Shown here one piece after another: positions 1 to 64,000 of a stretch of DNA of 64,000 nucleotides. The position numbers and the translations under genes are program-made. Position 1 is the stretch's first letter. The number at the start of each line of letters is the position of its first letter. The notes under the pieces were generated by a model that was given only the letters and a program-made list of their open reading frames with translations, did no database searches and had not been told where the DNA came from. Source of the stretch: Bacteroides sp. GTDB taxonomy: Bacteria > Bacteroidota > Bacteroidia > Bacteroidales > UBA7960. The stretch lies in assembly GCA_036351255.1 (NCBI GenBank), contig JAZBOS010000016.1:23715-87714 (forward strand). Reading direction: 5' to 3'.

Positions 1-272
1 GAGAAGATGTGGGCCCGCTCCTTGCAGCGGATGATGATCTTTATTATGACCAGCCTGAAATTGGGGATGAAGCGGTGGTTCGATTTGTCCTTCCCCCGGT
101 GACTGATGACGGCCGCAGCGTAATCCTGCATTCGAAAGGACATTACGAAGTCATTCGTGACCCCAGCGGAAGGCCCCAACGGCAGTACCTTCAGACTTTT
201 CGTGAGCCAGGCCAGTTTAACCGGTTTACGATCGAGCATCTGCAAGCCTTGGCCAGGGAAATCTCTGAATAG
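1..272 (+). CDS. hypothetical protein, C-terminal fragment (5' end outside window)
   Basis: Frame 3 is open from the window edge to TAG at 270-272. The track start at 9 is only an internal GTG. No motif recognised. The stop lies 9 nt before the radical SAM ATG. Confidence 0.4.
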   Translation, partial: EDVGPLLAADDDLYYDQPEIGDEAVVRFVLPPVTDDGRSVILHSKGHYEVIRDPSGRPQRQYLQTFREPGQFNRFTIEHLQALAREISE

Positions 273-281
273 CATTCAGTT

Positions 282-1457
282 ATGGATAAAACACCAAGCC
301 TGATTGGGGGAAGAAGGGCCGGATGGATACGGATGCGATTGCATTTCAACATCCTGAAAGTAACCTTGCAGTTTTTCAGAAACCCGCTGAAGTCTGTCAA
401 AGCACTTAAACAACTCAAGGCTTTCCGGCGAAAACAGCAGGGGTTGGAACGGATATTTAAATTTGTGAAATCAGGACAAAGATATTTCTGGTCATCTGAA
501 ATTCCAGGTTTCCCTTCTCCCCAACTGGAGCAAGTCATAAAAAGCGAGATGGCCAGAAATATGCCCTCCAAAAATTTGAACGGCGGCAGGCCAGGCTTGC
601 AAACCCTTATCTGGGGCATTACAAACCGTTGTCCGCTAAACTGCATCCATTGCTATGACTGGGAAAACATTGATACCAAAGATAAGTTGAACCTTGATCA
701 GTTGTTGGAAGTACTCCGACATATTGAAGAGGTGGGGATAAGACATATTCAACTTAGCGGAGGAGAACCCCTGGTAAGATTCAATGACCTGATCCAGATA
801 CTTAAAAAGGCTTCAAAAAAAATGGATTGCTGGTTGTTAACCTCTGGTTTTGGCCTGACAAATGAAAAAGCACTCGCCTTGAAAGAGGCTGGTTTGATTG
901 GAGTCAATATCAGCCTCGATCACTGGGATGAAAAAAAGCATAATGCCTTCCGCAGAAACGACCACAGCTTTGAATGGGTTAAGAAAGCGGCGAAGCATTG
1001 CAGGGAATCTGGCCTGATGGTTAGCCTTTCTTTGTGCGCCACCAGGGATTTTGTCAGTAAGGAAAACCTTTGGGCCTACGCAGATCTGGCAAAGGACTGG
1101 GGGGTGCACTTCATCCGTATTCTTGAGGCCCGTGCAGTTGGCAGTTTTGCTGGCAAGGATGTCCACCTCAATAAGCAAAGCATTGAACAGATCAGTGCTT
1201 TTTTCCACCAGGTAAATTCCGATCCTCATTTCAAGGAGTATCCAATTGTGAACTTCTTTGGATATCACCAGCGTGAAATTGGTTGTATGGGTGCAGGAAA
1301 CCGGTACTTCTATATTGATGCCAACGCCGGGGTACACGCTTGCCCGTTTTGTCGTGGCAGCAAGGGCAATGTATTGGAAACTCCCCTTGCTGAATCCATA
1401 GAACGCCTGAGGGAAACTGGCTGCCATTTCTTTAAGGATCAGGATTTGCAACAATAA
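282..1457 (+). CDS. radical SAM enzyme with SPASM/twitch-like C-terminal Cys cluster
   Basis: CPLNCIHC is a CxxxCxxC motif. It is followed by SGGEP (SAM-binding glycine motif). C-terminal CMGAGNRYFYIDANAGVHACPFC resembles an auxiliary-cluster (SPASM/twitch) domain. About 100 aa precede the radical SAM core. Confidence 0.8.
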   Translation: MDKTPSLIGGRRAGWIRMRLHFNILKVTLQFFRNPLKSVKALKQLKAFRRKQQGLERIFKFVKSGQRYFWSSEIPGFPSPQLEQVIKSEMARNMPSKNLNGGRPGLQTLIWGITNRCPLNCIHCYDWENIDTKDKLNLDQLLEVLRHIEEVGIRHIQLSGGEPLVRFNDLIQILKKASKKMDCWLLTSGFGLTNEKALALKEAGLIGVNISLDHWDEKKHNAFRRNDHSFEWVKKAAKHCRESGLMVSLSLCATRDFVSKENLWAYADLAKDWGVHFIRILEARAVGSFAGKDVHLNKQSIEQISAFFHQVNSDPHFKEYPIVNFFGYHQREIGCMGAGNRYFYIDANAGVHACPFCRGSKGNVLETPLAESIERLRETGCHFFKDQDLQQ

Positions 1458-1487
1458 AAAATCTAAAAACCAGAAGTGTATGAAAGT

Positions 1488-1518
1488 CCCCGGCAAAATT
1501 GTCCGGGGTTTTTCTTTT
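1488..1518 (+). terminator. intrinsic terminator after the radical SAM gene
   Basis: Stem ccccgg/ccgggg, 9-nt loop, then tttttctttt. Confidence 0.6.
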
Positions 1519-1527
1519 CTATTTTTT

Positions 1528-1535
1528 TACCTTTG
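1528..1535 (+). promoter_or_regulatory. Bacteroidota -7 promoter box (TAccTTTG) for pnuC
   Basis: Matches the TAnnTTTG consensus 33 nt upstream of ATG 1568. Confidence 0.45.
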
Positions 1536-1567
1536 CCTCGCTTTTACCTTCAACTAAGCTGAATTTA

Positions 1568-2215
1568 ATGGATTGGAATGCCTTTTTTGAATTGTTCTGG
1601 CAAAACGTAGCCGCTTCCTCAATCTGGGAGATCATCGCTGTTATTTTCGGAATCCTGAGCGTTTGGTATGCCCAAAAGGCTAACATCCTGGTTTATCCTA
1701 CCGGCATCATTAGCACAGTCATCTATATTTTTATTTGCTTTTTTGCCCAGCTTTATGCCGATATGGGCATCAACGTGTTTTATACCAGCATGAGCATTTA
1801 CGGCTGGTATATGTGGACCCGCAAGGACGAAAACAAAAAAGTGCTGCCCATCCGCTGGAACACCAAAAGGGAGCAGGCACTGGGTATCCTGATGATCCCG
1901 GTATTATATGTATTGATCCTGGGGCTGATCTGGATCTTTATGAAGGATGATCCCAGCGGATATATGCAAACTTACGTTCCCTATGTAGACTCATTTACCA
2001 CCTCCATTTTCCTGATCGGGATGTGGTATATGGCCCGCAAAAAGATTGAGAACTGGATCTACTGGATCGTTGGTGATATAATTTCTATCCCCCTTTATTT
2101 CGTCAAGGGCCTGGTGTTTACCAGTTTTCAGTTTACCATTTTCCTGGTAATTGCCGTAATGGGGCTGATTCATTGGAAAAGGATGTATGATGTCAGCCGC
2201 CGCGAATCGGTCTAA
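1568..2215 (+). CDS. pnuC: nicotinamide riboside transporter PnuC
   Basis: Multi-TM protein with PnuC-like N-terminus (MDWNAF..SIWEIIAVIFGILSVWYAQKANILVYPTG) and a W/Y-rich core. The track start (TTG 1499) lies inside the upstream terminator, so ATG 1568 is preferred. Confidence 0.85.
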   Translation: MDWNAFFELFWQNVAASSIWEIIAVIFGILSVWYAQKANILVYPTGIISTVIYIFICFFAQLYADMGINVFYTSMSIYGWYMWTRKDENKKVLPIRWNTKREQALGILMIPVLYVLILGLIWIFMKDDPSGYMQTYVPYVDSFTTSIFLIGMWYMARKKIENWIYWIVGDIISIPLYFVKGLVFTSFQFTIFLVIAVMGLIHWKRMYDVSRRESV

Positions 2216-2607
2216 AGCATATTCCGGACGACATATTTCATGAGGGCCTTATCGGCTTCTGCCCAGTCAAGGGTTAAGAGTTCGGGAAGGCTGAACCAGC
2301 CTGTGCTGTTGTGTTCAAGGGCAGTGTGCCCCCCTTCAAGCAGCTGGCATAAAAAGGGGATCAGTTCAATGGAGAAATCGGGATAGGTATGGTAAAAGGA
2401 AGGCAGCCTGGTCAGGATGTGAATGTTCATTTGAAGTTCTTCGGCCAGTTCCCGCTTGATGCATTCCTCTTCTGTTTCGCCGGGCTCCACTTTCCCGCCG
2501 GGGAACTCCCATTTCATCGGATGGTGCATTCCCGGGCCCCGCTGGGCTGCAAACACTTTGCCTCCGTCAAAGATGATGGCACAGCTTACCCGTAACATTT
2601 CTCTCAC
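2212..2607 (-). CDS. NUDIX hydrolase (MutT-like nucleoside triphosphate pyrophosphohydrolase)
   Basis: Nudix box [23 protein letters not shown]. Its start overlaps the pth stop by 4 nt, which suggests co-transcription. Confidence 0.85.
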
Positions 2608-3167
2608 TTTTTGTTGAAAAGGTTCATGGTGCGTTCAGCACCCTGGAGGCCAAAACTGACAACCATTTCGCTTGCCATTTTTATCCGTGGATCGATCAGC
2701 TCACGTTCTTCCGGCTCCCATTTGCCCAGGACATATTGCGACTGAAACCCCCTGGGAAAATCGCCCCCAATGCCAAAGCGCAGCCTGGCATACTGGTCGG
2801 TGCCAAGGATGTCAATGATATGCGACAGACCATTATGCCCGCCGGCACCGCCCCTGGCTTTCATGCGCAAAGCGCCCAGGGGTAATGCAATATCGTCGAC
2901 CACCACCAGCAAATGCTCAAGTTCAGCCTTTTCCTTCGCCATCCAGTAATGAATGGCCCTGCCACTCAGGTTCATATAAGTAGAGGGCTTCAGCAAAATG
3001 AAGGTGCGCCCCTTCAGTTTAAACTCAGCCCTATCACCATAACGCGCTGGAGAAAAAACGGCTTCCTTTTCTGCAGCCAGGTGATCGAGGATCATGAAGC
3101 CGATGTTGTGGCGGGTTTCATGATACTCAGGGCCAATGTTGCCCAAGCCGGCAATTAAGTATTTCAT
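2604..3167 (-). CDS. pth: peptidyl-tRNA hydrolase
   Basis: [24 protein letters not shown] and GHNGLSHI are Pth signatures. 187 aa. Confidence 0.95.
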
Positions 3168-3309
3168 ATTAAGGACAGAAGATTTTTTAAAACAATTTTC
3201 CGGATCACATATTTATTGTAAAAATACGTAAAAGCCAATAGCTGGCAAACTAAAAAAAAGCACAGGAGGAGTCCCCTGTGCTTTTAAAAATGCTATGTAA
3301 AAGCGTTTC

Positions 3310-3924
3310 TTATTCTTCGGAAGCGGGAGTCTCTTCTCCGCCTTCGCCTTCTTCTTCCTCTTCATCAGCTATGGGAGCCACAACGCGGGTCGATTTCACC
3401 ATGGCAATCACCGCATTGGCGGGATCAAGGAACTCAAGTTTGTCGCTTTCCAGCTGGCTCACTTTGAAAGAATCGCCGATCTCGAGTTTAGAGATGGAAA
3501 CATCAATTTGGTCGGGCAGGTCAACGGGAAGGCCTTTGGTTTTTACCTTACGCAGTTTAAGGTGGAGTTTACCACCCTTGATGACACCAGGGCTATTACC
3601 CGTGATTTTAACCGGGATATCAATTTTTACTGGCTTGTCATCAAAAACTTCAAGGAAATCAGCATGCAGAATGCTTTCGGTAACCGGGTGGAACTGAATG
3701 TCCTGCAATATGGCATTGAATTCTTTGCCATCAATGTTCAGGTTAATCAGGCAGGCTTCCGGAGTATAAACCACATCCTTAAATTCTTTTTCGGGGGCGC
3801 TAAACTGGATCTGTTCCTTACCACCGTAAATCACACAAGGCACCAGGCCTTCACGGCGCAGGCGCTTAGCATCTTTTTTCCCTACGTTCTCGCGCGGAGA
3901 ACCGCTCACAGATACTTTTTTCAT
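3310..3924 (-). CDS. rplY: 50S ribosomal protein L25/general stress protein Ctc
   Basis: LRREGLVPCVIYGG and HPV..ILHADF are L25/Ctc motifs. It is the long Ctc form with an acidic C-terminal tail. The prs-rplY-pth order is conserved. Confidence 0.9.
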   Translation of the reverse strand: MKKVSVSGSPRENVGKKDAKRLRREGLVPCVIYGGKEQIQFSAPEKEFKDVVYTPEACLINLNIDGKEFNAILQDIQFHPVTESILHADFLEVFDDKPVKIDIPVKITGNSPGVIKGGKLHLKLRKVKTKGLPVDLPDQIDVSISKLEIGDSFKVSQLESDKLEFLDPANAVIAMVKSTRVVAPIADEEEEEGEGGEETPASEE

Positions 3925-3986
3925 TTTCTTTACTCAAATTGGTTTATAAAATACGGGGCACTTTTTGCCCCAAAAAAAATTGCCTG

Positions 3987-3994
3987 CAAAGATA
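3987..3994 (-). promoter_or_regulatory. -7 promoter box (TAtcTTTG on the minus strand) for rplY
   Basis: Plus-strand caaagata at 3987-3994, about 63 nt upstream of the rplY ATG. The leader contains a U-run plus a ggggca/tgcccc hairpin (3955-3971). Confidence 0.4.
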
Positions 3995-4033
3995 ACACTT
4001 TACAGCCAATTGGCTATGAATATTTTAAAAAAC

Positions 4034-4978
4034 TTAAAGCATGGTCGAAAATTCAAAATGGGTGCTGATGGACTGATGCGAATGTACGCGCTGGATCACA
4101 TCGGCAAAAAGTTTGGCGGCGCTCAGCACAGTGATCTTTGACGATTCGCAGGTCAGGGGGATGGTATCGGAAACGATTACTTCATCAAACACGCTGTTTT
4201 CAATACGCTCAAGAGCTTTCCCGCTGAACACGGGATGGGTACAGATGGCCCTGACGCTGGTGGCACCATTGTCCATCATCATTTGTCCGGCCTTGGTAAT
4301 CGATCCGCCCGTATCAATGATGTCGTCTACCAAGACAACGTCCTTGCCCCTCACATCGCCAATGAGCATCATGCGGTCGACTTCGTTGGGCTTAATCCGC
4401 TGCTTATAACAGATCACCAGCTCGCTGTTCATAAACTTGGCATAAGCGCCGGCCCGACGCGTACCCCCAGTGTCGGGCGAAGCCATTACCAGGTTGGGAA
4501 GGTTTAGTTTTTTGATGTAGGGCACAAAAATTGCTGAGGCATAAAGATGGTCGACCGGTACGTCGAAAAACCCCTGGATCTGGTCGGCATGCAGGTCCAT
4601 GGTGATCACCCTGCTTACGCCGGCTGCGGTAAGCAGGTTGGCAATAAGCTTGGCACCTATGGGAACGCGGGGTTTGTCCTTACGATCCTGGCGGGCAAAA
4701 CCGAAATAGGGAATCACGGCTACCACCTGGTTGGCCGATGCCCGCCGGGCAGCGTCGATCATCAGCAACAGCTCAAGGAGATTCTCGGCCGGGGGAAACG
4801 TGCTCTGGATGATAAACACATCCTTGCCGCGAAGGGTTTCCTCATAGGAAGGCTGAAATTCGCCATCAGAAAACCGTGCAACGATCTCTTTCCCGAGGGG
4901 TATCCCATAATGATCGGCCATTTTTTGCGCCAGGTAACGGGACGCTGATCCGCTAAAAATCTTTACTACCGTTGACAT
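4034..4978 (-). CDS. prs: ribose-phosphate pyrophosphokinase
   Basis: Signatures: RFSDGE, ARQDRK, and the DLHA..QIQGFF..PVD PRPP synthetase motif, plus the PRPP-binding loop VLVDDIIDTGGS. Confidence 0.95.
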   Translation of the reverse strand: MSTVVKIFSGSASRYLAQKMADHYGIPLGKEIVARFSDGEFQPSYEETLRGKDVFIIQSTFPPAENLLELLLMIDAARRASANQVVAVIPYFGFARQDRKDKPRVPIGAKLIANLLTAAGVSRVITMDLHADQIQGFFDVPVDHLYASAIFVPYIKKLNLPNLVMASPDTGGTRRAGAYAKFMNSELVICYKQRIKPNEVDRMMLIGDVRGKDVVLVDDIIDTGGSITKAGQMMMDNGATSVRAICTHPVFSGKALERIENSVFDEVIVSDTIPLTCESSKITVLSAAKLFADVIQRVHSHQSISTHFEFSTML

Positions 4979-5078
4979 AGCAAGGGGGTTTGTCGGGTAA
5001 AACAGCTCTTGATTTCAACAAAAATAGAAATAATATCACACTTAATCCTTCCAGTCCCAATTGAATTTCGGAAAAATT

Positions 5079-5109
5079 TTTGTGGGATTGAAAGGATTGA
5101 TTAAATTTG
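5079..5109 (+). promoter_or_regulatory. Bacteroidota promoter (-33 TTTG, 19-nt spacer, -7 TAaaTTTG) for tRNA-Leu
   Basis: TTTG at 5079-5082 and TAAATTTG at 5102-5109. The tRNA starts 35 nt downstream. Confidence 0.55.
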
Positions 5110-5143
5110 CAGGCTTGGAAAAATGCCTCTTTTTGTGGCTCCT

Positions 5144-5230
5144 GCCCGGGTGGCGGAATTGGTAGACGCGTTGGTCTCAAACACCAATGGTAGCAATACC
5201 GTGCCGGTTCGATCCCGGCCCCGGGTACCA
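5144..5230 (+). tRNA. tRNA-Leu (anticodon CAA)
   Basis: 87 nt, hand-folded. Acceptor GCCCGGG/CCCGGGU, anticodon stem UUGGU/ACCAA with loop CU-CAA-AC, long variable arm (class II), T arm GCCGG-UUCGAUC-CCGGC, encoded CCA end. Confidence 0.9.
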
Positions 5231-5692
5231 GAAACCCCCGTTGATCAAAGCATCAGCGGGGGTTTTGCTTTGGAAAAATACAGGTTAGAAAAAAAATCGG
5301 GAAGTTCAGGGAAGTGAAATTCGAGTCACAGAAAAACCGGATATCCTTTCTGACTAAAATTCAAGGCTCTAAGGCCTCCAAATTTAAACTTGCAGTTCAA
5401 AAGACCCACTATCGACCTATCATGGTCGTATGTACTCGAACCCGACACAACTATGGTACGACCATGGTATAGCCCGGCTAAGAAAATGTCAGATAAAAGA
5501 ATAAGTATTTTAGATAAGATAAAAAATCGGCCATTAATCATAACGCCCTGATAACCAGTTTGCTAAAAACAAACCAGTGGCCATAATGCATATTCCTTCC
5601 AGATGGCGGATCCATTTGTGAACCCGGATAAAGAGCCGGGCAAGGGGCTCATCTTTGGGCAGTCATTGGACTTTTAGTCCAAGGTGACCTCT

Positions 5693-5965
5693 TTATTTTT
5701 CAATATCAGATTTTTTCCGTTGGCGAAAGACCAGGGGGATCTGATGATCGAAGGGCGCCCCGATCTCCATCAACTGCCAGTTCTTATCGTAGTTTTCGAT
5801 TTTGCGTTTCAGCACCGAAACGCGGTCAATGGAGGGGTCGTGGCCTTCCCATTCCACAATTTCAACCCGGTACTTCAGGGTGTGCTTTTTCCCATTGATT
5901 CGAACATCGATTTCGACGTTTTGCTCGGCATCCACTTCAGGGATCAGGATCACGATTTCTCTCAT
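5693..5965 (-). CDS. hypothetical small protein (start uncertain: 5965, 6028 or TTG 6049)
   Basis: Open frame MREIVILIPEVDAEQNVEIDVRINGKKHTLKYRVEIVEWEG... No recognised motif. The longest form starts at TTG. Confidence 0.4.
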   Translation of the reverse strand: MREIVILIPEVDAEQNVEIDVRINGKKHTLKYRVEIVEWEGHDPSIDRVSVLKRKIENYDKNWQLMEIGAPFDHQIPLVFRQRKKSDIEK

Positions 5966-6181
5966 AGCGGGGCGTTTTTGGAAAAGGATTTCGGTGGCAT
6001 TGCAGATGGCAGGGTAAAAAGAAAGCATCCTGCATAATTTTTGCCACAAAAAGCATGCAACTCAATTTACCTAAATGATATTAAGGCATTTAAGTCAGAT
6101 ACAACGGCAGGTTAAGGCTAAATCAGAGGGCAAAAAGCGGACAAAAATGTCCAAAAACGGACAGAATCCATGAAAAAACCT

Positions 6182-6388
6182 TTACAAAGAATCGGCAGTG
6201 GGTGCGTGACTTGAGTCGAGCATTTGTTCAGTACGTTCCAAAAGCTGCTGTCGCTCCAGATCAAGCTGAATGGAATCTTCCAGGCGTTGCTTTTCTTGTT
6301 CGCTGGACGAAGGGCCACAGGCATTGGTTAATACTGCAAAAGCAAACAGAATGAGGAAAAATCGGAACTTCGGGAAATGAATCTTCAT
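6182..6388 (-). CDS. small putative lipoprotein
   Basis: Signal peptide with lipobox (FAVLTNAC) followed by a charged coiled segment. 68 aa. Confidence 0.4.
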   Translation of the reverse strand: MKIHFPKFRFFLILFAFAVLTNACGPSSSEQEKQRLEDSIQLDLERQQLLERTEQMLDSSHAPTADSL

Positions 6389-6450
6389 TTTCAGGCTGTG
6401 GGTTGGTTTGTTTCACAAAAATAAAAATTTTGCGCAATAAGGACAGGGGA

Positions 6451-6482
6451 TTTGCAAAAGTGCTTGTTTTTATTTAAATTTG
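6451..6482 (+). promoter_or_regulatory. Bacteroidota promoter (-33 TTTG, -7 TAaaTTTG) for the superoxide dismutase gene
   Basis: TTTG at 6451-6454, 20-nt spacer, TAAATTTG at 6475-6482. This overlaps the TTG start used by the ORF track, which argues for a downstream ATG. Confidence 0.5.
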
Positions 6483-6512
6483 CTAGATATGAAAACTCAA
6501 AAACCAAATGAC

Positions 6513-7088
6513 ATGACACACACATTACCCAAACTGCCTTTTGATCCGCACGCACTGGAGCCGGTCATTTCGGCAAAGACCATCGAGTTTCATTACGGAA
6601 AGCACCACCAGGCTTACGTGAACAACCTGAACAAGCTAATTCCGGGCAGCCCGTTTGCGGAGGCCAGTCTGGAAGAGATTGTCAGGAAGGCCGAAGGCGG
6701 AATCTTTAACAATGGCGCCCAGGTGTGGAATCACACCTTTTACTGGGAGAGCCTGTCACCGGAAGGGGGCGGTGAGCCTAAAGGCAAGTTGATGGAAGCA
6801 ATAGAAGACAGTTTTGGCAGTTTTGAAAAGTTCAAAGAAGAATTTTCGCAGGCTGCTGCCACCCTGTTTGGCTCAGGCTGGGCCTGGCTGGTCAAGAACG
6901 GAGAGGGAAAACTGGAGATCGTAAAAGAAAGTAATGCAGGCAACCCCATGCGCAGCGGCAAGGCGCCCCTGCTTACCTGCGATGTTTGGGAACATGCCTA
7001 TTATCTCGACTACCAAAACAGGAGGCCCGACTACATTGAATCATTCTGGAAACTGGTAAACTGGAATAAAGTAGAATCACGACTTTAA
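6513..7088 (+). CDS. sodB: Fe/Mn superoxide dismutase
   Basis: [32 protein letters not shown] and [15 protein letters not shown] are Fe/Mn-SOD signatures. The canonical N-terminus begins at ATG 6513; the alternative is ATG 6489. Confidence 0.9.
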
Positions 7089-7117
7089 AAAAAAGGGCCA
7101 TGTGGCCCTTTTTTTTT
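7087..7117 (+). terminator. intrinsic terminator after sod
   Basis: A-run, stem gggcc/ggccc with a 4-nt loop, then a 9-T run. Confidence 0.75.
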
Positions 7118-7373
7118 CCAAAAATTTTTACCCCAAAACAAATTCAAAAAAAACCAAGATTAATTTTCAGTTTACGTTTCCTGACCTCAAAACAAAAATG
7201 AATGAATAGGCCTTTCTCCTTGATTTTAAAAAAGGAAAGCGATGTTAAATTATGTTAAACACCTAATTATTAATCCTTTCCGCTTTACATTTGCATCGAA
7301 AGCGGTGCAGGCAAAGTTTAGCTCCTGGCCGCCTTTTTAATCATTATTGGAGAGGTTTATTGTTTAATCAGGG

Positions 7374-8987
7374 ATGAAGCGAAGGTTTATTTTTCTGCTA
7401 ATAATAGCCATTACCATTTCCTTGCTGGGGCTGGTAGGAATCCAGATTTACTGGATCAGGAATGCTCTTTCGGTAAAGGAGATGAATTTCGACCGGGGAG
7501 TTGGCGATGCTGTAAACAAAGCGGTTACGAAATTTAACAAGATCGAGGTGACACGTAGGCTGCTGATCCAGCAAGAACGCGACAACCGCTATTCACAAAT
7601 GATCGACTCACTCAATCGCGAGTATTACAATGCCATAGCCGATTCGATTCTTCAACCGGAAGCAGGTGCTGAAAACAGAGCTCCCAATATGCGCGAATCT
7701 TTCGAGTTCAGTATCAGCGAACACCAAAACGGCAGGCCAATCCACTCATTCGATACTTCCTTTGTCAGGGAATCGAATGGGAGGCACCCCGCCATGGGAT
7801 ATGCCCCCGATCCCGGGGTCATGATTCCTGAGGATCCTCTTCGTATGTTTTTCGACCGAAGCAAGTTCATCAACGACCTATTTGAGGAGCTGTTTTCGGA
7901 CCGTTCCTCCTTTCAGGCCTCAAGTGAAGAAAATGTGCATGTCCTCGACTCCCTACTTCAAACCGAGCTAAAGAATCATGGCATTAAAACTTATTACGAC
8001 TTTGCTATTTACAACCCGGCATTCAACACAGTTGTAGCCCAGAAAACCGGGGAAAACACACAGAAGCTGCTTGAGAGCCCCTATGCGTTCACCCTCTTCC
8101 CGAACGACATTTTCATGAATCCCGAATACCTGCTGCTGTATTTTCCCGAGCAAAAGCGATACCTGGTGTCGCAAATCAACACCATGCTGGCCACCTCTTC
8201 CCTTTTCATCCTGGTGATCATTTCTTCGTTTGCATTTACAATGATGACGGTGATCAGGCAAAAAAAGCTTTCGGTGATGAAGAACGACTTCATCAATAAC
8301 ATGACCCATGAGCTGAAAACGCCTATTTCGACCATTTCGCTGGCATGCCAGGCCCTAAAGGACCAGGACGTCAGCAAATCGGAAGATCTTTACCAAAGCT
8401 ACATCCGGATGATTGATGAGGAAAATCAGCGACTAGGACTCATGACCGAGAAGGTGCTTCAGACTGCCATCATAGAAAAGGGCAAACTAATGCTGAACCG
8501 CACCGGCCTTGATATACACGAACTGGTTGAACAGGCAATAAGAAAGATCAGCCTTCAAGTGGAAGCCAAACACGGGCAGATCAACTCAAAACTGGGTGCG
8601 GAATATAGTTTTATTGAAGCCGATAAGGTACATTTAACCAATGTATTTGTAAATTTGCTTGACAATGCCAACAAATATTCTCCTGTAACACCCCAAATTA
8701 TGGTAAGTACGGAGAATAACAGTGCAGGCATCCTGGTTCACGTTGAGGACAAGGGAATTGGCATCAGCCGTGCGAACCAGAAAAAGATCTTTGAGAACCT
8801 CTACCGGGTTTCGACCGGGAACATTCACGATGTAAAGGGTTTCGGGCTGGGCTTGAGTTACGTGAAAGCCATTGTTGAAAAACATGGCGGTCACATTTCC
8901 CTGGAAAGTGAACCCAAAAAAGGATCCCGCTTCACCATATTTTTACCCTTTGGTTTCAATGGGTATCAAAAAGAAAATCAGGAATAA
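7374..8987 (+). CDS. sensor histidine kinase (two TM segments, HisKA + HATPase_c)
   Basis: H-box FINNMTHELKTPIS, N-box LLDNANKYS, G-boxes DKGIGI and GFGLGLS. N-terminal TM segment, a loop of about 250 aa, and a second TM segment. Confidence 0.85.
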   Translation: MKRRFIFLLIIAITISLLGLVGIQIYWIRNALSVKEMNFDRGVGDAVNKAVTKFNKIEVTRRLLIQQERDNRYSQMIDSLNREYYNAIADSILQPEAGAENRAPNMRESFEFSISEHQNGRPIHSFDTSFVRESNGRHPAMGYAPDPGVMIPEDPLRMFFDRSKFINDLFEELFSDRSSFQASSEENVHVLDSLLQTELKNHGIKTYYDFAIYNPAFNTVVAQKTGENTQKLLESPYAFTLFPNDIFMNPEYLLLYFPEQKRYLVSQINTMLATSSLFILVIISSFAFTMMTVIRQKKLSVMKNDFINNMTHELKTPISTISLACQALKDQDVSKSEDLYQSYIRMIDEENQRLGLMTEKVLQTAIIEKGKLMLNRTGLDIHELVEQAIRKISLQVEAKHGQINSKLGAEYSFIEADKVHLTNVFVNLLDNANKYSPVTPQIMVSTENNSAGILVHVEDKGIGISRANQKKIFENLYRVSTGNIHDVKGFGLGLSYVKAIVEKHGGHISLESEPKKGSRFTIFLPFGFNGYQKENQE

Positions 8988-9002
8988 TCAGAAAAAGCCA
9001 TC

Positions 9003-9710
9003 ATGGAAGAATCGAATATAAAGATTTTGCTGGCCGAGGATGACCCCAACCTGGGAACCATCCTGAAGGCCTACCTGGAAGCCAAGGGGTTTCCCACACG
9101 CCTGTGCGTAAATGGTCAGGAAGCCTATGATGCTTTTCTGAAGGAGATGTTTCAGTTCTGCATCCTGGATGTGATGATGCCCATCAAGGATGGTTTTACA
9201 CTGGCGCGCGACATCCGGAAGATCGACAAAAAGATCCCCATTCTCTTCCTTACGGCCAAAGCCATGCAGGAAGACATTATTGAGGGGCTGAAGATCGGTG
9301 CCGATGATTACATCACCAAGCCTTTCAGCATGGAAGAGCTGCTGCTTCGCATCAATGCCATTTACCGGCGCACCAATCCAGAGCAGAGCGGCGACACCGA
9401 CAAGACGCTTTTCCAGGTGGGGAAATATGCCTTTGATTTCTCGCGCCAAACGTTAAAATATGAAGACCAAGAACAGAAGCTTACCTCAAAGGAAGCCCAG
9501 TTGTTAAAAATGCTCTGCGACCGCACCAATGATGTACTCGACCGTTCAGAGGCCCTTACCAAGATCTGGCTCGACGATAACTACTTCAATGCGCGAAGCA
9601 TGGACGTGTATATTGCCAAACTGCGTAAATACCTGAAGAACGATCCCGAGGTGGAGCTTATTAATGTGCATGGCAAAGGCTTCAAATTGGTGGTTAACCA
9701 GGAAAGCTAA
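9003..9710 (+). CDS. OmpR/PhoB-type response regulator
   Basis: Receiver domain (ILLAEDD, ILDVMMP, LTAK) plus a winged-helix C-terminus (LTSKEAQLL..L, VYIAKLRKYL). It starts 15 nt after the kinase. Confidence 0.9.
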   Translation: MEESNIKILLAEDDPNLGTILKAYLEAKGFPTRLCVNGQEAYDAFLKEMFQFCILDVMMPIKDGFTLARDIRKIDKKIPILFLTAKAMQEDIIEGLKIGADDYITKPFSMEELLLRINAIYRRTNPEQSGDTDKTLFQVGKYAFDFSRQTLKYEDQEQKLTSKEAQLLKMLCDRTNDVLDRSEALTKIWLDDNYFNARSMDVYIAKLRKYLKNDPEVELINVHGKGFKLVVNQES

Positions 9711-9834
9711 TCAACGGGCCTTTTCCTTTCAGGTTTTTCTCGGAAGTCTTTCGAGTCAATGACATTTTTCCTAAATTCGCTCAAAGAATGTTGACATTCT
9801 GGGGGCATTCCATGTTCCTGGCGGAAACAAACCC

Positions 9835-11097
9835 ATGGAAACTGAAAGGAAGATCTATTCGCTGAGCGACCTGGCCCGAAGCCTGCGTTCCGTCATTGAA
9901 CGCCACTATGCTTCCACCTATTGGGTCAAAGCTGAAGTAGCCAAGCTAAACCATTATCCCCGCAGTGGTCATTGCTATCCGGACCTGGTGGAGAAATCGG
10001 GCGAGCAGATCCTGGCACAGATGCGTGCCACGATTTGGGCAGGCGACTATAAAATCACCAATCAGAATTTTATCCGTGTCACCGGAGAACCCTTAAGCGA
10101 GGGGATGGCCATCTTGTTCCAGTCAAGTGTGACTTATCATCCCGTATACGGGCTTTCATTGCAGATCCACCAGATAGAACCATCATTCACACTGGGCCAA
10201 ATGGCTTTTGAAAAACAAAAGACCATAGAACGGCTGAAAGCAGAAGGCATCTTTGATCTGAACAAAAGTCTGGAGATGCCTCTGTTGCCACGGCGGCTGG
10301 CCATTGTATCAGTGGAAACGAGCAAGGGTTACCACGATTTTCTGAAGATTCTTTCGGGATACCGGAAACAATTCACCTTATGGCATCATCTCTTTCCTGC
10401 CCTGTTGCAAGGGGATAAGGCAGTTGAAAGCCTGACGGCTCAATTGCGCCAGATCAGAAAGAAGGCACACCTGTTCGACCTGGTGGCCATTATCCGTGGG
10501 GGCGGCGGCGATATCGGGCTCAGTTGCTATGATCATTACACCCTAACCCGTGAAATTGCCAATTTCCCCTTACCTGTCATCACAGGAATTGGGCACGCCA
10601 CCAATGAAACCATTGCCGAAATGGTTGCCTGGGAAAATAAGGTAACCCCAACCGATGTGGCGTATTTTGTTCTGGGGCGCTTTACTGCTTTTGACGACAG
10701 GGTGAGGGCCGCCCAGGGAGTCCTCACGGCCCGCTCACAAGAAACCCTTTCGGACGAAAACCAGCACCTGATGCGCCTTGGAGGAACCCTGCGCTCCTTC
10801 TCTGCGAAGATCCTTCAAAAAGACCAGTATATGCTGACTGCCTTATTGAACCGTCTGCAGACCGGCACAAAAAGGTTTGTTGAAAAAGAAACCCGTGAAC
10901 TGAGCCACCGCCAGGAAAGAATCAAGCTTTTGGATCCCGACCACATCCTGAAGCGGGGCTTTTCCATTACCCTGCTGAACGGCAAAAGCATAAAAAACGA
11001 GGAGGAAGTCAGGCCAGGCGATCTGATCGTTACACGCCTCTTTGAAGGAAGTATTGAAAGCCAGGTACAATTAAAGAAAAAAGACCATGACGGATAA
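9835..11097 (+). CDS. xseA: exodeoxyribonuclease VII large subunit
   Basis: N-terminal OB fold (YWVKAEV..L..H.SGHCY..L), a central GGGG motif (IIRGGGGD), and a coiled C-terminus. Confidence 0.9.
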   Translation: METERKIYSLSDLARSLRSVIERHYASTYWVKAEVAKLNHYPRSGHCYPDLVEKSGEQILAQMRATIWAGDYKITNQNFIRVTGEPLSEGMAILFQSSVTYHPVYGLSLQIHQIEPSFTLGQMAFEKQKTIERLKAEGIFDLNKSLEMPLLPRRLAIVSVETSKGYHDFLKILSGYRKQFTLWHHLFPALLQGDKAVESLTAQLRQIRKKAHLFDLVAIIRGGGGDIGLSCYDHYTLTREIANFPLPVITGIGHATNETIAEMVAWENKVTPTDVAYFVLGRFTAFDDRVRAAQGVLTARSQETLSDENQHLMRLGGTLRSFSAKILQKDQYMLTALLNRLQTGTKRFVEKETRELSHRQERIKLLDPDHILKRGFSITLLNGKSIKNEEEVRPGDLIVTRLFEGSIESQVQLKKKDHDG

Positions 11098-11293
11098 AAT
11101 CACCTATTCGCAGGCCATCGAAGAACTGGAGGCCATTGTAAGCGAGATTGAAAACGAAGACATTTCGGTGGATGAACTCTCGGAAAAAGTCAAGAGAGCC
11201 TCCCACCTTATCCAGATATGCAAGGATGCCCTGCATTCCACTGAAGAAGAGGTGAAACGGATCCTGGAAGAACTGAACCAGGAAAAGACCTGA
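11087..11293 (+). CDS. xseB: exodeoxyribonuclease VII small subunit
   Basis: 68-aa helical protein (YSQAIEELEAIVSEIENEDISVDEL). It overlaps the xseA end by 11 nt. Confidence 0.85.
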   Translation: MTDKITYSQAIEELEAIVSEIENEDISVDELSEKVKRASHLIQICKDALHSTEEEVKRILEELNQEKT

Positions 11294-11305
11294 CCCGGCT
11301 TGCGG

Positions 11306-13651
11306 TTATTCGTATTTTAAAGCCTCAGCAGGATTAGCGGTGGAAGCCCGCAGGGCGTGGTATCCGACGGTAATGACCATAATCAGCAAAGCCATTACTC
11401 CGGCATAAATCAGGGGCATCACACCCGGCTGAATATGATAAGCAAAGGTTGATAACCACTTCTCCGTAAAGAACAACACAAAAGGTGCCGCAATTACCAA
11501 TGCAACCAGCACCAGAACGAAGAACTCCTTCAGCATCATCATCGAGATGTTTCCGATGCCAGCCCCCAGCACCTTCCTGAGGGCAATCTCACGGGTACGC
11601 TGTTCAGCCGTGAACGACGCCAAGCCGAACAAGCCCAGGCAGGCAATGATAATGGCAAAACCTGCAAACAAAAGGATAATCTTACCGAATCTTTCCTCCT
11701 GCTGGTAGCTGCGGTTGAAATACTGCTGAACTGTATTGGCGTTAAAATTCCTCCCGGGCATAAATTCATTTCTGACCTGTTCCAGGTAATTCATCAGTCC
11801 AGGCAATTGGACACCCGTTGTTTTTACAAGCACATTAAAACAGCGATCTTCCCACCACACTATGACCAGTGGGCCAATGGGCTGTTGCAGAGAGTTAAAG
11901 TGAAAATCGCGCACCACCCCTATGACGGGCCGCCCGTCTATTTCCTTTCCTATGGCCTGCTGTGGGCTGTCGCCCAGTTCAAAAAAGTTAACAGAAGCCT
12001 CATTGATCACGATGGCATTCCTCTCTTCCGACCTTAATTGAGGGTCAAAAAGCCTTCCTTCCACGGGTTGAATATCCATCATCTCAAGGAATCCCGGATG
12101 AACAGGAAAATAAGTATATTGCTTGGTTTCCCCGAAAATTTGAGTGCTTTCCTGCCAGGTGATGCTCCCAAAGACGGCGCTGGAAAAGTTTACCTCCAGC
12201 ACCTCGGGGTGTTCCGCAAGGGCTGCCGCGAGTGCATCCTTGCGTTGGCCGGTTTCCATATCGATGGTGAAAAAAACGACATTTTCAGGATCAAAGCCCA
12301 GGGGTTTGTTCTTCATATAATTGATCTGCCTGAAAACCGTAATGGTGAAAGCAATCAGGGCAATGGAAACCATGAACTGGAAAACGATGAGCCCTTTCCT
12401 GAGAAAGGCGCCCTTTTTCCCGCGTGAGCGTTCGCCTTTCAGGGCAGCTACGGGCTGGAATGCGGTAAGATAAAAGGCCGGATAGATGCCCGACAAAAAC
12501 CCGATGGACAGGGTTGCAATCACCAGGATTAACAGGACCCCTAAGAAATTAAGGTCTGAGGTCCTGAAATGGGTATTAGCCAAAGCATTGAAGTTAGGCA
12601 GAAGGGCCTCAACGAGCACCATGGCAAAGATCAATGCAATGGCGGTGGTAATGACCGACTCCACCAAAAACTGGATAATCAGTTCCTTGCGCGTTCCCCC
12701 GAGGAGCTTGCGAACCCCAACTTCCTTCGAACGGTTGGCAGCACGAGCTGTGGCCATATTCACAAAATTGATGATGGCAATTACCAGCACAAACACCGCC
12801 AGTATCCCAAAGGCGTTGACCGTCCTGAGACTGCCATGCAGTATTGGAATTTCGTGAACGATATGATCGGAAAAATATATTTTTGAATACGGGAAGAGGG
12901 TAAATACCCGGTCGGTAGTCTCACCGGTCTGCTCAAAGTAATAGTTTCCGAGGACTTGGGTAATCTTTTCTTCGGCAGTCTTTACATCCGTATTGGGGTT
13001 CAGCTTGAAAAAAGTAAAATAATTCCATCCCCCAAATACATTGAGAATATCCGGATCTCCCGTTAGCTCTGCCAGGAAGTGGAAAGGGATAATGGCTGAG
13101 ATGGGGAAATGGCTGTATCTTACATCTTCCACGACACCAGTAACCTGTAACGTGAACTTGTTGCGGAAGCGAAGCGTCTCGCCCACCACATCTATCCTGC
13201 CAAAAATATTCATCGCCTGGGTTCTTGTCAAAACGATGGATTGCTCATTTATCAATGCCTTGGCTGGCAAACCAGCGATAAACTCCAAAGGGAAAAAATC
13301 GAAGAAAGTGCTGTCGGCCATAATCATATGGGGGATGACAAAGATCTTGTCGCCTACTGTTATGTCTGCATTTTGGCCAATGCGAATATCTACTCTGACA
13401 AATTGCTCCAGTTCTGGAATTCTCTCCTCGAGGTAGGGACCCATCATGGTGCCTGTTAATGACCAGGTTCCAGTCTCCAAACGGTAAATGGTTTCCCGTT
13501 CAGGATTCCAGCGATCATATAAATACTGATCTATAACATAAATGCTGACAAAACAAAAAACCGTGATACCAAGCCCAAACCCTGCTATATTAAGAAAACT
13601 GTAAAAACGTTGTTTCAGCAGTGCACGTATTCCGGTTTTGAATTGATCCAT
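11306..13651 (-). CDS. ABC transporter permease, MacB/FtsX family (two FtsX domains)
   Basis: N-terminal FKTGIRALLKQRFYSFLNIAGFGLG, internal and C-terminal FtsX 4-TM modules (KEVGVRKLLGG.., REIALRKVLGA..), and a large MacB-type periplasmic domain. The track start 13708 is also possible. Confidence 0.85.
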   Translation of the reverse strand: MDQFKTGIRALLKQRFYSFLNIAGFGLGITVFCFVSIYVIDQYLYDRWNPERETIYRLETGTWSLTGTMMGPYLEERIPELEQFVRVDIRIGQNADITVGDKIFVIPHMIMADSTFFDFFPLEFIAGLPAKALINEQSIVLTRTQAMNIFGRIDVVGETLRFRNKFTLQVTGVVEDVRYSHFPISAIIPFHFLAELTGDPDILNVFGGWNYFTFFKLNPNTDVKTAEEKITQVLGNYYFEQTGETTDRVFTLFPYSKIYFSDHIVHEIPILHGSLRTVNAFGILAVFVLVIAIINFVNMATARAANRSKEVGVRKLLGGTRKELIIQFLVESVITTAIALIFAMVLVEALLPNFNALANTHFRTSDLNFLGVLLILVIATLSIGFLSGIYPAFYLTAFQPVAALKGERSRGKKGAFLRKGLIVFQFMVSIALIAFTITVFRQINYMKNKPLGFDPENVVFFTIDMETGQRKDALAAALAEHPEVLEVNFSSAVFGSITWQESTQIFGETKQYTYFPVHPGFLEMMDIQPVEGRLFDPQLRSEERNAIVINEASVNFFELGDSPQQAIGKEIDGRPVIGVVRDFHFNSLQQPIGPLVIVWWEDRCFNVLVKTTGVQLPGLMNYLEQVRNEFMPGRNFNANTVQQYFNRSYQQEERFGKIILLFAGFAIIIACLGLFGLASFTAEQRTREIALRKVLGAGIGNISMMMLKEFFVLVLVALVIAAPFVLFFTEKWLSTFAYHIQPGVMPLIYAGVMALLIMVITVGYHALRASTANPAEALKYE

Positions 13652-13862
13652 ATTAAAAAGATTTTGCTCATCTAAACATTCAAAAACATGCCACAATCCT
13701 TTTATCACTGAAAATCAATCCAGTGAAAGAAAAATGGTTCTGAGACTTTTTGTTTCATTGTCCATAAAAGTACATCATCTGTCCGTATATGGACATTCAA
13801 ACGTTCCAATACCTGCAAAAATATGAAGCTTCAGGGCATTCTGTCCTAAAGGCGCAAAAATT

Positions 13863-14918
13863 ATGTATTTTTATTCCTTTAACGAAGACCTTATGCAAGA
13901 AAACGGCTTAATATCCTTGTTTGATTTGGGGAAACGGCCTCCGCTGCATTTCCATTTAAGGAAGGCCTGGAACCCTTCCTGGTTCCAGGGCAAAATGGCA
14001 AAGAAGAATTATTTTGAGGGCTGGTATCTGAAGTCGGTCAGTGCTGACGGCAAGCATTCCTGGGCTTTCATTCCGGGCATCTCGCTAAACGGGACCGACA
14101 GTCATTCCTTTGTACAGGTCATCAATGGCAAAACCAGCAAGACCTGGTATTTTCGATATCCCATTGAGGATTTTCAATTCTCGGTCAGGGAATTTTCTGT
14201 TGCCGTGGGGCCGAACCGCTTCTCCAGCAAGGGTATGCAGCTCGACCTGCAAAACGATACCGGATTTTTCAGGGGGAGACTTCAATTCGGGGCGTTTTCC
14301 CGCTTCCCGGTGTCTTTCAGGCGCCCGGGCATTATGGGATGGTATCGATATGTTCCCTTTATGGAGTGCTACCACGGCGTGGTGAGCCTCGATCACCGCG
14401 TTGATGGAAGAATTGAATACCCCGGAGGAGTCATACCACTTGACCAAGGAAGAGGTTATATCGAAAAAGACTGGGGGACATCAATGCCCGAAGCCTGGAT
14501 CTGGATGCAAACCAACCATTTTGAGACAGCCGGAACCTCATTCATGCTAAGCATAGCAAAAATTCCATGGATTGGAAAAGCCTTTCCCGGATTTCTTGGA
14601 TTTTTTCATCACCAGGGGCAATTATTCCCCTTTGCCACTTATACCGGGGCAAAGGTTGAAAAAATAGCCGAAAAGGGTCAACAGCTTTTGATCGAAATCA
14701 AAGCCCGGACCTTTCGGCTTAAGGTTGAGGCCTTGCTGGGCGAAAAAGGCTCGCTCAAAGCACCGGTTTCCGGAAATATGGAACGTATCATCCACGAAAG
14801 CATCGACGCCGGCATCCAGATCACGATTTACAACAAGCGCAATCAAATTTTGTTTTCAGGGCAAGGTATGCATGCAGGGCTCGAAATGGTAGGTGACCTC
14901 AGCCTCCTTTCCGAATAA
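13863..14918 (+). CDS. tocopherol cyclase-like family protein
   Basis: N-terminal YFEGWYLK..SWAFIPGIS resembles the FFEGWYF motif of tocopherol cyclase (VTE1/Pfam Tocopherol_cycl). No other motif recognised. Alternative start at 13893. Confidence 0.55.
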   Translation: MYFYSFNEDLMQENGLISLFDLGKRPPLHFHLRKAWNPSWFQGKMAKKNYFEGWYLKSVSADGKHSWAFIPGISLNGTDSHSFVQVINGKTSKTWYFRYPIEDFQFSVREFSVAVGPNRFSSKGMQLDLQNDTGFFRGRLQFGAFSRFPVSFRRPGIMGWYRYVPFMECYHGVVSLDHRVDGRIEYPGGVIPLDQGRGYIEKDWGTSMPEAWIWMQTNHFETAGTSFMLSIAKIPWIGKAFPGFLGFFHHQGQLFPFATYTGAKVEKIAEKGQQLLIEIKARTFRLKVEALLGEKGSLKAPVSGNMERIIHESIDAGIQITIYNKRNQILFSGQGMHAGLEMVGDLSLLSE

Positions 14919-14980
14919 AACCAACCTTTAGTGGCCTAAATAAATCCCAGTAAACAGTTGAATATCCCCCTGAGCTTTAC

Positions 14981-14988
14981 TATCTTTG
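14981..14988 (+). promoter_or_regulatory. -7 promoter box (TAtcTTTG) upstream of the suf cluster
   Basis: TAnnTTTG match about 104 nt upstream of the sufB ATG. Confidence 0.45.
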
Positions 14989-15091
14989 CAATCTAATTTA
15001 AATTAAATCTAAATAAGCCTAAAGGCTTCTCTCTGCAAGGGCATTAACTTTCAGGGAGTGTGAGTTCCGACCACAAAAAATGATCTTTTGA

Positions 15092-16540
15092 ATGGAAGAT
15101 AAAAACAACGATATTCTTGACGAGGTAACCGGTAGTGAATATAAGTATGGGTTCTACACGGATATTGAAATGGATCAGGCGCCCAGGGGGCTTACCGAAG
15201 AGACCATTCGTTTCATTTCAGCCAAAAAAAATGAACCTGAATTTATGCTCGATATCCGGCTCAAGGCGTTTCGCCACTGGAAAACGCTGAAAGAGCCGAA
15301 CTGGGCGCACGTGGAATATCCGCCCATTGATTACCAGGATATCATTTATTATGCAGCCCCGCGAAAAAAAGAACAGCTGCAAAGCCTGGATGAAGTAGAC
15401 CCCGATTTGCTAAAGACCTTTGAAAAACTAGGCATTCCCCTCGAGGAGCAAAAGATGCTTGCTGGGGTAGCCGTTGATGCGGTGATGGACAGTGTATCAG
15501 TAGCTACCACCTTCCGGTCCACCCTGGCAGAAAAGGGCATTATTTTTTGCTCTTTCAGCGAAGCCATCCGTGAATATCCTGAGCTGGTGAAGAAGTATAT
15601 GGGCACGGTGGTTCCCTACACCGACAATTTCTTTGCGGCACTCAACTCAGCGGTATTCAGCGACGGTTCTTTTGTTTACATTCCTAAGGGTGTACGGTGC
15701 CCCATGGAACTTTCGACCTATTTCCGCATCAATGCAGCCAATACCGGGCAGTTTGAACGTACCCTCATTGTGGCCGAAGAAGGCAGCTATGTGAGCTATA
15801 TGGAAGGCTGTACGGCCCCCATCCGCGACGAGAATCAGCTGCACGCCGCCATCGTGGAAATCATCGCCCACAAGGATGCCGAGGTCAAATATTCTACCGT
15901 ACAGAACTGGTGGCCAGGCAACAAGGACGGCAAGGGCGGGGTGTATAACTTTGTCACCAAACGAGGCATCTGTGAAGGCGAAAACTCAAAGATCAGCTGG
16001 ACACAAGTAGAGACCGGCTCAGCCATCACCTGGAAATATCCCAGCCTGATCCTGCGGGGCAATAACTCGTCAGGCGAGTTCTACTCGGTGGCTGTAACCA
16101 ACAACCACCAACAGGCCGATACCGGCACCAAGATGATCCACCTGGGGAAAAATACCCGCAGCACCATCATTAGCAAGGGCATCTCGGCCGGGCATAGCAA
16201 TAACAGCTACCGGGGCCTGGTGAAAACCACCCGGCGCGCCGAGAATGCACGTAACTTCTCACAGTGCGATTCCCTCTTGCTTGGGGATAAATGCGGAGCA
16301 CATACCTTCCCCTATATCGAGGTAGGCAACCGCTCTTCCATTGTCGAGCACGAAGCCACTACCAGCAAAATATCGGAAGACCAGCTGTTTTACTGCCTGC
16401 AACGCGGTATCGATATGGAGAGTGCCATTGGGCTCATTGTCAACGGCTATGCCAAGGAAGTGCTCAGCAAGCTGCCCATGGAGTTTGCCGTTGAAGCACA
16501 AAAATTGCTTTCTATCAGCCTCGAAGGAAGTGTTGGATAA
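15092..16540 (+). CDS. sufB: Fe-S cluster assembly protein SufB
   Basis: 482 aa with SufB hallmarks ([33 protein letters not shown]). Confidence 0.95.
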
Positions 16541-16573
16541 TTGATCTGAACCTTATTTTGAAAATAACCCACT

Positions 16574-17338
16574 ATGTTACATATTAAAGATTTATCCGTA
16601 TCCATTAATGGAAAAACAATCCTCGACGGATTTAACCTCGATGTGAACCCTGGTGAAGTACATGCCATTATGGGCCCCAACGGCACAGGCAAGAGTACGC
16701 TGGCCTCGGTCATTGCAGGTCGCGAAATGTTTGATGTCGATCGCGGCGAAATCACTTACCGCGGGAAAAACCTCTTTGAAATGGCACCCGAGATCAGGGC
16801 CCGCGAGGGGATATTTCTTGGCTTCCAGTATCCCGTGGAAATTCCGGGGGTCAGCATGGCCAATTTTATGCGCACCGCCCTCAACGAGAAACGCAAGTAC
16901 CTGGAACTGGAACCACTTAGCGGTGCGGAGTTCCTCAAGCTGATGGAAGAAAAGAAAAACCTCGTGGAGATTCATTCCAAGCTGACCAACCGTTCGGTAA
17001 ACGAAGGCTTCTCAGGCGGGGAAAAGAAAAAGAACGAAATCTTCCAGATGGCCTTGCTCGAACCCAGGCTGGCCATCCTCGATGAGACCGACTCTGGACT
17101 CGACATCGATGCCCTGAAGGTAGTGGCCAACGGGGTCAACAAGCTTCGCACCAGCGAAAATGCCACCATCGTCATCACCCACTATCAACGGCTGCTTGAT
17201 TATATCATTCCTGATTTTGTGCACGTACTTTTTGATGGACGTATTGTGAAAAGCGGCGGGAAGGAACTGGCCCTGGAGCTGGAAAGCAAAGGGTATGAGT
17301 GGGTCAAGAAGGAAGCCAGCGAAACCGCGGCCAGATAG
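16574..17338 (+). CDS. sufC: Fe-S cluster assembly ATPase SufC
   Basis: Walker [13 protein letters not shown] signature FSGGEKKK, Walker [13 protein letters not shown]. Confidence 0.95.
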
Positions 17339-17389
17339 AACATGCCCCGCGACCCACTGCGTTTTATTCACTAAATTACTCAGGAAACC

Positions 17390-18799
17390 ATGACTACCAG
17401 CATCAATACCCTGCCATTAAAGGAACGGCTGCTTTCGCTCTTCTACCAGCATCTGCCTTCCATCAAGGGCCAAGCCACTGCGGGAGTGAACCGCCTGCGG
17501 GAGGAGGGGCTGGCTGAATTCGAACGCCAGGGATTTCCACATCCCAAAATGGAAAACTGGCGTTTCTCGGATATTACTCCCCTGCTTGAAACAGACTTTG
17601 CTTTCGACTTCAGCAATCAAAGCCGCCCCTTTGAAATTGAAAAGATCTTTACCTGCGATGTCTACGACCTGGATACTTTCAGCGTAACCTTGCTTAATGG
17701 CTGGTTTGTATATAAAAACGCTCCGCTGACACGCCTGTCAAACGGCACAGTTATTGGCAGCCTGGCCAAGGCCATGGAGGTTTACCCCGAAATCATCGAC
17801 AAATACCTCGGCAAAGCCGCCCTCCCCGGAAAATCAGGGCTTACGGCACTGAATACCGCCTTTATCCAGGATGGTCTTTTTATTTATGTACCCGAGGGCG
17901 TAAAAGTGGAAAAGCCCATCCAGCTGATCAACATTGTCAATTCACCCACTCCTGTATTTTTGCAACCCCGGCATCTCACCATTGTTGAAAAGGGCGCAAA
18001 AGTTACCTTGGTACATTGTGACCACTCGCTGACCCATAACCCCAGCTTTACCAATACTGTTCTTGAAATATTCGCCCACCCTCAGGCCGAAGTAGACCAT
18101 TACAAGATCCAGAACAAGGGGAGGAATTCAGCGCTGTTTACTTCCACTTTTTTCCACCTGGAGAAGGAAAGCAAAGTCAACAGCAATATCATAACCCTGA
18201 ACGGAAGTTTCATACGCAACAATGTGGATGTGCTACTGAAGGAAGAGGAAGGGCATGCCGACCTGAATGGTTTATACCTGACGGACCGCAACCAGCACAT
18301 AGACAACCAGGTTTTCATTGACCACGCCTCGCCCAATTGCTTCAGCAACCAGTTGTATAAGGGCATCCTCGATGATCAGGCCCGGGCAATTTTCAGCGGG
18401 CGCATCCTGGTGGAGCGAGAGGCCCAGAAAACACTGGCCTATCAAAACAACAAGAACCTGCTGCTTACCGATGACGCCAAGGTAAACACCCAGCCCCACC
18501 TGGAGATTTATGCCGATGACGTAAAATGCAGCCACGGAGCCACCGTTGGACAGCTTGACCCGGATGCTATGTTTTACCTGCGTTCAAGAGGGATCGGCGA
18601 ACACGCCGCACGTCAATTGCTGATGCTGGCATTTGCCGATGAAGTGGTTCAGAAGATCTCCATTGAGCCCCTCCGGCAAAGGATAAGCAATATGGTTGAG
18701 AAACGCCTCAAGGGTGAGCTCTCCATCTGCGACCAGTGTGTGCTGCACTGCAGCGACAAGGGCCCGGCCACCTTTAACATTGACATGAGTAAAATCTGA
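17390..18799 (+). CDS. sufD: Fe-S cluster assembly protein SufD
   Basis: SufB/D beta-helix family, C-terminal region HGATVGQLDPDAMFYLRSRGI. Positioned between sufC and sufS. Carries an extra Cys-containing tail. Confidence 0.9.
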   Translation: MTTSINTLPLKERLLSLFYQHLPSIKGQATAGVNRLREEGLAEFERQGFPHPKMENWRFSDITPLLETDFAFDFSNQSRPFEIEKIFTCDVYDLDTFSVTLLNGWFVYKNAPLTRLSNGTVIGSLAKAMEVYPEIIDKYLGKAALPGKSGLTALNTAFIQDGLFIYVPEGVKVEKPIQLINIVNSPTPVFLQPRHLTIVEKGAKVTLVHCDHSLTHNPSFTNTVLEIFAHPQAEVDHYKIQNKGRNSALFTSTFFHLEKESKVNSNIITLNGSFIRNNVDVLLKEEEGHADLNGLYLTDRNQHIDNQVFIDHASPNCFSNQLYKGILDDQARAIFSGRILVEREAQKTLAYQNNKNLLLTDDAKVNTQPHLEIYADDVKCSHGATVGQLDPDAMFYLRSRGIGEHAARQLLMLAFADEVVQKISIEPLRQRISNMVEKRLKGELSICDQCVLHCSDKGPATFNIDMSKI

Positions 18800-18806
18800 G
18801 GTTTTT

Positions 18807-20027
18807 ATGAGCATTAATGTAGAACAATTGCGAAGGGAGTTTCCTGTGCTGAACCAAACAGTCAACGGGAAACCACTGGTGTATCTCGACAATGCAGCCA
18901 CCACGCAAAAACCCAAAGCAGTTGTCGAGCGATTGATGGATTATTATTACAAGGAGAACAGCAACATCCACAGGGGTGCCCATTATTTAAGCGTGCAGGC
19001 GACAGAAGCTTATGAAGAAGCCCGGGAAACCGTCAGACTATACCTGAATGCGGCTTTCAGCCGGGAAATCATTTTCACCCGGGGCACCACTGAATCCATC
19101 AACCTGGTAGCGAGCTCCTTCAGCCAGAAGTTCCTGAAGGAAGGCGACGAGATTCTAATCTCGGCCATGGAACATCATTCAAACATCGTCCCCTGGCAAT
19201 TGGCCTGCGAGCAAAAGGGTGCCACCCTCAAAGTGATACCCATGAACGAGCACGGTGAACTGCTAATGGAAACGCTGACGGGGCTCCTGACCGAAAAGAC
19301 ACGGCTGGTGGCCGTTTCGCACGTGAGCAATGCCCTGGGAACCATTAACCCCATTGAAGAGATCATCAGCCAGGCACACCAAAAGGGAATCCCGGTGCTG
19401 ATCGACGGGGCACAAGCGGTGCCGCATATGAAAGTCGATGTTCAAAAACTCGACTGCGATTTTTATTGCTTCTCCGGGCATAAGCTATACGGGCCCATGG
19501 GGGTTGGCGTTTTATTCGGGAAGGAAGAATGGCTCGAGCAAATGCCCCCCTACCAGGGCGGAGGCGAAATGATCAAAGAAGTGCGTTTTACCGGAACCAC
19601 TTACAACGAACTGCCCTATAAGTTTGAAGCGGGTACCCCAAATGTGGGCGATGTGCTGGGTCTGGAAGCCGCCCTGCGATTTGTTTCCTACCTCAGGCAC
19701 GATGTCATTTCGGTGTATGAAGAACAGTTGATGCAATATGCCATGCAGCAGTTGTCAACCCTGCCGAACATTCGTTTTATTGGCACCAGCGAACGCAAGA
19801 CCAGCGTTATCTCTTTTATCTTCGACGACATCCATCCATACGATACCGGGATCATTCTCGACCAAATGGGCATTGCGGTTCGTACCGGCCATCACTGCGC
19901 CCAGCCGGTCATGGACTTCTTCCAAATCCCCGGCACCGTCAGGGTTTCATTTGCCATGTATAATTCCCTCCTGGAAATTGATTTGCTGATGGATGGACTG
20001 CAAAAAGTAAGGACCTTATTTGCCTGA
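18807..20027 (+). CDS. sufS: cysteine desulfurase SufS (class V aminotransferase, group II)
   Basis: PLP-lysine motif FSGHKLYGP, HRG.H, and the active-site region RTGHHCAQP. Confidence 0.95.
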   Translation: MSINVEQLRREFPVLNQTVNGKPLVYLDNAATTQKPKAVVERLMDYYYKENSNIHRGAHYLSVQATEAYEEARETVRLYLNAAFSREIIFTRGTTESINLVASSFSQKFLKEGDEILISAMEHHSNIVPWQLACEQKGATLKVIPMNEHGELLMETLTGLLTEKTRLVAVSHVSNALGTINPIEEIISQAHQKGIPVLIDGAQAVPHMKVDVQKLDCDFYCFSGHKLYGPMGVGVLFGKEEWLEQMPPYQGGGEMIKEVRFTGTTYNELPYKFEAGTPNVGDVLGLEAALRFVSYLRHDVISVYEEQLMQYAMQQLSTLPNIRFIGTSERKTSVISFIFDDIHPYDTGIILDQMGIAVRTGHHCAQPVMDFFQIPGTVRVSFAMYNSLLEIDLLMDGLQKVRTLFA

Positions 20028-20094
20028 TTAAAATGAGGGCCAGAAAAGAAAAATCCCCGGATTCACCCGTGCCAATCCTTTGAAAAACTACACC

Positions 20095-20574
20095 ATGGAA
20101 AATACGGTTCCCAAGAAAGCCTACAAAAATATCAACCTGGTATACGGGGTATTTTTTTTCAGCATGGTCATTTTCCTGCTGATCGTATCCCTCCTGGTTA
20201 GCAAGACGGGGCCGCTCATCGAGGAAGATCCGCTGATGGAACAGATCCTGAAACTGATCGTGATTGTGTTTACCGTGGTGATTATACCCATTGCCCAAGG
20301 GTTTCCACAGCGAATGATCCGAAAAATTGGCAGCGATTTGAGTCTCGCTGAGAAAATGGCCAGGTACCAGGCTGCCCTGACGGTTCGCTTTGCCCTGACG
20401 GAAGGTACAGGCATCATGGCCTGTTTGTTTTTTTTAATCACAGGCGATACAGACCTGATGCTGTTGGTGGCAATTATCCTGCTGTATTTCATCATTAGCC
20501 GTCCCAGCCACTTCAAAATGGGTGCAGACCTTGAACTCAGCGAAATGGAAAAAAAAGAGCTTTTCAAGGAATAA
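20095..20574 (+). CDS. hypothetical 4-TM membrane protein embedded in the suf cluster
   Basis: Four hydrophobic segments and no recognised motif. ATG 20095 is preferred over the track's TTG 20080. Confidence 0.55.
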   Translation: MENTVPKKAYKNINLVYGVFFFSMVIFLLIVSLLVSKTGPLIEEDPLMEQILKLIVIVFTVVIIPIAQGFPQRMIRKIGSDLSLAEKMARYQAALTVRFALTEGTGIMACLFFLITGDTDLMLLVAIILLYFIISRPSHFKMGADLELSEMEKKELFKE

Positions 20575-20617
20575 CCAGCCCTGAATCGCTTATTTTGTAA
20601 TCAAAATCTATCTGATC

Positions 20618-21046
20618 ATGACGATTAAAGAAAAGGAAGAAGAGATCATTTCAGAATTTGAGATGTTTACCGACTGGCTTGAAAAATACAATTATATCAT
20701 TGAATCGGGCAGATCCATTCCGGTCATTGAGCCCGAGTACAAAAAGGATAAATATCTTATCCAGGGATGCCAGTCGCAGGTATGGCTTCATGCCTCCTAT
20801 AAGGACGGGAAGGTGTTTTTCAGTGCTAGCAGCGATGCCCTCATAACCAAGGGGATTATCGGATTGCTGATCCGGGTACTATCCGGCCAGCCACCCCAGG
20901 ACATCATCGATGCAAAACTCGAATTCATTGACCGCATCGGCCTTCATCAGCACCTATCGCCCACGCGTTCCAATGGCTTGGCAAGCATGGTCAAGCAGAT
21001 GAAATTATATGCCCTGGCCTTTAAAACACAGGCACAGGGAAAATAA
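20618..21046 (+). CDS. sufE: SufE-family sulfur acceptor protein
   Basis: Conserved Cys motif IQGCQSQVWL and C-terminal R.NGL..M. Confidence 0.85.
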   Translation: MTIKEKEEEIISEFEMFTDWLEKYNYIIESGRSIPVIEPEYKKDKYLIQGCQSQVWLHASYKDGKVFFSASSDALITKGIIGLLIRVLSGQPPQDIIDAKLEFIDRIGLHQHLSPTRSNGLASMVKQMKLYALAFKTQAQGK

Positions 21047-21068
21047 CCAGGACAAAACAAAATTAAGC

Positions 21069-21380
21069 ATGAATTTCCTTGAAAAAGAAACCAAGGTCGT
21101 TGACGCACTGAAAAGCGTTTTCGACCCCGAAATCCCGGTAAATATTTACGACCTTGGCCTGGTTTATGAAATCAGGGTCAATGAGGACGATTCGACATAC
21201 ATCAAAATGACCCTTACCAACCCCAACTGCCCCGTTGCCGATGAGATTCCAAGGGATGTGAAAGATGCCGTGCTGCGGGTGGAGGGCATTAAAGAGGTCA
21301 ATGTCGACCTGGTTTTTGAACCCGAGTGGAATAAAGACATGATGTCGGAAGCAGCCATGCTTGAACTGGGTTTGCTGTAA
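21069..21380 (+). CDS. DUF59/SufT-like Fe-S assembly protein
   Basis: DPEIPVNIYDLGLVY and LTNPNCP are DUF59 (MIP18/SufT) signatures. ATG 21069 is preferred; the track start 21009 overlaps sufE. Confidence 0.8.
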   Translation: MNFLEKETKVVDALKSVFDPEIPVNIYDLGLVYEIRVNEDDSTYIKMTLTNPNCPVADEIPRDVKDAVLRVEGIKEVNVDLVFEPEWNKDMMSEAAMLELGLL

Positions 21381-21504
21381 TGGCTCCCTCCTCTGACTGA
21401 CAATATTTTTCCGCCTGTCAAAATCCTTTTTTTGTAAAAAAAAAGGTTGTATTTTTGGCCCCTGTAGGCGTTGTCCCCATTCATTCACTAAAAAAATATT
21501 GGAT

Positions 21505-21885
21505 ATGAATTTTCCGGAAAATTTACTGTACACCAAAGATCACGAATGGATCAAGATTGAAGGCGAAACTGCCGTGGTAGGTATTACCGACTTTGCGCAA
21601 AAAGAGCTTGGCGATATCGTTTATGTTGAAGTCGACACCGTGGGCGAAACGCTTGACCAGGAAGACACCTTCGGCACCATTGAAGCCGTTAAGACCGTTT
21701 CCGATCTTTTTATGCCCGTTTCAGGTGAAATTACCGAGTTTAACGAAGCCCTGGAATCAAACCCCGATGTTGTTAACAAGGATCCTTATGGCGAAGGCTG
21801 GATCATCAAAGTTAAGATTTCCGATCCCGCCCAGAAGGATGACCTGCTCACAGTTTCCCAGTACAAGGAACTCGTCGGCGAATAA
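21505..21885 (+). CDS. gcvH: glycine cleavage system protein H
   Basis: YTKDHEWIK, and the lipoyl-lysine motif [13 protein letters not shown] 21505 is preferred over TTG 21499. Confidence 0.95.
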
Positions 21886-21919
21886 TCTTTTCTTCCGGCA
21901 TTGGAATAGCCAAGCTGTG

Positions 21920-22312
21920 ATGGCTTTCAAATTTCTTTTACCTGCCCTGGCCTGGGGCTTGCTGATTTTATTGGCCATCAGCCTGCCTCCCGGCAATATT
22001 CCCAGAACGGGACTCTTCAGCCTGCCCCATTTTGACAAACTGGTGCATGTGGCCCTTTTTGCAGGATGGGGTTTGTTGCTTTTTGCAGGATTTCGAAAAC
22101 AAAAACCCGGGAGCTTTTTTCAACAAAACCCTGCGATGATTGCCGTTGCATTCGGCCTTGTCTATGGAATCCTGACCGAACTTTTGCAGCATTTTTGTTT
22201 AAGCGGACGCCATGGAAACTATTTTGATGTCATCGCTGATGTGTTTGGAACAGTTTTTGGTGTTTTGCTATTGAAGTGGATCGTGAGGAAACCTTCAAAA
22301 ATTTTTATTTGA
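21920..22312 (+). CDS. VanZ-like family membrane protein
   Basis: MAFKFLLPALAWGLLI..., then DKLVH..F and 4 TM segments, typical of VanZ. The upstream part of track ORF 21593.. is a shadow frame over gcvH. Confidence 0.65.
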   Translation: MAFKFLLPALAWGLLILLAISLPPGNIPRTGLFSLPHFDKLVHVALFAGWGLLLFAGFRKQKPGSFFQQNPAMIAVAFGLVYGILTELLQHFCLSGRHGNYFDVIADVFGTVFGVLLLKWIVRKPSKIFI

Positions 22313-22426
22313 AGGTGGAATTTCGAAAGCAGGGAAAGTATTTTCAAATTATTTGTATATTAGCAGTCGCTTTTGAAAAAGTAGAATTCACCTTTACAGG
22401 CGCCTGCCAAAAACCAAGGAGCACAT

Positions 22427-23107
22427 ATGGAAGCAAAAAAAACACCGAAAGCCGACCTCGAAAACAAAAAGCGCATTTTTCTCCAGATTGGTCTGGCAGT
22501 AGCGCTTTTGGGTGTTCTGGTGGCTTTTGAATGGAAAACCTACGAAAGGCAAGTGTACGACTTAGGTACGCTTGAGATGGACTTTATTGAGGAGGAGGAT
22601 ATTCCCATCACACGCCAGGAAACCCCTCCCCCGCCTCCACCACCTGAAGCCTCCACCGAGCTGATCATTGTGGAAGACGACGTCGAAATTGATGAAGAAT
22701 TCAGCATCGACGTTGAAGCAACCGTTAATACCGAGGTGAAAGAATTTACTCCGGTTGTGGTGGTTCAGGAGGAAGAAGAAATCGCGGAAGACGTAATCTT
22801 TACCGTGGTTGAAGACCAACCCAGCTATCCGGGTGGTGAAGAAGCACGTATCCGCTATCTCCAGGAAAACCTGCGTTACCCCCAAATGGCCCGTGAGGCA
22901 GGGATTCAGGGAACCGTGTTCGTAACCTTTGTGGTTGAACGCGATGGCTCGGTTACCGACGTACGCGTACTGCGTGGTATCGGCGGCGGCTGCGATGAAG
23001 AAGCCGTTCGCGTCGTACAGAACATGCCGCGCTGGAACCCCGGTCGCCAGAGAGGCCAACCGGTTAGGGTACAGTTTAACATGCCCATTCGTTTCGTATT
23101 GAACTAA
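22427..23107 (+). CDS. tonB: energy transducer TonB
   Basis: N-terminal TM anchor, a Pro-rich (PPPPPPPE) and acidic linker, and a C-terminal TonB domain (PSYPGGEEA..YPQMAREAGIQGTVFVTFVVERDGSV). AAGGAG sits 5 nt upstream of the ATG. Confidence 0.85.
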   Translation: MEAKKTPKADLENKKRIFLQIGLAVALLGVLVAFEWKTYERQVYDLGTLEMDFIEEEDIPITRQETPPPPPPPEASTELIIVEDDVEIDEEFSIDVEATVNTEVKEFTPVVVVQEEEEIAEDVIFTVVEDQPSYPGGEEARIRYLQENLRYPQMAREAGIQGTVFVTFVVERDGSVTDVRVLRGIGGGCDEEAVRVVQNMPRWNPGRQRGQPVRVQFNMPIRFVLN

Positions 23108-23130
23108 GCGAACGAAGCAAGATCTTTTGG

Positions 23131-23168
23131 GAGACAGCCCCGGCTAAAGGTGGCTGTCTCTTTTTTTT
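23131..23168 (+). terminator. intrinsic terminator after tonB
   Basis: Stem gagacagcc/ggctgtctc followed by an 8-T run. Confidence 0.8.
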
Positions 23169-23250
23169 ACCCTTATTTCCCAGATCAGAAAACCTTGCCT
23201 TGGGGTTCTATTCCTTTATTACCATCGACCTTACAGGCTCATACCATCCT

Positions 23251-23302
23251 CGGAGTTTATACGGTTTAAACCGTATAAACTCCGTCTATTCTCCGTATTA
23301 AC
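23251..23302. repeat. palindromic repeat element, copy A (34-bp perfect palindrome centred on GTTTAAAC, plus right flank)
   Basis: cggagtttatacggttt|aaaccgtataaactccg at 23251-23284 is exactly self-complementary. The right flank tctattctccg-tattaac matches the arm end of copy B at 63129-63187. Confidence 0.8.
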
Positions 23303-23349
23303 CATGGCCATGGTCCCTTACTCAATCCAGCAGGAAACAAGACTGGCTT

Positions 23350-25461
23350 TTAACTAATGCGGCTCCAGAATAACTTGTCGTGATAGAGGGCCCTGAGGCG
23401 CCTGGCCACCATCTGGTGGGCGGGTTTTTCGAGGTGGGGGTCGTCGGCCAGCAATTCACGGGCCTTGTCGCGGGCAAATTTAAGGATGGCTTCATCCCTG
23501 GCCAGGTCAGCCATTTTCAGTTCGAGGATCCCGCTTTGCTGGGTGCCCTGGATGTCGCCGGGGCCCCGCAACCTCAGGTCCATTTCGGCAATTTCGAAGC
23601 CATCGTTTGAGCGTACCATCACCTCGATGCGCTTGCGGGCTTCATTGCTCAGTTTTTGTCCGCTCATCAGGATGCAATAGCTCTGTTCGGCGCCGCGGCC
23701 TACCCTCCCCCTGAGCTGATGAAGCTGCGACAAACCAAATCGCTCAGCGCTTTCAATGATCATCACCGAGGCGTTGGGCACATCGATACCCACTTCAATC
23801 ACGGTGGTGGCTACCATGATGTGGGTCTTGCCCTGCACAAAACGCTGCATCTCAAAATCCTTGTCAGCCGGTTTCATTTGCCCGTGGACAATGCTTACGG
23901 CATACTGTGGGAGCGGGAATTCGCGTGAAATGCTTTCATAGCCATCCGTAAGATCCTTCAGGTCAAGTGTTTCTGACTCTTTTATCAAGGGGTAAACAAC
24001 GTAAATTTGTCTTCCCTGCTGAATCTGTTCGCGCATAAACCCGAATACCTTCAGGCGATTGCTATCGTATTGGTGAATGGTTTTGACGGGTTTGCGCCCC
24101 GGAGGCAATTCGTCGATCACTGAAACATCGAGGTCACCATAGAGGGTCATGGCCAGGGTGCGTGGGATGGGTGTGGCGGTCATTACAAGGATGTGAGGAG
24201 GCTTATGCCCTTTCGACCAGAGTTTGGCACGCTGGGCCACTCCGAAACGGTGCTGTTCGTCGATCACCACCAGTCCCAGCTTATCAAACTCCACCACATC
24301 CTCAATGAGGGCGTGGGTGCCGATGATGATCTGCAGCTCGCCTTCTTTAAGGGCTTTCAGTAAGCCCCGCCGCTGGGCCGAGCGGGTAGAGCCGGTGAGC
24401 AATCCAACATGGATGCCCAGGGGGGCCAGCATATTCGACACAGATTCGTAATGCTGGAATGCAAGGATCTCGGTAGGAGCCATCAGGCAGGCCTGAAATC
24501 CGTTGTCGAGGGCCATCAGCATGCTCATTAGGGCGACCACGGTCTTACCGCTGCCCACATCCCCCTGCAACAGCCGGTTCATCTGGTTTCCCGTAAGGGT
24601 ATCGCCACGAATTTCCTTGAGCACCCGTTTCTGGGCGCCGGTCAGTTCAAACGAAAGGCATTCGTAGAAAAATCCGTTGAAATATTGGCCGATCTGCTTA
24701 AAAACATGACCCCCGCTTTTTTCGCTGCGAAGCAGTTTATGCCTGAGCAAGTTGAGCTGAATATAAAACAGTTCTTCGAATTTCAGGCGGGCAATGGCTT
24801 TTTTCAGGGCATTGGGGTCGGCAGGGAAGTGTATGTCGGACAGAGTCGTTTTGCGGCCGGGAAGTTTTATTGCCTCAAGCATGGCGGTGGGCAGGGTTTC
24901 ATTGACGTGGTCGATGACTACAGGCAGCAGGGTACGGATCAGTTTGCCAATGCCACGGGAGTCAAGACCCTGTGAACGCAGTTTCTCGGAGGAATTATAG
25001 ACTGGTTGCATGGCCGATTCCTGGTTGATGGCACCCGGGCTTACCGGCTCTACTTCCGGATGAACGATATTAAACTGGCGGTTAAATACGCTGGGTTTTC
25101 CGAAAACAATGTATTCAACATTGGGTTTAAAGGCATTTTTAAGCCATTTGATGCCATTGAACCAGACCAGGTCAAGGGTTCCTGACTCGTCGGTAAAGGT
25201 GGCAGTCATACGGGTAGCACGGCGGGCACCATGCAGTTCAATATTGGAAATATTGCCCCTGAGTTGCACATAAGGAAAGTCTTCGCGGATCTCGCTGACC
25301 TTATAGAATTTGCTGCGATCGACATAGCGGAATGGGAAAAACTCGAGCAGGTCGCCAAAGGTAAAGATGCCGGCTTCCTGCCGAAGCAATTCACCACGCC
25401 TGGGACCAACACCCTTGAGGTATTCAATGGAGGTTTTAAGAATATCCTGGCTCATGCTCAA
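23350..25461 (-). CDS. recG: ATP-dependent DNA helicase RecG
   Basis: 703 aa. Wedge domain N-terminus, helicase motif I GDVGSGKT, motif II DEQHRFG, and the TRG motif region. Confidence 0.95.
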   Translation of the reverse strand: MSMSQDILKTSIEYLKGVGPRRGELLRQEAGIFTFGDLLEFFPFRYVDRSKFYKVSEIREDFPYVQLRGNISNIELHGARRATRMTATFTDESGTLDLVWFNGIKWLKNAFKPNVEYIVFGKPSVFNRQFNIVHPEVEPVSPGAINQESAMQPVYNSSEKLRSQGLDSRGIGKLIRTLLPVVIDHVNETLPTAMLEAIKLPGRKTTLSDIHFPADPNALKKAIARLKFEELFYIQLNLLRHKLLRSEKSGGHVFKQIGQYFNGFFYECLSFELTGAQKRVLKEIRGDTLTGNQMNRLLQGDVGSGKTVVALMSMLMALDNGFQACLMAPTEILAFQHYESVSNMLAPLGIHVGLLTGSTRSAQRRGLLKALKEGELQIIIGTHALIEDVVEFDKLGLVVIDEQHRFGVAQRAKLWSKGHKPPHILVMTATPIPRTLAMTLYGDLDVSVIDELPPGRKPVKTIHQYDSNRLKVFGFMREQIQQGRQIYVVYPLIKESETLDLKDLTDGYESISREFPLPQYAVSIVHGQMKPADKDFEMQRFVQGKTHIMVATTVIEVGIDVPNASVMIIESAERFGLSQLHQLRGRVGRGAEQSYCILMSGQKLSNEARKRIEVMVRSNDGFEIAEMDLRLRGPGDIQGTQQSGILELKMADLARDEAILKFARDKARELLADDPHLEKPAHQMVARRLRALYHDKLFWSRIS

Positions 25462-25577
25462 AAAGGATAGAACGTAAAATTAATAAATCGAGCCGGAGCG
25501 AGCATCATTCGTCAAAAAAATTGAGCTCACATGACGAAGTGTTTGTAATTTTGAGCATATTTTCAAGGCAATCCTGT

Positions 25578-26531
25578 ATGAAGATCCTGATATTTGGTGC
25601 GGGTGTGATTGGGACCGCTTATGGCTGGCAGTTGTGGGAAGCGGGTTATGATGTGAGCCTGCTGGTGAGAAAACAACGGGTGGTGAGATACAGCAATTCG
25701 GGGATTAACATTAGCTGTACGGATCTGAGAGGCAAAGAAAAGGAATACAAAAAAACCGTGTTCCGGCCCAGGATTGTTGACCGCCTGAATCCTGAAGAAG
25801 GATATGACCTGATCATTGTTTCGGTAAAAAATTACCAGCTCAGGGATGCGGTTCCCTATCTGGCAAAATATTCCGGCAAGGCTGACATTTTGTTCCTGGG
25901 GCACTTCTGGCAGGAAAACGAATGGATTGAAGAGACCCTTCCAAAGGATAAATATTTCTTTGGTTTTCCGGGAATGGTGCTGGGAGCGAAAACCCTGGAT
26001 GGCATCAACTGCTATTTTTTCGGGAACAGCAATACTTTTCTGGGGGAGCCGGATGGCAAAGTAAGTCAGCGTCTGCTGGACACGAGGAAAATGATGGAAT
26101 TGGCTGGAATGCAGCCGCGGCAACTGCACGCCATCGAATCGTGGATACGGGGAGATTTTGCCTGGCAGGCAGCCATCCTGGGCCCGGTGCTCAAAGCCGG
26201 TAATTTCCGCTTGTTTGCTGAGGACAAGAAACTGCTTGGGCAAGCCATACAAGCCATCCGCGAGGTCAATGGCATTGTTCAGCGTTCGGGCATAAAGGTG
26301 AACGGGGCTTTCCCGTTCTGGTTATTCCGGCTGCCTGCATTCCTGGTGGTACCCTTGCTTAAAAAATCATTTAACCAGACCATGCAGGCTGCCCTTGAGG
26401 CCAACCTGAAACACAGCCTAGAGGAAATCAGGGGGCAATACATGACCCTGCTTGCCCTGGGAAAGAAAAACAATGAAAAAATGGTTTACCTGGCCTCCTT
26501 TGAAAAGTACCTTGAAAAAGAGGAAAAATAA
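25578..26531 (+). CDS. ketopantoate reductase (ApbA/PanE) family oxidoreductase
   Basis: Rossmann N-terminus MKILIFGAGVIGTAYG. Length and layout fit the PanE family. ATG 25578 is preferred over the track start 25521. Confidence 0.6.
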   Translation: MKILIFGAGVIGTAYGWQLWEAGYDVSLLVRKQRVVRYSNSGINISCTDLRGKEKEYKKTVFRPRIVDRLNPEEGYDLIIVSVKNYQLRDAVPYLAKYSGKADILFLGHFWQENEWIEETLPKDKYFFGFPGMVLGAKTLDGINCYFFGNSNTFLGEPDGKVSQRLLDTRKMMELAGMQPRQLHAIESWIRGDFAWQAAILGPVLKAGNFRLFAEDKKLLGQAIQAIREVNGIVQRSGIKVNGAFPFWLFRLPAFLVVPLLKKSFNQTMQAALEANLKHSLEEIRGQYMTLLALGKKNNEKMVYLASFEKYLEKEEK

Positions 26532-26696
26532 AATTTCTGGATAACAGGACAAAAAAGCATTGTATTTGCCGTTAACCTTCCTTGAAGGAAAATCCACAAA
26601 TTTTCCTTAACTTTATATTTTGAAAATACACCGGAATCAAGAAATTTCAAGATATTTCACAAACAGGCACCTTGAACCATTAAAACAGCAATCAAT

Positions 26697-27446
26697 ATGA
26701 AACGAATTTTAATTGTTTTTTCAGCCTTGATCCTTTCGGGCGGGCTTTTATTTGCCCAGGAAGACATGCCGGAGATTCCAGAGGAATATATTTCCGGAAC
26801 TGCAGACCGGTTTATGGTGGACCTTTTCACCGACATCTGGAGCAATGCTCCTGAAGAAATGGATATGAACACCATTAACCGCGGAATCAGCATCAGCATG
26901 ATGCAGGACTTCAAACTGGGGGCTTCCCCCTTCAGCGTGGCAGCCGGACTGGGGATAAGCAGTCATAATCTTTACAGCAATTTTGTATATGAATTCACCC
27001 CTATGTCCTGGTCTTCGGCCTGGCCGCAACCCGGCACCTATGATTTTCACAAAATTGATGAAGAATTTTATGAAATTAAAAAAAATAAGCTGAGCCTGAA
27101 TTATTTGAGTGCCCCTTTTGAGTTCCGTTACCGCAACTACAACCTGCCCAAAACCTTCCGTATCTATGCAGGACTTCGTTTAGGCTATTTGATCAATGCC
27201 CATACCAAGACCCACTTAAAAATTGAGGAAGGTGTGGTAGGAAGTCCACCGCCCTCAGAATGGAAAACCAAGGAAAGCAAACTAGGCAATCTGGAAAAGT
27301 TCCAAGTGGGAGTCACAGCAAGGGTTGGATACGGCCGAATAAATTTGTTTGGTTATCTGCCTCTTACGGAAATTTTCAAGGATAATTTTGCTGCCGGACA
27401 AGGGATGAAACCAGTCTCAGTGGGACTCACCTTTATCGTTTTCTAG
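26697..27446 (+). CDS. outer-membrane beta-barrel protein (porin-family/OmpA-N-like)
   Basis: Signal peptide, alternating beta-strand pattern, and a C-terminal aromatic residue (..LTFIVF). Confidence 0.6.
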   Translation: MKRILIVFSALILSGGLLFAQEDMPEIPEEYISGTADRFMVDLFTDIWSNAPEEMDMNTINRGISISMMQDFKLGASPFSVAAGLGISSHNLYSNFVYEFTPMSWSSAWPQPGTYDFHKIDEEFYEIKKNKLSLNYLSAPFEFRYRNYNLPKTFRIYAGLRLGYLINAHTKTHLKIEEGVVGSPPPSEWKTKESKLGNLEKFQVGVTARVGYGRINLFGYLPLTEIFKDNFAAGQGMKPVSVGLTFIVF

Positions 27447-28066
27447 GATCTGAGATAAAAGAAAAGCATCAGCATTACGCCAATGCCCATAATGTATCCC
27501 GCAAACACCTGGGATAATTTGTGGGCGTTGAGTTTTACGCGTGCAGTACCCAGCAATCCTGAGGCCAGGAATGCGGCAATGATCAGCCAGTCAATATTGA
27601 GGTGGAGCAGCATGGCCAGGCTGATCAGGAAGCCCGTTAAACCACCCATGGATACCATATGAATACTGATTTTCCAGCGGTAAGTGATGATGAGGGTTAG
27701 CAGGATGAGAATGGTGGCCCCAATCACATAAAAATACAGAAGGGAGGGCAGGGCAATTTTTCGCAGGAGGTAATAGGTGATAAAGAAATAAATGGCCGAG
27801 AGCAAGAGCGGCACCATTCGTTCGCTGCGCTCATCGAGCAGGATGTCGCGGATCATCCCGGTCTTTTTCAGCAACAGGATGGATAATACCGGAGCTACGG
27901 CCGTATTGATGAACAAGATCAGGAGGATCATTCCCTTGGCTTTGGGTGTCAGGCTGTAGGAAAGATAGGTGTTCAGCTGAAAAAGAATGATCAGTCCCAG
28001 GGTAGGGATGATCAGGGGATGCAGGACCACGGAAAGAAAACGGGCAACAGGGGTTTCGATCTTCAT
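27443..28066 (-). CDS. integral membrane protein, PAP2-like phosphatase superfamily (tentative)
   Basis: Six TM segments. KISIHMVSMGG and ARVKLNAHKLSQV resemble PAP2 motifs C2/C3. Its start overlaps the rpoN stop by 1 nt. Confidence 0.5.
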   Translation of the reverse strand: MKIETPVARFLSVVLHPLIIPTLGLIILFQLNTYLSYSLTPKAKGMILLILFINTAVAPVLSILLLKKTGMIRDILLDERSERMVPLLLSAIYFFITYYLLRKIALPSLLYFYVIGATILILLTLIITYRWKISIHMVSMGGLTGFLISLAMLLHLNIDWLIIAAFLASGLLGTARVKLNAHKLSQVFAGYIMGIGVMLMLFFYLRS

Positions 28067-29559
28067 CAGGAAAGTTCCTTTCGCAACCTGGCCACGGGAA
28101 TATCCAGTTGCTCGCGGTACTTGGCCACCGTACGGCGTGCAATGTTGTAACCCCTGTTCTTTAAAATGGCAGCCAATTCTTCGTCGGTGACCGGCTTATT
28201 TTTGTCTTCGGCTTCCACACAATCCTGCAGGATCTTTTTCACCTCGCGGGTGGACACCTCTTCTCCCGATTCATTCTGCATCGACTCAGAGAAAAAGGTT
28301 TTCAGGAGGAAGGTACCATAGGGGGTCTGAACATATTTGCTGTTGGCCACCCTGGAAATTGTGGAAATGTCGAGTTTGACGATATCGGCAATGTCCTTCA
28401 GGATCATGGGTCGCAGTTTCGTCTCATCCCCGGTCAGGAAATATTCCTTCTGGTATTTGAGAATGGCTTCCATCGTGACCAGTAAGGTATTCTGCCGTTG
28501 GCGGATGGCATCAATGAACCACTTTGCGCTGTCGAGTTTCTGCTTGACAAACAACAGCGCTTCCTTCTGTCTTGAGTCGACCTTTCCTTTTGATTCGGCC
28601 ATGGTCTCGAGCATCTCAGAATAGGTGCGATTGATGCGCAGGTCCGGGGCATTGCGGGAATTCAGAGATAGTTCTATTTCCTCATCGCTGACGGTGATAT
28701 AGAAGTCGGGCACAATATACTGCGAAGCTTTGCCGGAGTCGCTCAGGGAGTTACCCGGTTTGGGATTGAGCTTCAGAATCTCATCGATGGCCTCTTTGAG
28801 TTCATCATCACTGAAGTTGTGCTTTTTCTGAATCTTATCAAAATGCTTTTTGGTGAAATCATTGAAGTTCTTTTCGAGCAAGAGGGTAGCATTAACCACG
28901 GTGGGGGTTCGTGGGGTTTTACGCCGGATTTGCAGCAAAAGACATTCCTGGAGGTCGCGGGCACCTACGCCAGGAGGATCAAATTGCTGAATCACCCTGA
29001 TCAGGCCTAACACTTCCTTAAAATTGCTCTTGATATTCTGGTTGAATGCCAGGTCATCAATCAGCGAATGAATATCGCGCTGCAAATATCCCGATTCATC
29101 AATATTCCCTATGATATGGGTTGCAATCAGTTGTTCCCTCTCATTGAGTTTTCGCAGGCCAAGCTGAGCCAGCAAAAGCTCCTGAAAGCTGGTTCCTGAA
29201 GCAAAAGGGATCTCCCTGTGTTCATCGTCGGCGCTGGTGTTTTGGGCATTCAGACGGTAGGCTGGGATTTCGTCATCGTCGATATAGTCGCTCAGGTCAA
29301 ACTCATCATCCTGATTGCGTTCGGGTTCATCTTTACCCATATCGTCATCCGCCCCATCCAAAGATTCATCAAAATCATCAAACTGATCTTCGATTTCTTC
29401 GGCATCATCGGGGCCTTCCTCAAGCGCAGGATTTTCTTCGATTTCCTGCTTTATCCGCTGTTCGAGCAAAACGGTAGGCACCTGCAAAAGCTTCATGAGC
29501 TGAATCTGCTGGGGAGACAGCTTTTGCAACAGCTTTTGTTGAAGTCTCTGTTTAAGCAT
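28066..29559 (-). CDS. rpoN: RNA polymerase sigma-54 factor
   Basis: N-terminal Gln/Leu-rich region I, an acidic region II, and the C-terminal RpoN box ARRTVAKYR. Confidence 0.95.
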   Translation of the reverse strand: MLKQRLQQKLLQKLSPQQIQLMKLLQVPTVLLEQRIKQEIEENPALEEGPDDAEEIEDQFDDFDESLDGADDDMGKDEPERNQDDEFDLSDYIDDDEIPAYRLNAQNTSADDEHREIPFASGTSFQELLLAQLGLRKLNEREQLIATHIIGNIDESGYLQRDIHSLIDDLAFNQNIKSNFKEVLGLIRVIQQFDPPGVGARDLQECLLLQIRRKTPRTPTVVNATLLLEKNFNDFTKKHFDKIQKKHNFSDDELKEAIDEILKLNPKPGNSLSDSGKASQYIVPDFYITVSDEEIELSLNSRNAPDLRINRTYSEMLETMAESKGKVDSRQKEALLFVKQKLDSAKWFIDAIRQRQNTLLVTMEAILKYQKEYFLTGDETKLRPMILKDIADIVKLDISTISRVANSKYVQTPYGTFLLKTFFSESMQNESGEEVSTREVKKILQDCVEAEDKNKPVTDEELAAILKNRGYNIARRTVAKYREQLDIPVARLRKELS

Positions 29560-29670
29560 GGAACAACTTCATTTAATATTTCTCACGAACACAGGGCCGT
29601 TGAAAAACCCTTTATGATACTATAACGTAAACCAAATTAAAAAAAATTCTATTTCAAAGCAAACGGAGGT

Positions 29671-31086
29671 TTAAAATTCTGCATTCTGGGGCGTTCTCGG
29701 AAATGGGATGACATCACGGATGTTTCCCATACCGGTCACAAACAGCATCAGACGTTCAAATCCCAGCCCAAAACCGCTGTGCGGAGCGGTGCCAAACTTC
29801 CGGGTATCCAGATACCACCACACATCCTGCTCATGAATACCCATTTCCTTAATTTTTCCATACAATTTGTCGTAATCCTCTTCGCGCTGAGAACCACCGA
29901 TGATCTCACCGATCTTGGGAAAGAGCACATCCATGGCTCGAACGGTTTTCCCATCGTCATTAAGTTTCATATAAAAAGCCTTGATCTCTTTTGGATAATC
30001 CGTGAGAATAACCGGCTTCTTAAAATGTTTCTCCACCAGGAAGCGCTCATGCTCGGCCTGCAGGTCAACACCCCAGCTTACCGGGAACTCGAATGGATGA
30101 CCCGAGGACATCAGAATCTCAATCGCTTTGGTATAGGTCAGGCGTTCAAAAGTGTTGTTGATGACAAAGTTGAGCCGTTCGATTAATTCATTGTCATACA
30201 TTTTTTGCAGGAACTCCAAGTCATCGGGGCAGTTTTCGAGCAAATAGCGGATCAGATACTTGAGGAAATCCTCAGCCAGATCCATGTTATCCTTAATGTC
30301 GTAAAAGGCCATTTCGGGTTCTATCATCCAGAACTCGGCCAGGTGGCGGGTTGTATTTGAGTTTTCGGCCCTGAAGGTTGGTCCGAAGGTATAAATGCTT
30401 GAAAGTGCAAGGGCGCCGAGCTCGCCTTCCAGTTGTCCTGAAACGGTCAGGTTTGTTTCCTTCCCAAAAAAATCCTGAGAGAATTCGATCTTCCCTTCCG
30501 GCGTCCGTGGCAGGTTGTCAAGGTCGAGGGTGGTTACCCTGAACATGGCACCTGCCCCTTCAGCATCCGAACCAGTAATGATGGGGGTGTGAAGATAATA
30601 AAAGCCACGGTCGTTGAAGTATTTGTGAATGGCAAAAGCCAGGGCGTGACGAATGCGAAAGATGGCGCCAAAAGTATTGGTGCGGGGGCGCAGGTGGGCG
30701 ATCTCGCGTAAAAACTCAAGGGTATGCCCCTTCTTCTGCAAGGGATATTTTTCGGGATCAGCACCACCATACAATTCAATTTCGCTGGCGATGATCTCGA
30801 GCGATTGACCCTTGCCCTGGGATTCCATCAGACGTCCATTGACCGAAATACACGATCCGGTATTAACCTGCCTCAACAGCTCGTCATTGTTAAATGTCTG
30901 AACATCCACAACAACCTGGATATTATGTATGATGGAACCATCGTTGAGCGCAATAAAATTCACGTTTTTATTGCCGCGCCGGGTCCTGACCCAGCCTTTG
31001 ACGTTCACTTCCTGGCCGATCAGATGGTTGGCATTTCCCTTCAACAAATCAAAAATTCTTTGTCTTTTCAGTCCTTGCATTTTCAT
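29671..31086 (-). CDS. asnS: asparagine--tRNA ligase
   Basis: Class IIb aaRS: OB-fold N-terminus, motif 2 [21 protein letters not shown], and motif 3 GFGLGFERL. Confidence 0.95.
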
Positions 31087-31439
31087 TTCAATGTTTTTGC
31101 CAATTTACCTGTGCTATTTGGGCTACAAAAATAACACAATTCCTGGTATTCCGGCGTTGAAGGTTTTATGCTGTTTTTCTGTTCAATCATTTAAAAAAAA
31201 TTAAGTGAAAAATATTTTTTCTGATTCAAAAAAGCTATTTATAAAATTTTTTATTAATATTGTCCTAATAATAGTCTGGTATATGTGCATTCCTTTGCCT
31301 GACTTTCAACAAAAACCATAACCAGTGCCCTGACAGTGGGTTTTCCTTTACGGATAAATTAAAGACAGGATAGGTTTCGCCTGAATTAAATTCATCCTGA
31401 TTTCAGCAATATTATTCAAACCAACCAAAACCAGCATTT

Positions 31440-34379
31440 ATGAACCGAAGATCTTTACTTCTTTTGATGCTGTTTTTATTACCTGCTTTAGCTTTCGGGC
31501 AAAGGATCACGGTAACGGGAACAGTAACCTCGGTGATGGAGAACAACATTTCCCTTCCCGGCGTCACGGTCATGGTAAAAAACACTAGCCAGGGGACCAC
31601 TTCCGATATCAATGGAAGATACCGGGTCGAAGCCAATGCCAACGATACCCTGGTATTTTCGTATGTAGGCATGGTTACTACAGAAATTCCGATTATGGGG
31701 CAGATCCAGATTGATGTGGGGATGGAACTCGATGTTGCCCGTCTGGGTGAAGTTATTGTAGTGGGATATGGTACTGAGTCGAGCCGCCTGGTATCGGGAT
31801 CATTGGGTGTGGTAAGTGAAACGGAAATCCGCGATGTCCCGCTGCGTACCATTGATGGGGTGCTTCAGGGCCGTTCGGCAGGGGTGCAAATCAGCCAGAA
31901 CTCGGGGACCCCTGGTTCGGCAACCACGGTAAGGATTCGGGGTAACAGCTCCATTACAGCCGGCAACCAACCTTTATACGTCATCGATGGCATCCCCATG
32001 ATCACCGGAAACTATGGGCAGGTTGGATTCTCGGGGCAGGGCATCAATGCCCTTTCCGACATCAACCCCAGCGACATTGAATCTATCACTGTTCTGAAAG
32101 ATGCTTCGGCAGCTGCCATTTACGGGGCAAGGGCCACCAATGGGGTCATCCTTATCACCACCCGCCGTGGTAGTAAGCAGCGTACCAACATCACCTTCAA
32201 TGCAAGCAGTGGCATCCAGGAAGTTGTCGAAGTGCAGGAAATGATCAATGCCGAGCAGTGGCATGAATATAAAGGTACTCAGCCCGATCCTGGCAATCCT
32301 GTCGACGTAGACTGGCTTGATAAGGTATTCAGGGTGGCTCCGATGAGCAGCTATGAGTTTTCGGCCAGCGGAGGCGACGCTTCCACACGGTTTTTCATTT
32401 CAGGAAACTATTACAACCAGGAAGGCGTCCTGCTGGGTACTGATTACCAGCGTTTGAACGGGCGGCTTAACCTGGATCACACCATGAATGAACACGTGAA
32501 ACTGGGGGCAAGTTTCGGGGCAAGTTATTCCCTGAACAACCGGGTAGAGGGCGACCGCTCATTGAACGGGGTTTTGCCCAACGCCCTGACCATGCCTCCC
32601 ATTCACCCCGTTTATAATGAAGACGACACATACAATGAAGACGGCCCCTATGCCAACCCGGTAGCCATTGGCAAGGAAGCCATCAACGAGGCCCATTCAT
32701 TCAGAACCCTTGGAAATGCCTTTGTTGACATAACCTTTTTAAAACATCTTACGGTAAGTACAAAGTGGGGTTTTGACTATTTGAGCCTTCGTGAACACAG
32801 CTTTGATCCACCAACGACCCGGCAGGGAGCCCGTTCAAACGGGATTGGCATTGCAGGTCAGAACAATGTATTAAATATTGTATCAAACAACCTGTTGCGG
32901 TACAGCAATTCGTTCAAGGGTCTTCATAATCTGGAAGCACTAGCTGGTTATTCATTCGAGATATTTCAGCGGCGCAACCAATACGCCCGTGGCGTGGATT
33001 TTCCGGGGCCATTTTTTGAATACCTTGCCGAAGCAGCTACGATTACATCCTCTTATGCGAGAGCAGTGAATCGGGGCATGAGCTCATATTTCGGGCAAGT
33101 AAAATACAACTACGACTATCGTTACATTGTTACGCTGAGTGGAAGGTATGACGGTTCAACCAAATTTGGTGAGAACAACAAATATGGTTTTTTCCCGGCC
33201 GTCTCCCTGGCCTGGAGGGTTACTGAAGAGTCCTTTTTTCAGCCACTCAACGATATCTTTGACGAATTCAGAATGAGGGCCAGTTATGGCCTTACCGGTA
33301 ATGATGGCATCCCGGATTTTGCCTATCTGAATTTATATGGAGGCGGTGCCAATTATCTGGGAGGAGCAGGCATTGTGCCATCACAGCTTCCAAATCCTGA
33401 TTTGAAATGGGAAACAACAGCCCAGATCAATGTCGGACTTGATCTGGCCGTTTTGGATGAGCGGATTAGCCTGGCAGTGGACTATTATCACAACCGGACA
33501 AAGGACCTCTTGTTCGACCGGCCGGTTTCCATGACCTCTGGTTTCTATTCTATCACCACCAATATTGGAGAGCTGGAAAACCGTGGAATTGAACTATCAC
33601 TGACAACTGTCAATGTGCGAACCGAAGCGTTTGAATGGGATTCACGCTTAAACATCAGCCGCAACCGGAATAAGATCCTTTCGCTTTACAAAAACCAGCC
33701 ACTTGACAACCTTGACCGCTACAGCCCAAGCATTGTCATGGTAGGTGAGCCCATGAGTATATTTTTCGGGTACAGGAGCCTTGGCGTAGACCCCTCCACC
33801 GGCGATATCGTGTTTGATGACGTTAATGGTGATGGAATAATTAATGCTGAGGACCGCGTCAAAATCGGGGACCCCAATCCAAAATTCACCGGAGGCTTTA
33901 CCAACAATTTAACTTATAAGCAGTTTGAGCTGAGTTTGTTCCTGCAGTTCTCTTATGGCAATGATATTTTCAACGCGAACCGGGTATTCATAGAGGCCAT
34001 GAAAGGCGCTGACAACCAAAGCACAGCCATCCTGAGGCGCTGGCGTCAGCCCGGGGATATTACAGATATTCCAAGGGCCACCGAGAACGACCCAAACAAC
34101 AACAACCGCATTTCTTCGCGCTTTGTTGAAGATGGCTCCTACCTGAGGATAAAAAACCTGACCTTCTCCTATCTTCTGAACCAGCGACTGGCAGAAAGAC
34201 TGAAATTAAGAAGCACCAGAATCTTTTTATCTGCACAGAATCTGCTGACTTTTACCAATTATTCGGGTATGGATCCCGAAGTGAACTATACTGGTGACAG
34301 CAACCTGTTAAGGGGAACCGATTTCTTCACCTATCCCCAGGCCAGGACTTTTTCTATTGGTATTAATTTGGGATTATAA
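31440..34379 (+). CDS. SusC/RagA-family TonB-dependent outer-membrane transporter
   Basis: Signal peptide, CarboxypepD_reg-like domain (ITVTGTVTS..PGVTVMVKNT..GTTSDINGRY), TonB box/plug (EVIVVGYG), a 22-strand barrel, and a C-terminal aromatic residue. No STN domain. Confidence 0.95.
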   Translation: MNRRSLLLLMLFLLPALAFGQRITVTGTVTSVMENNISLPGVTVMVKNTSQGTTSDINGRYRVEANANDTLVFSYVGMVTTEIPIMGQIQIDVGMELDVARLGEVIVVGYGTESSRLVSGSLGVVSETEIRDVPLRTIDGVLQGRSAGVQISQNSGTPGSATTVRIRGNSSITAGNQPLYVIDGIPMITGNYGQVGFSGQGINALSDINPSDIESITVLKDASAAAIYGARATNGVILITTRRGSKQRTNITFNASSGIQEVVEVQEMINAEQWHEYKGTQPDPGNPVDVDWLDKVFRVAPMSSYEFSASGGDASTRFFISGNYYNQEGVLLGTDYQRLNGRLNLDHTMNEHVKLGASFGASYSLNNRVEGDRSLNGVLPNALTMPPIHPVYNEDDTYNEDGPYANPVAIGKEAINEAHSFRTLGNAFVDITFLKHLTVSTKWGFDYLSLREHSFDPPTTRQGARSNGIGIAGQNNVLNIVSNNLLRYSNSFKGLHNLEALAGYSFEIFQRRNQYARGVDFPGPFFEYLAEAATITSSYARAVNRGMSSYFGQVKYNYDYRYIVTLSGRYDGSTKFGENNKYGFFPAVSLAWRVTEESFFQPLNDIFDEFRMRASYGLTGNDGIPDFAYLNLYGGGANYLGGAGIVPSQLPNPDLKWETTAQINVGLDLAVLDERISLAVDYYHNRTKDLLFDRPVSMTSGFYSITTNIGELENRGIELSLTTVNVRTEAFEWDSRLNISRNRNKILSLYKNQPLDNLDRYSPSIVMVGEPMSIFFGYRSLGVDPSTGDIVFDDVNGDGIINAEDRVKIGDPNPKFTGGFTNNLTYKQFELSLFLQFSYGNDIFNANRVFIEAMKGADNQSTAILRRWRQPGDITDIPRATENDPNNNNRISSRFVEDGSYLRIKNLTFSYLLNQRLAERLKLRSTRIFLSAQNLLTFTNYSGMDPEVNYTGDSNLLRGTDFFTYPQARTFSIGINLGL

Positions 34380-34382
34380 AAC

Positions 34383-35738
34383 ATGAAAACAATGAAACGT
34401 ATCATTTTCCTGATATCAATTTTTGTAATGGTTTTCCCGGGTTGCGACGTGTTGAACGTTGACCCAAACCATTCCATTCCGGCCGATCAGGCCATCACCA
34501 ATGCCGAAGAAGTGGAGCGGGGCATCATCGGCTGTTACGATGCGATGCAAAGTGGCAGTTACTATGGTTTACACTATTTCGTTTTTGGCGACCTTCTTGC
34601 CGATAATCTAAGGTTTTCCGGGGTGACTATCAGTTATGCCGAATTGGACAATAATTCCATCCTGGCTGACAATGGGCTGGTAGAAGGGGTTTGGGCCTCC
34701 ATTTATGACCTACTGAACCGGGTTAATAATGTGGTCGCACAGATTCCAGGTATTGAATCCATGAGCGATGCTGAGAAAAATGCGGCCCTCGCTGAGTTAT
34801 ATTTCCTTAGGGCATTAGGGCATTACGACCTTATGCGGCTTTACGGTCCCATACCACTGAGAACAGAACCCGCTTCGGGAGATGAAGAAAGTCTCAATAA
34901 ACCCAGGGAGTCCATTGAGGTAGTTCTAAGCCAGATCAACACCGACCTGGATTTTGCCATTAGCCATCTTGCATCGGAAATTATTACAGGAAGGGCTTCC
35001 AGTGTTGCTGCCCGGGGATTAAAGGCCAGGGTTGCCTTACACCAGTACTACCTGACCAGCGATCAGACCTTCCTGACGACTGCAAAGGAAAATGCAAGCG
35101 CAGTGATCGACAATCCCAATCTTGAGATTGAACCGGATTACAGTATTTTGTTTTCAGGGGTTGCAAACCGTGAGTCGATTTTTGAGATTGATTTCAATGA
35201 ACAGGACTGGAATCGCATGGCACAGTATTTCTTTTACACCTCTCTTAGCGGACGTTACGAGTTTGCCCCCACCGAGTTTTACCTGAACTCCTTTGCGCCT
35301 GACGATGTCCGTAAAGACATCTCTATTGAATATTATGGTGCAAATCCTTATGTGTATAAATATTCAGACATTGAGACCGGCACCGATAATATTTATGTGC
35401 TTCGGCTCGCCGAGATGCATCTGATCCGTGCCGAAGCGGAGATCCTGTTGCAAGGCGATCTGGAGGCCATACGCGCTGATATTAACGCCATCAGGGAAAG
35501 GGCAGGTCTGATTCCCACCACCAGTTCAAATTATGCGGCTTTGCTGCTTGAAGTGGAATCACAGCGCCAGAAAGAGTTTGCCTTTGAAGGGCACCGATGG
35601 TTCGACCTGGTAAGGACCGGCAGGGCCTTGGATGTTCTACCAAACGTGACCAACATCAACCAAACCCTTTTTCCGATCCCACTCAACGAAATCCTGGCCA
35701 ATGACAACCCGGGAATGTTTCAAAACGAGGGTTATTAA
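34383..35738 (+). CDS. SusD/RagB-family outer-membrane lipoprotein
   Basis: Lipobox (VFPGC). TPR-like SusD features (RALGHYDLMRLYG, RAE, KEFAFEGHRWFDLVRTG, PIP..E). Starts 3 nt after susC. Confidence 0.95.
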   Translation: MKTMKRIIFLISIFVMVFPGCDVLNVDPNHSIPADQAITNAEEVERGIIGCYDAMQSGSYYGLHYFVFGDLLADNLRFSGVTISYAELDNNSILADNGLVEGVWASIYDLLNRVNNVVAQIPGIESMSDAEKNAALAELYFLRALGHYDLMRLYGPIPLRTEPASGDEESLNKPRESIEVVLSQINTDLDFAISHLASEIITGRASSVAARGLKARVALHQYYLTSDQTFLTTAKENASAVIDNPNLEIEPDYSILFSGVANRESIFEIDFNEQDWNRMAQYFFYTSLSGRYEFAPTEFYLNSFAPDDVRKDISIEYYGANPYVYKYSDIETGTDNIYVLRLAEMHLIRAEAEILLQGDLEAIRADINAIRERAGLIPTTSSNYAALLLEVESQRQKEFAFEGHRWFDLVRTGRALDVLPNVTNINQTLFPIPLNEILANDNPGMFQNEGY

Positions 35739-35757
35739 TTGCTAACGAGAAAAACGA

Positions 35758-36657
35758 ATGGCTATGCAAACACGAAAAACATACGGCATGATAGGATCCA
35801 TCATGATGACTATGATCATGCTATTTTCCTCATGCGAGGATGAAGGATTTGACGTTCCCCTTCCAAGTACACAAGCCGACTTTGATTATGAAGTTGAGGT
35901 ATTTATTGACGAGGACACGGGGCAAGAGTCTTTTGGGGTGCAATTGACCAATAAATCCATCGAGGCAGAATCCTATTCCTGGGATTTCGGTAATGGGGAA
36001 ACCTCAACCGAAGAAAATCCCTATATCTTATACACTACATCGGGACAGTATACAATCAGGCTTGAAATAACCAGCGCCCATCAGTTGCATTACAACAACC
36101 TGACCAAAAGCGTTACCTTAACACTTGGGAAACAGGTTGTCTATGCTGAGGACTTTTTAGACGGTGTTCCCGACAATGATGAATTCTGGCTTCCCGAAGG
36201 ATGGCAAGCAATTGATAATGACGGAGATGGTTTTAACTGGTATTTTGCCGTCAGAAATGGTTTAGGACAAATGCGTAGCCAGTCCTACGATTCTTCAAAC
36301 GACGCAGCCCTTAATCCTGACAACTGGCTGATTCTGCCAGAAATTGACCTAACCACCACTGCTGATGGCGCACTTGTCACCTTCAGGTATACGGTTGGGG
36401 TTTCCGCATCTACCCCCAGATACCGAAAAGAACATTATGGTATTTTTGTTTCAGCAGGCAATGATGCCCTGGAGAATTTCACCCTGCTTTTCGAGGAAAC
36501 CTTCACTGAAGAAACGCCCCAATGGACCGCTTTGGAAAGAACCGTTGATCTCTCAGCATATGCCGGGGAAACCATTTACGTGGCCATTCGCCATTATGGA
36601 GTCACCGACATGGACCGTATGTTTGTGGATGAGGTGGAAGTTTATAAAATTGAGTAA
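35758..36657 (+). CDS. surface lipoprotein with a PKD-like domain and a choice-of-anchor-J/cleaved-adhesin-like domain
   Basis: Lipobox (LFSSC). PKD motif YSWDFGNGETS..YTTSGQYTIRLEI. C-terminal W..IDNDGDGFNWYF..NPDNWLILPEIDL..YVAIRHYG..FVDEVEV. Confidence 0.7.
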   Translation: MAMQTRKTYGMIGSIMMTMIMLFSSCEDEGFDVPLPSTQADFDYEVEVFIDEDTGQESFGVQLTNKSIEAESYSWDFGNGETSTEENPYILYTTSGQYTIRLEITSAHQLHYNNLTKSVTLTLGKQVVYAEDFLDGVPDNDEFWLPEGWQAIDNDGDGFNWYFAVRNGLGQMRSQSYDSSNDAALNPDNWLILPEIDLTTTADGALVTFRYTVGVSASTPRYRKEHYGIFVSAGNDALENFTLLFEETFTEETPQWTALERTVDLSAYAGETIYVAIRHYGVTDMDRMFVDEVEVYKIE

Positions 36658-36672
36658 GATATTTGTGGTTTT

Positions 36673-36702
36673 AAAAAGCCAGCGCAATGCTGGCTTTTTT
36701 TT
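36673..36702 (+). terminator. intrinsic terminator between the Sus-like genes and cyanophycinase
   Basis: Stem agccagc/gctggct, 5-nt loop, then an 8-T run, flanked by an upstream A-run. Confidence 0.8.
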
Positions 36703-36729
36703 ATTTTCGCATAACCAAAACACAACGAC

Positions 36730-37590
36730 ATGAGAATTCTGATATTATTTTTTTCGGTTCTTTTTCTGATGGCTTCCTGTCAATCGCCTGAAACGGGGAA
36801 TGAGGATGTTTCTGAAGCCCCCAAGGGCAGTTTGTTTATTATAGGTGGCGGCAGTCGCCCGGATGCCATGGTGCAGCGGATGGTCACCGAATCAGGGGTG
36901 GATCAAACAGGATATGTGGTCATTCTTCCCATGGCCTCCAGTGAGCCCGATTCGGCTATCCTGTGGTCAGCCCAGCAATTTCTGGATAATGGTGTCAGCC
37001 CGGTGGTGGGGTTCAATTTTTTGCCGGGTATGATTCCTGGTGAGGCTCGTCTGGATTCCCTCAGAAAGGCGTCCCTGATCTATATTAGTGGAGGCGATCA
37101 GAACCGGTTCATGGATATTGTGAGAGGCACACCAATTGCGGATGCTATCCATGAAGCTTATTTGTCAGGGGCATTGATTGCCGGCACCAGTGCGGGCGCG
37201 GCCCTGATGAGCGGAAAAATGATTACGGGCACTGAATTGAAATATCCCGATTACCGGCCCACTTTCCGCAGCCTGGAATCAAACAACCTTGAACTTGAGC
37301 CGGGTTTGGGGCTTATTCATACAGCGATTGTGGATCAGCATTTTGTTTGGCGCAGCCGTCACAATAGACTGCTTTCAGCGATCCTTGAGTATCCTGACCT
37401 ACTGGGCATTGGCATCGATGAATCGACAGCCCTGCTGGTGAAGGGTAATTCAGCTGAAGTGATCGGACTTTCGCAGGTAATGGTATACGCCAATCCCTTG
37501 AAAAAAGTAAATAACATAAATGGAAAACTGGGCGCCACCGGCCTGACACTGGATATTTATTTGCCGGGCGAAAAATTTTCACTCAAATAA
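36730..37590 (+). CDS. cyanophycinase (peptidase S51) with lipoprotein signal peptide
   Basis: Lipobox (LMASC). LFIIGGG, ISGGDQNRF, the nucleophile motif GTSAGAA, and VDQHFVWRSRHNRLL match cyanophycinase (CphB/CphE) signatures. Confidence 0.85.
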   Translation: MRILILFFSVLFLMASCQSPETGNEDVSEAPKGSLFIIGGGSRPDAMVQRMVTESGVDQTGYVVILPMASSEPDSAILWSAQQFLDNGVSPVVGFNFLPGMIPGEARLDSLRKASLIYISGGDQNRFMDIVRGTPIADAIHEAYLSGALIAGTSAGAALMSGKMITGTELKYPDYRPTFRSLESNNLELEPGLGLIHTAIVDQHFVWRSRHNRLLSAILEYPDLLGIGIDESTALLVKGNSAEVIGLSQVMVYANPLKKVNNINGKLGATGLTLDIYLPGEKFSLK

Positions 37591-37602
37591 TTCGGTATTC
37601 CT

Positions 37603-39222
37603 ATGCTGAAGAAAGTTCCCCACACCTATGTAATCGTTTTCGGCATCATCTTGTTTGCCGCTGCGCTCACCTGGTTTATTCCCCCCGGAAAATATGTTGA
37701 GCAGAAAGTGGTTCGGGATGGTGTTGACAAAAAGGAAATGGTCTTTTATTATGAAAAGGACCTTCCGGATGCTTTTCAGCCTGAGAGCCCCAGCCAGCCA
37801 CAGACATGGCAGGTATTTTCAGCCCTTTTCAATGGGTTTGTGAAACAGTCAGGCATTATCATTTTCATTTTAATGATTGGCGGGGCCTTCTGGATCATGA
37901 ATAAGACCAAGGCCATTGATGTGGGGATCTTTGCTTTCCTTCGTTTTACCCGGATGCTGGAAAGCCGGAACATCATGCACCGCAATGTGGTGGACAATGT
38001 GATCATTGTCCTGATCATGATCATGTTCAGCTTGTTTGGGGCCATCTTCGGCATGAGTGAAGAAACCATTGCCTTTGTGATTATTGTCATCCCCCTTGCC
38101 ATATCCATGGGCTATGATTCCTTCACCGGGGTGGCCATGGTATACCTTGCAGCCCACCTGGGCTTTGCGGGGGCGGTGTTGAATCCTTTTACCATAGGCA
38201 TCGCACAAGGCATAGCTGAGATTCCCCTGTTTTCAGGGATGGGTTACCGGATCTTTTGCTGGGTGGTGATCAACCTGGTAGGGATCTTTTTTGTGCTGCG
38301 TTATGTCAGCCGGATCCGGAAAAAGCCTTCGCTCTCAATCATGTATGAGGGAGATGCCTACTGGCGCAATCGGGATGGAGCACATAACGAGAAGATCACC
38401 TATTTTACACCCAGGATGGCATGGATCGTCTATGGCATGATCCTGGCTACCTTGACAGCCTTTTCTTTCCTTTATCCGGTTACGGGGCTTAAGATTGGTA
38501 ACTCCACCGTTTCATTATTAATCATTCCGGCACTTACTATTGTTTTTGCCATCCTAGGGGTGCTCTCTCTGCGTAAATCCGTCCACTTTTTTATCCTGCT
38601 CTTACTGGGTTACACCATTCTTTTCCTGATGGTAGGTGTAATGGGTTATGGCTGGTACATCATGGAAATCGCCACCTTGTTTTTTGTCATGGGAATTGCA
38701 GCTGGTATGGCCTATAACTTTTCGGCCGATATTATTGCCAAACAATTCCTGGAAGGAGTGAAGGACATCCTTTCAGCGGCCATTATTGTAGGTCTTGCCC
38801 GTGGTATTATTGTTATCCTGGAGGATGGAGGGATTGTTGACACGCTGCTGTACGGCATGTCGAAAGCCATGGTAAACTTCGGCGACATTGCTTCCATCGG
38901 GGTGATGTATGTCATTCAAACCCTGATCAACATTGTTATCCCTTCGGGTTCTGCCAAAGCGGCCATTACCATGCCGATCATGGCACCTTTCAGTGATCTG
39001 ATAGGCATTTCACGTCAGGCAACGGTCATGGCTTTCCAGTTTGGGGATGGATTTACCAATATGATCACGCCTACCTCCGGCGTATTGATTGCCGTCTTAG
39101 GTGTGGCACGGATTCCCTATGACAAATGGGTACGATGGGTTTGGCCACTCATTGTAACCGTAGTGATCCTGGGATTCCTGTTACTAATTCCCACCGTAAC
39201 GATGAAGCTCAGTGGCTTTTAA
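37603..39222 (+). CDS. YfcC-family (DcuC-like) inner-membrane carrier
   Basis: 539 aa, about 12 TM segments. N-terminal KKVPHTYVIVFGIILFAA..W.IP.G.Y and PSGSAKAA.TMPIMAP are YfcC-type motifs. Starts 12 nt after cyanophycinase. Confidence 0.8.
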   Translation: MLKKVPHTYVIVFGIILFAAALTWFIPPGKYVEQKVVRDGVDKKEMVFYYEKDLPDAFQPESPSQPQTWQVFSALFNGFVKQSGIIIFILMIGGAFWIMNKTKAIDVGIFAFLRFTRMLESRNIMHRNVVDNVIIVLIMIMFSLFGAIFGMSEETIAFVIIVIPLAISMGYDSFTGVAMVYLAAHLGFAGAVLNPFTIGIAQGIAEIPLFSGMGYRIFCWVVINLVGIFFVLRYVSRIRKKPSLSIMYEGDAYWRNRDGAHNEKITYFTPRMAWIVYGMILATLTAFSFLYPVTGLKIGNSTVSLLIIPALTIVFAILGVLSLRKSVHFFILLLLGYTILFLMVGVMGYGWYIMEIATLFFVMGIAAGMAYNFSADIIAKQFLEGVKDILSAAIIVGLARGIIVILEDGGIVDTLLYGMSKAMVNFGDIASIGVMYVIQTLINIVIPSGSAKAAITMPIMAPFSDLIGISRQATVMAFQFGDGFTNMITPTSGVLIAVLGVARIPYDKWVRWVWPLIVTVVILGFLLLIPTVTMKLSGF

Positions 39223-39227
39223 ACTCG

Positions 39228-40088
39228 CTATTCTATCTCGATGACCAGGTATTTGGAAGCACTCCAGAACTTGGTTGGGTCCAGAATCACCAAATAAGTA
39301 ACCTCATCCTCCACTCTATATTCCCAGGTTCCTTCAGGATGGGGAGTAATAAAAATGGGGTTTTGTCCGGCTACGGTAATTTCACGCGTCTGGGTTATAT
39401 CGATCCGGGTAAAATTGGTATGGTCAAAACTGGAGTTCAGCCTGTTGGTTCTTCCAATGCCTAGAAAGCCCCCTTCACGGGTAATAATGCCCCAGTCAAT
39501 TAGTTCACGACGCGAGCCCATCGTGTAAAAGGCTGTGTTCATTTCAGAGATTTTCTCCTCAATGATCTGTTCGCGTTGGCTTGCGACTTGCTGAAGGGTG
39601 TCGACGGTAGCCGATAAATAATCCACCCGAAGGTTCATCTGTCCTAATTGCTCCTTAAGATTTCCAATCTCCAGTTCTTTTTCATCAATTTGTTCATTGA
39701 GGCGGGTAACCATCTTTTCAAACTCGGCCACCTTCACGTTGGAATTGCTGATATCCCGGTTCAGCCGATTGATCAACTGTCGGTTTTTCTCCATCAGTTC
39801 ACCAATCATACGGATATCTTCATTGATATGATCCATCATATCACTATTCCCTTCGAGGTCGTTTTGAGTTCCCTCTGAAATGATATTCTCTTTTTCCTTG
39901 ATCAAGGCAAGGTTTTCTTCAATTTCATTCAGTGACCCAAAGAAGTCATTAAAAGTTTCATCTTTGGTGGCCAACTGATCTTTCAGTTCCAGGTTCTCTT
40001 GCTGCAGGCGGTCCACTTCTTCCTGGCTTTTCTGACCGCAAGAGGCAAGCATAAGTGCCATAAAGGCAAGCAATATCATTCTTTTCAT
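39228..40088 (-). CDS. coiled-coil lipoprotein, function unknown
   Basis: Lipobox (LMLASC), about 170 aa of heptad-rich Glu/Leu/Asn/Gln sequence, then a C-terminal beta-rich domain. Confidence 0.6.
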   Translation of the reverse strand: MKRMILLAFMALMLASCGQKSQEEVDRLQQENLELKDQLATKDETFNDFFGSLNEIEENLALIKEKENIISEGTQNDLEGNSDMMDHINEDIRMIGELMEKNRQLINRLNRDISNSNVKVAEFEKMVTRLNEQIDEKELEIGNLKEQLGQMNLRVDYLSATVDTLQQVASQREQIIEEKISEMNTAFYTMGSRRELIDWGIITREGGFLGIGRTNRLNSSFDHTNFTRIDITQTREITVAGQNPIFITPHPEGTWEYRVEDEVTYLVILDPTKFWSASKYLVIEIE

Positions 40089-40242
40089 AATAATCTGATT
40101 TTAGGTTGTTAAGGCTATATATTGCAAAAGTAATATCATTCACAATGCCTTTTACAAAACGAAAAAACAAATCAGAAATTGCCGGAAAAATACCTCCCGG
40201 AACAGTCCAAAACTTTACCCAGAAAAATTTAAAAGAGGGATA

Positions 40243-41376
40243 TCAGAAACAATGCGACATGCAATTCCACATGCGTTCGGCGGTTTTTTCCCATGAAAAG
40301 CGGGCACGAATCAACTTGCCGTTTTCAATCAGCGTTCTCCTTAATACCTGGTCTCTAACGATGTCTTGCATTGCACGGCTGATCTGTCCAATTTCGTGTG
40401 GGTCGACAAGCAGGGCTGCATTGCCAGCCACTTCGGGCATGCTGGTAACATTGGATGAGATTACAGGGACCTCGCAATGCATGGCTTCAATGATGGGAAT
40501 GCCAAATCCTTCAAAAAAGGAAACCAGCAGCAAGGCCTGTGAAGAGGCTACCACCTTGCTCAGTTGTTCTTTATAAAGCCTGCCCACAAAAATAATATCG
40601 TCCTTATAGGACATAGCGCTCAGCACCTTTTGAAATCCATTAGACCCAAACATGTGTTCACCGATGATCACCATCTTGTGGTTTTCCCGGTCTGTCTTTT
40701 TAAAGGCATCGAAAGCCAGAAGCATATTGTCAATATTCTTCCGCTTATGAAGCGAGCCCACATAGACAAAATAAGGACAACCTCCGGTATATTGCCGGCG
40801 AGTTTCTTCGGCAACGGCTACACTTACCGGTTTAAAGTCTTCGTTAACCCCGTTATACACCACATCAATTTTTTCGGGAGGATAACCAAAGGTGTTGGCA
40901 ATATCTTGTCTTGAATATTCAGAAACGGTGGCTACACGGCAGGCCTTTTCGGCAAAACGTGGGAAGCGGGCACGATAATATTTACTGCTCAGCCAGGGCA
41001 GGTAATCGGGGTTGTGAATAAAGTTCAGATCGTGAAAAACAGGTATCTGAGGGCCTTCCCAGCTTAGAGACAACATCCCGTCAGGCGAAATAAACAGGTC
41101 AGGGCCAATCTTATTCAGGTAGGCTGGCAAGGCTTTCTCAAAGAAGAGGTAATAAAGGATTGGATGCCGGGCCTGGGGAAACAAAACCACAGGCTTGATA
41201 TTGTCGGAAAAAACAAATTCCTGGTTGAAGGGCCGATCGAAGATGAAATGAAATTCCACCTCGGGATGATTCAGGGCAATACGTTTAAAGGTCTGGTAAG
41301 TAAACCAGCCAATTCCCTCTAGTTTTCCGGGCAACAGCAAGCGGGTATTTATAGCAACCTTAAGGCTCACAACCAA
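40243..41376 (-). CDS. glycosyltransferase family 4
   Basis: GT-B fold with a C-terminal E..FGIPIIEAM..G.PVI.S EX7E-type motif. There is no ATG start; candidates are TTG 41376 or GTG 41370. Confidence 0.85.
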   Translation of the reverse strand: MVVSLKVAINTRLLLPGKLEGIGWFTYQTFKRIALNHPEVEFHFIFDRPFNQEFVFSDNIKPVVLFPQARHPILYYLFFEKALPAYLNKIGPDLFISPDGMLSLSWEGPQIPVFHDLNFIHNPDYLPWLSSKYYRARFPRFAEKACRVATVSEYSRQDIANTFGYPPEKIDVVYNGVNEDFKPVSVAVAEETRRQYTGGCPYFVYVGSLHKRKNIDNMLLAFDAFKKTDRENHKMVIIGEHMFGSNGFQKVLSAMSYKDDIIFVGRLYKEQLSKVVASSQALLLVSFFEGFGIPIIEAMHCEVPVISSNVTSMPEVAGNAALLVDPHEIGQISRAMQDIVRDQVLRRTLIENGKLIRARFSWEKTAERMWNCMSHCF

Positions 41377-41536
41377 AAATTTTCATCCTGAACAGTCTTC
41401 CTGGCCCGGGTAAAAGAGCCCGGAAAAAATTTGACCTCAAAAATAGCTTTAACTTTGATTGTTTCAAAAAAATCTTTTTATCCGGTCTAAAAGCAAATCC
41501 CACAGGCAGGCATTTAGCAGTTACCCATTTATTTGC

Positions 41537-41544
41537 TAAATTTG
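41537..41544 (+). promoter_or_regulatory. -7 promoter box (TAaaTTTG) for fbaA
   Basis: TAnnTTTG match 46 nt upstream of ATG 41590. Confidence 0.45.
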
Positions 41545-41589
41545 ATAAAGAATTAAAAAAAACTCTAATCATAAAAACACCTTAGAAAG

Positions 41590-42669
41590 ATGTCAGCAAA
41601 ATTAATGAACCATATTGAGCCGGGTGTTGTAACCGGCCGTGACGTGCAGGAAATCTTCCGCATAGCCAAGGAACACAAATTTGCCCTTCCTGCGGTAAAC
41701 GTTATTGGGACCAACTCGGTGAATGCAGTCCTTGAAGCAGCAAGGGATATCAACTCTCCGGTCATTATTCAGTTTTCCAATGGCGGAGCTCATTTCTTTG
41801 CCGGGAAAACCCTTCCCAACGACAACCAGAAGGCTGCCATAGCCGGGGCTATTTCAGGCGCCAGGCACATTGAACTCATGGCCAAAGAATACGGTGTAAG
41901 AGTTATCCTGCATACCGACCATGCCGCCAAAAAACTGCTTCCATGGATTGATGGCCTGCTTGACGCCAGCGAGCAAAACTTCAAGGCTTTTGGTAAGCCC
42001 CTTTTCAGTTCACATATGCTTGACCTCTCGGAAGAAAGCCTTGAAGAGAACATTGAGATCAGCAAGCGTTACCTTGAAAGGATGAAAAAGATGGGAATGA
42101 CCCTGGAAGTTGAGTTGGGGGTAACCGGAGGAGAAGAAGACGGGGTAGATAATACCGGAATTGAAAGCTCCAGGCTTTATACGCAACCTGAAGAGGTCGC
42201 CAAGATGTATGAGGCCCTGATGGAGGTTTCTGATCAGTTTACCATCGCCGCTTCTTTTGGTAATGTCCATGGGGTATACAAGCCTGGCAACGTAAAACTT
42301 GAACCCGTCATTCTGAAGAACTCACAGGATCACATCCAAAAGCATTATCAAACAGGTGACCAGCCGGTAAGTTTCGTTTTTCATGGCGGAAGCGGCTCTT
42401 CGCGCGAAGAAATAAGGGAAGCTATTGGTTATGGCGTGGTAAAAATGAATATTGATACCGATACCCAGTGGGCCTATTGGGCAGGGGTTAAGAATTACTA
42501 CAAGAAAAACGAAGGTTATCTTCAAGACCAAATCGGTAACCCGGAAGGGGATGACAAGCCTAATAAGAAATATTATGACCCCAGGGCCTGGTTACGCAAA
42601 GGGGAAGAAAGCATGCGCGATCGTCTGAAGACAGCCTTTGAAGACCTGAACTCCATCGACCGCAATTAA
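41590..42669 (+). CDS. fbaA: class II fructose-bisphosphate aldolase
   Basis: PAVNVIGTNS, HTDHA, ELGVTGGEEDGV and FVFHGGSGS are class IIa FBA signatures. Confidence 0.95.
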   Translation: MSAKLMNHIEPGVVTGRDVQEIFRIAKEHKFALPAVNVIGTNSVNAVLEAARDINSPVIIQFSNGGAHFFAGKTLPNDNQKAAIAGAISGARHIELMAKEYGVRVILHTDHAAKKLLPWIDGLLDASEQNFKAFGKPLFSSHMLDLSEESLEENIEISKRYLERMKKMGMTLEVELGVTGGEEDGVDNTGIESSRLYTQPEEVAKMYEALMEVSDQFTIAASFGNVHGVYKPGNVKLEPVILKNSQDHIQKHYQTGDQPVSFVFHGGSGSSREEIREAIGYGVVKMNIDTDTQWAYWAGVKNYYKKNEGYLQDQIGNPEGDDKPNKKYYDPRAWLRKGEESMRDRLKTAFEDLNSIDRN

Positions 42670-42700
42670 TAAAAGGCGCCTATAAAGGATTCAATAAGGA

Positions 42701-43159
42701 CTATTCAAAGCCAGGGTATTCGATCCGGTCAACAACAATGTAGGCAGATTCGTAATCCCTGGCTATTTTTTCAAGAAACCGGCGTGCGTCCAGGCGTGTC
42801 CTGAAATTTCCCACCCTTAGTTTAAAATCAGGTGCATCGTAAATGATATACGATTCCACTCCCGGGTATTTTGTGTCAAATTCCGCTTTCCGCCTTTGGG
42901 TCCTGAGTTTTGACTGGTTGCCTGCATCAGCATAGATCTGAACCCGGTAGCCAGTGAAGCCACGCTCGCGCGACACCACTTCCTTATAGGCCTCCAACAA
43001 TTGGTCAATCCTGGCATCCTGGCGAATGTCAAGTTGCAGTTGTTGAGAGTTTTCTTCAGGCTCGACAACTGGCTGCGCCCAGCCGTTCAATACCCAAAAG
43101 AGGGAAAAAAGGAGGAAGAAAATTTTCATAGGAAATTTTTTCTTTTCAAATATATCCAT
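42701..43159 (-). CDS. SPOR domain-containing protein
   Basis: Signal peptide (the real start may be MKIFFLL at 43129). C-terminal SPOR repeat (GYRVQIYA..A..K.., FKLRVGNFRTRLDARRFLEKI). Confidence 0.75.
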   Translation of the reverse strand: MDIFEKKKFPMKIFFLLFSLFWVLNGWAQPVVEPEENSQQLQLDIRQDARIDQLLEAYKEVVSRERGFTGYRVQIYADAGNQSKLRTQRRKAEFDTKYPGVESYIIYDAPDFKLRVGNFRTRLDARRFLEKIARDYESAYIVVDRIEYPGFE

Positions 43160-43205
43160 TTTCTCCGATCAAATGAAATGCCAAAACTCCTAATTTTGAT
43201 TAGGT

Positions 43206-44681
43206 TTAATAAGCCCTGGCAAAAACCACCCGTTGTGTTGAAGGTTTGCCGGAATAAATGCACTTCCCTTCTTCAGGGGTGTTATTCAGCGGAATAAGGC
43301 GGATTGTTGCCTTGGTTTCCTCCTTTATTTTTTGTTCTGTTTCGGCAGTTCCATCCCAGTGAGCCAGGATAAACCCACCCTTATTGTCGAGAATATCAAT
43401 AAACTCTTCCCAGGTGTCGGCTTTATAGGTGCTTCGATCACGGAATGCAAGCGCTTTCTGGTAAAGGTTGTCCTGGATTTCAGCCAGTAATTGTTCGATC
43501 TTCTGTGAAATCCCTTCAGTCTGAAAAACTTCCTTTTCCAGGGTGTCGCGCCTGGCAAGTTCAACGGTACCATTTTCTACATCGCGGGGTCCAATGGCAA
43601 TACGCACCGGGACCCCCTGAAATTCATACTCATTGAATTTCCAGCCCGGCTTATAGGAATCACGGTCATCCAATTTAACCGAGATCCCTGCTCCCTGCAA
43701 TTGCTCTTTGATTTGCCGCGCCTTTTCAATCACAAGATCTTGTTGTTCAGCATTTTTATATATGGGCACGATCACCACCTGGATGGGTGCCAGTTTGGGA
43801 GGCAATACCAAGCCGTGGTCGTCCGAGTGAGCCATGATCAATGCGCCTACAAGACGGGTGGAAACACCCCATGAGGTGGCCCATACATATTCAAGGGTAC
43901 CCTCCTGACTGGCAAACTTGACATCAAAAGCCTTGGCAAAGTTCTGCCCCAGAAAATGCGATGTTCCTGCCTGCAAGGCTTTTCCATCCTGCATCAGGGC
44001 TTCAATGCAATAGGTATCAACAGCTCCGGCAAAGCGCTCATTCACCGATTTGGTTCCTTTCAATACGGGGATGGCCATAAAATGCTCTGCAAAATGGGCA
44101 TAGACATCCAGCATGCGTTCGGTTTCCTCAATGGCTTCCTGCCGGGTAGCGTGGGCAGTATGCCCTTCCTGCCACAAAAATTCAGCCGTGCGAAGAAACA
44201 TTCGGGTGCGCATCTCCCAGCGTACCACGTTTGCCCACTGATTCAGCAAGATGGGCAAGTCGCGGTAGGACTGAACCCAGTTCCGGTAAGTGTCCCAAAT
44301 AATGGTCTCGGAAGTTGGACGGATAATCAACTCTTCCTCCAGTTTGGCGTCTTCATCTACGATCACCCCTTTGCCATTCGGGTCTTGCTTTAAACGATAG
44401 TGGGTAACCACAGCACATTCCTTGGCAAAACCTTCAACGTGGTCAGCTTCCTTGCTGAAAAACGACTTTGGTATGAAAATTGGGAAGTAAGCGTTTGAAT
44501 GTCCTGTATCTTTAAACATCTTGTCCAATGCAGCCTGCATCTTTTCCCAGATGGCATAGCCGTAAGGCTTGATCACCATGCATCCCCTGACGGCAGAATT
44601 CTCAGCCAGGCCGGCACGTTGGACAATATCGTTGTACCATTTGGAATAATTTTCTTCGCGGGTTGAAAAATCTTTAGCCAT
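43206..44681 (-). CDS. proS: proline--tRNA ligase (archaeal/eukaryote-like type)
   Basis: FS.WY..V, class II motifs ([25 protein letters not shown]), and the C-terminal Zn-binding-type domain ending in ..VFARAY. Confidence 0.95.
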
Positions 44682-44807
44682 TGATGTTTTTGGTATAGTA
44701 TTTGTACTAATATTCAGGTGATAAACGCGGCAAATTTAAGAAAAAACCACGAACATTGACTTAACTTGTTAACTTTGTCAATAACCACAAGCAAGGAGGA
44801 ATTCATT

Positions 44808-46607
44808 ATGAAACCTATTTTTAAACTTCTGATCGTCATTTCGGTCGCCCTGGCAGGTTGTTCTTCGACCTACCACGCTTCCACTATTTATGATGACATT
44901 TATTACGTCCCCAGGGATCCCGAGACCACAGTGGTTCATCAACAGGCTACCCCCGTGGATGTTTCCCAGGCTCCCACGAATGACCAGCAAACTTATTATG
45001 ATGAGCAAGGTCAGGGACAGGTGTATGAACAACAGGCTGAAGAATCCTATTACGAGGATGAGTATTATGATTACAATACCCAACCCTCAGCCACCGAGAC
45101 CTATTATGAACAGGACGGAACCACCTATGTAAACAACTATTACTACGGTGACTATTACGATTATTCCTATGCAGCACGTATCCGCCGGTTCCATAGTCCC
45201 GGATATTCTACCTGGGCATATTACGACCCCTATTATACCAACATGTATTGGTATAACTATGATCCATTCTATTACGGGGTAAGCATTTACCTGGGTTATG
45301 GTTCCCTGGGGTTCTACTATCCCGGATACATGATGTACAGCCCAAGTTTCTACTGGTATTCCTGGAATTCACCGTTTTATTATTGGAGCAATCCCTATAG
45401 TATGTATGGATGGAACTCCTGGGGGTACTACCCCGGCTTTTACAGCCCATGGGGATATAGTTACTGGTCGGGATACAATGCCGGATATTATGCAGGCTAT
45501 TACAACGGTTACTGGGGTAATCCCTACAACTACAATTACTATTACAACAGCTACGACCGCAGCAACTATTATTATGGTCACCGCGGTGCCAGCGGAGGTG
45601 CCGTTGCCGATGGCACAGGCCGTGGAGAAGGCCGCCCATCCACCCTTGCTGAAATGTACGAGAACACCCGTGATGTGACCCGCAACCGTAATAATGAAAT
45701 GGCGCCCGATGTGCGTTCGCGAGGTGGTGCAGTATCTGGTGAAACGGCCCGCCCTGCAGGCACTCCCGGTCAAAGTGGAACTGAAACCCAGCCGGCTGCC
45801 ATTCAGCCTGTAAGGGATTCGCGTGAAGCTGCTGAGCCCATTACCCGTCCTGCACAGACCAGTCCCCAAAGGGAACGGGTACCTGTCCAGCCGGTTGAAA
45901 CAGGCCGTCAGCAACAGCCCCAGCAGACCCGTCCGGCGCAACCCCAGCAACCGGAACGGACTCCTGCTGTAAGGCCTCAGACTCAGCCGCAATCGCGTCC
46001 GACGACCACACAGCCAGCCAGGCCAACACAGCCTCAAAAGACGAATCCTGGTAATCAAGACCCCAAACGCCCTGAAAATCAAAGCATCCAGACTGAGCGC
46101 TATCAGAGACCGCAACAGGCGCCGGCAGGAAATCAGCCTCAGGAAAACGACCCGAATTTCAACAGGCCGCGCACCTATACTTCTCCCAGCTATCAGCAGC
46201 CTAAGACCAATCAGGAGTATACTCGTCCGCAATCAGGCAGCACACCATCAGCGGTAAATCCCGCCCAGGATCAAAGGCGGCCCGTAAGGCCTGCTCCGCA
46301 GCAGGTTCGCCCGCAAACAAGGCCCCAAAGCCAGCCAGCACCGCAGCAGCCCAGGGTTCAGCCTTCCAGGCAACAAAGGGGCCAGCCTTCCTATTCGCCC
46401 CCGGCACAGCGATCAGCTCCCTCAAGAACGGCACCCGCCCCACAGCGCTCGCCTTCCCGGAGCAGTGGCGTATCGTCTTCCCCAAGCAGAAGCAGCTCAC
46501 CTTCCGTTTCTCCTTCCAGAAGCTCAGGAGGAAGCAGCAGCTCACCTTCCAGAAGTTCGGGAAGCAACTCTTCACCCAGCAGAAGCAGCAGCGGTAGCCG
46601 ACGCTGA
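44808..46607 (+). CDS. low-complexity lipoprotein (Tyr/Trp-rich, then Pro/Gln/Arg-rich, then Ser/Arg-repeat tail)
   Basis: Lipobox (ALAGC) after ATG 44808. AAGGAGG lies 8 nt upstream. The single open frame is 599 aa despite extreme composition. The antisense ORFs in the track are shadows. Confidence 0.7.
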   Translation: MKPIFKLLIVISVALAGCSSTYHASTIYDDIYYVPRDPETTVVHQQATPVDVSQAPTNDQQTYYDEQGQGQVYEQQAEESYYEDEYYDYNTQPSATETYYEQDGTTYVNNYYYGDYYDYSYAARIRRFHSPGYSTWAYYDPYYTNMYWYNYDPFYYGVSIYLGYGSLGFYYPGYMMYSPSFYWYSWNSPFYYWSNPYSMYGWNSWGYYPGFYSPWGYSYWSGYNAGYYAGYYNGYWGNPYNYNYYYNSYDRSNYYYGHRGASGGAVADGTGRGEGRPSTLAEMYENTRDVTRNRNNEMAPDVRSRGGAVSGETARPAGTPGQSGTETQPAAIQPVRDSREAAEPITRPAQTSPQRERVPVQPVETGRQQQPQQTRPAQPQQPERTPAVRPQTQPQSRPTTTQPARPTQPQKTNPGNQDPKRPENQSIQTERYQRPQQAPAGNQPQENDPNFNRPRTYTSPSYQQPKTNQEYTRPQSGSTPSAVNPAQDQRRPVRPAPQQVRPQTRPQSQPAPQQPRVQPSRQQRGQPSYSPPAQRSAPSRTAPAPQRSPSRSSGVSSSPSRSSSPSVSPSRSSGGSSSSPSRSSGSNSSPSRSSSGSRR

Positions 46608-46717
46608 TCATTGCGTATTTTTTAATTTCTCCTTAAATGACATACCCTCCCGGCAAGATTGCCATACCGGCTGAGCCGGGAGGTTTTACAACCTTGTTTC
46701 ACTAAAATGCTGATACC

Positions 46718-48160
46718 ATGAAAAGGATCGTCTTTGCCCTGACTACCCTCCTGATATTTTCTGCACAGGCATTCTCACAGAATGAAAATGATGCCTTCAG
46801 GTATTCCTTCATGAAGCCCGGAGGAACAGCTCGCTTCACCAGTATGGGAGGCGCTTTTGGAGCCCTGGGGGGAGATTTCTCAAGCCTGAGCACCAACCCT
46901 GCCGGACTGGGAATCTTCAGGAGTTCGGAAATTACCTTTACCCCAACCCTCGATTACAGCCTCGTCGAGTCGTCATATTATGGAACCATCAGTGACGACA
47001 TGAAATACAATTTCAACCTCAATAACCTTGGCGTGGTTTTTTCGCTTCCCTTAAGTTCCCCCGTGGAACAACCGGGCTGGAAAGCCATAAACTTCGGGTT
47101 TGGCATCAACCGCCACAACAACTACAACCAACGATGGACCGCCGAGGGTTTCAATACCCAAAGCTCGCTGATGACCGACTTCATGAACCAAGCCAACCAG
47201 GAAGGCAGTCTCTCCAACCTGGATGACTTTTCTACGGGCCTTGCCTGGGACACCTGGCTGCTCTTTGAGGATAACGGACAATACGGCGTGGACATGCCCG
47301 ACGGCAATGTATTGCAGCGCCAGGAAACCAATTCTTCTGGTTCAATCAGGGAATTTATTTTCTCTATTGGCGCCAACTACAATGACTTTCTCTTCCTGGG
47401 AGCTACCGTTGGCTTACCTTCTGTCAGGTATGAGGAAAATGCCATCTTTCAGGAAACCGATACCGAAAACTTAAGCGAAGCTTTTAACTCCCTCACCTAT
47501 ACCAACAAGTTCAGCACTTCAGGAACCGGGTTCAACCTCAAGGTGGGCGCCATTCTCAGGCCTACGGATATGGTACGCCTGGGTATAGCCGTTCATACCC
47601 CCACCTTCTTCAAACTGGAAGACGAATACTATGCCAGTATGGAGTCTTCCCTTAACCTTACAGATTACACAGACTATTCGCGTTCACCCGACGCCTGGTT
47701 TGCCTACGAGCTCAATACCCCAATGAAAGCCATTGGAAGCCTTGGCCTCGTTTTCGGAACTGCCGGCCTTATCAGTATTGATTATGAATATGTAGACTAT
47801 TCGAAAATGCGCCTGCGCAGCGATGATTACCTGTTTGCCGACGAAAACCGGGTGATCCAGGAAAACTATACCACCCAACATAACATTCGCATTGGTGGAG
47901 AGGTAAGACTCGATCCCCTGGTGCTCCGTGGTGGTTATGCCTTTTATTCCAGTCCTTACCAAAGTGGTGTCAACGATGGTCAACAATCCGTGGCATCAGC
48001 AGGACTTGGTTTCCGCGACCGAAGTTTCTTCCTTGACTTTGGCTATGCTCTTACCTTCTTCTCTGAGGACTATTACCTTTACAGCGCACAGTTTGTAAAC
48101 CCTGTAGAAAACAAATACACCATGAGCAGGTTTATGCTCACCTTTGGATTCAGGTTTTAG
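46718..48160 (+). CDS. outer-membrane beta-barrel protein, FadL/OMPP1-like (tentative)
   Basis: Signal peptide. N-terminal GGTARFTSMGGAFGALGGDFSSLSTNPAGLG is typical of FadL/TodX/PorV-type barrels. Ends in ..LTFGFRF. Confidence 0.55.
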   Translation: MKRIVFALTTLLIFSAQAFSQNENDAFRYSFMKPGGTARFTSMGGAFGALGGDFSSLSTNPAGLGIFRSSEITFTPTLDYSLVESSYYGTISDDMKYNFNLNNLGVVFSLPLSSPVEQPGWKAINFGFGINRHNNYNQRWTAEGFNTQSSLMTDFMNQANQEGSLSNLDDFSTGLAWDTWLLFEDNGQYGVDMPDGNVLQRQETNSSGSIREFIFSIGANYNDFLFLGATVGLPSVRYEENAIFQETDTENLSEAFNSLTYTNKFSTSGTGFNLKVGAILRPTDMVRLGIAVHTPTFFKLEDEYYASMESSLNLTDYTDYSRSPDAWFAYELNTPMKAIGSLGLVFGTAGLISIDYEYVDYSKMRLRSDDYLFADENRVIQENYTTQHNIRIGGEVRLDPLVLRGGYAFYSSPYQSGVNDGQQSVASAGLGFRDRSFFLDFGYALTFFSEDYYLYSAQFVNPVENKYTMSRFMLTFGFRF

Positions 48161-48181
48161 AGAAAACCGGTTTTCAAATTA

Positions 48182-48224
48182 AAAACAGGCCGTCACCTAA
48201 TCAGCAGATGGCCTGTTTTTTTTC
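48182..48224 (+). terminator. intrinsic terminator after the barrel gene
   Basis: Stem aaaacaggcc/ggcctgtttt, 18-nt loop, and a T-run. Confidence 0.75.
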
Positions 48225-48365
48225 AGGGAACCCACCACCTTATGAGAGACTAATTTTGGCATCCTTGCAGGCTCTTTCAAAGCCTTCTTCCAGCCTTTGA
48301 ATGCTATTGTCCTTTTCACCGACACCTGCTGTCGAGAAGAAAGACTGCTAAACCCCTTCAGGATC

Positions 48366-48477
48366 ATCTTAAAGTCGGAGTTCAGACGTAGTTAACACGT
48401 AGTTCAGACGTAGTTTAACCGTTTTTACACGTCTGAACTACGTTTAAAATACGTCTCATCTACGTCTGATCTTAAAG
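48366..48477. repeat. nested inverted-repeat (MITE-like) element flanked by 9-bp direct repeats
   Basis: ATCTTAAAG occurs at 48366-48374 and 48469-48477. Between them: two direct copies of gttcagacgtagtt (48380, 48402), an inverted copy acgtctgaactacg (48429-48442), and the terminal ctacgtctga (48460-48469). Confidence 0.6.
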
Positions 48478-48588
48478 AGTGAAACAAGGCTGAAACAGGC
48501 CTTTTGACTAACAAATCAAGACAGGGTTCTTTAGTGCTGAGGTTGTGGGCTGAAGCTGGATGGGTTGGCACACATGCAGGAGGATAAT

Positions 48589-48626
48589 AAAAAAAGAGGC
48601 CATCTCAGCGTATTGAGATGGCCTCT
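48589..48626 (-). terminator. intrinsic terminator after the Zn-ribbon gene (minus strand)
   Basis: Stem agaggccatctca/tgagatggcctct, 6-nt loop. The A-run on the plus strand is a U-run on the minus strand. Confidence 0.75.
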
Positions 48627-48646
48627 TATAAAAAAATGCTATATGA

Positions 48647-49501
48647 TTAAAAATCCAGTTCTACCGAACTTACAATATCGCTATCCACCAGGATGCGTCC
48701 GCAATATTCACAAACAATGATCTTTTTGTGCAAACGGATATCGAGCTGGCGCTGGGGGGGAATCTTATTGAAGCATCCACCGCAGGCATCACGCTCTACG
48801 GGAACAACAGCAAGCCCGTTTCGTGCATTCTCGCGGATACGCTGATAGGCTGTCATCAGGCGACTTTCAATGGCTGTTTTTTGCTTTTCTGAACTTTCCA
48901 GCAGCAATTCTTCTTCCTTTTTGGTCTCTGCAACAATATCATCCAGTTCGTTCTTCTTGGCCTCCAGATCTTTGCGACGCTCTTCAAGTTCTTCCTCAAC
49001 CTGTTTTACGGTTTCGGACTTCAGTTCCATGGCAGCGGTATACTCGCGGATCTTCTTTTCCGAAAGCTGTACTTCCAGCGTCTGAAACTCGATTTCCTTT
49101 GAAAGAGAATCATACTCACGGTTGTTACGCACATTCATCTGCTGACCTTCGTATTTCTTGATCAACTCCTGACTTTCGCTGATGGCAGCCTTTTTGCCGG
49201 TAATTTCAGCTTCCAGCTCCCTGAGCTCTTGCCTGAACTTTTCGATACGCGTCTCAAGGCCTTCAATTTCATCCTCAAGGTCTTCAACCTCAAGGGGTAA
49301 TTCGCCCCGAATAGCGCGAATCTTGTCAATCTGTGTGTCAATGGCTTGAAGGGTAAACAAGGCGGTGAGCTTCTTCGTAACCGTCAGTTCAACGCTTTCT
49401 TCATTGCCCGACTCGGGAATAATAACGTCCGATCTTTCGGTACCGGTACTTGGGTTTATTTGCCTGGGAACTTCCTCTTCGGATTTTGAACTTTTAGCCA
49501 T
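48647..49501 (-). CDS. coiled-coil protein with C4 zinc ribbon (COG1579/DUF164-like)
   Basis: Long heptad region, then CGGC..(22)..CEYCGRIL. Typically the partner of Nif3, which sits upstream here. Confidence 0.8.
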   Translation of the reverse strand: MAKSSKSEEEVPRQINPSTGTERSDVIIPESGNEESVELTVTKKLTALFTLQAIDTQIDKIRAIRGELPLEVEDLEDEIEGLETRIEKFRQELRELEAEITGKKAAISESQELIKKYEGQQMNVRNNREYDSLSKEIEFQTLEVQLSEKKIREYTAAMELKSETVKQVEEELEERRKDLEAKKNELDDIVAETKKEEELLLESSEKQKTAIESRLMTAYQRIRENARNGLAVVPVERDACGGCFNKIPPQRQLDIRLHKKIIVCEYCGRILVDSDIVSSVELDF

Positions 49502-49536
49502 GGATTAATGGGGTCTGTTTTGGTGAAAACGATTTT

Positions 49537-50631
49537 TTAAAAATATTGAACGGGGTTGGTATTTACCCCGGAAATAAGGAGTGCAAATTTACTAAAATTT
49601 TTATTAACAATGTCATACAATAAATCTTTGGTGAATTGCTCGGTTTCATAATGGCCGGCATCGACCAGCAACAAGCGGTCGCTGGCTTCAAAAAAATCGT
49701 GATATTTCATATCGCCGGTAACAAAAGCATCGGCACCCGCTTGCCGGGCTCGCTCCATCAGGAAACTGCCGGCTCCCCCGCAAAAAGCAACCTTTTTGAT
49801 GGCTTTCCCGTTAAAGGCAGTATGCCGCAGGCAGGGAACCTTCAATTCCCGCTTGAGCTTTTCCAGAAAGTCATTTTCCGAAAGGGGGATTTCCAACTCG
49901 CCAATCATACCCGAACCCGTGCGTTCAAAAACATTCTCCAGGGGATATATGTCATAAGCCACTTCTTCATAGGGGTGGCTCGCTAACAGGGCTGCAACCA
50001 CACTGCTTTCAAGGTAAGCAGGTAGTATGGTTTCTATCCTGACTTCCGGCTCCACATGCAGCTCATCCTGTTTCCCGACAAAAGGCTTGGCATCCTTTCC
50101 TGCCCGAAAGGTACCATGGCCATCCACGGCATAGCTGCAGCAATCATAATCGCCAATATGGCCGGCCCCTGCCTTAAAAATGGCGCTCCTTACTTTCTCA
50201 GCGTGCGAATGAGGACAAAAAGTAACCAGCTTCCTCAACAGTCCCTTTTGGGGTTGCAATATTTTGAGGTTTTGCAGCCCAAGCTTTTTTCCCAGCATGA
50301 AATTCACACCCCGGTCAATGTTATCGAGGTTGGTATGCATGGAAACGATGGCAATATCATGCTTGATGGCTTCTATGATAACCCGCTCTGTGAAATGCCC
50401 CCCGGTAATCTTTTTCAGTCCCTTGAATAACAAAGGATGATGTGACAGGACCAGATCGCAGCCCTCTGCCACCGCTTCCTCAACCACCGCTGGCGTCACA
50501 TCCAGGCATATCAGACCCTTATGGACCTCCTGTTCTGGCGAACCCAATTGTAATCCACTGTTATCGTAAGATTCCTGGAGAGAACCCGGTGCAAAACGCT
50601 CAAAAACATTCAATAATTCCCTTAGTTTCAT
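49537..50631 (-). CDS. Nif3-like dinuclear metal centre protein (long form with inserted domain)
   Basis: YDNSGLQ, SHHPLLF, HTNLD and GHYETE are NIF3 signatures. Confidence 0.9.
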   Translation of the reverse strand: MKLRELLNVFERFAPGSLQESYDNSGLQLGSPEQEVHKGLICLDVTPAVVEEAVAEGCDLVLSHHPLLFKGLKKITGGHFTERVIIEAIKHDIAIVSMHTNLDNIDRGVNFMLGKKLGLQNLKILQPQKGLLRKLVTFCPHSHAEKVRSAIFKAGAGHIGDYDCCSYAVDGHGTFRAGKDAKPFVGKQDELHVEPEVRIETILPAYLESSVVAALLASHPYEEVAYDIYPLENVFERTGSGMIGELEIPLSENDFLEKLKRELKVPCLRHTAFNGKAIKKVAFCGGAGSFLMERARQAGADAFVTGDMKYHDFFEASDRLLLVDAGHYETEQFTKDLLYDIVNKNFSKFALLISGVNTNPVQYF

Positions 50632-50825
50632 AACCAGTCTTTTATTTTTATTTCAAAGGTAAAAATAGTATCCGGAATTCAGGCGTACCAGGAAAGGACA
50701 AAAACCGGGAACATAAAATCTTCGATCTTTCGGTAAATGTTTACTTCAAACCACCCTGCCTGGATAAGGAAAAAGAGTTGTAACCTTATTGAATCATCTG
50801 CGTATATTATTAAAAACAAGGTGGT

Positions 50826-50833
50826 TATGTTTG
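50826..50833 (+). promoter_or_regulatory. -7 promoter box (TAtgTTTG) for lpxK
   Basis: TAnnTTTG match 32 nt upstream of ATG 50865. Confidence 0.45.
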
Positions 50834-50864
50834 CAGCCCCGCCAACAAATCGATACCTTTGAGC

Positions 50865-51956
50865 ATGTCACCATTCCGGCTGTTATTGCTTCCTTTCTGC
50901 CTGGCTTACGGATTCATTGCATGGATCCGCAATAAACTTTTTGATTTGGGAGTGATCCGCTCTGTGAGTTATGATGTTCCATTGATCAGCTTTGGCAACA
51001 TCAGCACCGGCGGAACAGGAAAAACGCCCCATGTGGAATACCTGGTAGAATTCCTTAGGCACGATTTCCGCGTCGCCGTGCTGAGCCGGGGGTACAAAAG
51101 AAAAACCAGGGGATTTTTGATCGCCCAGCCTGATCATAAAGCTTCCCAGGTAGGAGATGAGCCCCTGCAGATCTGCCGGAAGTTTCCCGACATCGTGGTG
51201 GCTGTCCACGAGCGGCGCCGAAAAGGCATCAAAAAGATCCTGGAGCAGTACCCCGACGTTAACCTTATCATCCTCGACGACGGCTTCCAGCACCGTTTTG
51301 TGAAACCTGGCCTGAACCTGGTGCTGACCGAGTATTACAAACCCTTCTTCCACAACTTCCTGTTGCCCTGCGGCAATTTGCGTGAGCCCAAAAAAGGCAT
51401 CAAAAGAGCCCACGCCCTGATCGTTTCGAAAACACCAATCGTCTTTTCTCCTCTCGACCGAAACTACTTCCTGAGAAAACTGGAAAAATATAAACTCGAA
51501 AACGTTTTCTTCTCTACCATCCATTACGAGTCCTGGCAGCCTTTAGTGCCTGAAACCCCGAATCCCTGCAAATCCTACAAAACCATCTTCCTGTATTCGG
51601 GCATTGCCAATACCTCAGCGCTGGAAGAACACCTGAAGCGGGATTGCCAGGAACTCATCGTAAAACGCTTTCCCGACCATTACCAGTTCTCCCCCCGCGA
51701 CCTGCAAAATCTCCGAAAAACATTCAAGGATACCTTCAGCAAGTCAAAGGCCATTGTGGTCACCGAAAAGGATGCCATGCGGCTTCAAGAAGCCGGGCTT
51801 ATGAAAGAACTCCAGGGATTGCCGGTATATTTCATTCCCATCAGGGTGCGCTTCCAGAACCACGACCACGAAGACTTTCAAAAACTGGTCAAGGCTTATC
51901 TTTCAGCTCAAAAGATATTCTCCCCAAGCACCAAAAAAGGAAATGATCCCACCTGA
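50865..51956 (+). CDS. lpxK: tetraacyldisaccharide 4'-kinase
   Basis: P-loop GNISTGGTGKTP, SRGYKR and ILDDGFQH. ATG 50865 is preferred over TTG 50859. Confidence 0.9.
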   Translation: MSPFRLLLLPFCLAYGFIAWIRNKLFDLGVIRSVSYDVPLISFGNISTGGTGKTPHVEYLVEFLRHDFRVAVLSRGYKRKTRGFLIAQPDHKASQVGDEPLQICRKFPDIVVAVHERRRKGIKKILEQYPDVNLIILDDGFQHRFVKPGLNLVLTEYYKPFFHNFLLPCGNLREPKKGIKRAHALIVSKTPIVFSPLDRNYFLRKLEKYKLENVFFSTIHYESWQPLVPETPNPCKSYKTIFLYSGIANTSALEEHLKRDCQELIVKRFPDHYQFSPRDLQNLRKTFKDTFSKSKAIVVTEKDAMRLQEAGLMKELQGLPVYFIPIRVRFQNHDHEDFQKLVKAYLSAQKIFSPSTKKGNDPT

Positions 51957-51994
51957 GGGCAGGATCACCTCAGGATCCCTGAAAAACACATTGA

Positions 51995-52414
51995 TTAAAA
52001 CGGCAGATCGTCATCAACAGTGGGGACTTCACCCGTGGAAGTCGGCTCATTATCATGTCTGGGACCATTATCTGAACCATCTGGACGCGATCCAAGCATG
52101 TTCATCGTTTCCCCAACGATCTCTGTAATGTAACGTTTATTGCCTTCCTTATCATCATATTGCCTTGTTCGAATCCGGCCTTCAATATATACCTTGCTTC
52201 CCTTATTAAGATATTTTTCTGCAATTTCTGCCAGCCGACCCCACAGTACAATATTATGCCATTCGGTTTCTTCAACAGGATTTCCATCCTGACCTTTAAA
52301 AAAACGATTGGTAGCCAAAGAAAAATTAGCTACTTTGTTTCCACCTTCAATGGAGCGAACTACAGGGTCTTTCCCCAGATTTCCCAATAAAATCACCTTA
52401 TTTACTCCTGCCAT
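51995..52414 (-). CDS. ssb: single-stranded DNA-binding protein
   Basis: [15 protein letters not shown] fold, and the acidic tip DDDLPF. Confidence 0.95.
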
Positions 52415-52566
52415 TGCAATGTTTTTTAAGTTTATGATTCAATTTGATTAGAATTTAAACAGTTAGTGCCCGTCAAATTAAAAAGTTTTTTGATACAATC
52501 CAAATCTTCTCCACGAATAATATAAAAAAAAAGATTAGATATATGCTTTTTAATTTATATATATAT

Positions 52567-53643
52567 TCATTTCTTCATGTTTCTTTGAAGGAATAACAAG
52601 GTAAGCCGCGATTTTGGCAGCCGTTCAAAGGCCTTTTCGTCCACCAGAAAAAATTCTTCCGCTAAGGTAAGGGCTTTTTCGGGGGGGAGCCGGACGGCAT
52701 AAAATTTCGCATGGATCACCTGGTGGGTCAGCACATGGCGAAAGGACAAGGGCTGGCCGGTCCAGGTCAACTCTTTTTTATCCGGAAACCAGTTTTTCCA
52801 TTGGGGCATTTCAAATACCTTTTCAGGGCCTGCCTCTTCCGCGGTCTCTATCAGGGGCAATTCATACAGGTTCTTCCAGATATCCTTTCCGTCTCTTTGC
52901 CTGACCAAAAACTGCTGCTGACCTTCCTGGTCTTCGAAAAAGAAAAAGAAATAATTGAAATACCTGTTGCGAATGGCTTTGGGGGCTTTCTTCACCGGAT
53001 ACTGATCAACGGCATCCTGCTGCAATGCCAGGCACTCCCGGTTGAAGATGCAATCCGGGCATAGCGGGGCGGCGGGTTTGCAAACCATGGCCCCGAAATC
53101 CATCATAGCCTGGTTAAAGGCACCCGGATCCTCCCGGTCGATCAAGCCGGAAGCGACCTCCCTAAAGACCTTTTTCCCGGCACCCTTCTCGGTCGATTCG
53201 GCAATGCCAAACACCCTGGCCAGCACCCGGTAGACATTGCCATCGAGGGCCGGAACCGCTTCCCCAAAGGCTATGGAGGCTATGGCTGCAGCCGTGTAGG
53301 GCCCAACGCCCGGTACCTTCAGCCATTCGGCATAACTGCCGGGCAGCTGCCCTCCACCTTTCTCCACTATTTCACGCGCCGCCCGGTGCAAATTCCGCGC
53401 CCGCGAATAATAGCCCAGGCCCTGCCACAGGCGAAGCACCTCATCCTCCGGAGCTGCCGCCAGTCTCGAAACATCCGGAAAAGCCTCCAGGAAACGAAAA
53501 TAATAGTCTATTCCCTGATCTATACGCGTTTGCTGTAAAATGATCTCCGTCACCCAAACCACATAGGGGTCGTGCGTCTCTCGCCAGGGCAAACTTCGCC
53601 CCTTTTCAGCATACCATTCAAGCAGGCGGGTGGAGAAAGACAT
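52567..53643 (-). CDS. mutY: A/G-specific adenine DNA glycosylase
   Basis: HhH-GPD motifs, a 4Fe-4S cluster loop (C.....PLCPDCIF...C), and a C-terminal MutT-like domain. Confidence 0.9.
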   Translation of the reverse strand: MSFSTRLLEWYAEKGRSLPWRETHDPYVVWVTEIILQQTRIDQGIDYYFRFLEAFPDVSRLAAAPEDEVLRLWQGLGYYSRARNLHRAAREIVEKGGGQLPGSYAEWLKVPGVGPYTAAAIASIAFGEAVPALDGNVYRVLARVFGIAESTEKGAGKKVFREVASGLIDREDPGAFNQAMMDFGAMVCKPAAPLCPDCIFNRECLALQQDAVDQYPVKKAPKAIRNRYFNYFFFFFEDQEGQQQFLVRQRDGKDIWKNLYELPLIETAEEAGPEKVFEMPQWKNWFPDKKELTWTGQPLSFRHVLTHQVIHAKFYAVRLPPEKALTLAEEFFLVDEKAFERLPKSRLTLLFLQRNMKK

Positions 53644-53737
53644 AAAAAAAGCTCCTTTTTGTTTGTTATTTGTTAAAAATCACCATTTTGATGAAGGTAA
53701 AAATAAATAAATTGTTTTCTGATAATGAGAAAAAACT

Positions 53738-53745
53738 TATCTTTG
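53738..53745 (+). promoter_or_regulatory. -7 promoter box (TAtcTTTG) for the HU gene
   Basis: TAnnTTTG match 56 nt upstream of ATG 53801. Confidence 0.45.
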
Positions 53746-53800
53746 CAACCCGATTAATTCAAAAACTTCGTAAAATTCTAATAACCAAAAAGTAATAACA

Positions 53801-54094
53801 ATGACAAAAGCTGAAATTGTTACCGAGATTGCAAATAAAACCGGTATTGAAAAAGTTGCGGTTCAAGCAACCGTCGAGGCTTTCATGGCCACAGTGAAAA
53901 ATTCACTCGTAAAAGGAGAAAATGTTTATTTAAGAGGCTTTGGTAGCTTTATCATCAAAGAAAGAGCAGAAAAAACCGGTCGTAACATTTCCAAGAATAC
54001 CACCATTATTATTCCTGCCCATAACATCCCGGCTTTCAAGCCTGCGAAGGAATTCGTCAGCGAAGTTAAAGAATCGGTAGTGGCTGTAAAATAA
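53801..54094 (+). CDS. hup: HU-family DNA-binding protein
   Basis: MTKAEIV..IA, GFGSF..K.RA.R.GRN, and the P..N.P.FK arm motif. Confidence 0.9.
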   Translation: MTKAEIVTEIANKTGIEKVAVQATVEAFMATVKNSLVKGENVYLRGFGSFIIKERAEKTGRNISKNTTIIIPAHNIPAFKPAKEFVSEVKESVVAVK

Positions 54095-54158
54095 CCAAAA
54101 AACACCCTTTCCCTCCGGAAATTCCGGACGGGCAAATTTTTAAACAAGGAGATTTGAT

Positions 54159-54248
54159 ATGCCTAGCGGAAAAAAGAGAAAAAGACATAAGATGTCAACC
54201 CACAAGCGTAAGAAGCGCCTGAGAAAAAACAGGCACAAGAAGAAATAA
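54159..54248 (+). CDS. 29-aa highly basic micro-protein (bS22/AURKAIP1-like small ribosomal protein candidate)
   Basis: Encodes MPSGKKRKRHKMSTHKRKKRLRKNRHKKK. AAGGAG at 54146-54151 lies 7 nt before the ATG. A 14-bp-stem terminator follows. It is below the ORF-track length cutoff. Confidence 0.6.
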   Translation: MPSGKKRKRHKMSTHKRKKRLRKNRHKKK

Positions 54249-54293
54249 TACGCTTGCATTTGTTGGTTGCATTTCTTTTTACCTGTTTAATGA

Positions 54294-54329
54294 AATTACA
54301 TAATACCTCCCAGCGGGTATTATGTAATT
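54294..54329 (+). terminator. terminator hairpin after the micro-ORF
   Basis: Perfect 14-bp stem aattacataatacc/ggtattatgtaatt, 8-nt loop, followed by ttatttaaaa. Confidence 0.6.
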
Positions 54330-54421
54330 TTATTTAAAAGCACCAGTTTTAGCGTGCTTGTCTCCCTTCCTCCATTCCCCCATCAAGGGCGAATGATTTA
54401 ACCAAATAAAGTATCCCTAAA

Positions 54422-55972
54422 GTGAACAGAGATTTAATTATTGATTCCAACGCATCGGATGTTGTTATGGCCCTTCAGGAGGAGAAACTCCTGGTGGAAT
54501 TACACAAAGAGAGCAAGAATAACAACTTTTCGGTGGGCGACATTTACCTGGGCAAGGTCAAGAAGATCATTTCCGGGCTCAATGCCGCCTTTGTAGATGT
54601 GGGATACGAAAAGGATGCGTTTTTACATTACCTCGACCTGGGCAGCCAGGTCAACTCTTTGAACAAATACACCAAACTGGCCATGGCCGGGAAAACCCGG
54701 GTGCTTCCCATGGAAAACTTCATTCTCGAGAAAGAGATCGAGAAAACCGGGAAGATCACCAGTGTTTTGACCAGCAACCAGCCGGTGCTTGTTCAGATTG
54801 CCAAAGAACCCATTTCAACCAAAGGGCCTCGCATCACCAGCGAAATTTCGCTGGCTGGCCGCTACCTCGTGCTGGTACCCTTCTCCGACCGCATTTCCGT
54901 GTCGCAGAAGATCCAGAGCAATGAAGAGAAGAGCCGCCTGAAGAGGCTGGTGCTGAGCATCAAACCAAAGAATTTCGGAGTCATTATCCGTACCAATGCC
55001 GAAGGCAAGATGGTGGCCGACCTCGATGCCGACCTCAACAACCTGGTGTCCAGGTGGTACAGCATCGCTGAAAAACTCGCCGCCGCAAAACCCCCGCGCA
55101 TTATCCTGGGCGAACTCAACCGTTCCTCTGCCATGCTGCGCGACCTCCTCAACGAATCGTTCAACAACATCCACGTGAACGACCCTACGATGTTCGAAGA
55201 ACTCAGGGACTATATCAAAACCATTGCCCCCGGAAAACTTGACATCCTCAAGTTGTATAAGGGCAAGCTCCCCATTTTCGAACATTTCGGCGTTGAAAAA
55301 CAGATTAAAAGTTCCTTTGGAAAGATCGTTTCCATCAAAAGCGGCTCCTATCTGATCATTGAGCACACCGAAGCCCTGCACGTCATCGATGTCAACAGCG
55401 GCCACCGCATGAACAGCGAAAACAGCCAGGAAGAAAATGCCCTGGATGTAAACCTGGAAGCCGCCGCAGAAATCGCCCGCCAGCTCAGGCTGCGCGATAT
55501 GGGCGGGATCATCGTGGTCGACTTCATCGACATGATGCAATCGGCCAACCGCCGCAAGCTCTACGAAAAGATGAAGGAAGAGATGAGCAAGGACCGCGCC
55601 AAGCACAACATCCTTCCGCCAAGCAAATTCGGCCTGGTGCAGATCACCCGCCAAAGAGTACGCTCGGAAACCAATGTGGAGATCCTCGAAAAATGCCCTA
55701 CCTGTGAAGGAACAGGCAAAATTAAGCCCAGTATCATCCTGGTCGACGAAATTGAAAACAACCTCCGCTACCTGGTCCAGGAGCAAAATGAAAAGTACCT
55801 CAGTCTGCGTATGCACCCTTACATCGCTGCTTATCTTACAAAAGGTCTCTTTTCCATCCAAATGAAATGGTTCTTTAAGTACAGGAAATGGATTAAAATC
55901 ATCCCATCCTATTCGTATCAATTCCTCGAATACCGGTTTTTCAATAAACTGGACGACGAGATCAAGCTTTAA
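54422..55972 (+). CDS. rng: ribonuclease E/G family (RNase G-like)
   Basis: S1 domain (GDIYLGKVKKI...AAFVDVG), the catalytic region (EALHVIDVNSG, IIVVDFIDM), and a Zn-link CPTCEGTG. GTG start in the track; ATG 54467 is the alternative. Confidence 0.9.
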   Translation: MNRDLIIDSNASDVVMALQEEKLLVELHKESKNNNFSVGDIYLGKVKKIISGLNAAFVDVGYEKDAFLHYLDLGSQVNSLNKYTKLAMAGKTRVLPMENFILEKEIEKTGKITSVLTSNQPVLVQIAKEPISTKGPRITSEISLAGRYLVLVPFSDRISVSQKIQSNEEKSRLKRLVLSIKPKNFGVIIRTNAEGKMVADLDADLNNLVSRWYSIAEKLAAAKPPRIILGELNRSSAMLRDLLNESFNNIHVNDPTMFEELRDYIKTIAPGKLDILKLYKGKLPIFEHFGVEKQIKSSFGKIVSIKSGSYLIIEHTEALHVIDVNSGHRMNSENSQEENALDVNLEAAAEIARQLRLRDMGGIIVVDFIDMMQSANRRKLYEKMKEEMSKDRAKHNILPPSKFGLVQITRQRVRSETNVEILEKCPTCEGTGKIKPSIILVDEIENNLRYLVQEQNEKYLSLRMHPYIAAYLTKGLFSIQMKWFFKYRKWIKIIPSYSYQFLEYRFFNKLDDEIKL

Positions 55973-56089
55973 AGCTTGATCAGCAAGGCAGTGTGCACGA
56001 ACAGTCATTGAAATGACAGCCTTCGTGCACACTGTTTTTATTTTCGGGGGTATTGATGTACCTTTGCCTTCACCTTTCAGCCCAAAGGC

Positions 56090-56566
56090 ATGGACCCACA
56101 AGCCTCAGCTTCCGCGATGCTCTTTGAAGAGTTCCTTGAAAAAGGGCGGCGTTATTGCGCCTACCGCGACCGCAGCAAAAAGGAAACTGCTCTGCGCCTC
56201 CATCAGCTTGGTGCCAGCACGGAGCTTAGCGGCAGGGTTCTTGATGCACTGGAAAACGAAGGCTTCCTTAACGAAGAACGCTTTGCAAGGGCTTTGGTCA
56301 GGGGCAAATTCCGCAACAACCATTGGGGCCGCGTCCGCATCCTGCAGGAACTTGCTCATCACCAGGTTGCCCATGCAATCATTCAGCAAGCCCTGACGGA
56401 GATTGATGAGGACGAATACCTCAGGGTACTGGAAGGCCTGACCCGAAAAAAATACGACAGCCTCAAGGGGCTGCCGCCCTTCAATGCAAAGGGAAAAACA
56501 GCACAGCATTGCATCGGGAAAGGATTTGAACCCGAGCTGGTCTGGAAGATGGTAAACGAATTATAA
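56090..56566 (+). CDS. recX: regulatory protein RecX
   Basis: RecX helical repeats (YCAYRDRS..E....L, L..L..EGFLNEERFA..L). Confidence 0.8.
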   Translation: MDPQASASAMLFEEFLEKGRRYCAYRDRSKKETALRLHQLGASTELSGRVLDALENEGFLNEERFARALVRGKFRNNHWGRVRILQELAHHQVAHAIIQQALTEIDEDEYLRVLEGLTRKKYDSLKGLPPFNAKGKTAQHCIGKGFEPELVWKMVNEL

Positions 56567-56584
56567 ACAAAAACAATAATAACA

Positions 56585-57674
56585 ATGATCTATTCCGAAA
56601 ACCTGAAGGAACTGGATAAGCGGCTTGAGGCCCTGAGGAGGTTCCTTTGACATCGATGGCAAACAAACTCAGATAGAAAAGCAACAGAAAATCAGCGAGA
56701 GCCCCGACTTCTGGAACGACCCCAAGGAAGCTGAAATCATCCTTCGCCAGATCAGCGAGCTTAAGAAATGGACGGATGCCTATGATGGTGCGGCACGCGA
56801 GCTGGATGACCTGAAAGTCCTTTTCGATTTTTTTGAAGCCGGCGAAGCCACCGAGGCCGAAGTCGACAAGCAATATGAAAAAGGCATCCGGGCCGTCGAA
56901 GACCTGGAGTTTAAAAAAATGCTCAGCAAGGAGGAAGACCGCCTCAATGCCATCCTGAACATCAATTCAGGTGCAGGAGGCACCGAAAGCCAGGACTGGG
57001 CCGAAATGCTCATGCGCATGTACCTGCGCTGGGGCGAGCGCAACGATTACAAAACCAAAGTGCTTGACCTGCAGGAAGGCGACGGGGCGGGCATCAAAAG
57101 CGCTTCCATTGAATTCGAGGGGGCGTTCGCCTTCGGATACCTCAAGGGCGAAAGCGGCGTACATCGCATGGTGAGGCTCTCCCCATTCGATTCTGCCAAC
57201 CGCAGGCACACCTCCTTTGCTTCCGTCTATGCCTATCCTGTGATTGACGACAACATCACCATCGAGATCAACCCTGCCGACATCAGCTGGGATACCTTCC
57301 GCTCAAGCGGCCCCGGCGGACAAAACGTCAACAAGGTGGAAACTGCTGTCAGGTTGTACCACGAGCCCAGCGGAATCGTGGTGGAGTGCCAGGAAACCCG
57401 CTCACAGGGGCAGAACCGCGAAAAGGCCCTCACCATGTTGAAATCGCAGCTGTATGAAATCGAACTCCGTAAAAAGCGGGAAAAACTCGATGCCCTCGAA
57501 AGCACCAAGAAAAAGATCGAATGGGGCTCGCAGATCCGTAACTACGTCTTCCATCCTTATAAACTGGTCAAAGACCTGCGAACAGGTGTCGAAACCTCCA
57601 ATGTTCAGTTGGTGATGGATGGTGAAATTGACGATTTCATCAAAGCCTACCTCATCGAGTTCGGAGAGGGCTAA
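56585..57674 (+). CDS. prfB: peptide chain release factor 2, programmed +1 frameshift: join(56585..56647,56649..57674)
   Basis: Frame 0 encodes [21 protein letters not shown] then TGA. The +1 frame is open from 56649 and carries the RF2 SPF motif (RLSPFDS) and GGQ (GPGGQNVNK). The track lists only the 3' 251 aa. Confidence 0.9.
56635..56651 (+). promoter_or_regulatory. prfB recoding signal (internal SD-like GAGGAGG, 3-nt spacer, CUU UGA C slippery/stop site)
   Basis: The sequence gaggagg-ttc-ctt-tga-c has the same architecture as the E. coli prfB frameshift site (SD-like element, 3 nt, CUU UGA C). Confidence 0.85.
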
Positions 57675-57877
57675 GATCAGTTCCGAAATGCGGTCAGAAC
57701 AGCAAAAAGACATGCGCCCTGATTAAATACTTTTCAGGGCGTAAGTCAATCAAAGCGTGTAACTTATACAAATATTGAATAAGTAATGCGCTGATTTTTA
57801 ATGCTTTAAAAATAAACAACACATTTAAAGAATTGAATTATTCCGTATCCTTTTTCCTATCAATGAGTTGAAGCCCG

Positions 57878-57909
57878 TTGGTTAATAACTTTCGGACTTT
57901 GTTAATAAC
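57878..57909 (+). promoter_or_regulatory. direct-repeat candidate operator upstream of nrdJ
   Basis: ttgGTTAATAAC at 57878-57889 and tttGTTAATAAC at 57898-57909 are spaced exactly 20 bp apart, just upstream of the TAatTTTG box at 57926-57933. Confidence 0.35.
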
Positions 57910-57925
57910 CTACCCCCCGGGATAA

Positions 57926-57933
57926 TAATTTTG
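57926..57933 (+). promoter_or_regulatory. -7 promoter box (TAatTTTG) for nrdJ
   Basis: TAnnTTTG match 110 nt upstream of ATG 58043. Confidence 0.4.
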
Positions 57934-58042
57934 TTTTTTATCTTCGCTTTTGAATCGCCTTTATTATGCACTTCTGTTGCATTGCTTTTAAGATCAAGAG
58001 GGCGATTTCCCCAACATAAAACGCTAAAAATCAATACTTGCA

Positions 58043-60712
58043 ATGGAGAATAAATCTGCATTTCCGGATGCACAGAGTGAGATTGGACAGGAAAAAGAGA
58101 ATCAGAATCTGTACAACCAAGTGCTAGATCAGCGAAGCAGGCCTGACATTCAAGAAGAACCAAAGGTTCGGCCAGAAGATGTTGAACCCACGTTCAAGAA
58201 GTATGCTTTTGAAGAGGCACTGAAAAAAACCACCGAATATTTCAGGGGCGATAGCCTGGCGGCGGGAGTCTGGGTCAACAAATACGCCCTGAAAGACTCT
58301 GACGGCAACCTTTATGAGCTGACCCCTGAGGATATGCACTGGCGCATTGCCCGTGAACTTGCACGCATTGAAAAGAAATACCCCAACCCCCTGGATGCCG
58401 AGACCATTTTCAAGGCCCTCGACCGCTTTAAGTACATCGTACCCCAGGGCAGTCCCATGGCCGGCATCGGCAACCCCTTTCAGATCGGATCACTCTCCAA
58501 CTGCTTTGTCATTGGCAACAAAGGCGAAGCCGACTCTTACGGCGGCATCATGAAAGTCGATGAGGAACAGGTTCAACTGATGAAACGCCGCGGTGGCGTT
58601 GGTCACGACCTCTCCCACATCCGACCCAAGGGAAGCCCCGTAAAAAACAGCGCGCTGACCTCCACCGGACTGGTGCCCTTCATGGAACGCTATTCCAATT
58701 CCACCCGCGAGGTCGCACAGGATGGTCGCCGCGGCGCCCTGATGCTCACCGTCTCCGTCAAGCACCCCGACGCCGAAAGCTTTATCGACGCCAAACTCGA
58801 ACAGGGCAAGGTGACGGGTGCCAATGTCTCGGTGAAGATCACCGACGAGTTCATGCAGGCTGTCGTCGACCAGGAAGACTTTGTCCAGCAGTATCCCATT
58901 CAGGCCAGCGAGCCTAAATACATCAAGCGCATCAACGCCAACGAGCTCTGGAAAAAAATCGTTCACAACGCCTGGCGTTCGGCCGAGCCCGGCATCCTGT
59001 TCTGGGACACCATCCTGCGCGAATCCGTGCCCGACTGCTATGCCGACCAGGGCTTCCGTACCGTTTCGACCAACCCCTGCGGCGAGATCCCGCTGTGCCC
59101 TTACGACAGCTGCCGATTGCTAGCCATAAACCTGTACAGCTATGTCAACCAGCCCTTTACCAGCAAAGCCAACTTCGACCACGGCCTGTTTAAAAATCAT
59201 GTGGCACTGGCACAACGCATCATGGACGACATCATCGACCTGGAGCTGGAAAAAATTGACCGCATCATCGAAAAGATTGATACCGACCCCGAACTTGAGG
59301 AAGTGAAACGGGTGGAGAAAGACCTGTGGATGAAAATCCGCCAGAAGTGTATCGAAGGCCGCCGTACCGGCATTGGCATCACCGCCGAAGGCGATATGCT
59401 GGCCGCACTGGGTTACCGTTACGGCACTGAAGAAGCCACCGACTTCTCGGTCAACGTACACAAAACCCTCGCCCTGGCCGCTTACCGTTCTTCCGTTGAC
59501 CTGGCCGCCGACAGGGGTTCCTTCCCGATTTACGACAGCAGCCGCGAAGCAAACAACCCCTTCATTCAGCGCCTGCGCGATGCTGACCCCAAACTCTATG
59601 CCGACATGCAGCAGCACGGCCGACGCAACATCGCCCTGCTGACCATTGCCCCCACCGGAAGCGTCTCCCTCCTCACACAGACCACCTCGGGCATAGAACC
59701 GGTGTTTATGGTAGCCTACAAGCGCCGCCGCAAGGTCAACCCCAACGACAAGAACGTTCGCGTGGACTTTGTCGATGAGATTGGCGACCACTGGGAAGAA
59801 TACAACGTATTCCACCACAAATTCATCGACTGGATGAAGGCCAACGGCCACGATGAAGAAAAGCTGGTCCATATGAAGGAAAGCGAGCTGCAGGACGTCA
59901 TCCGCCAGTCGCCCTTTTACAAGGCCACTGCCAACGATGTCGACTGGGTGGCCAAGGTGACCATGCAGGGTGCTGTCCAGAAATGGGTCGACCATTCCAT
60001 CAGCGTCACCGTCAACGTGCCCAACAACGTCACCGAAGAACTGGTAGGCAAGATCTACCTGACCGGCTGGCAAAGCGGCTGCAAGGGCATCACCGTTTAT
60101 CGCGACGGCTCACGCTCCGGCGTTCTGGTGAAGGACACCAAAAAAGAAGACAAGCAGGAATTCAGGGAAACCAATGCTCCCAAGCGTCCCAAGATCCTGG
60201 AATGCGAAGTGGTGCGTTTCCACAACGACTCCGAGAAATGGCTTGCCGTAGTGGGCATCCTCAACGAACGCCCCTACGAAATATTTACCGGTAAAGCCGA
60301 TGGATTTTACCTCCCCGTTTATGTTGACAAAGGCTGGGTGATGAAGAACCGCAACGAAAACGGTGAAAGCCGCTACGACTTCCAGTTCCTCGACCGCGAT
60401 GGATACCGGGTCACCATTGAAGGCCTCTCGCGATCGTTCCACAAGGAATTCTGGAACTATGCCAAGCTCATCTCGGGCATCCTGCGCCACGGCATGCCCC
60501 TGCCCTCGGTGGTCGACGTCATCGAAGACCTGAGTCTCGACAGCGACCACCTGCATACCTGGAAAAACGGCGTGGTGCGTGCCCTGAAGAAATTCATTGC
60601 CGATGGTACCAAGGCCCACGGACGCGTCTGCAGCAAATGCAACCAGGAAACGGTGATCTACCAGGAAGGCTGCCTCATCTGCACCACCTGCGGCGAGAGC
60701 AAATGCGGCTAA
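58043..60712 (+). CDS. nrdJ: adenosylcobalamin-dependent ribonucleoside-diphosphate reductase (class II)
   Basis: 889 aa. Active-site TNPCGEIPL, radical-transfer region, and a C-terminal CxxC...CxxC zinc ribbon (CSKCN..CLICTTCG). Confidence 0.9.
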   Translation: MENKSAFPDAQSEIGQEKENQNLYNQVLDQRSRPDIQEEPKVRPEDVEPTFKKYAFEEALKKTTEYFRGDSLAAGVWVNKYALKDSDGNLYELTPEDMHWRIARELARIEKKYPNPLDAETIFKALDRFKYIVPQGSPMAGIGNPFQIGSLSNCFVIGNKGEADSYGGIMKVDEEQVQLMKRRGGVGHDLSHIRPKGSPVKNSALTSTGLVPFMERYSNSTREVAQDGRRGALMLTVSVKHPDAESFIDAKLEQGKVTGANVSVKITDEFMQAVVDQEDFVQQYPIQASEPKYIKRINANELWKKIVHNAWRSAEPGILFWDTILRESVPDCYADQGFRTVSTNPCGEIPLCPYDSCRLLAINLYSYVNQPFTSKANFDHGLFKNHVALAQRIMDDIIDLELEKIDRIIEKIDTDPELEEVKRVEKDLWMKIRQKCIEGRRTGIGITAEGDMLAALGYRYGTEEATDFSVNVHKTLALAAYRSSVDLAADRGSFPIYDSSREANNPFIQRLRDADPKLYADMQQHGRRNIALLTIAPTGSVSLLTQTTSGIEPVFMVAYKRRRKVNPNDKNVRVDFVDEIGDHWEEYNVFHHKFIDWMKANGHDEEKLVHMKESELQDVIRQSPFYKATANDVDWVAKVTMQGAVQKWVDHSISVTVNVPNNVTEELVGKIYLTGWQSGCKGITVYRDGSRSGVLVKDTKKEDKQEFRETNAPKRPKILECEVVRFHNDSEKWLAVVGILNERPYEIFTGKADGFYLPVYVDKGWVMKNRNENGESRYDFQFLDRDGYRVTIEGLSRSFHKEFWNYAKLISGILRHGMPLPSVVDVIEDLSLDSDHLHTWKNGVVRALKKFIADGTKAHGRVCSKCNQETVIYQEGCLICTTCGESKCG

Positions 60713-61239
60713 GCAACCGTATTGGTCCAGCCATTCTTATGAACCCTGTCGTGCCGGTAATTGGCATTACGGGGTTTTTTTTCGGCCGGGTAACCAATCG
60801 AAACCATTGTGACGGGCACCATTTCAGGCGGGATCCCCAACAGTTCCCTGATGGCTTCCGTCCGTTCCTTGCGGGGATGAACACCCAGCCAAACCCCGCC
60901 AAGCCCCATGGCCTCCACGGCCAGCAAGAGGTTCTGGGTTGCCGCTGAGCAAGCCTGCACCAGGTAGCTCTCTTCCTGTTCAAGGCTGGGGTCACCGCAA
61001 ACCACCACCGCCAGGCTGGCCCCGCTAAGCATTTTGGCATAGGGATGGCGACGGGAAAGCTCCTCCAACAGATCCTTGCGCGTCACCACCACAAACTGCC
61101 AGGGCTGACGGTTTCGCGCCGTGGGGGCGCTCATGGCCGCATCCAGCAGGAAATGCAATTGTTCATGGCTTAAGGAGGCGCCAGGCTTGTATTGACGAAT
61201 GCTGCGACGCGAAAACAAAATTTCTGCCCGATGGTCCAT
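60709..61239 (-). CDS. nitroreductase family protein
   Basis: FSRRSIRQYK FMN-binding N-terminus, and P.A.N.QPW.F. ATG 61239 (MDHRAEILF) is preferred over the track start 61302. Confidence 0.85.
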   Translation of the reverse strand: MDHRAEILFSRRSIRQYKPGASLSHEQLHFLLDAAMSAPTARNRQPWQFVVVTRKDLLEELSRRHPYAKMLSGASLAVVVCGDPSLEQEESYLVQACSAATQNLLLAVEAMGLGGVWLGVHPRKERTEAIRELLGIPPEMVPVTMVSIGYPAEKKPRNANYRHDRVHKNGWTNTVA

Positions 61240-61335
61240 AATGCGTAATTTTTTGGTGGTTAAAAACAGGAGCCGAAAGCCAGCATACAAGCTTCTTGCC
61301 ATCTATGCTGCAAGTCCGAAAATAACGTCAATCAC

Positions 61336-62892
61336 CTATTGGAGGTAGATCCACTCACCCACCCCTATGGGCAGGTTCAGGCCAAACCAAACAAACAGCA
61401 ATATCAGCCACATAATGAACAGCACAATGGCATAGGGTATCAGCAGCGATACGATGGTGCCAATGCCGATGTTCTTGTTGTACTTATGGATCCACCCCAG
61501 CAAGAGCGGGAAATAGACATAAAGCGGGGTCACGCAGTTGGTGATGGAATCCCCCACACGGTACATCAACTGCACAAAGGCAGGGCTGTAATCAAGCTGG
61601 TAAAGCATGGGGATGAATACCGGGGCAAAAATGGCCCATTTGGCCGATCCGCTGCCCAGGAAAATATTCAGAACGGCCACGATGATCATAAACAGGGTAA
61701 ACATCACCGGCCCGGTCAGGCCTGAGGCTTTCAGCACCTCTGCCCCCTTGATGGCCAGGATGGTATCGAGGTTCGACCAGTAGAACAGGTTGATAAACTG
61801 GGCCACCACCAGCATCAGGACGATATAGCCCGAGAGGTCCTTCATCCCCTGTTCCATCAGCTTGAGCACATCGTTCGATTTGCGGATGGAGCCCGTGGCT
61901 TTCCCATAGAAATAGCCCGGGATGGCAAACATAAAGAACAGGATGGGCACCAGGCCCCTGAGGAAGGGCGAAGGCACGAGCCCACCGGTTTCCACATTTC
62001 TCAAGGGCGCCCCGGGGGGCACTACCAGGAGGATGATCACCACCACATAAGCCAGCAAGGCCAGGCCTGCCTGCCTCATCCCCCTGCGCTCGACAGGGCT
62101 AAGGGATGGGTTTTCGACGACCTCCTCTACCTCTCCGGTGATGGCAAACTGCCGGCAGCGGGGAATGGTATAGCGGCGCGCCACAAAGGCCCCTCCTATC
62201 CCAAGCATAAAGGTCGATGCGATCATAAAATACCAGTTAGCCGTTGCACTGACCTCCAGGTTAGGATCGATGTGATGGGTGATCTCGGTGCTGATGCCCG
62301 CCAGCAACACGTCGGTGCCGGCAATGAAGAAATTGGCCGTAAAACCTGCCGTAGCGCCCGCGTAACCGGCGATAAGGCCTGCAATGGGACTCAGCCCCAT
62401 CTGCGAAAAGATCAGGGCTGCAATGGGCGGAACGATCACCACCCCCGCATCCGAGCCGATGTTTCCGCAAGCCCCGATGATAAAGATCACGGGTAGTACG
62501 ATCTTCCTGGGAACCGAAAAAGCCACTGTGCGAAGGGCCACGGCCAGCAAGCCACTGCCTTCGGCTATGGAAACCCCCATCAGCATGACCAAAACCAGTC
62601 CAAAGGGGGCGAAATAGGCAAAGTTGCTCACCATATGCTCTACAAAGCGTCTGAGCCCTTCGCCCGACAGCAGGTTCTGCGCCTCCACCACCCGGCCCGT
62701 CCCGGGATCAACCGCACTCACCCCCAGCCAGGCCGTCACCGCACTGGTCAATACGATCAGGATGCATATCCATACAAAGATCCAGAAAGGATGAGGCAGC
62801 TTATTCCCCAATTCCTCTATCCACTTCAGAAAACCACCTGATCCACTTTCCTGGCTAGCTTGCCCTGCCTTATCTTTTGCCATAGATCCCAA
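61336..62892 (-). CDS. AbgT-family (p-aminobenzoyl-glutamate-type) transporter
   Basis: 518 aa, multi-TM. N-terminal FLKWIEELGNKLPHPFWIF is typical of AbgT/MtrF. Confidence 0.85.
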   Translation of the reverse strand: MGSMAKDKAGQASQESGSGGFLKWIEELGNKLPHPFWIFVWICILIVLTSAVTAWLGVSAVDPGTGRVVEAQNLLSGEGLRRFVEHMVSNFAYFAPFGLVLVMLMGVSIAEGSGLLAVALRTVAFSVPRKIVLPVIFIIGACGNIGSDAGVVIVPPIAALIFSQMGLSPIAGLIAGYAGATAGFTANFFIAGTDVLLAGISTEITHHIDPNLEVSATANWYFMIASTFMLGIGGAFVARRYTIPRCRQFAITGEVEEVVENPSLSPVERRGMRQAGLALLAYVVVIILLVVPPGAPLRNVETGGLVPSPFLRGLVPILFFMFAIPGYFYGKATGSIRKSNDVLKLMEQGMKDLSGYIVLMLVVAQFINLFYWSNLDTILAIKGAEVLKASGLTGPVMFTLFMIIVAVLNIFLGSGSAKWAIFAPVFIPMLYQLDYSPAFVQLMYRVGDSITNCVTPLYVYFPLLLGWIHKYNKNIGIGTIVSLLIPYAIVLFIMWLILLFVWFGLNLPIGVGEWIYLQ

Positions 62893-63128
62893 GTAATAAA
62901 TAAAACCTTATCAAATACTTTTTTAACTTAATTGAATTAAATCTCTAACTTATAGTAAACCAATGATTTGGTTTGTAAGACAAAAATAAAAAAAATTCAA
63001 ACTTTTGCAAGGTGTTTTACCAATTAATCCCCTTGCCCTTTGTGCCGGGACTGACTTTCGTGATGCCTGCCATGCAATAAGGCCTTTTTAGCCTTCCATA
63101 AAGCATTGAAAATCAAACCATCTTCATA

Positions 63129-63187
63129 GTTAATACGGAGTTTATTCGGAGTTTATTCGGTTTAAACCGAATAAACTCCGTATTAAC
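63129..63187. repeat. palindromic repeat element, copy B (34-bp perfect palindrome plus outer 7-bp arms and an 11-nt tandem duplication)
   Basis: cggagtttattcggttt|aaaccgaataaactccg at 63147-63180. The outer arms gttaata (63129-63135) and tattaac (63181-63187) pair across a duplicated cggagtttatt (63136-63146). Confidence 0.8.
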
Positions 63188-63252
63188 TCCCTCTCTGGTA
63201 TAAGAAAAACAGCTTTTGGGCCGGGCCATGATCGCCCTGATAATTCCGGGAG

Positions 63253-63286
63253 AAAAAAAACCGCCCCGGCTAGAAGGCCGGGGCGG
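63253..63286 (-). terminator. intrinsic terminator after the EF-G-family gene (minus strand)
   Basis: Stem ccgccccggc/gccggggcgg, 6-nt loop. The preceding plus-strand A8 is a U-run on the minus strand. Confidence 0.85.
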
Positions 63287-63316
63287 TCGAAAGGTTTAAG
63301 GGATCCTGACTGAAGA

Positions 63317-64000
63317 CTAATCTTCGTCTTTTTCCTCTTCTTCGTAAGCTTTGAGCAGTGCGTCCTGAACGTCCATGGGCACCTGCTGGTATTCGGCGAA
63401 CTTCATGCCATAGGTGGCACGGCCGCTGGTGAGCGAGCTCAGCGAGGTGGAATAGCGGTTGAGTTCGGCCAGGGGAACCTTGGCTTTGATCTTCTGGTAG
63501 TGGCCTTCGCTTTCCATACCCATAATGATGGCACGGCGGCCCTGCAGGTCGGTCATCACGTCGCCCATCTTTTCTTCCGGAACGGTGACTTCCACGTCAT
63601 AAATGGGTTCGAGGATCTTGGGTGCAGCGTTTTTGAAGGCATCCTTGAAGGCGTTACGGCCGGCAAGCTTGAACGAAATTTCGTTGGAGTCAACCGGGTG
63701 CATCTTACCATCGTAAACGTTCACGATGATGTCGCGGGCATAGGAACCGGTCAGCGGGCCTTCTTCCATCTTCTCCATGATACCCTTCAGAATGGCGGGC
63801 ATGAAGCGGGAGTCGATCGCGCCACCCACAATACAGCTGTTGAAAATGAGTTTCCCGCCCCAGGGCAGTTCGTGCTCGTCGCGGCCACGGATGGGGAACT
63901 CGGTCTGATCGGGTTTGCCTTCGTAGTGAGGCTCGATCATCATGTGTACCTCGCCAAACTGACCGGCACCACCCGATTGTTTCTTGTGGCGATAGCTGGC
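63317..64000 (-). CDS. elongation factor G family protein, C-terminal part (5' end outside window)
   Basis: The frame stays open to the window edge: ..YRHKKQSGGAGQFGEVHMMIEP.. (EF-G domain IV), then domain V. Acidic C-terminus EEEEKDED. Not followed by rpsJ or tuf. Confidence 0.85.
   Translation of the reverse strand, partial: ASYRHKKQSGGAGQFGEVHMMIEPHYEGKPDQTEFPIRGRDEHELPWGGKLIFNSCIVGGAIDSRFMPAILKGIMEKMEEGPLTGSYARDIIVNVYDGKMHPVDSNEISFKLAGRNAFKDAFKNAAPKILEPIYDVEVTVPEEKMGDVMTDLQGRRAIIMGMESEGHYQKIKAKVPLAELNRYSTSLSSLTSGRATYGMKFAEYQQVPMDVQDALLKAYEEEEKDED

Follow-up and report, generated by a model that had tools for sequence, protein, structure and literature searches.

A candidate cyanophycin utilisation locus of the Salinivirga type in Bacteroidales DNA from microbial mats

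A SusC/SusD pair encoded beside a cyanophycinase, in a block with no carbohydrate-active enzyme (CAZyme), raises the question of what such an outer-membrane import system is for. The block lies on a stretch of 64,000 nucleotides of Bacteroides sp. DNA, here called the window, which is contained in microbial-mat metagenomes. A sequence-only reading had put it forward as a candidate cyanophycin utilisation locus, a proposal that now draws support from conserved gene linkage and from the sequence of the S51 enzyme. We consider it likely (a probability of roughly 0.7) that the five genes constitute a Bacteroidota cyanophycin utilisation locus orthologous to that of the Salinivirga cyanobacteriivorans type. 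The gene cluster itself is real and widely conserved in Bacteroidota, and it probably serves to take up cyanophycin, a polymer in which cyanobacteria store nitrogen; the locus type was already proposed in 2017, the window being a further example.

The gene block and its surroundings

Re-derivation of ORFs and domain assignments confirmed five genes, all on the plus strand, at 31440-39222 (susC, susD, the PKD lipoprotein gene, the S51 gene and yfcC), as had been read from the letters alone. The features of the locus are as follows.

31087..31439, no strand: asnS-susC divergent intergenic region, 353 nt, presumed susC promoter region (sequence read)
31440..34379, plus strand: SusC/RagA-family TonB-dependent outer-membrane transporter, 979 aa (TIGR04056, TIGR04057)
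34383..35738, plus strand: SusD/RagB-family surface lipoprotein, 451 aa, or 448 aa if the start is MKRIIFL (PF14322, PF07980)
35758..36657, plus strand: PKD and choice-of-anchor-J/Cleaved_Adhesin surface lipoprotein, 299 aa (PF18911, PF07675, NF038128)
36673..36707, plus strand: intrinsic-terminator-like hairpin, 12-bp stem, 3-nt loop, T-tract (scan and folding)
36700..36729, plus strand: conserved leader TTTATTTTCGCATAACCAAAA upstream of the S51 gene (alignment with relatives)
36730..37590, plus strand: CphB-type S51 cyanophycinase with a lipoprotein signal peptide, 286 aa, Cys17 (TIGR02069)
37603..39222, plus strand: YfcC/DcuC-family inner-membrane carrier, 539 aa (PF03606, NF008611)

Neighbours of the block are rpoN, asnS, a Cbp1-family lipoprotein and a GT4 glycosyltransferase. 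Domain annotation identified neither a CAZyme nor a regulator gene in the block or directly beside it, and tblastn across the 64 kb returned no homologue of IadA, IaaA or M20, so that the reported absences of CAZymes, regulators and an isoaspartyl dipeptidase all hold. An extracellular CphE-like enzyme was likewise not found among the products of the window. In the asnS-susC intergenic region a single sequence fits the Bacteroidota -7 box (TAnnTTTG) exactly, on the minus strand at 31126-31133 and directed toward asnS; the plus strand of this region carries neither a -7 box nor a sigma-54 -24/-12 match. Metatranscriptomes of the same sample gave no reads.

Profile matches upheld the assignments of the three Sus-half proteins. 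SusC was identified by TIGR04056 (863 bits), the TIGR04057 signature and CarbopepD_reg, Plug and barrel domains, and the domain search returned no STN signalling domain, in agreement with the earlier statement. Among solved chains a 'SusC homolog' (8aa4/9sje) comes nearest to it at 549 bits, with RagA (6sli) at 330 bits; the structure entries nearest to SusC and SusD bear only the label 'SusC/SusD homolog' and are not deposited as peptide importers. Lipoboxes were found in SusD (...FPGC, followed by DVLNVD), the PKD protein and the S51 protein. The PKD protein comprises a PKD_4 domain and a choice-of-anchor-J match (NF038128, 77 bits), its C-terminal domain being similar to the gingipain adhesin domains 4itc and 3m1h, and its mature N-terminus (C-E-D-E-G-F-D) fits the Bacteroidota lipoprotein export signal as defined in PMC5080379. 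PKD lipoproteins of these loci carry this acidic signal with a mean of 2.7-2.9 D/E at positions +1 to +5. The gene diverges fastest within the block (36-71% identity), and in Flavobacteriaceae loci the equivalent position is occupied by PKD+DUF5050 lipoproteins. It is a candidate substrate-binding protein in a SusE/F-like position.

The S51 enzyme and its predicted location

The S51 protein scored 149.5 bits against the TIGR02069 cyanophycinase model, above the equivalog cut-off of 126.6, and matched the solved cyanophycinases 7uqv, 3en0 and 7uqw with E-values of 3.5e-26 to 2.4e-21. Both motifs noted from the sequence, GTSAGAA and VDQHFVWRSRHNRLL, were found. Equivalents of nine catalytic and pocket residues, whose roles are described in PMC3235067, are all kept (Gln101, Ser132, Asp172, Gln173, His174, Arg178, Arg180, Arg183 and Glu201) and are invariant across 44 orthologues; in that study CGPase activity depended critically on three arginines and the Gln/Asp in the pocket that binds cyanophycin. 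CphB (Synechocystis, 3en0), CphE and the window enzyme belong to one S51 fold family and share both the Ser-His-Glu triad and the Gln/Asp/Arg3 pocket. At the Gln173 position the window enzyme is CphB-like, whereas CphE has Thr there, and T9SS-secreted S51 paralogues found in some orthologous loci bear the CphE-type Ser/Thr substitution. The profile scores go against a PepE-type assignment of the S51 protein, the PepE model scoring 31.7 against a cut-off of 156 while the cyanophycinase equivalog was passed.

A dipeptidase-E-type enzyme had been named beforehand as the outcome that would speak against a cyanophycin locus. More broadly, the system could take up another Asp-containing or isoaspartyl peptide, as in RagAB-like oligopeptide uptake, with the S51 protein being dipeptidase-E-like or another peptidase. 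The S51 family does include PepE and McC-resistance enzymes (PMC9239234), peptide import by a SusCD pair is known from RagAB, the isoaspartyl dipeptidases IadA and IaaA are promiscuous (PMC10206079), and sister clades of the YfcC carrier are linked to a C69 dipeptidase. We nevertheless regard this explanation as unlikely, in view of the profile scores, the pocket residues invariant in 44/44 orthologues and the accompanying paralogues of CphE type.

The enzyme had also been described as an exported hydrolase, of which the lipoprotein signal peptide and lipobox were confirmed, but not a position at the cell surface. Its mature N-terminus (C-Q-S-P-E-T) is without the Bacteroidota lipoprotein export signal, the mean at positions +1 to +5 being 1.0 D/E, and a lipobox is missing altogether in 23/47 orthologues. 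The orthologues bear Sec signals, and half of them are, as judged from their sequences, soluble periplasmic proteins. The window enzyme thus probably sits in the periplasm and is not a surface depolymerase, which makes it more likely to act after SusCD import; in that case the SusCD pair would bring in oligomers.

Conservation of the linkage and the intergenic hairpin

SusC and/or SusD homologues (45-89% identity) were found to flank the S51 orthologue in 41/52 genome loci, or 41/~46 when loci with informative flanks are counted; for SusC orthologues adjoining S51 orthologues, identity is 50-89%. The linked loci span at least four Bacteroidota orders (Bacteroidales, Flavobacteriales, Cytophagales and Chitinophagales), with Psychroserpens, Aequorivita, Gelidibacter, Subsaximicrobium and Christiangramia among the cultured carriers. 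A reverse test anchored on SusD placed six of six relatives (52-81% identity) in the same SusC-SusD-PKD-S51 cluster. Recurrence in dozens of independent genomes puts the arrangement far beyond chance, and the PKD-to-S51 junction of -4 to +6 nt in approximately 20 loci implies co-transcription, the genes forming one tightly packed operon in most other lineages. The sequence-only reading had cautioned that the two halves are linked by adjacency only, a doubt that these counts settle, and the conserved adjacency for which it proposed a comparative-genomic check is present.

Orthologous loci contain additional genes. An isoaspartyl dipeptidase, either IadA (TIGR01975, 466 bits) or IaaA (PF01112), is encoded inside some of them and supplies the dipeptidase step missing from the window. 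Other versions carry an ECF sigma factor, FecR and an STN-bearing SusC, or a secreted M20 peptidase; in Flavobacteriaceae the ECF-sigma/FecR/STN module brackets SusCD together with S51 genes. No version of the locus examined contains a CAZyme.

In the window, scan and folding agree with the earlier call of a terminator-like hairpin between the two halves (36673-36699, followed by a T-run), with a fold of -19 kcal/mol (z = -3.16 versus shuffles); it is unique in the window. In L054 and L055, relatives with full synteny, the hairpin is retained with an altered stem and loop; in L053 and L001, both of which lack susCD-PKD, it is degraded. The leader TTTATTTTCGCATAACCAAAA is near-identical in L054 and L055 and persists in L053 and L001, where there is no upstream operon. 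Within it, TATTTTCG is one base off the TAnnTTTG -7 box as read by eye, and the leader is a possible separate promoter for S51-yfcC. The conserved hairpin splits the locus of the window lineage into a susC-susD-PKD unit and an S51-yfcC unit. Since L001 and L053 belong to a close lineage that keeps S51-yfcC alone, with the S51 gene intact in L053, the halves can persist apart.

These observations would also suit two independent units lying side by side, with susCD-PKD serving a glycan or ordinary peptides and S51-yfcC serving cyanophycin fragments that enter through porins, as would the generic 'SusC/SusD homolog' entries among the nearest solved structures. The linkage recovered from both S51 and SusD, the tight junctions, the bracketing regulatory module and the lack of a CAZyme in every version make such independence quite improbable. 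That the S51 enzyme mobilises the cell's own cyanophycin as a CphB-like housekeeping function, with unrelated transporters, is very improbable despite its CphB-like state at Gln173 and the many Bacteroidota that encode CphA1 with a cyanophycinase (PMC10206079), given that its signal peptide and lipobox, and the Sec signals of orthologues, take it out of the cytoplasm, its conserved neighbours are uptake genes, and cphA is absent from the window (the sole other ORF of ~890 aa being ribonucleotide reductase).

Proposed route and comparison with known systems

The carrier matched PF03606 (DcuC, 340 bits) and the YfcC model NF008611 (377 bits, under its cut-off of 500), and its start 12 nt after the S51 gene was confirmed. 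In a neighbour-joining tree every S51-linked Bacteroidales YfcC falls in one clade, and four further deep lineages (L092, L042, L039/L049 and L048) also adjoin S51. Among the loci examined YfcC co-occurs with cytoplasmic IadA/IaaA and never with secreted M20. Relatives at 58-67% identity lie in unrelated gene contexts, so the family is not cyanophycin-specific; its linkage makes this YfcC a candidate for bringing in beta-Asp-Arg or products derived from it.

For a cyanophycin utilisation locus the following route is proposed. The surface PKD/choice-of-anchor-J lipoprotein and SusD would capture cyanophycin-derived material, as suggested by position, export signal and analogy with Sus binding proteins, and SusC would import soluble (beta-Asp-Arg)n oligomers or dipeptides, powered by TonB. 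The S51 enzyme, whose family and active site are evident from its sequence and which we infer to be anchored in the outer membrane facing the periplasm, would cut oligomers to beta-Asp-Arg. YfcC would then move the dipeptide, or freed arginine, across the inner membrane, and an isoaspartyl dipeptidase encoded outside the window, as IadA or IaaA is in orthologous loci, would free Asp and Arg. Those cyanophycinases that have been characterised act as exopeptidases and liberate dipeptides (PMC3235067), which counts against this route as regards the source of importable oligomers and the need of a dipeptide for a SusCD pair. The hairpin between the halves, and the lack of an extracellular CphE-like enzyme or isoaspartyl dipeptidase in the 64 kb, also stand against it.

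The closest known counterpart comes from Salinivirga, for which Ben Hania et al. (2017, Environ Microbiol 19:1134, as cited by Sharon et al. 2023) described a 'cyanophycin utilization locus'; in strain L21-Spi-D4 it is reported to comprise cyanophycinases, iadA and a transporter (PMC10206079; see also PMC6243061 on S. cyanobacteriivorans L21-Spi-D4). It resembles the window in having SusC/SusD beside a cyanophycinase without CAZymes, and the same role was proposed, scavenging the cyanophycin of dead mat cyanobacteria. A Salinivirga MAG locus (L050) shares 53% (S51), 52% (SusC) and 46% (SusD) identity with the window, in the order S51-SusC-SusD-PKD, adjoining IadA and an S51 protein with a T9SS C-terminal sorting domain. 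This type adds iadA and a second, ~650-aa T9SS-sorted S51, with no YfcC within view; the window, unlike it, has the YfcC carrier, an internal terminator and a choice-of-anchor-J domain where the Salinivirga-type PKD protein has another C-terminus, and lacks iadA and a T9SS cyanophycinase.

As in classical Sus loci, a surface lipoprotein occupies the SusE/F position after an adjacent SusC-SusD pair, and orthologous loci share the ECF-sigma/anti-sigma module and STN-bearing SusC; in contrast, no version has a glycoside hydrolase, lyase, esterase or sulfatase, the enzymes are peptidases only (S51, M20, IadA/IaaA) and a polyamide substrate is predicted. The Porphyromonas gingivalis importer RagAB (PDB 6sli) is likewise a SusCD-family pair with a non-glycan peptide substrate, which for the window is a prediction, but it takes ordinary protein-derived peptides, has no S51 link and is not the closest relative of the window SusC. 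CphB resides in the cytoplasm and CphE (Pseudomonas anguilliseptica / P. alcaligenes) is secreted at ~44 kDa, whereas the window enzyme is, when mature, a lipoprotein of ~29 kDa that probably faces the periplasm from the outer membrane. In Pseudomonas aeruginosa, a non-producer, AotJQMP-AotO (CphZ) carries out beta-Asp-Arg uptake and hydrolysis (PMC9974463); the route proposed here is similar in its dedicated import of cyanophycin dipeptides and intracellular hydrolysis, with a YfcC/DcuC secondary carrier as candidate in place of the ABC transporter, and with IadA/IaaA of relatives, absent from the window, in place of the M14-type CphZ. The locus probably lets a mat-dwelling Bacteroidales bacterium scavenge cyanophycin from lysed cyanobacteria.

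Gene content of the locus and its flanks

Five ORFs were found exactly where a sequence-only reading of the window had placed them, all on the + strand. The features identified for the locus and its flanks are as follows:

28066-29559: rpoN which, with asnS, makes up an upstream flank of housekeeping genes
31440-34379, + strand: SusC (TIGR04056, 863 bits; TIGR04057 SusC/RagA signature; CarbopepD_reg-Plug-TonB_dep_Rec_b-barrel)
34383-35738, + strand: SusD (PF14322 and PF07980)
35758-36657, + strand: PKD lipoprotein (PKD_4 and Cleaved_Adhesin/choice-of-anchor J)
36730-37590, + strand: predicted S51 cyanophycinase (TIGR02069 equivalog model, 149.5 bits against a cut-off of 126.6)
37603-39222, + strand: YfcC/DcuC-family carrier (PF03606, 340 bits, residues 6-530)
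39228-40088, - strand: Cbp1-family coiled-coil lipoprotein (NF052320, 216 bits), convergent with yfcC across a 5-nt gap
40243-41376, strand opposite to the locus: GT4, biosynthetic, with fructose-bisphosphate aldolase and prolyl-tRNA synthetase completing the downstream flank

The susC and susD genes share an orientation with 3 nt between them, SusD has a lipobox (...FPGC) that marks it as a lipoprotein, and SusC matches solved SusC homologues over its full length, with the N-terminal extension, plug and barrel architecture of Sus-type SusC. The locus resembles Sus-like systems in this adjacent, co-oriented pair with its lipoprotein SusD. However, it is not a polysaccharide utilisation locus (PUL) in the functional sense, as the window offers neither CAZymes nor a linked regulator. 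GH, PL, CE and sulfatase domains are absent from the five genes and from every orthologous locus, which bears out, and extends to the relatives, the earlier statement that no carbohydrate-active enzyme is present. Profile searches of the locus and flanks also agreed with that reading in identifying no HTCS, SusR or ECF sigma/anti-sigma regulator and no STN domain in SusC; an ECF sigma factor and FecR, together with an STN-bearing SusC, are found in orthologous loci (L013 and others, plus L136). One tRNA (5144-5227) was returned by an Rfam search of the window, with no riboswitch near the locus.

The absence of an isoaspartyl dipeptidase was likewise upheld, tblastn with representatives of IadA, IaaA and M20 yielding no homologue in the 64-kb window; such a gene may lie elsewhere in the source genome. 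Turnover of the cell's own cyanophycin reserve was considered and rejected, as cphA was not found in the 64-kb window and an 889-aa ORF (58043-60712) proved to be a ribonucleotide reductase. The latter lies within a stretch of higher G+C. An AbgT-family transporter (61336-62883, - strand; PF03806, 556 bits) was also observed 22 kb from the locus. The gene for the Cbp1-family lipoprotein is syntenic in close Bacteroidales relatives but does not accompany the locus outside that order, so that a role in cyanophycin use is improbable.

Conservation and architectures among relatives

The 2017 abstract of Ben Hania et al. (Salinivirga strain L21-Spi-D4) reportedly mentions a transport complex for cyanophycin that is homologous to PULs. 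A 'cyanophycin utilization locus' described by these authors is referred to in a passage of Sharon et al. (PMC10206079), and an excerpt of a further paper assigns the organism two cyanophycinases, one with a Por secretion domain (PMC6243061). When a Salinivirga sp. MAG (loci L040/L050) was used as a proxy for the type strain, identities to the window were 51-53% for S51, 52% for SusC and 46% for SusD, with a PKD lipoprotein following. This orthology indicates that the window locus belongs to a known, computationally predicted kind, the two sharing a cyanophycinase gene clustered with a Sus-like transporter. The window locus differs in having a YfcC carrier, a choice-of-anchor-J binding-protein candidate and an internal terminator, and in having neither iadA nor a T9SS cyanophycinase. 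The concept has thus been published since 2017, so that the contribution of the window is a variant with comparative support rather than a new principle. No report validating such a locus by experiment was found in the searchable literature. In the Salinivirga MAG (SMAG_U9159) the S51 gene appears to be split, with residues 1-258 at the end of one contig and 146-285 at the start of the other, and the L040 and L050 contigs are probably adjoining pieces of a single cyanophycin locus.

The window S51 protein was scanned against one genome per prokaryotic species, giving 52 loci that were examined using tblastn of the window proteins and clustering of all neighbouring genes. SusC and/or SusD homologues adjoin the S51 orthologue in 41 of these, and six of the 11 loci without them are contigs ending at or near S51 (L020, L021, L040, L043, L044, L046). 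The SusC partners are mostly 50-74% identical to that of the window, a similarity at the level expected of orthologues across orders. In approximately 20 loci the junction of S51 with the gene preceding it ranges from a 4-nt overlap to a gap of 6 nt, implying co-transcription. In the reverse test, a SusC-SusD-PKD/Cleaved_Adhesin-S51 cluster surrounded all six of the window-SusD relatives examined on long contigs (81, 61, 59, 56, 54 and 52% identity). Linkage from both anchors argues that the adjacency is a conserved functional unit. The sequence-only reading had cautioned that the Sus and S51 halves were linked by adjacency only, a caveat now overturned, and had named lack of conservation in other genomes as grounds for rejection; the adjacency recurs (41/52 S51-anchored and 6/6 SusD-anchored loci).

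Carriers include Bacteroidales and Chitinophagales MAGs, a Roseivirgaceae MAG and cultured Flavobacteriaceae, namely Psychroserpens luteus, P. burtonensis, Subsaximicrobium wynnwilliamsii, Aequorivita antarctica, Gelidibacter japonicus, Christiangramia gaetbulicola and C. lutea. A Bacteroidota SusC-SusD-PKD-S51 cluster, with proteins essentially the same as those of the Bacteroidales MAG locus L010, was also seen on a contig that bears the label of an archaeal MAG, Halorubrum sp. (L009, PWGU01000081.1); this contig is probably mis-binned. Between the window and eight relative loci (L054, L055, L133-L138), divergence is graded along the locus, identities ranging over 36-71% for the PKD lipoprotein, 52-81% for SusD, 59-78% for S51, 65-89% for SusC and 67-91% for YfcC. 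The surface PKD lipoprotein is hence the fastest-evolving gene, its C-terminal domain being exchanged for DUF5050 in other orders.

The core occurs in three architectures among the orthologous loci:

Bacteroidales type (that of the window): [IadA]-SusC (979 aa, no STN)-SusD-PKD/choice-of-anchor J-S51 lipoprotein-YfcC
Flavobacteriaceae/Roseivirgaceae type: ECF sigma-FecR-SusC (~1097 aa, STN)-SusD-two PKD/DUF5050 lipoproteins-short S51 (Sec signal)-secreted M20-~426-aa S51 paralogue (T9SS sorting domain)
Christiangramia type: SusC-SusD-IaaA-S51-YfcC

Every extra enzyme in the loci of relatives belongs to cyanophycin or isoaspartyl-peptide breakdown. An isoaspartyl dipeptidase lies inside several orthologous loci, being IadA in L002, L005, L010 and L135-L137 (TIGR01975, 466 bits; directly 5' of SusC in L002, L005, L010, L135 and L137) and IaaA in L039, L049 and L045. 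The Salinivirga MAG has its genes in the order S51-SusC-SusD-PKD, neighboured by IadA and by an S51 of 653 aa that bears a T9SS domain. Two sizes, ~426 aa and ~655 aa, were seen among the S51 paralogues that end in a T9SS sorting domain (L013:12166-13446, L011:1317-3341, L050:7223-9184, L136:13289-15286); these probably serve the fuller loci as cyanophycinases that are secreted or exposed at the surface.

The S51 enzyme and the fate of the dipeptide

The PepE model scored the window S51 protein at 31.7 bits, far below its cut-off of 156, and the protein aligns with the solved cyanophycinases 7uqv, 3en0 and 7uqw. Ser154, His204 and Glu231 (in GxSxG, DQH and GIDE contexts) align to the catalytic triad of 7uqv and 3en0. 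In CphB the catalytic residue is Ser132, with Gln101, Asp172, Gln173, Arg178, Arg180 and Arg183 critical for cyanophycinase activity, according to Law et al. (2009) as cited in PMC3235067. The equivalents of these pocket residues in the window protein are Gln124, Asp202, Gln203, Arg208, Arg210 and Arg213, so that all nine catalytic and pocket positions are kept, and all are invariant in 44 orthologues. These results support the S51 protein as a CphB-like cyanophycinase, predicted to hydrolyse cyanophycin to beta-Asp-Arg. The T9SS paralogues retain the Ser, the His, the acid, the Asp and no fewer than two Arg residues, and replace Gln173 with Ser or Thr, the very change described for extracellular CphE (Thr223; PMC3235067). 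This suggests that in the fuller loci a CphB-like enzyme is encoded alongside a secreted, CphE-like one; the window has the CphB-like S51 only, and a CphE-like gene was not found in its 64 kb.

Surface lipoproteins of Bacteroidota have, immediately following the lipidated Cys, an acidic export signal such as C-X-K-(D/E)2, SDDDD or SDDFE (PMC5080379). The PKD lipoproteins fit this signal (CEDEGFD in the window, CSDDDFP in relatives), with a mean of 2.7-2.9 acidic residues at +1 to +5. S51 is without it (CQSPETG in the window; mean of 1.0 acidic residue at these positions), and 23 of 47 S51 orthologues have a Sec signal only, with no lipobox. The missing export signal and frequent absence of the lipobox point to a location in the periplasm, S51 most likely being a periplasmic enzyme and not a surface depolymerase. 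Such a location would put S51 downstream of SusCD import, with SusCD carrying oligomers or dipeptides: SusCD would import cyanophycin oligomers or dipeptides, and S51 would then cleave them in the periplasm. The mechanism of the locus may be refined in this way.

YfcC is a candidate importer of the beta-Asp-Arg dipeptide. The carrier scored 377 bits, in two stretches, against the E. coli YfcC equivalog model NF008611 (cut-off 500), and so belongs to the family without being an equivalog. Neighbourhoods taken from a metagenome scan with the window YfcC showed that the family is broad, with relatives of 58-67% identity adjoining RmuC, a secreted C69 dipeptidase or other genes. In an NJ tree the S51-linked Bacteroidales YfcC proteins all fall in a single clade, with four more deep lineages also S51-adjacent (L092, Phaeodactylibacter L042, Christiangramia and L048). 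As S51 linkage is confined to this clade and a few deep lineages, YfcC was rejected as a family-wide marker for cyanophycin. In sister clades the yfcC gene comes immediately after one for a secreted C69-family dipeptidase (L065, L074, L078, L081, L083), and some of these loci also have an M14 carboxypeptidase close by, which suggests that Bacteroidota YfcC-family carriers are generally coupled to small-peptide breakdown. No paper linking YfcC to cyanophycin was found in a literature search.

A signal-peptide-bearing M20 peptidase (PF01546 and PF07687, ~440 aa) follows the short S51 in L011 and L013-L034 (for example L013:10827-12149), the gap being 1-4 nt in most Flavobacteriaceae loci. Among the S51-anchored loci YfcC accompanies cytoplasmic IadA or IaaA and never the secreted M20, and M20 never occurs with YfcC. 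This mutual exclusion fits two end-games, namely dipeptide import followed by a cytoplasmic split, or a periplasmic split. Because a passage of PMC10206079 calls the isoaspartyl dipeptidase of Bacteroidota undiscovered, M20 is a candidate periplasmic beta-Asp-Arg hydrolase.

The reading of the window as a cyanophycin utilisation locus is supported by both comparative genomics and active-site conservation. More tentatively, and with the odds somewhat against it, the locus could be a 'utilisome' for a non-ribosomal polyamide, in which SusCD would import (beta-Asp-Arg)n for trimming by a periplasm-facing CphB-type lipoprotein, the S51-linked YfcC would be the first dedicated secondary carrier for beta-Asp-Arg, and the Flavobacteriaceae M20, replacing YfcC and IadA, would be the 'undiscovered' enzyme of that passage.

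Transcription units, locus history and significance

A scan recovered the terminator earlier proposed between the Sus and S51 halves as a hairpin (36673-36699) followed by a T-run, which folds at -19 kcal/mol (z = -3.2). It is unique in the window, and was thus rejected as a dispersed repeat. L054 and L055, the relatives with full synteny, show conservation of both the hairpin and the downstream sequence TTTATTTTCGCATAACCAAAA. In the closest relatives of the window, with flanking proteins ~90% identical (L001:8141-10861, L053:5265-7988), the 5.3-kb susC-susD-PKD block is missing and S51-yfcC directly follows asnS, the hairpin being degraded and the downstream leader kept. The simplest reading is that in the lineage of the window transcription of susC-susD-PKD stops at the hairpin and S51-yfcC is transcribed from a separate start, with a single operon in other lineages. 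The block was probably lost in the L001/L053 lineage, not gained in the window, since rpoN-asnS-susC synteny is common to L004, L007, L133, L134 and L138. The S51 gene of L001 has an in-frame stop at codon 163; this was not read as decay after susCD loss, S51 of L053 in the same lineage being intact.

No exact + strand TAnnTTTG (the Bacteroidota -7 box) was found upstream of susC, and a one-mismatch candidate lies upstream of S51. The neighbouring rpoN, and an NtrC-type activator close to the locus in L134 and L138, had prompted the idea of control by sigma-54. It was provisionally rejected, as neither susC nor S51 has a -24/-12 match upstream and the number of matches window-wide is that of chance (42 against 38.7 expected). 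In L134 and L138 a sigma-54-dependent response regulator lies two genes 3' of yfcC (L134:14589-15962, L138:14577-15944), where the window has GT4. Three metatranscriptomes from the same sample gave no reads on 31000-39600.

DNA of the window was detected only in microbial-mat metagenomes, at a low coverage of ~3x, and many relatives originate from soda-lake sediments, mats and cold marine habitats, sources that fit scavenging from cyanobacteria. Cyanophycin serves cyanobacteria as a major store of both nitrogen and carbon, and to our knowledge its recycling by heterotrophs in mats and blooms is poorly documented. The Sus paradigm, normally a glycan machine, is in this locus type probably repurposed for a polyamide, and the type is widespread, occurring in Bacteroidales from mats, soda-lake sediments and digesters and in cultured marine and polar Flavobacteriaceae. 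The main value of the finding lies in testable sub-hypotheses on S51 topology, YfcC and M20 with cultured carriers at hand (Psychroserpens, Aequorivita, Gelidibacter, Subsaximicrobium and Christiangramia), whose existence makes the whole pathway directly testable, including the inner-membrane importer of beta-Asp-Arg and the missing Bacteroidota isoaspartyl dipeptidase.
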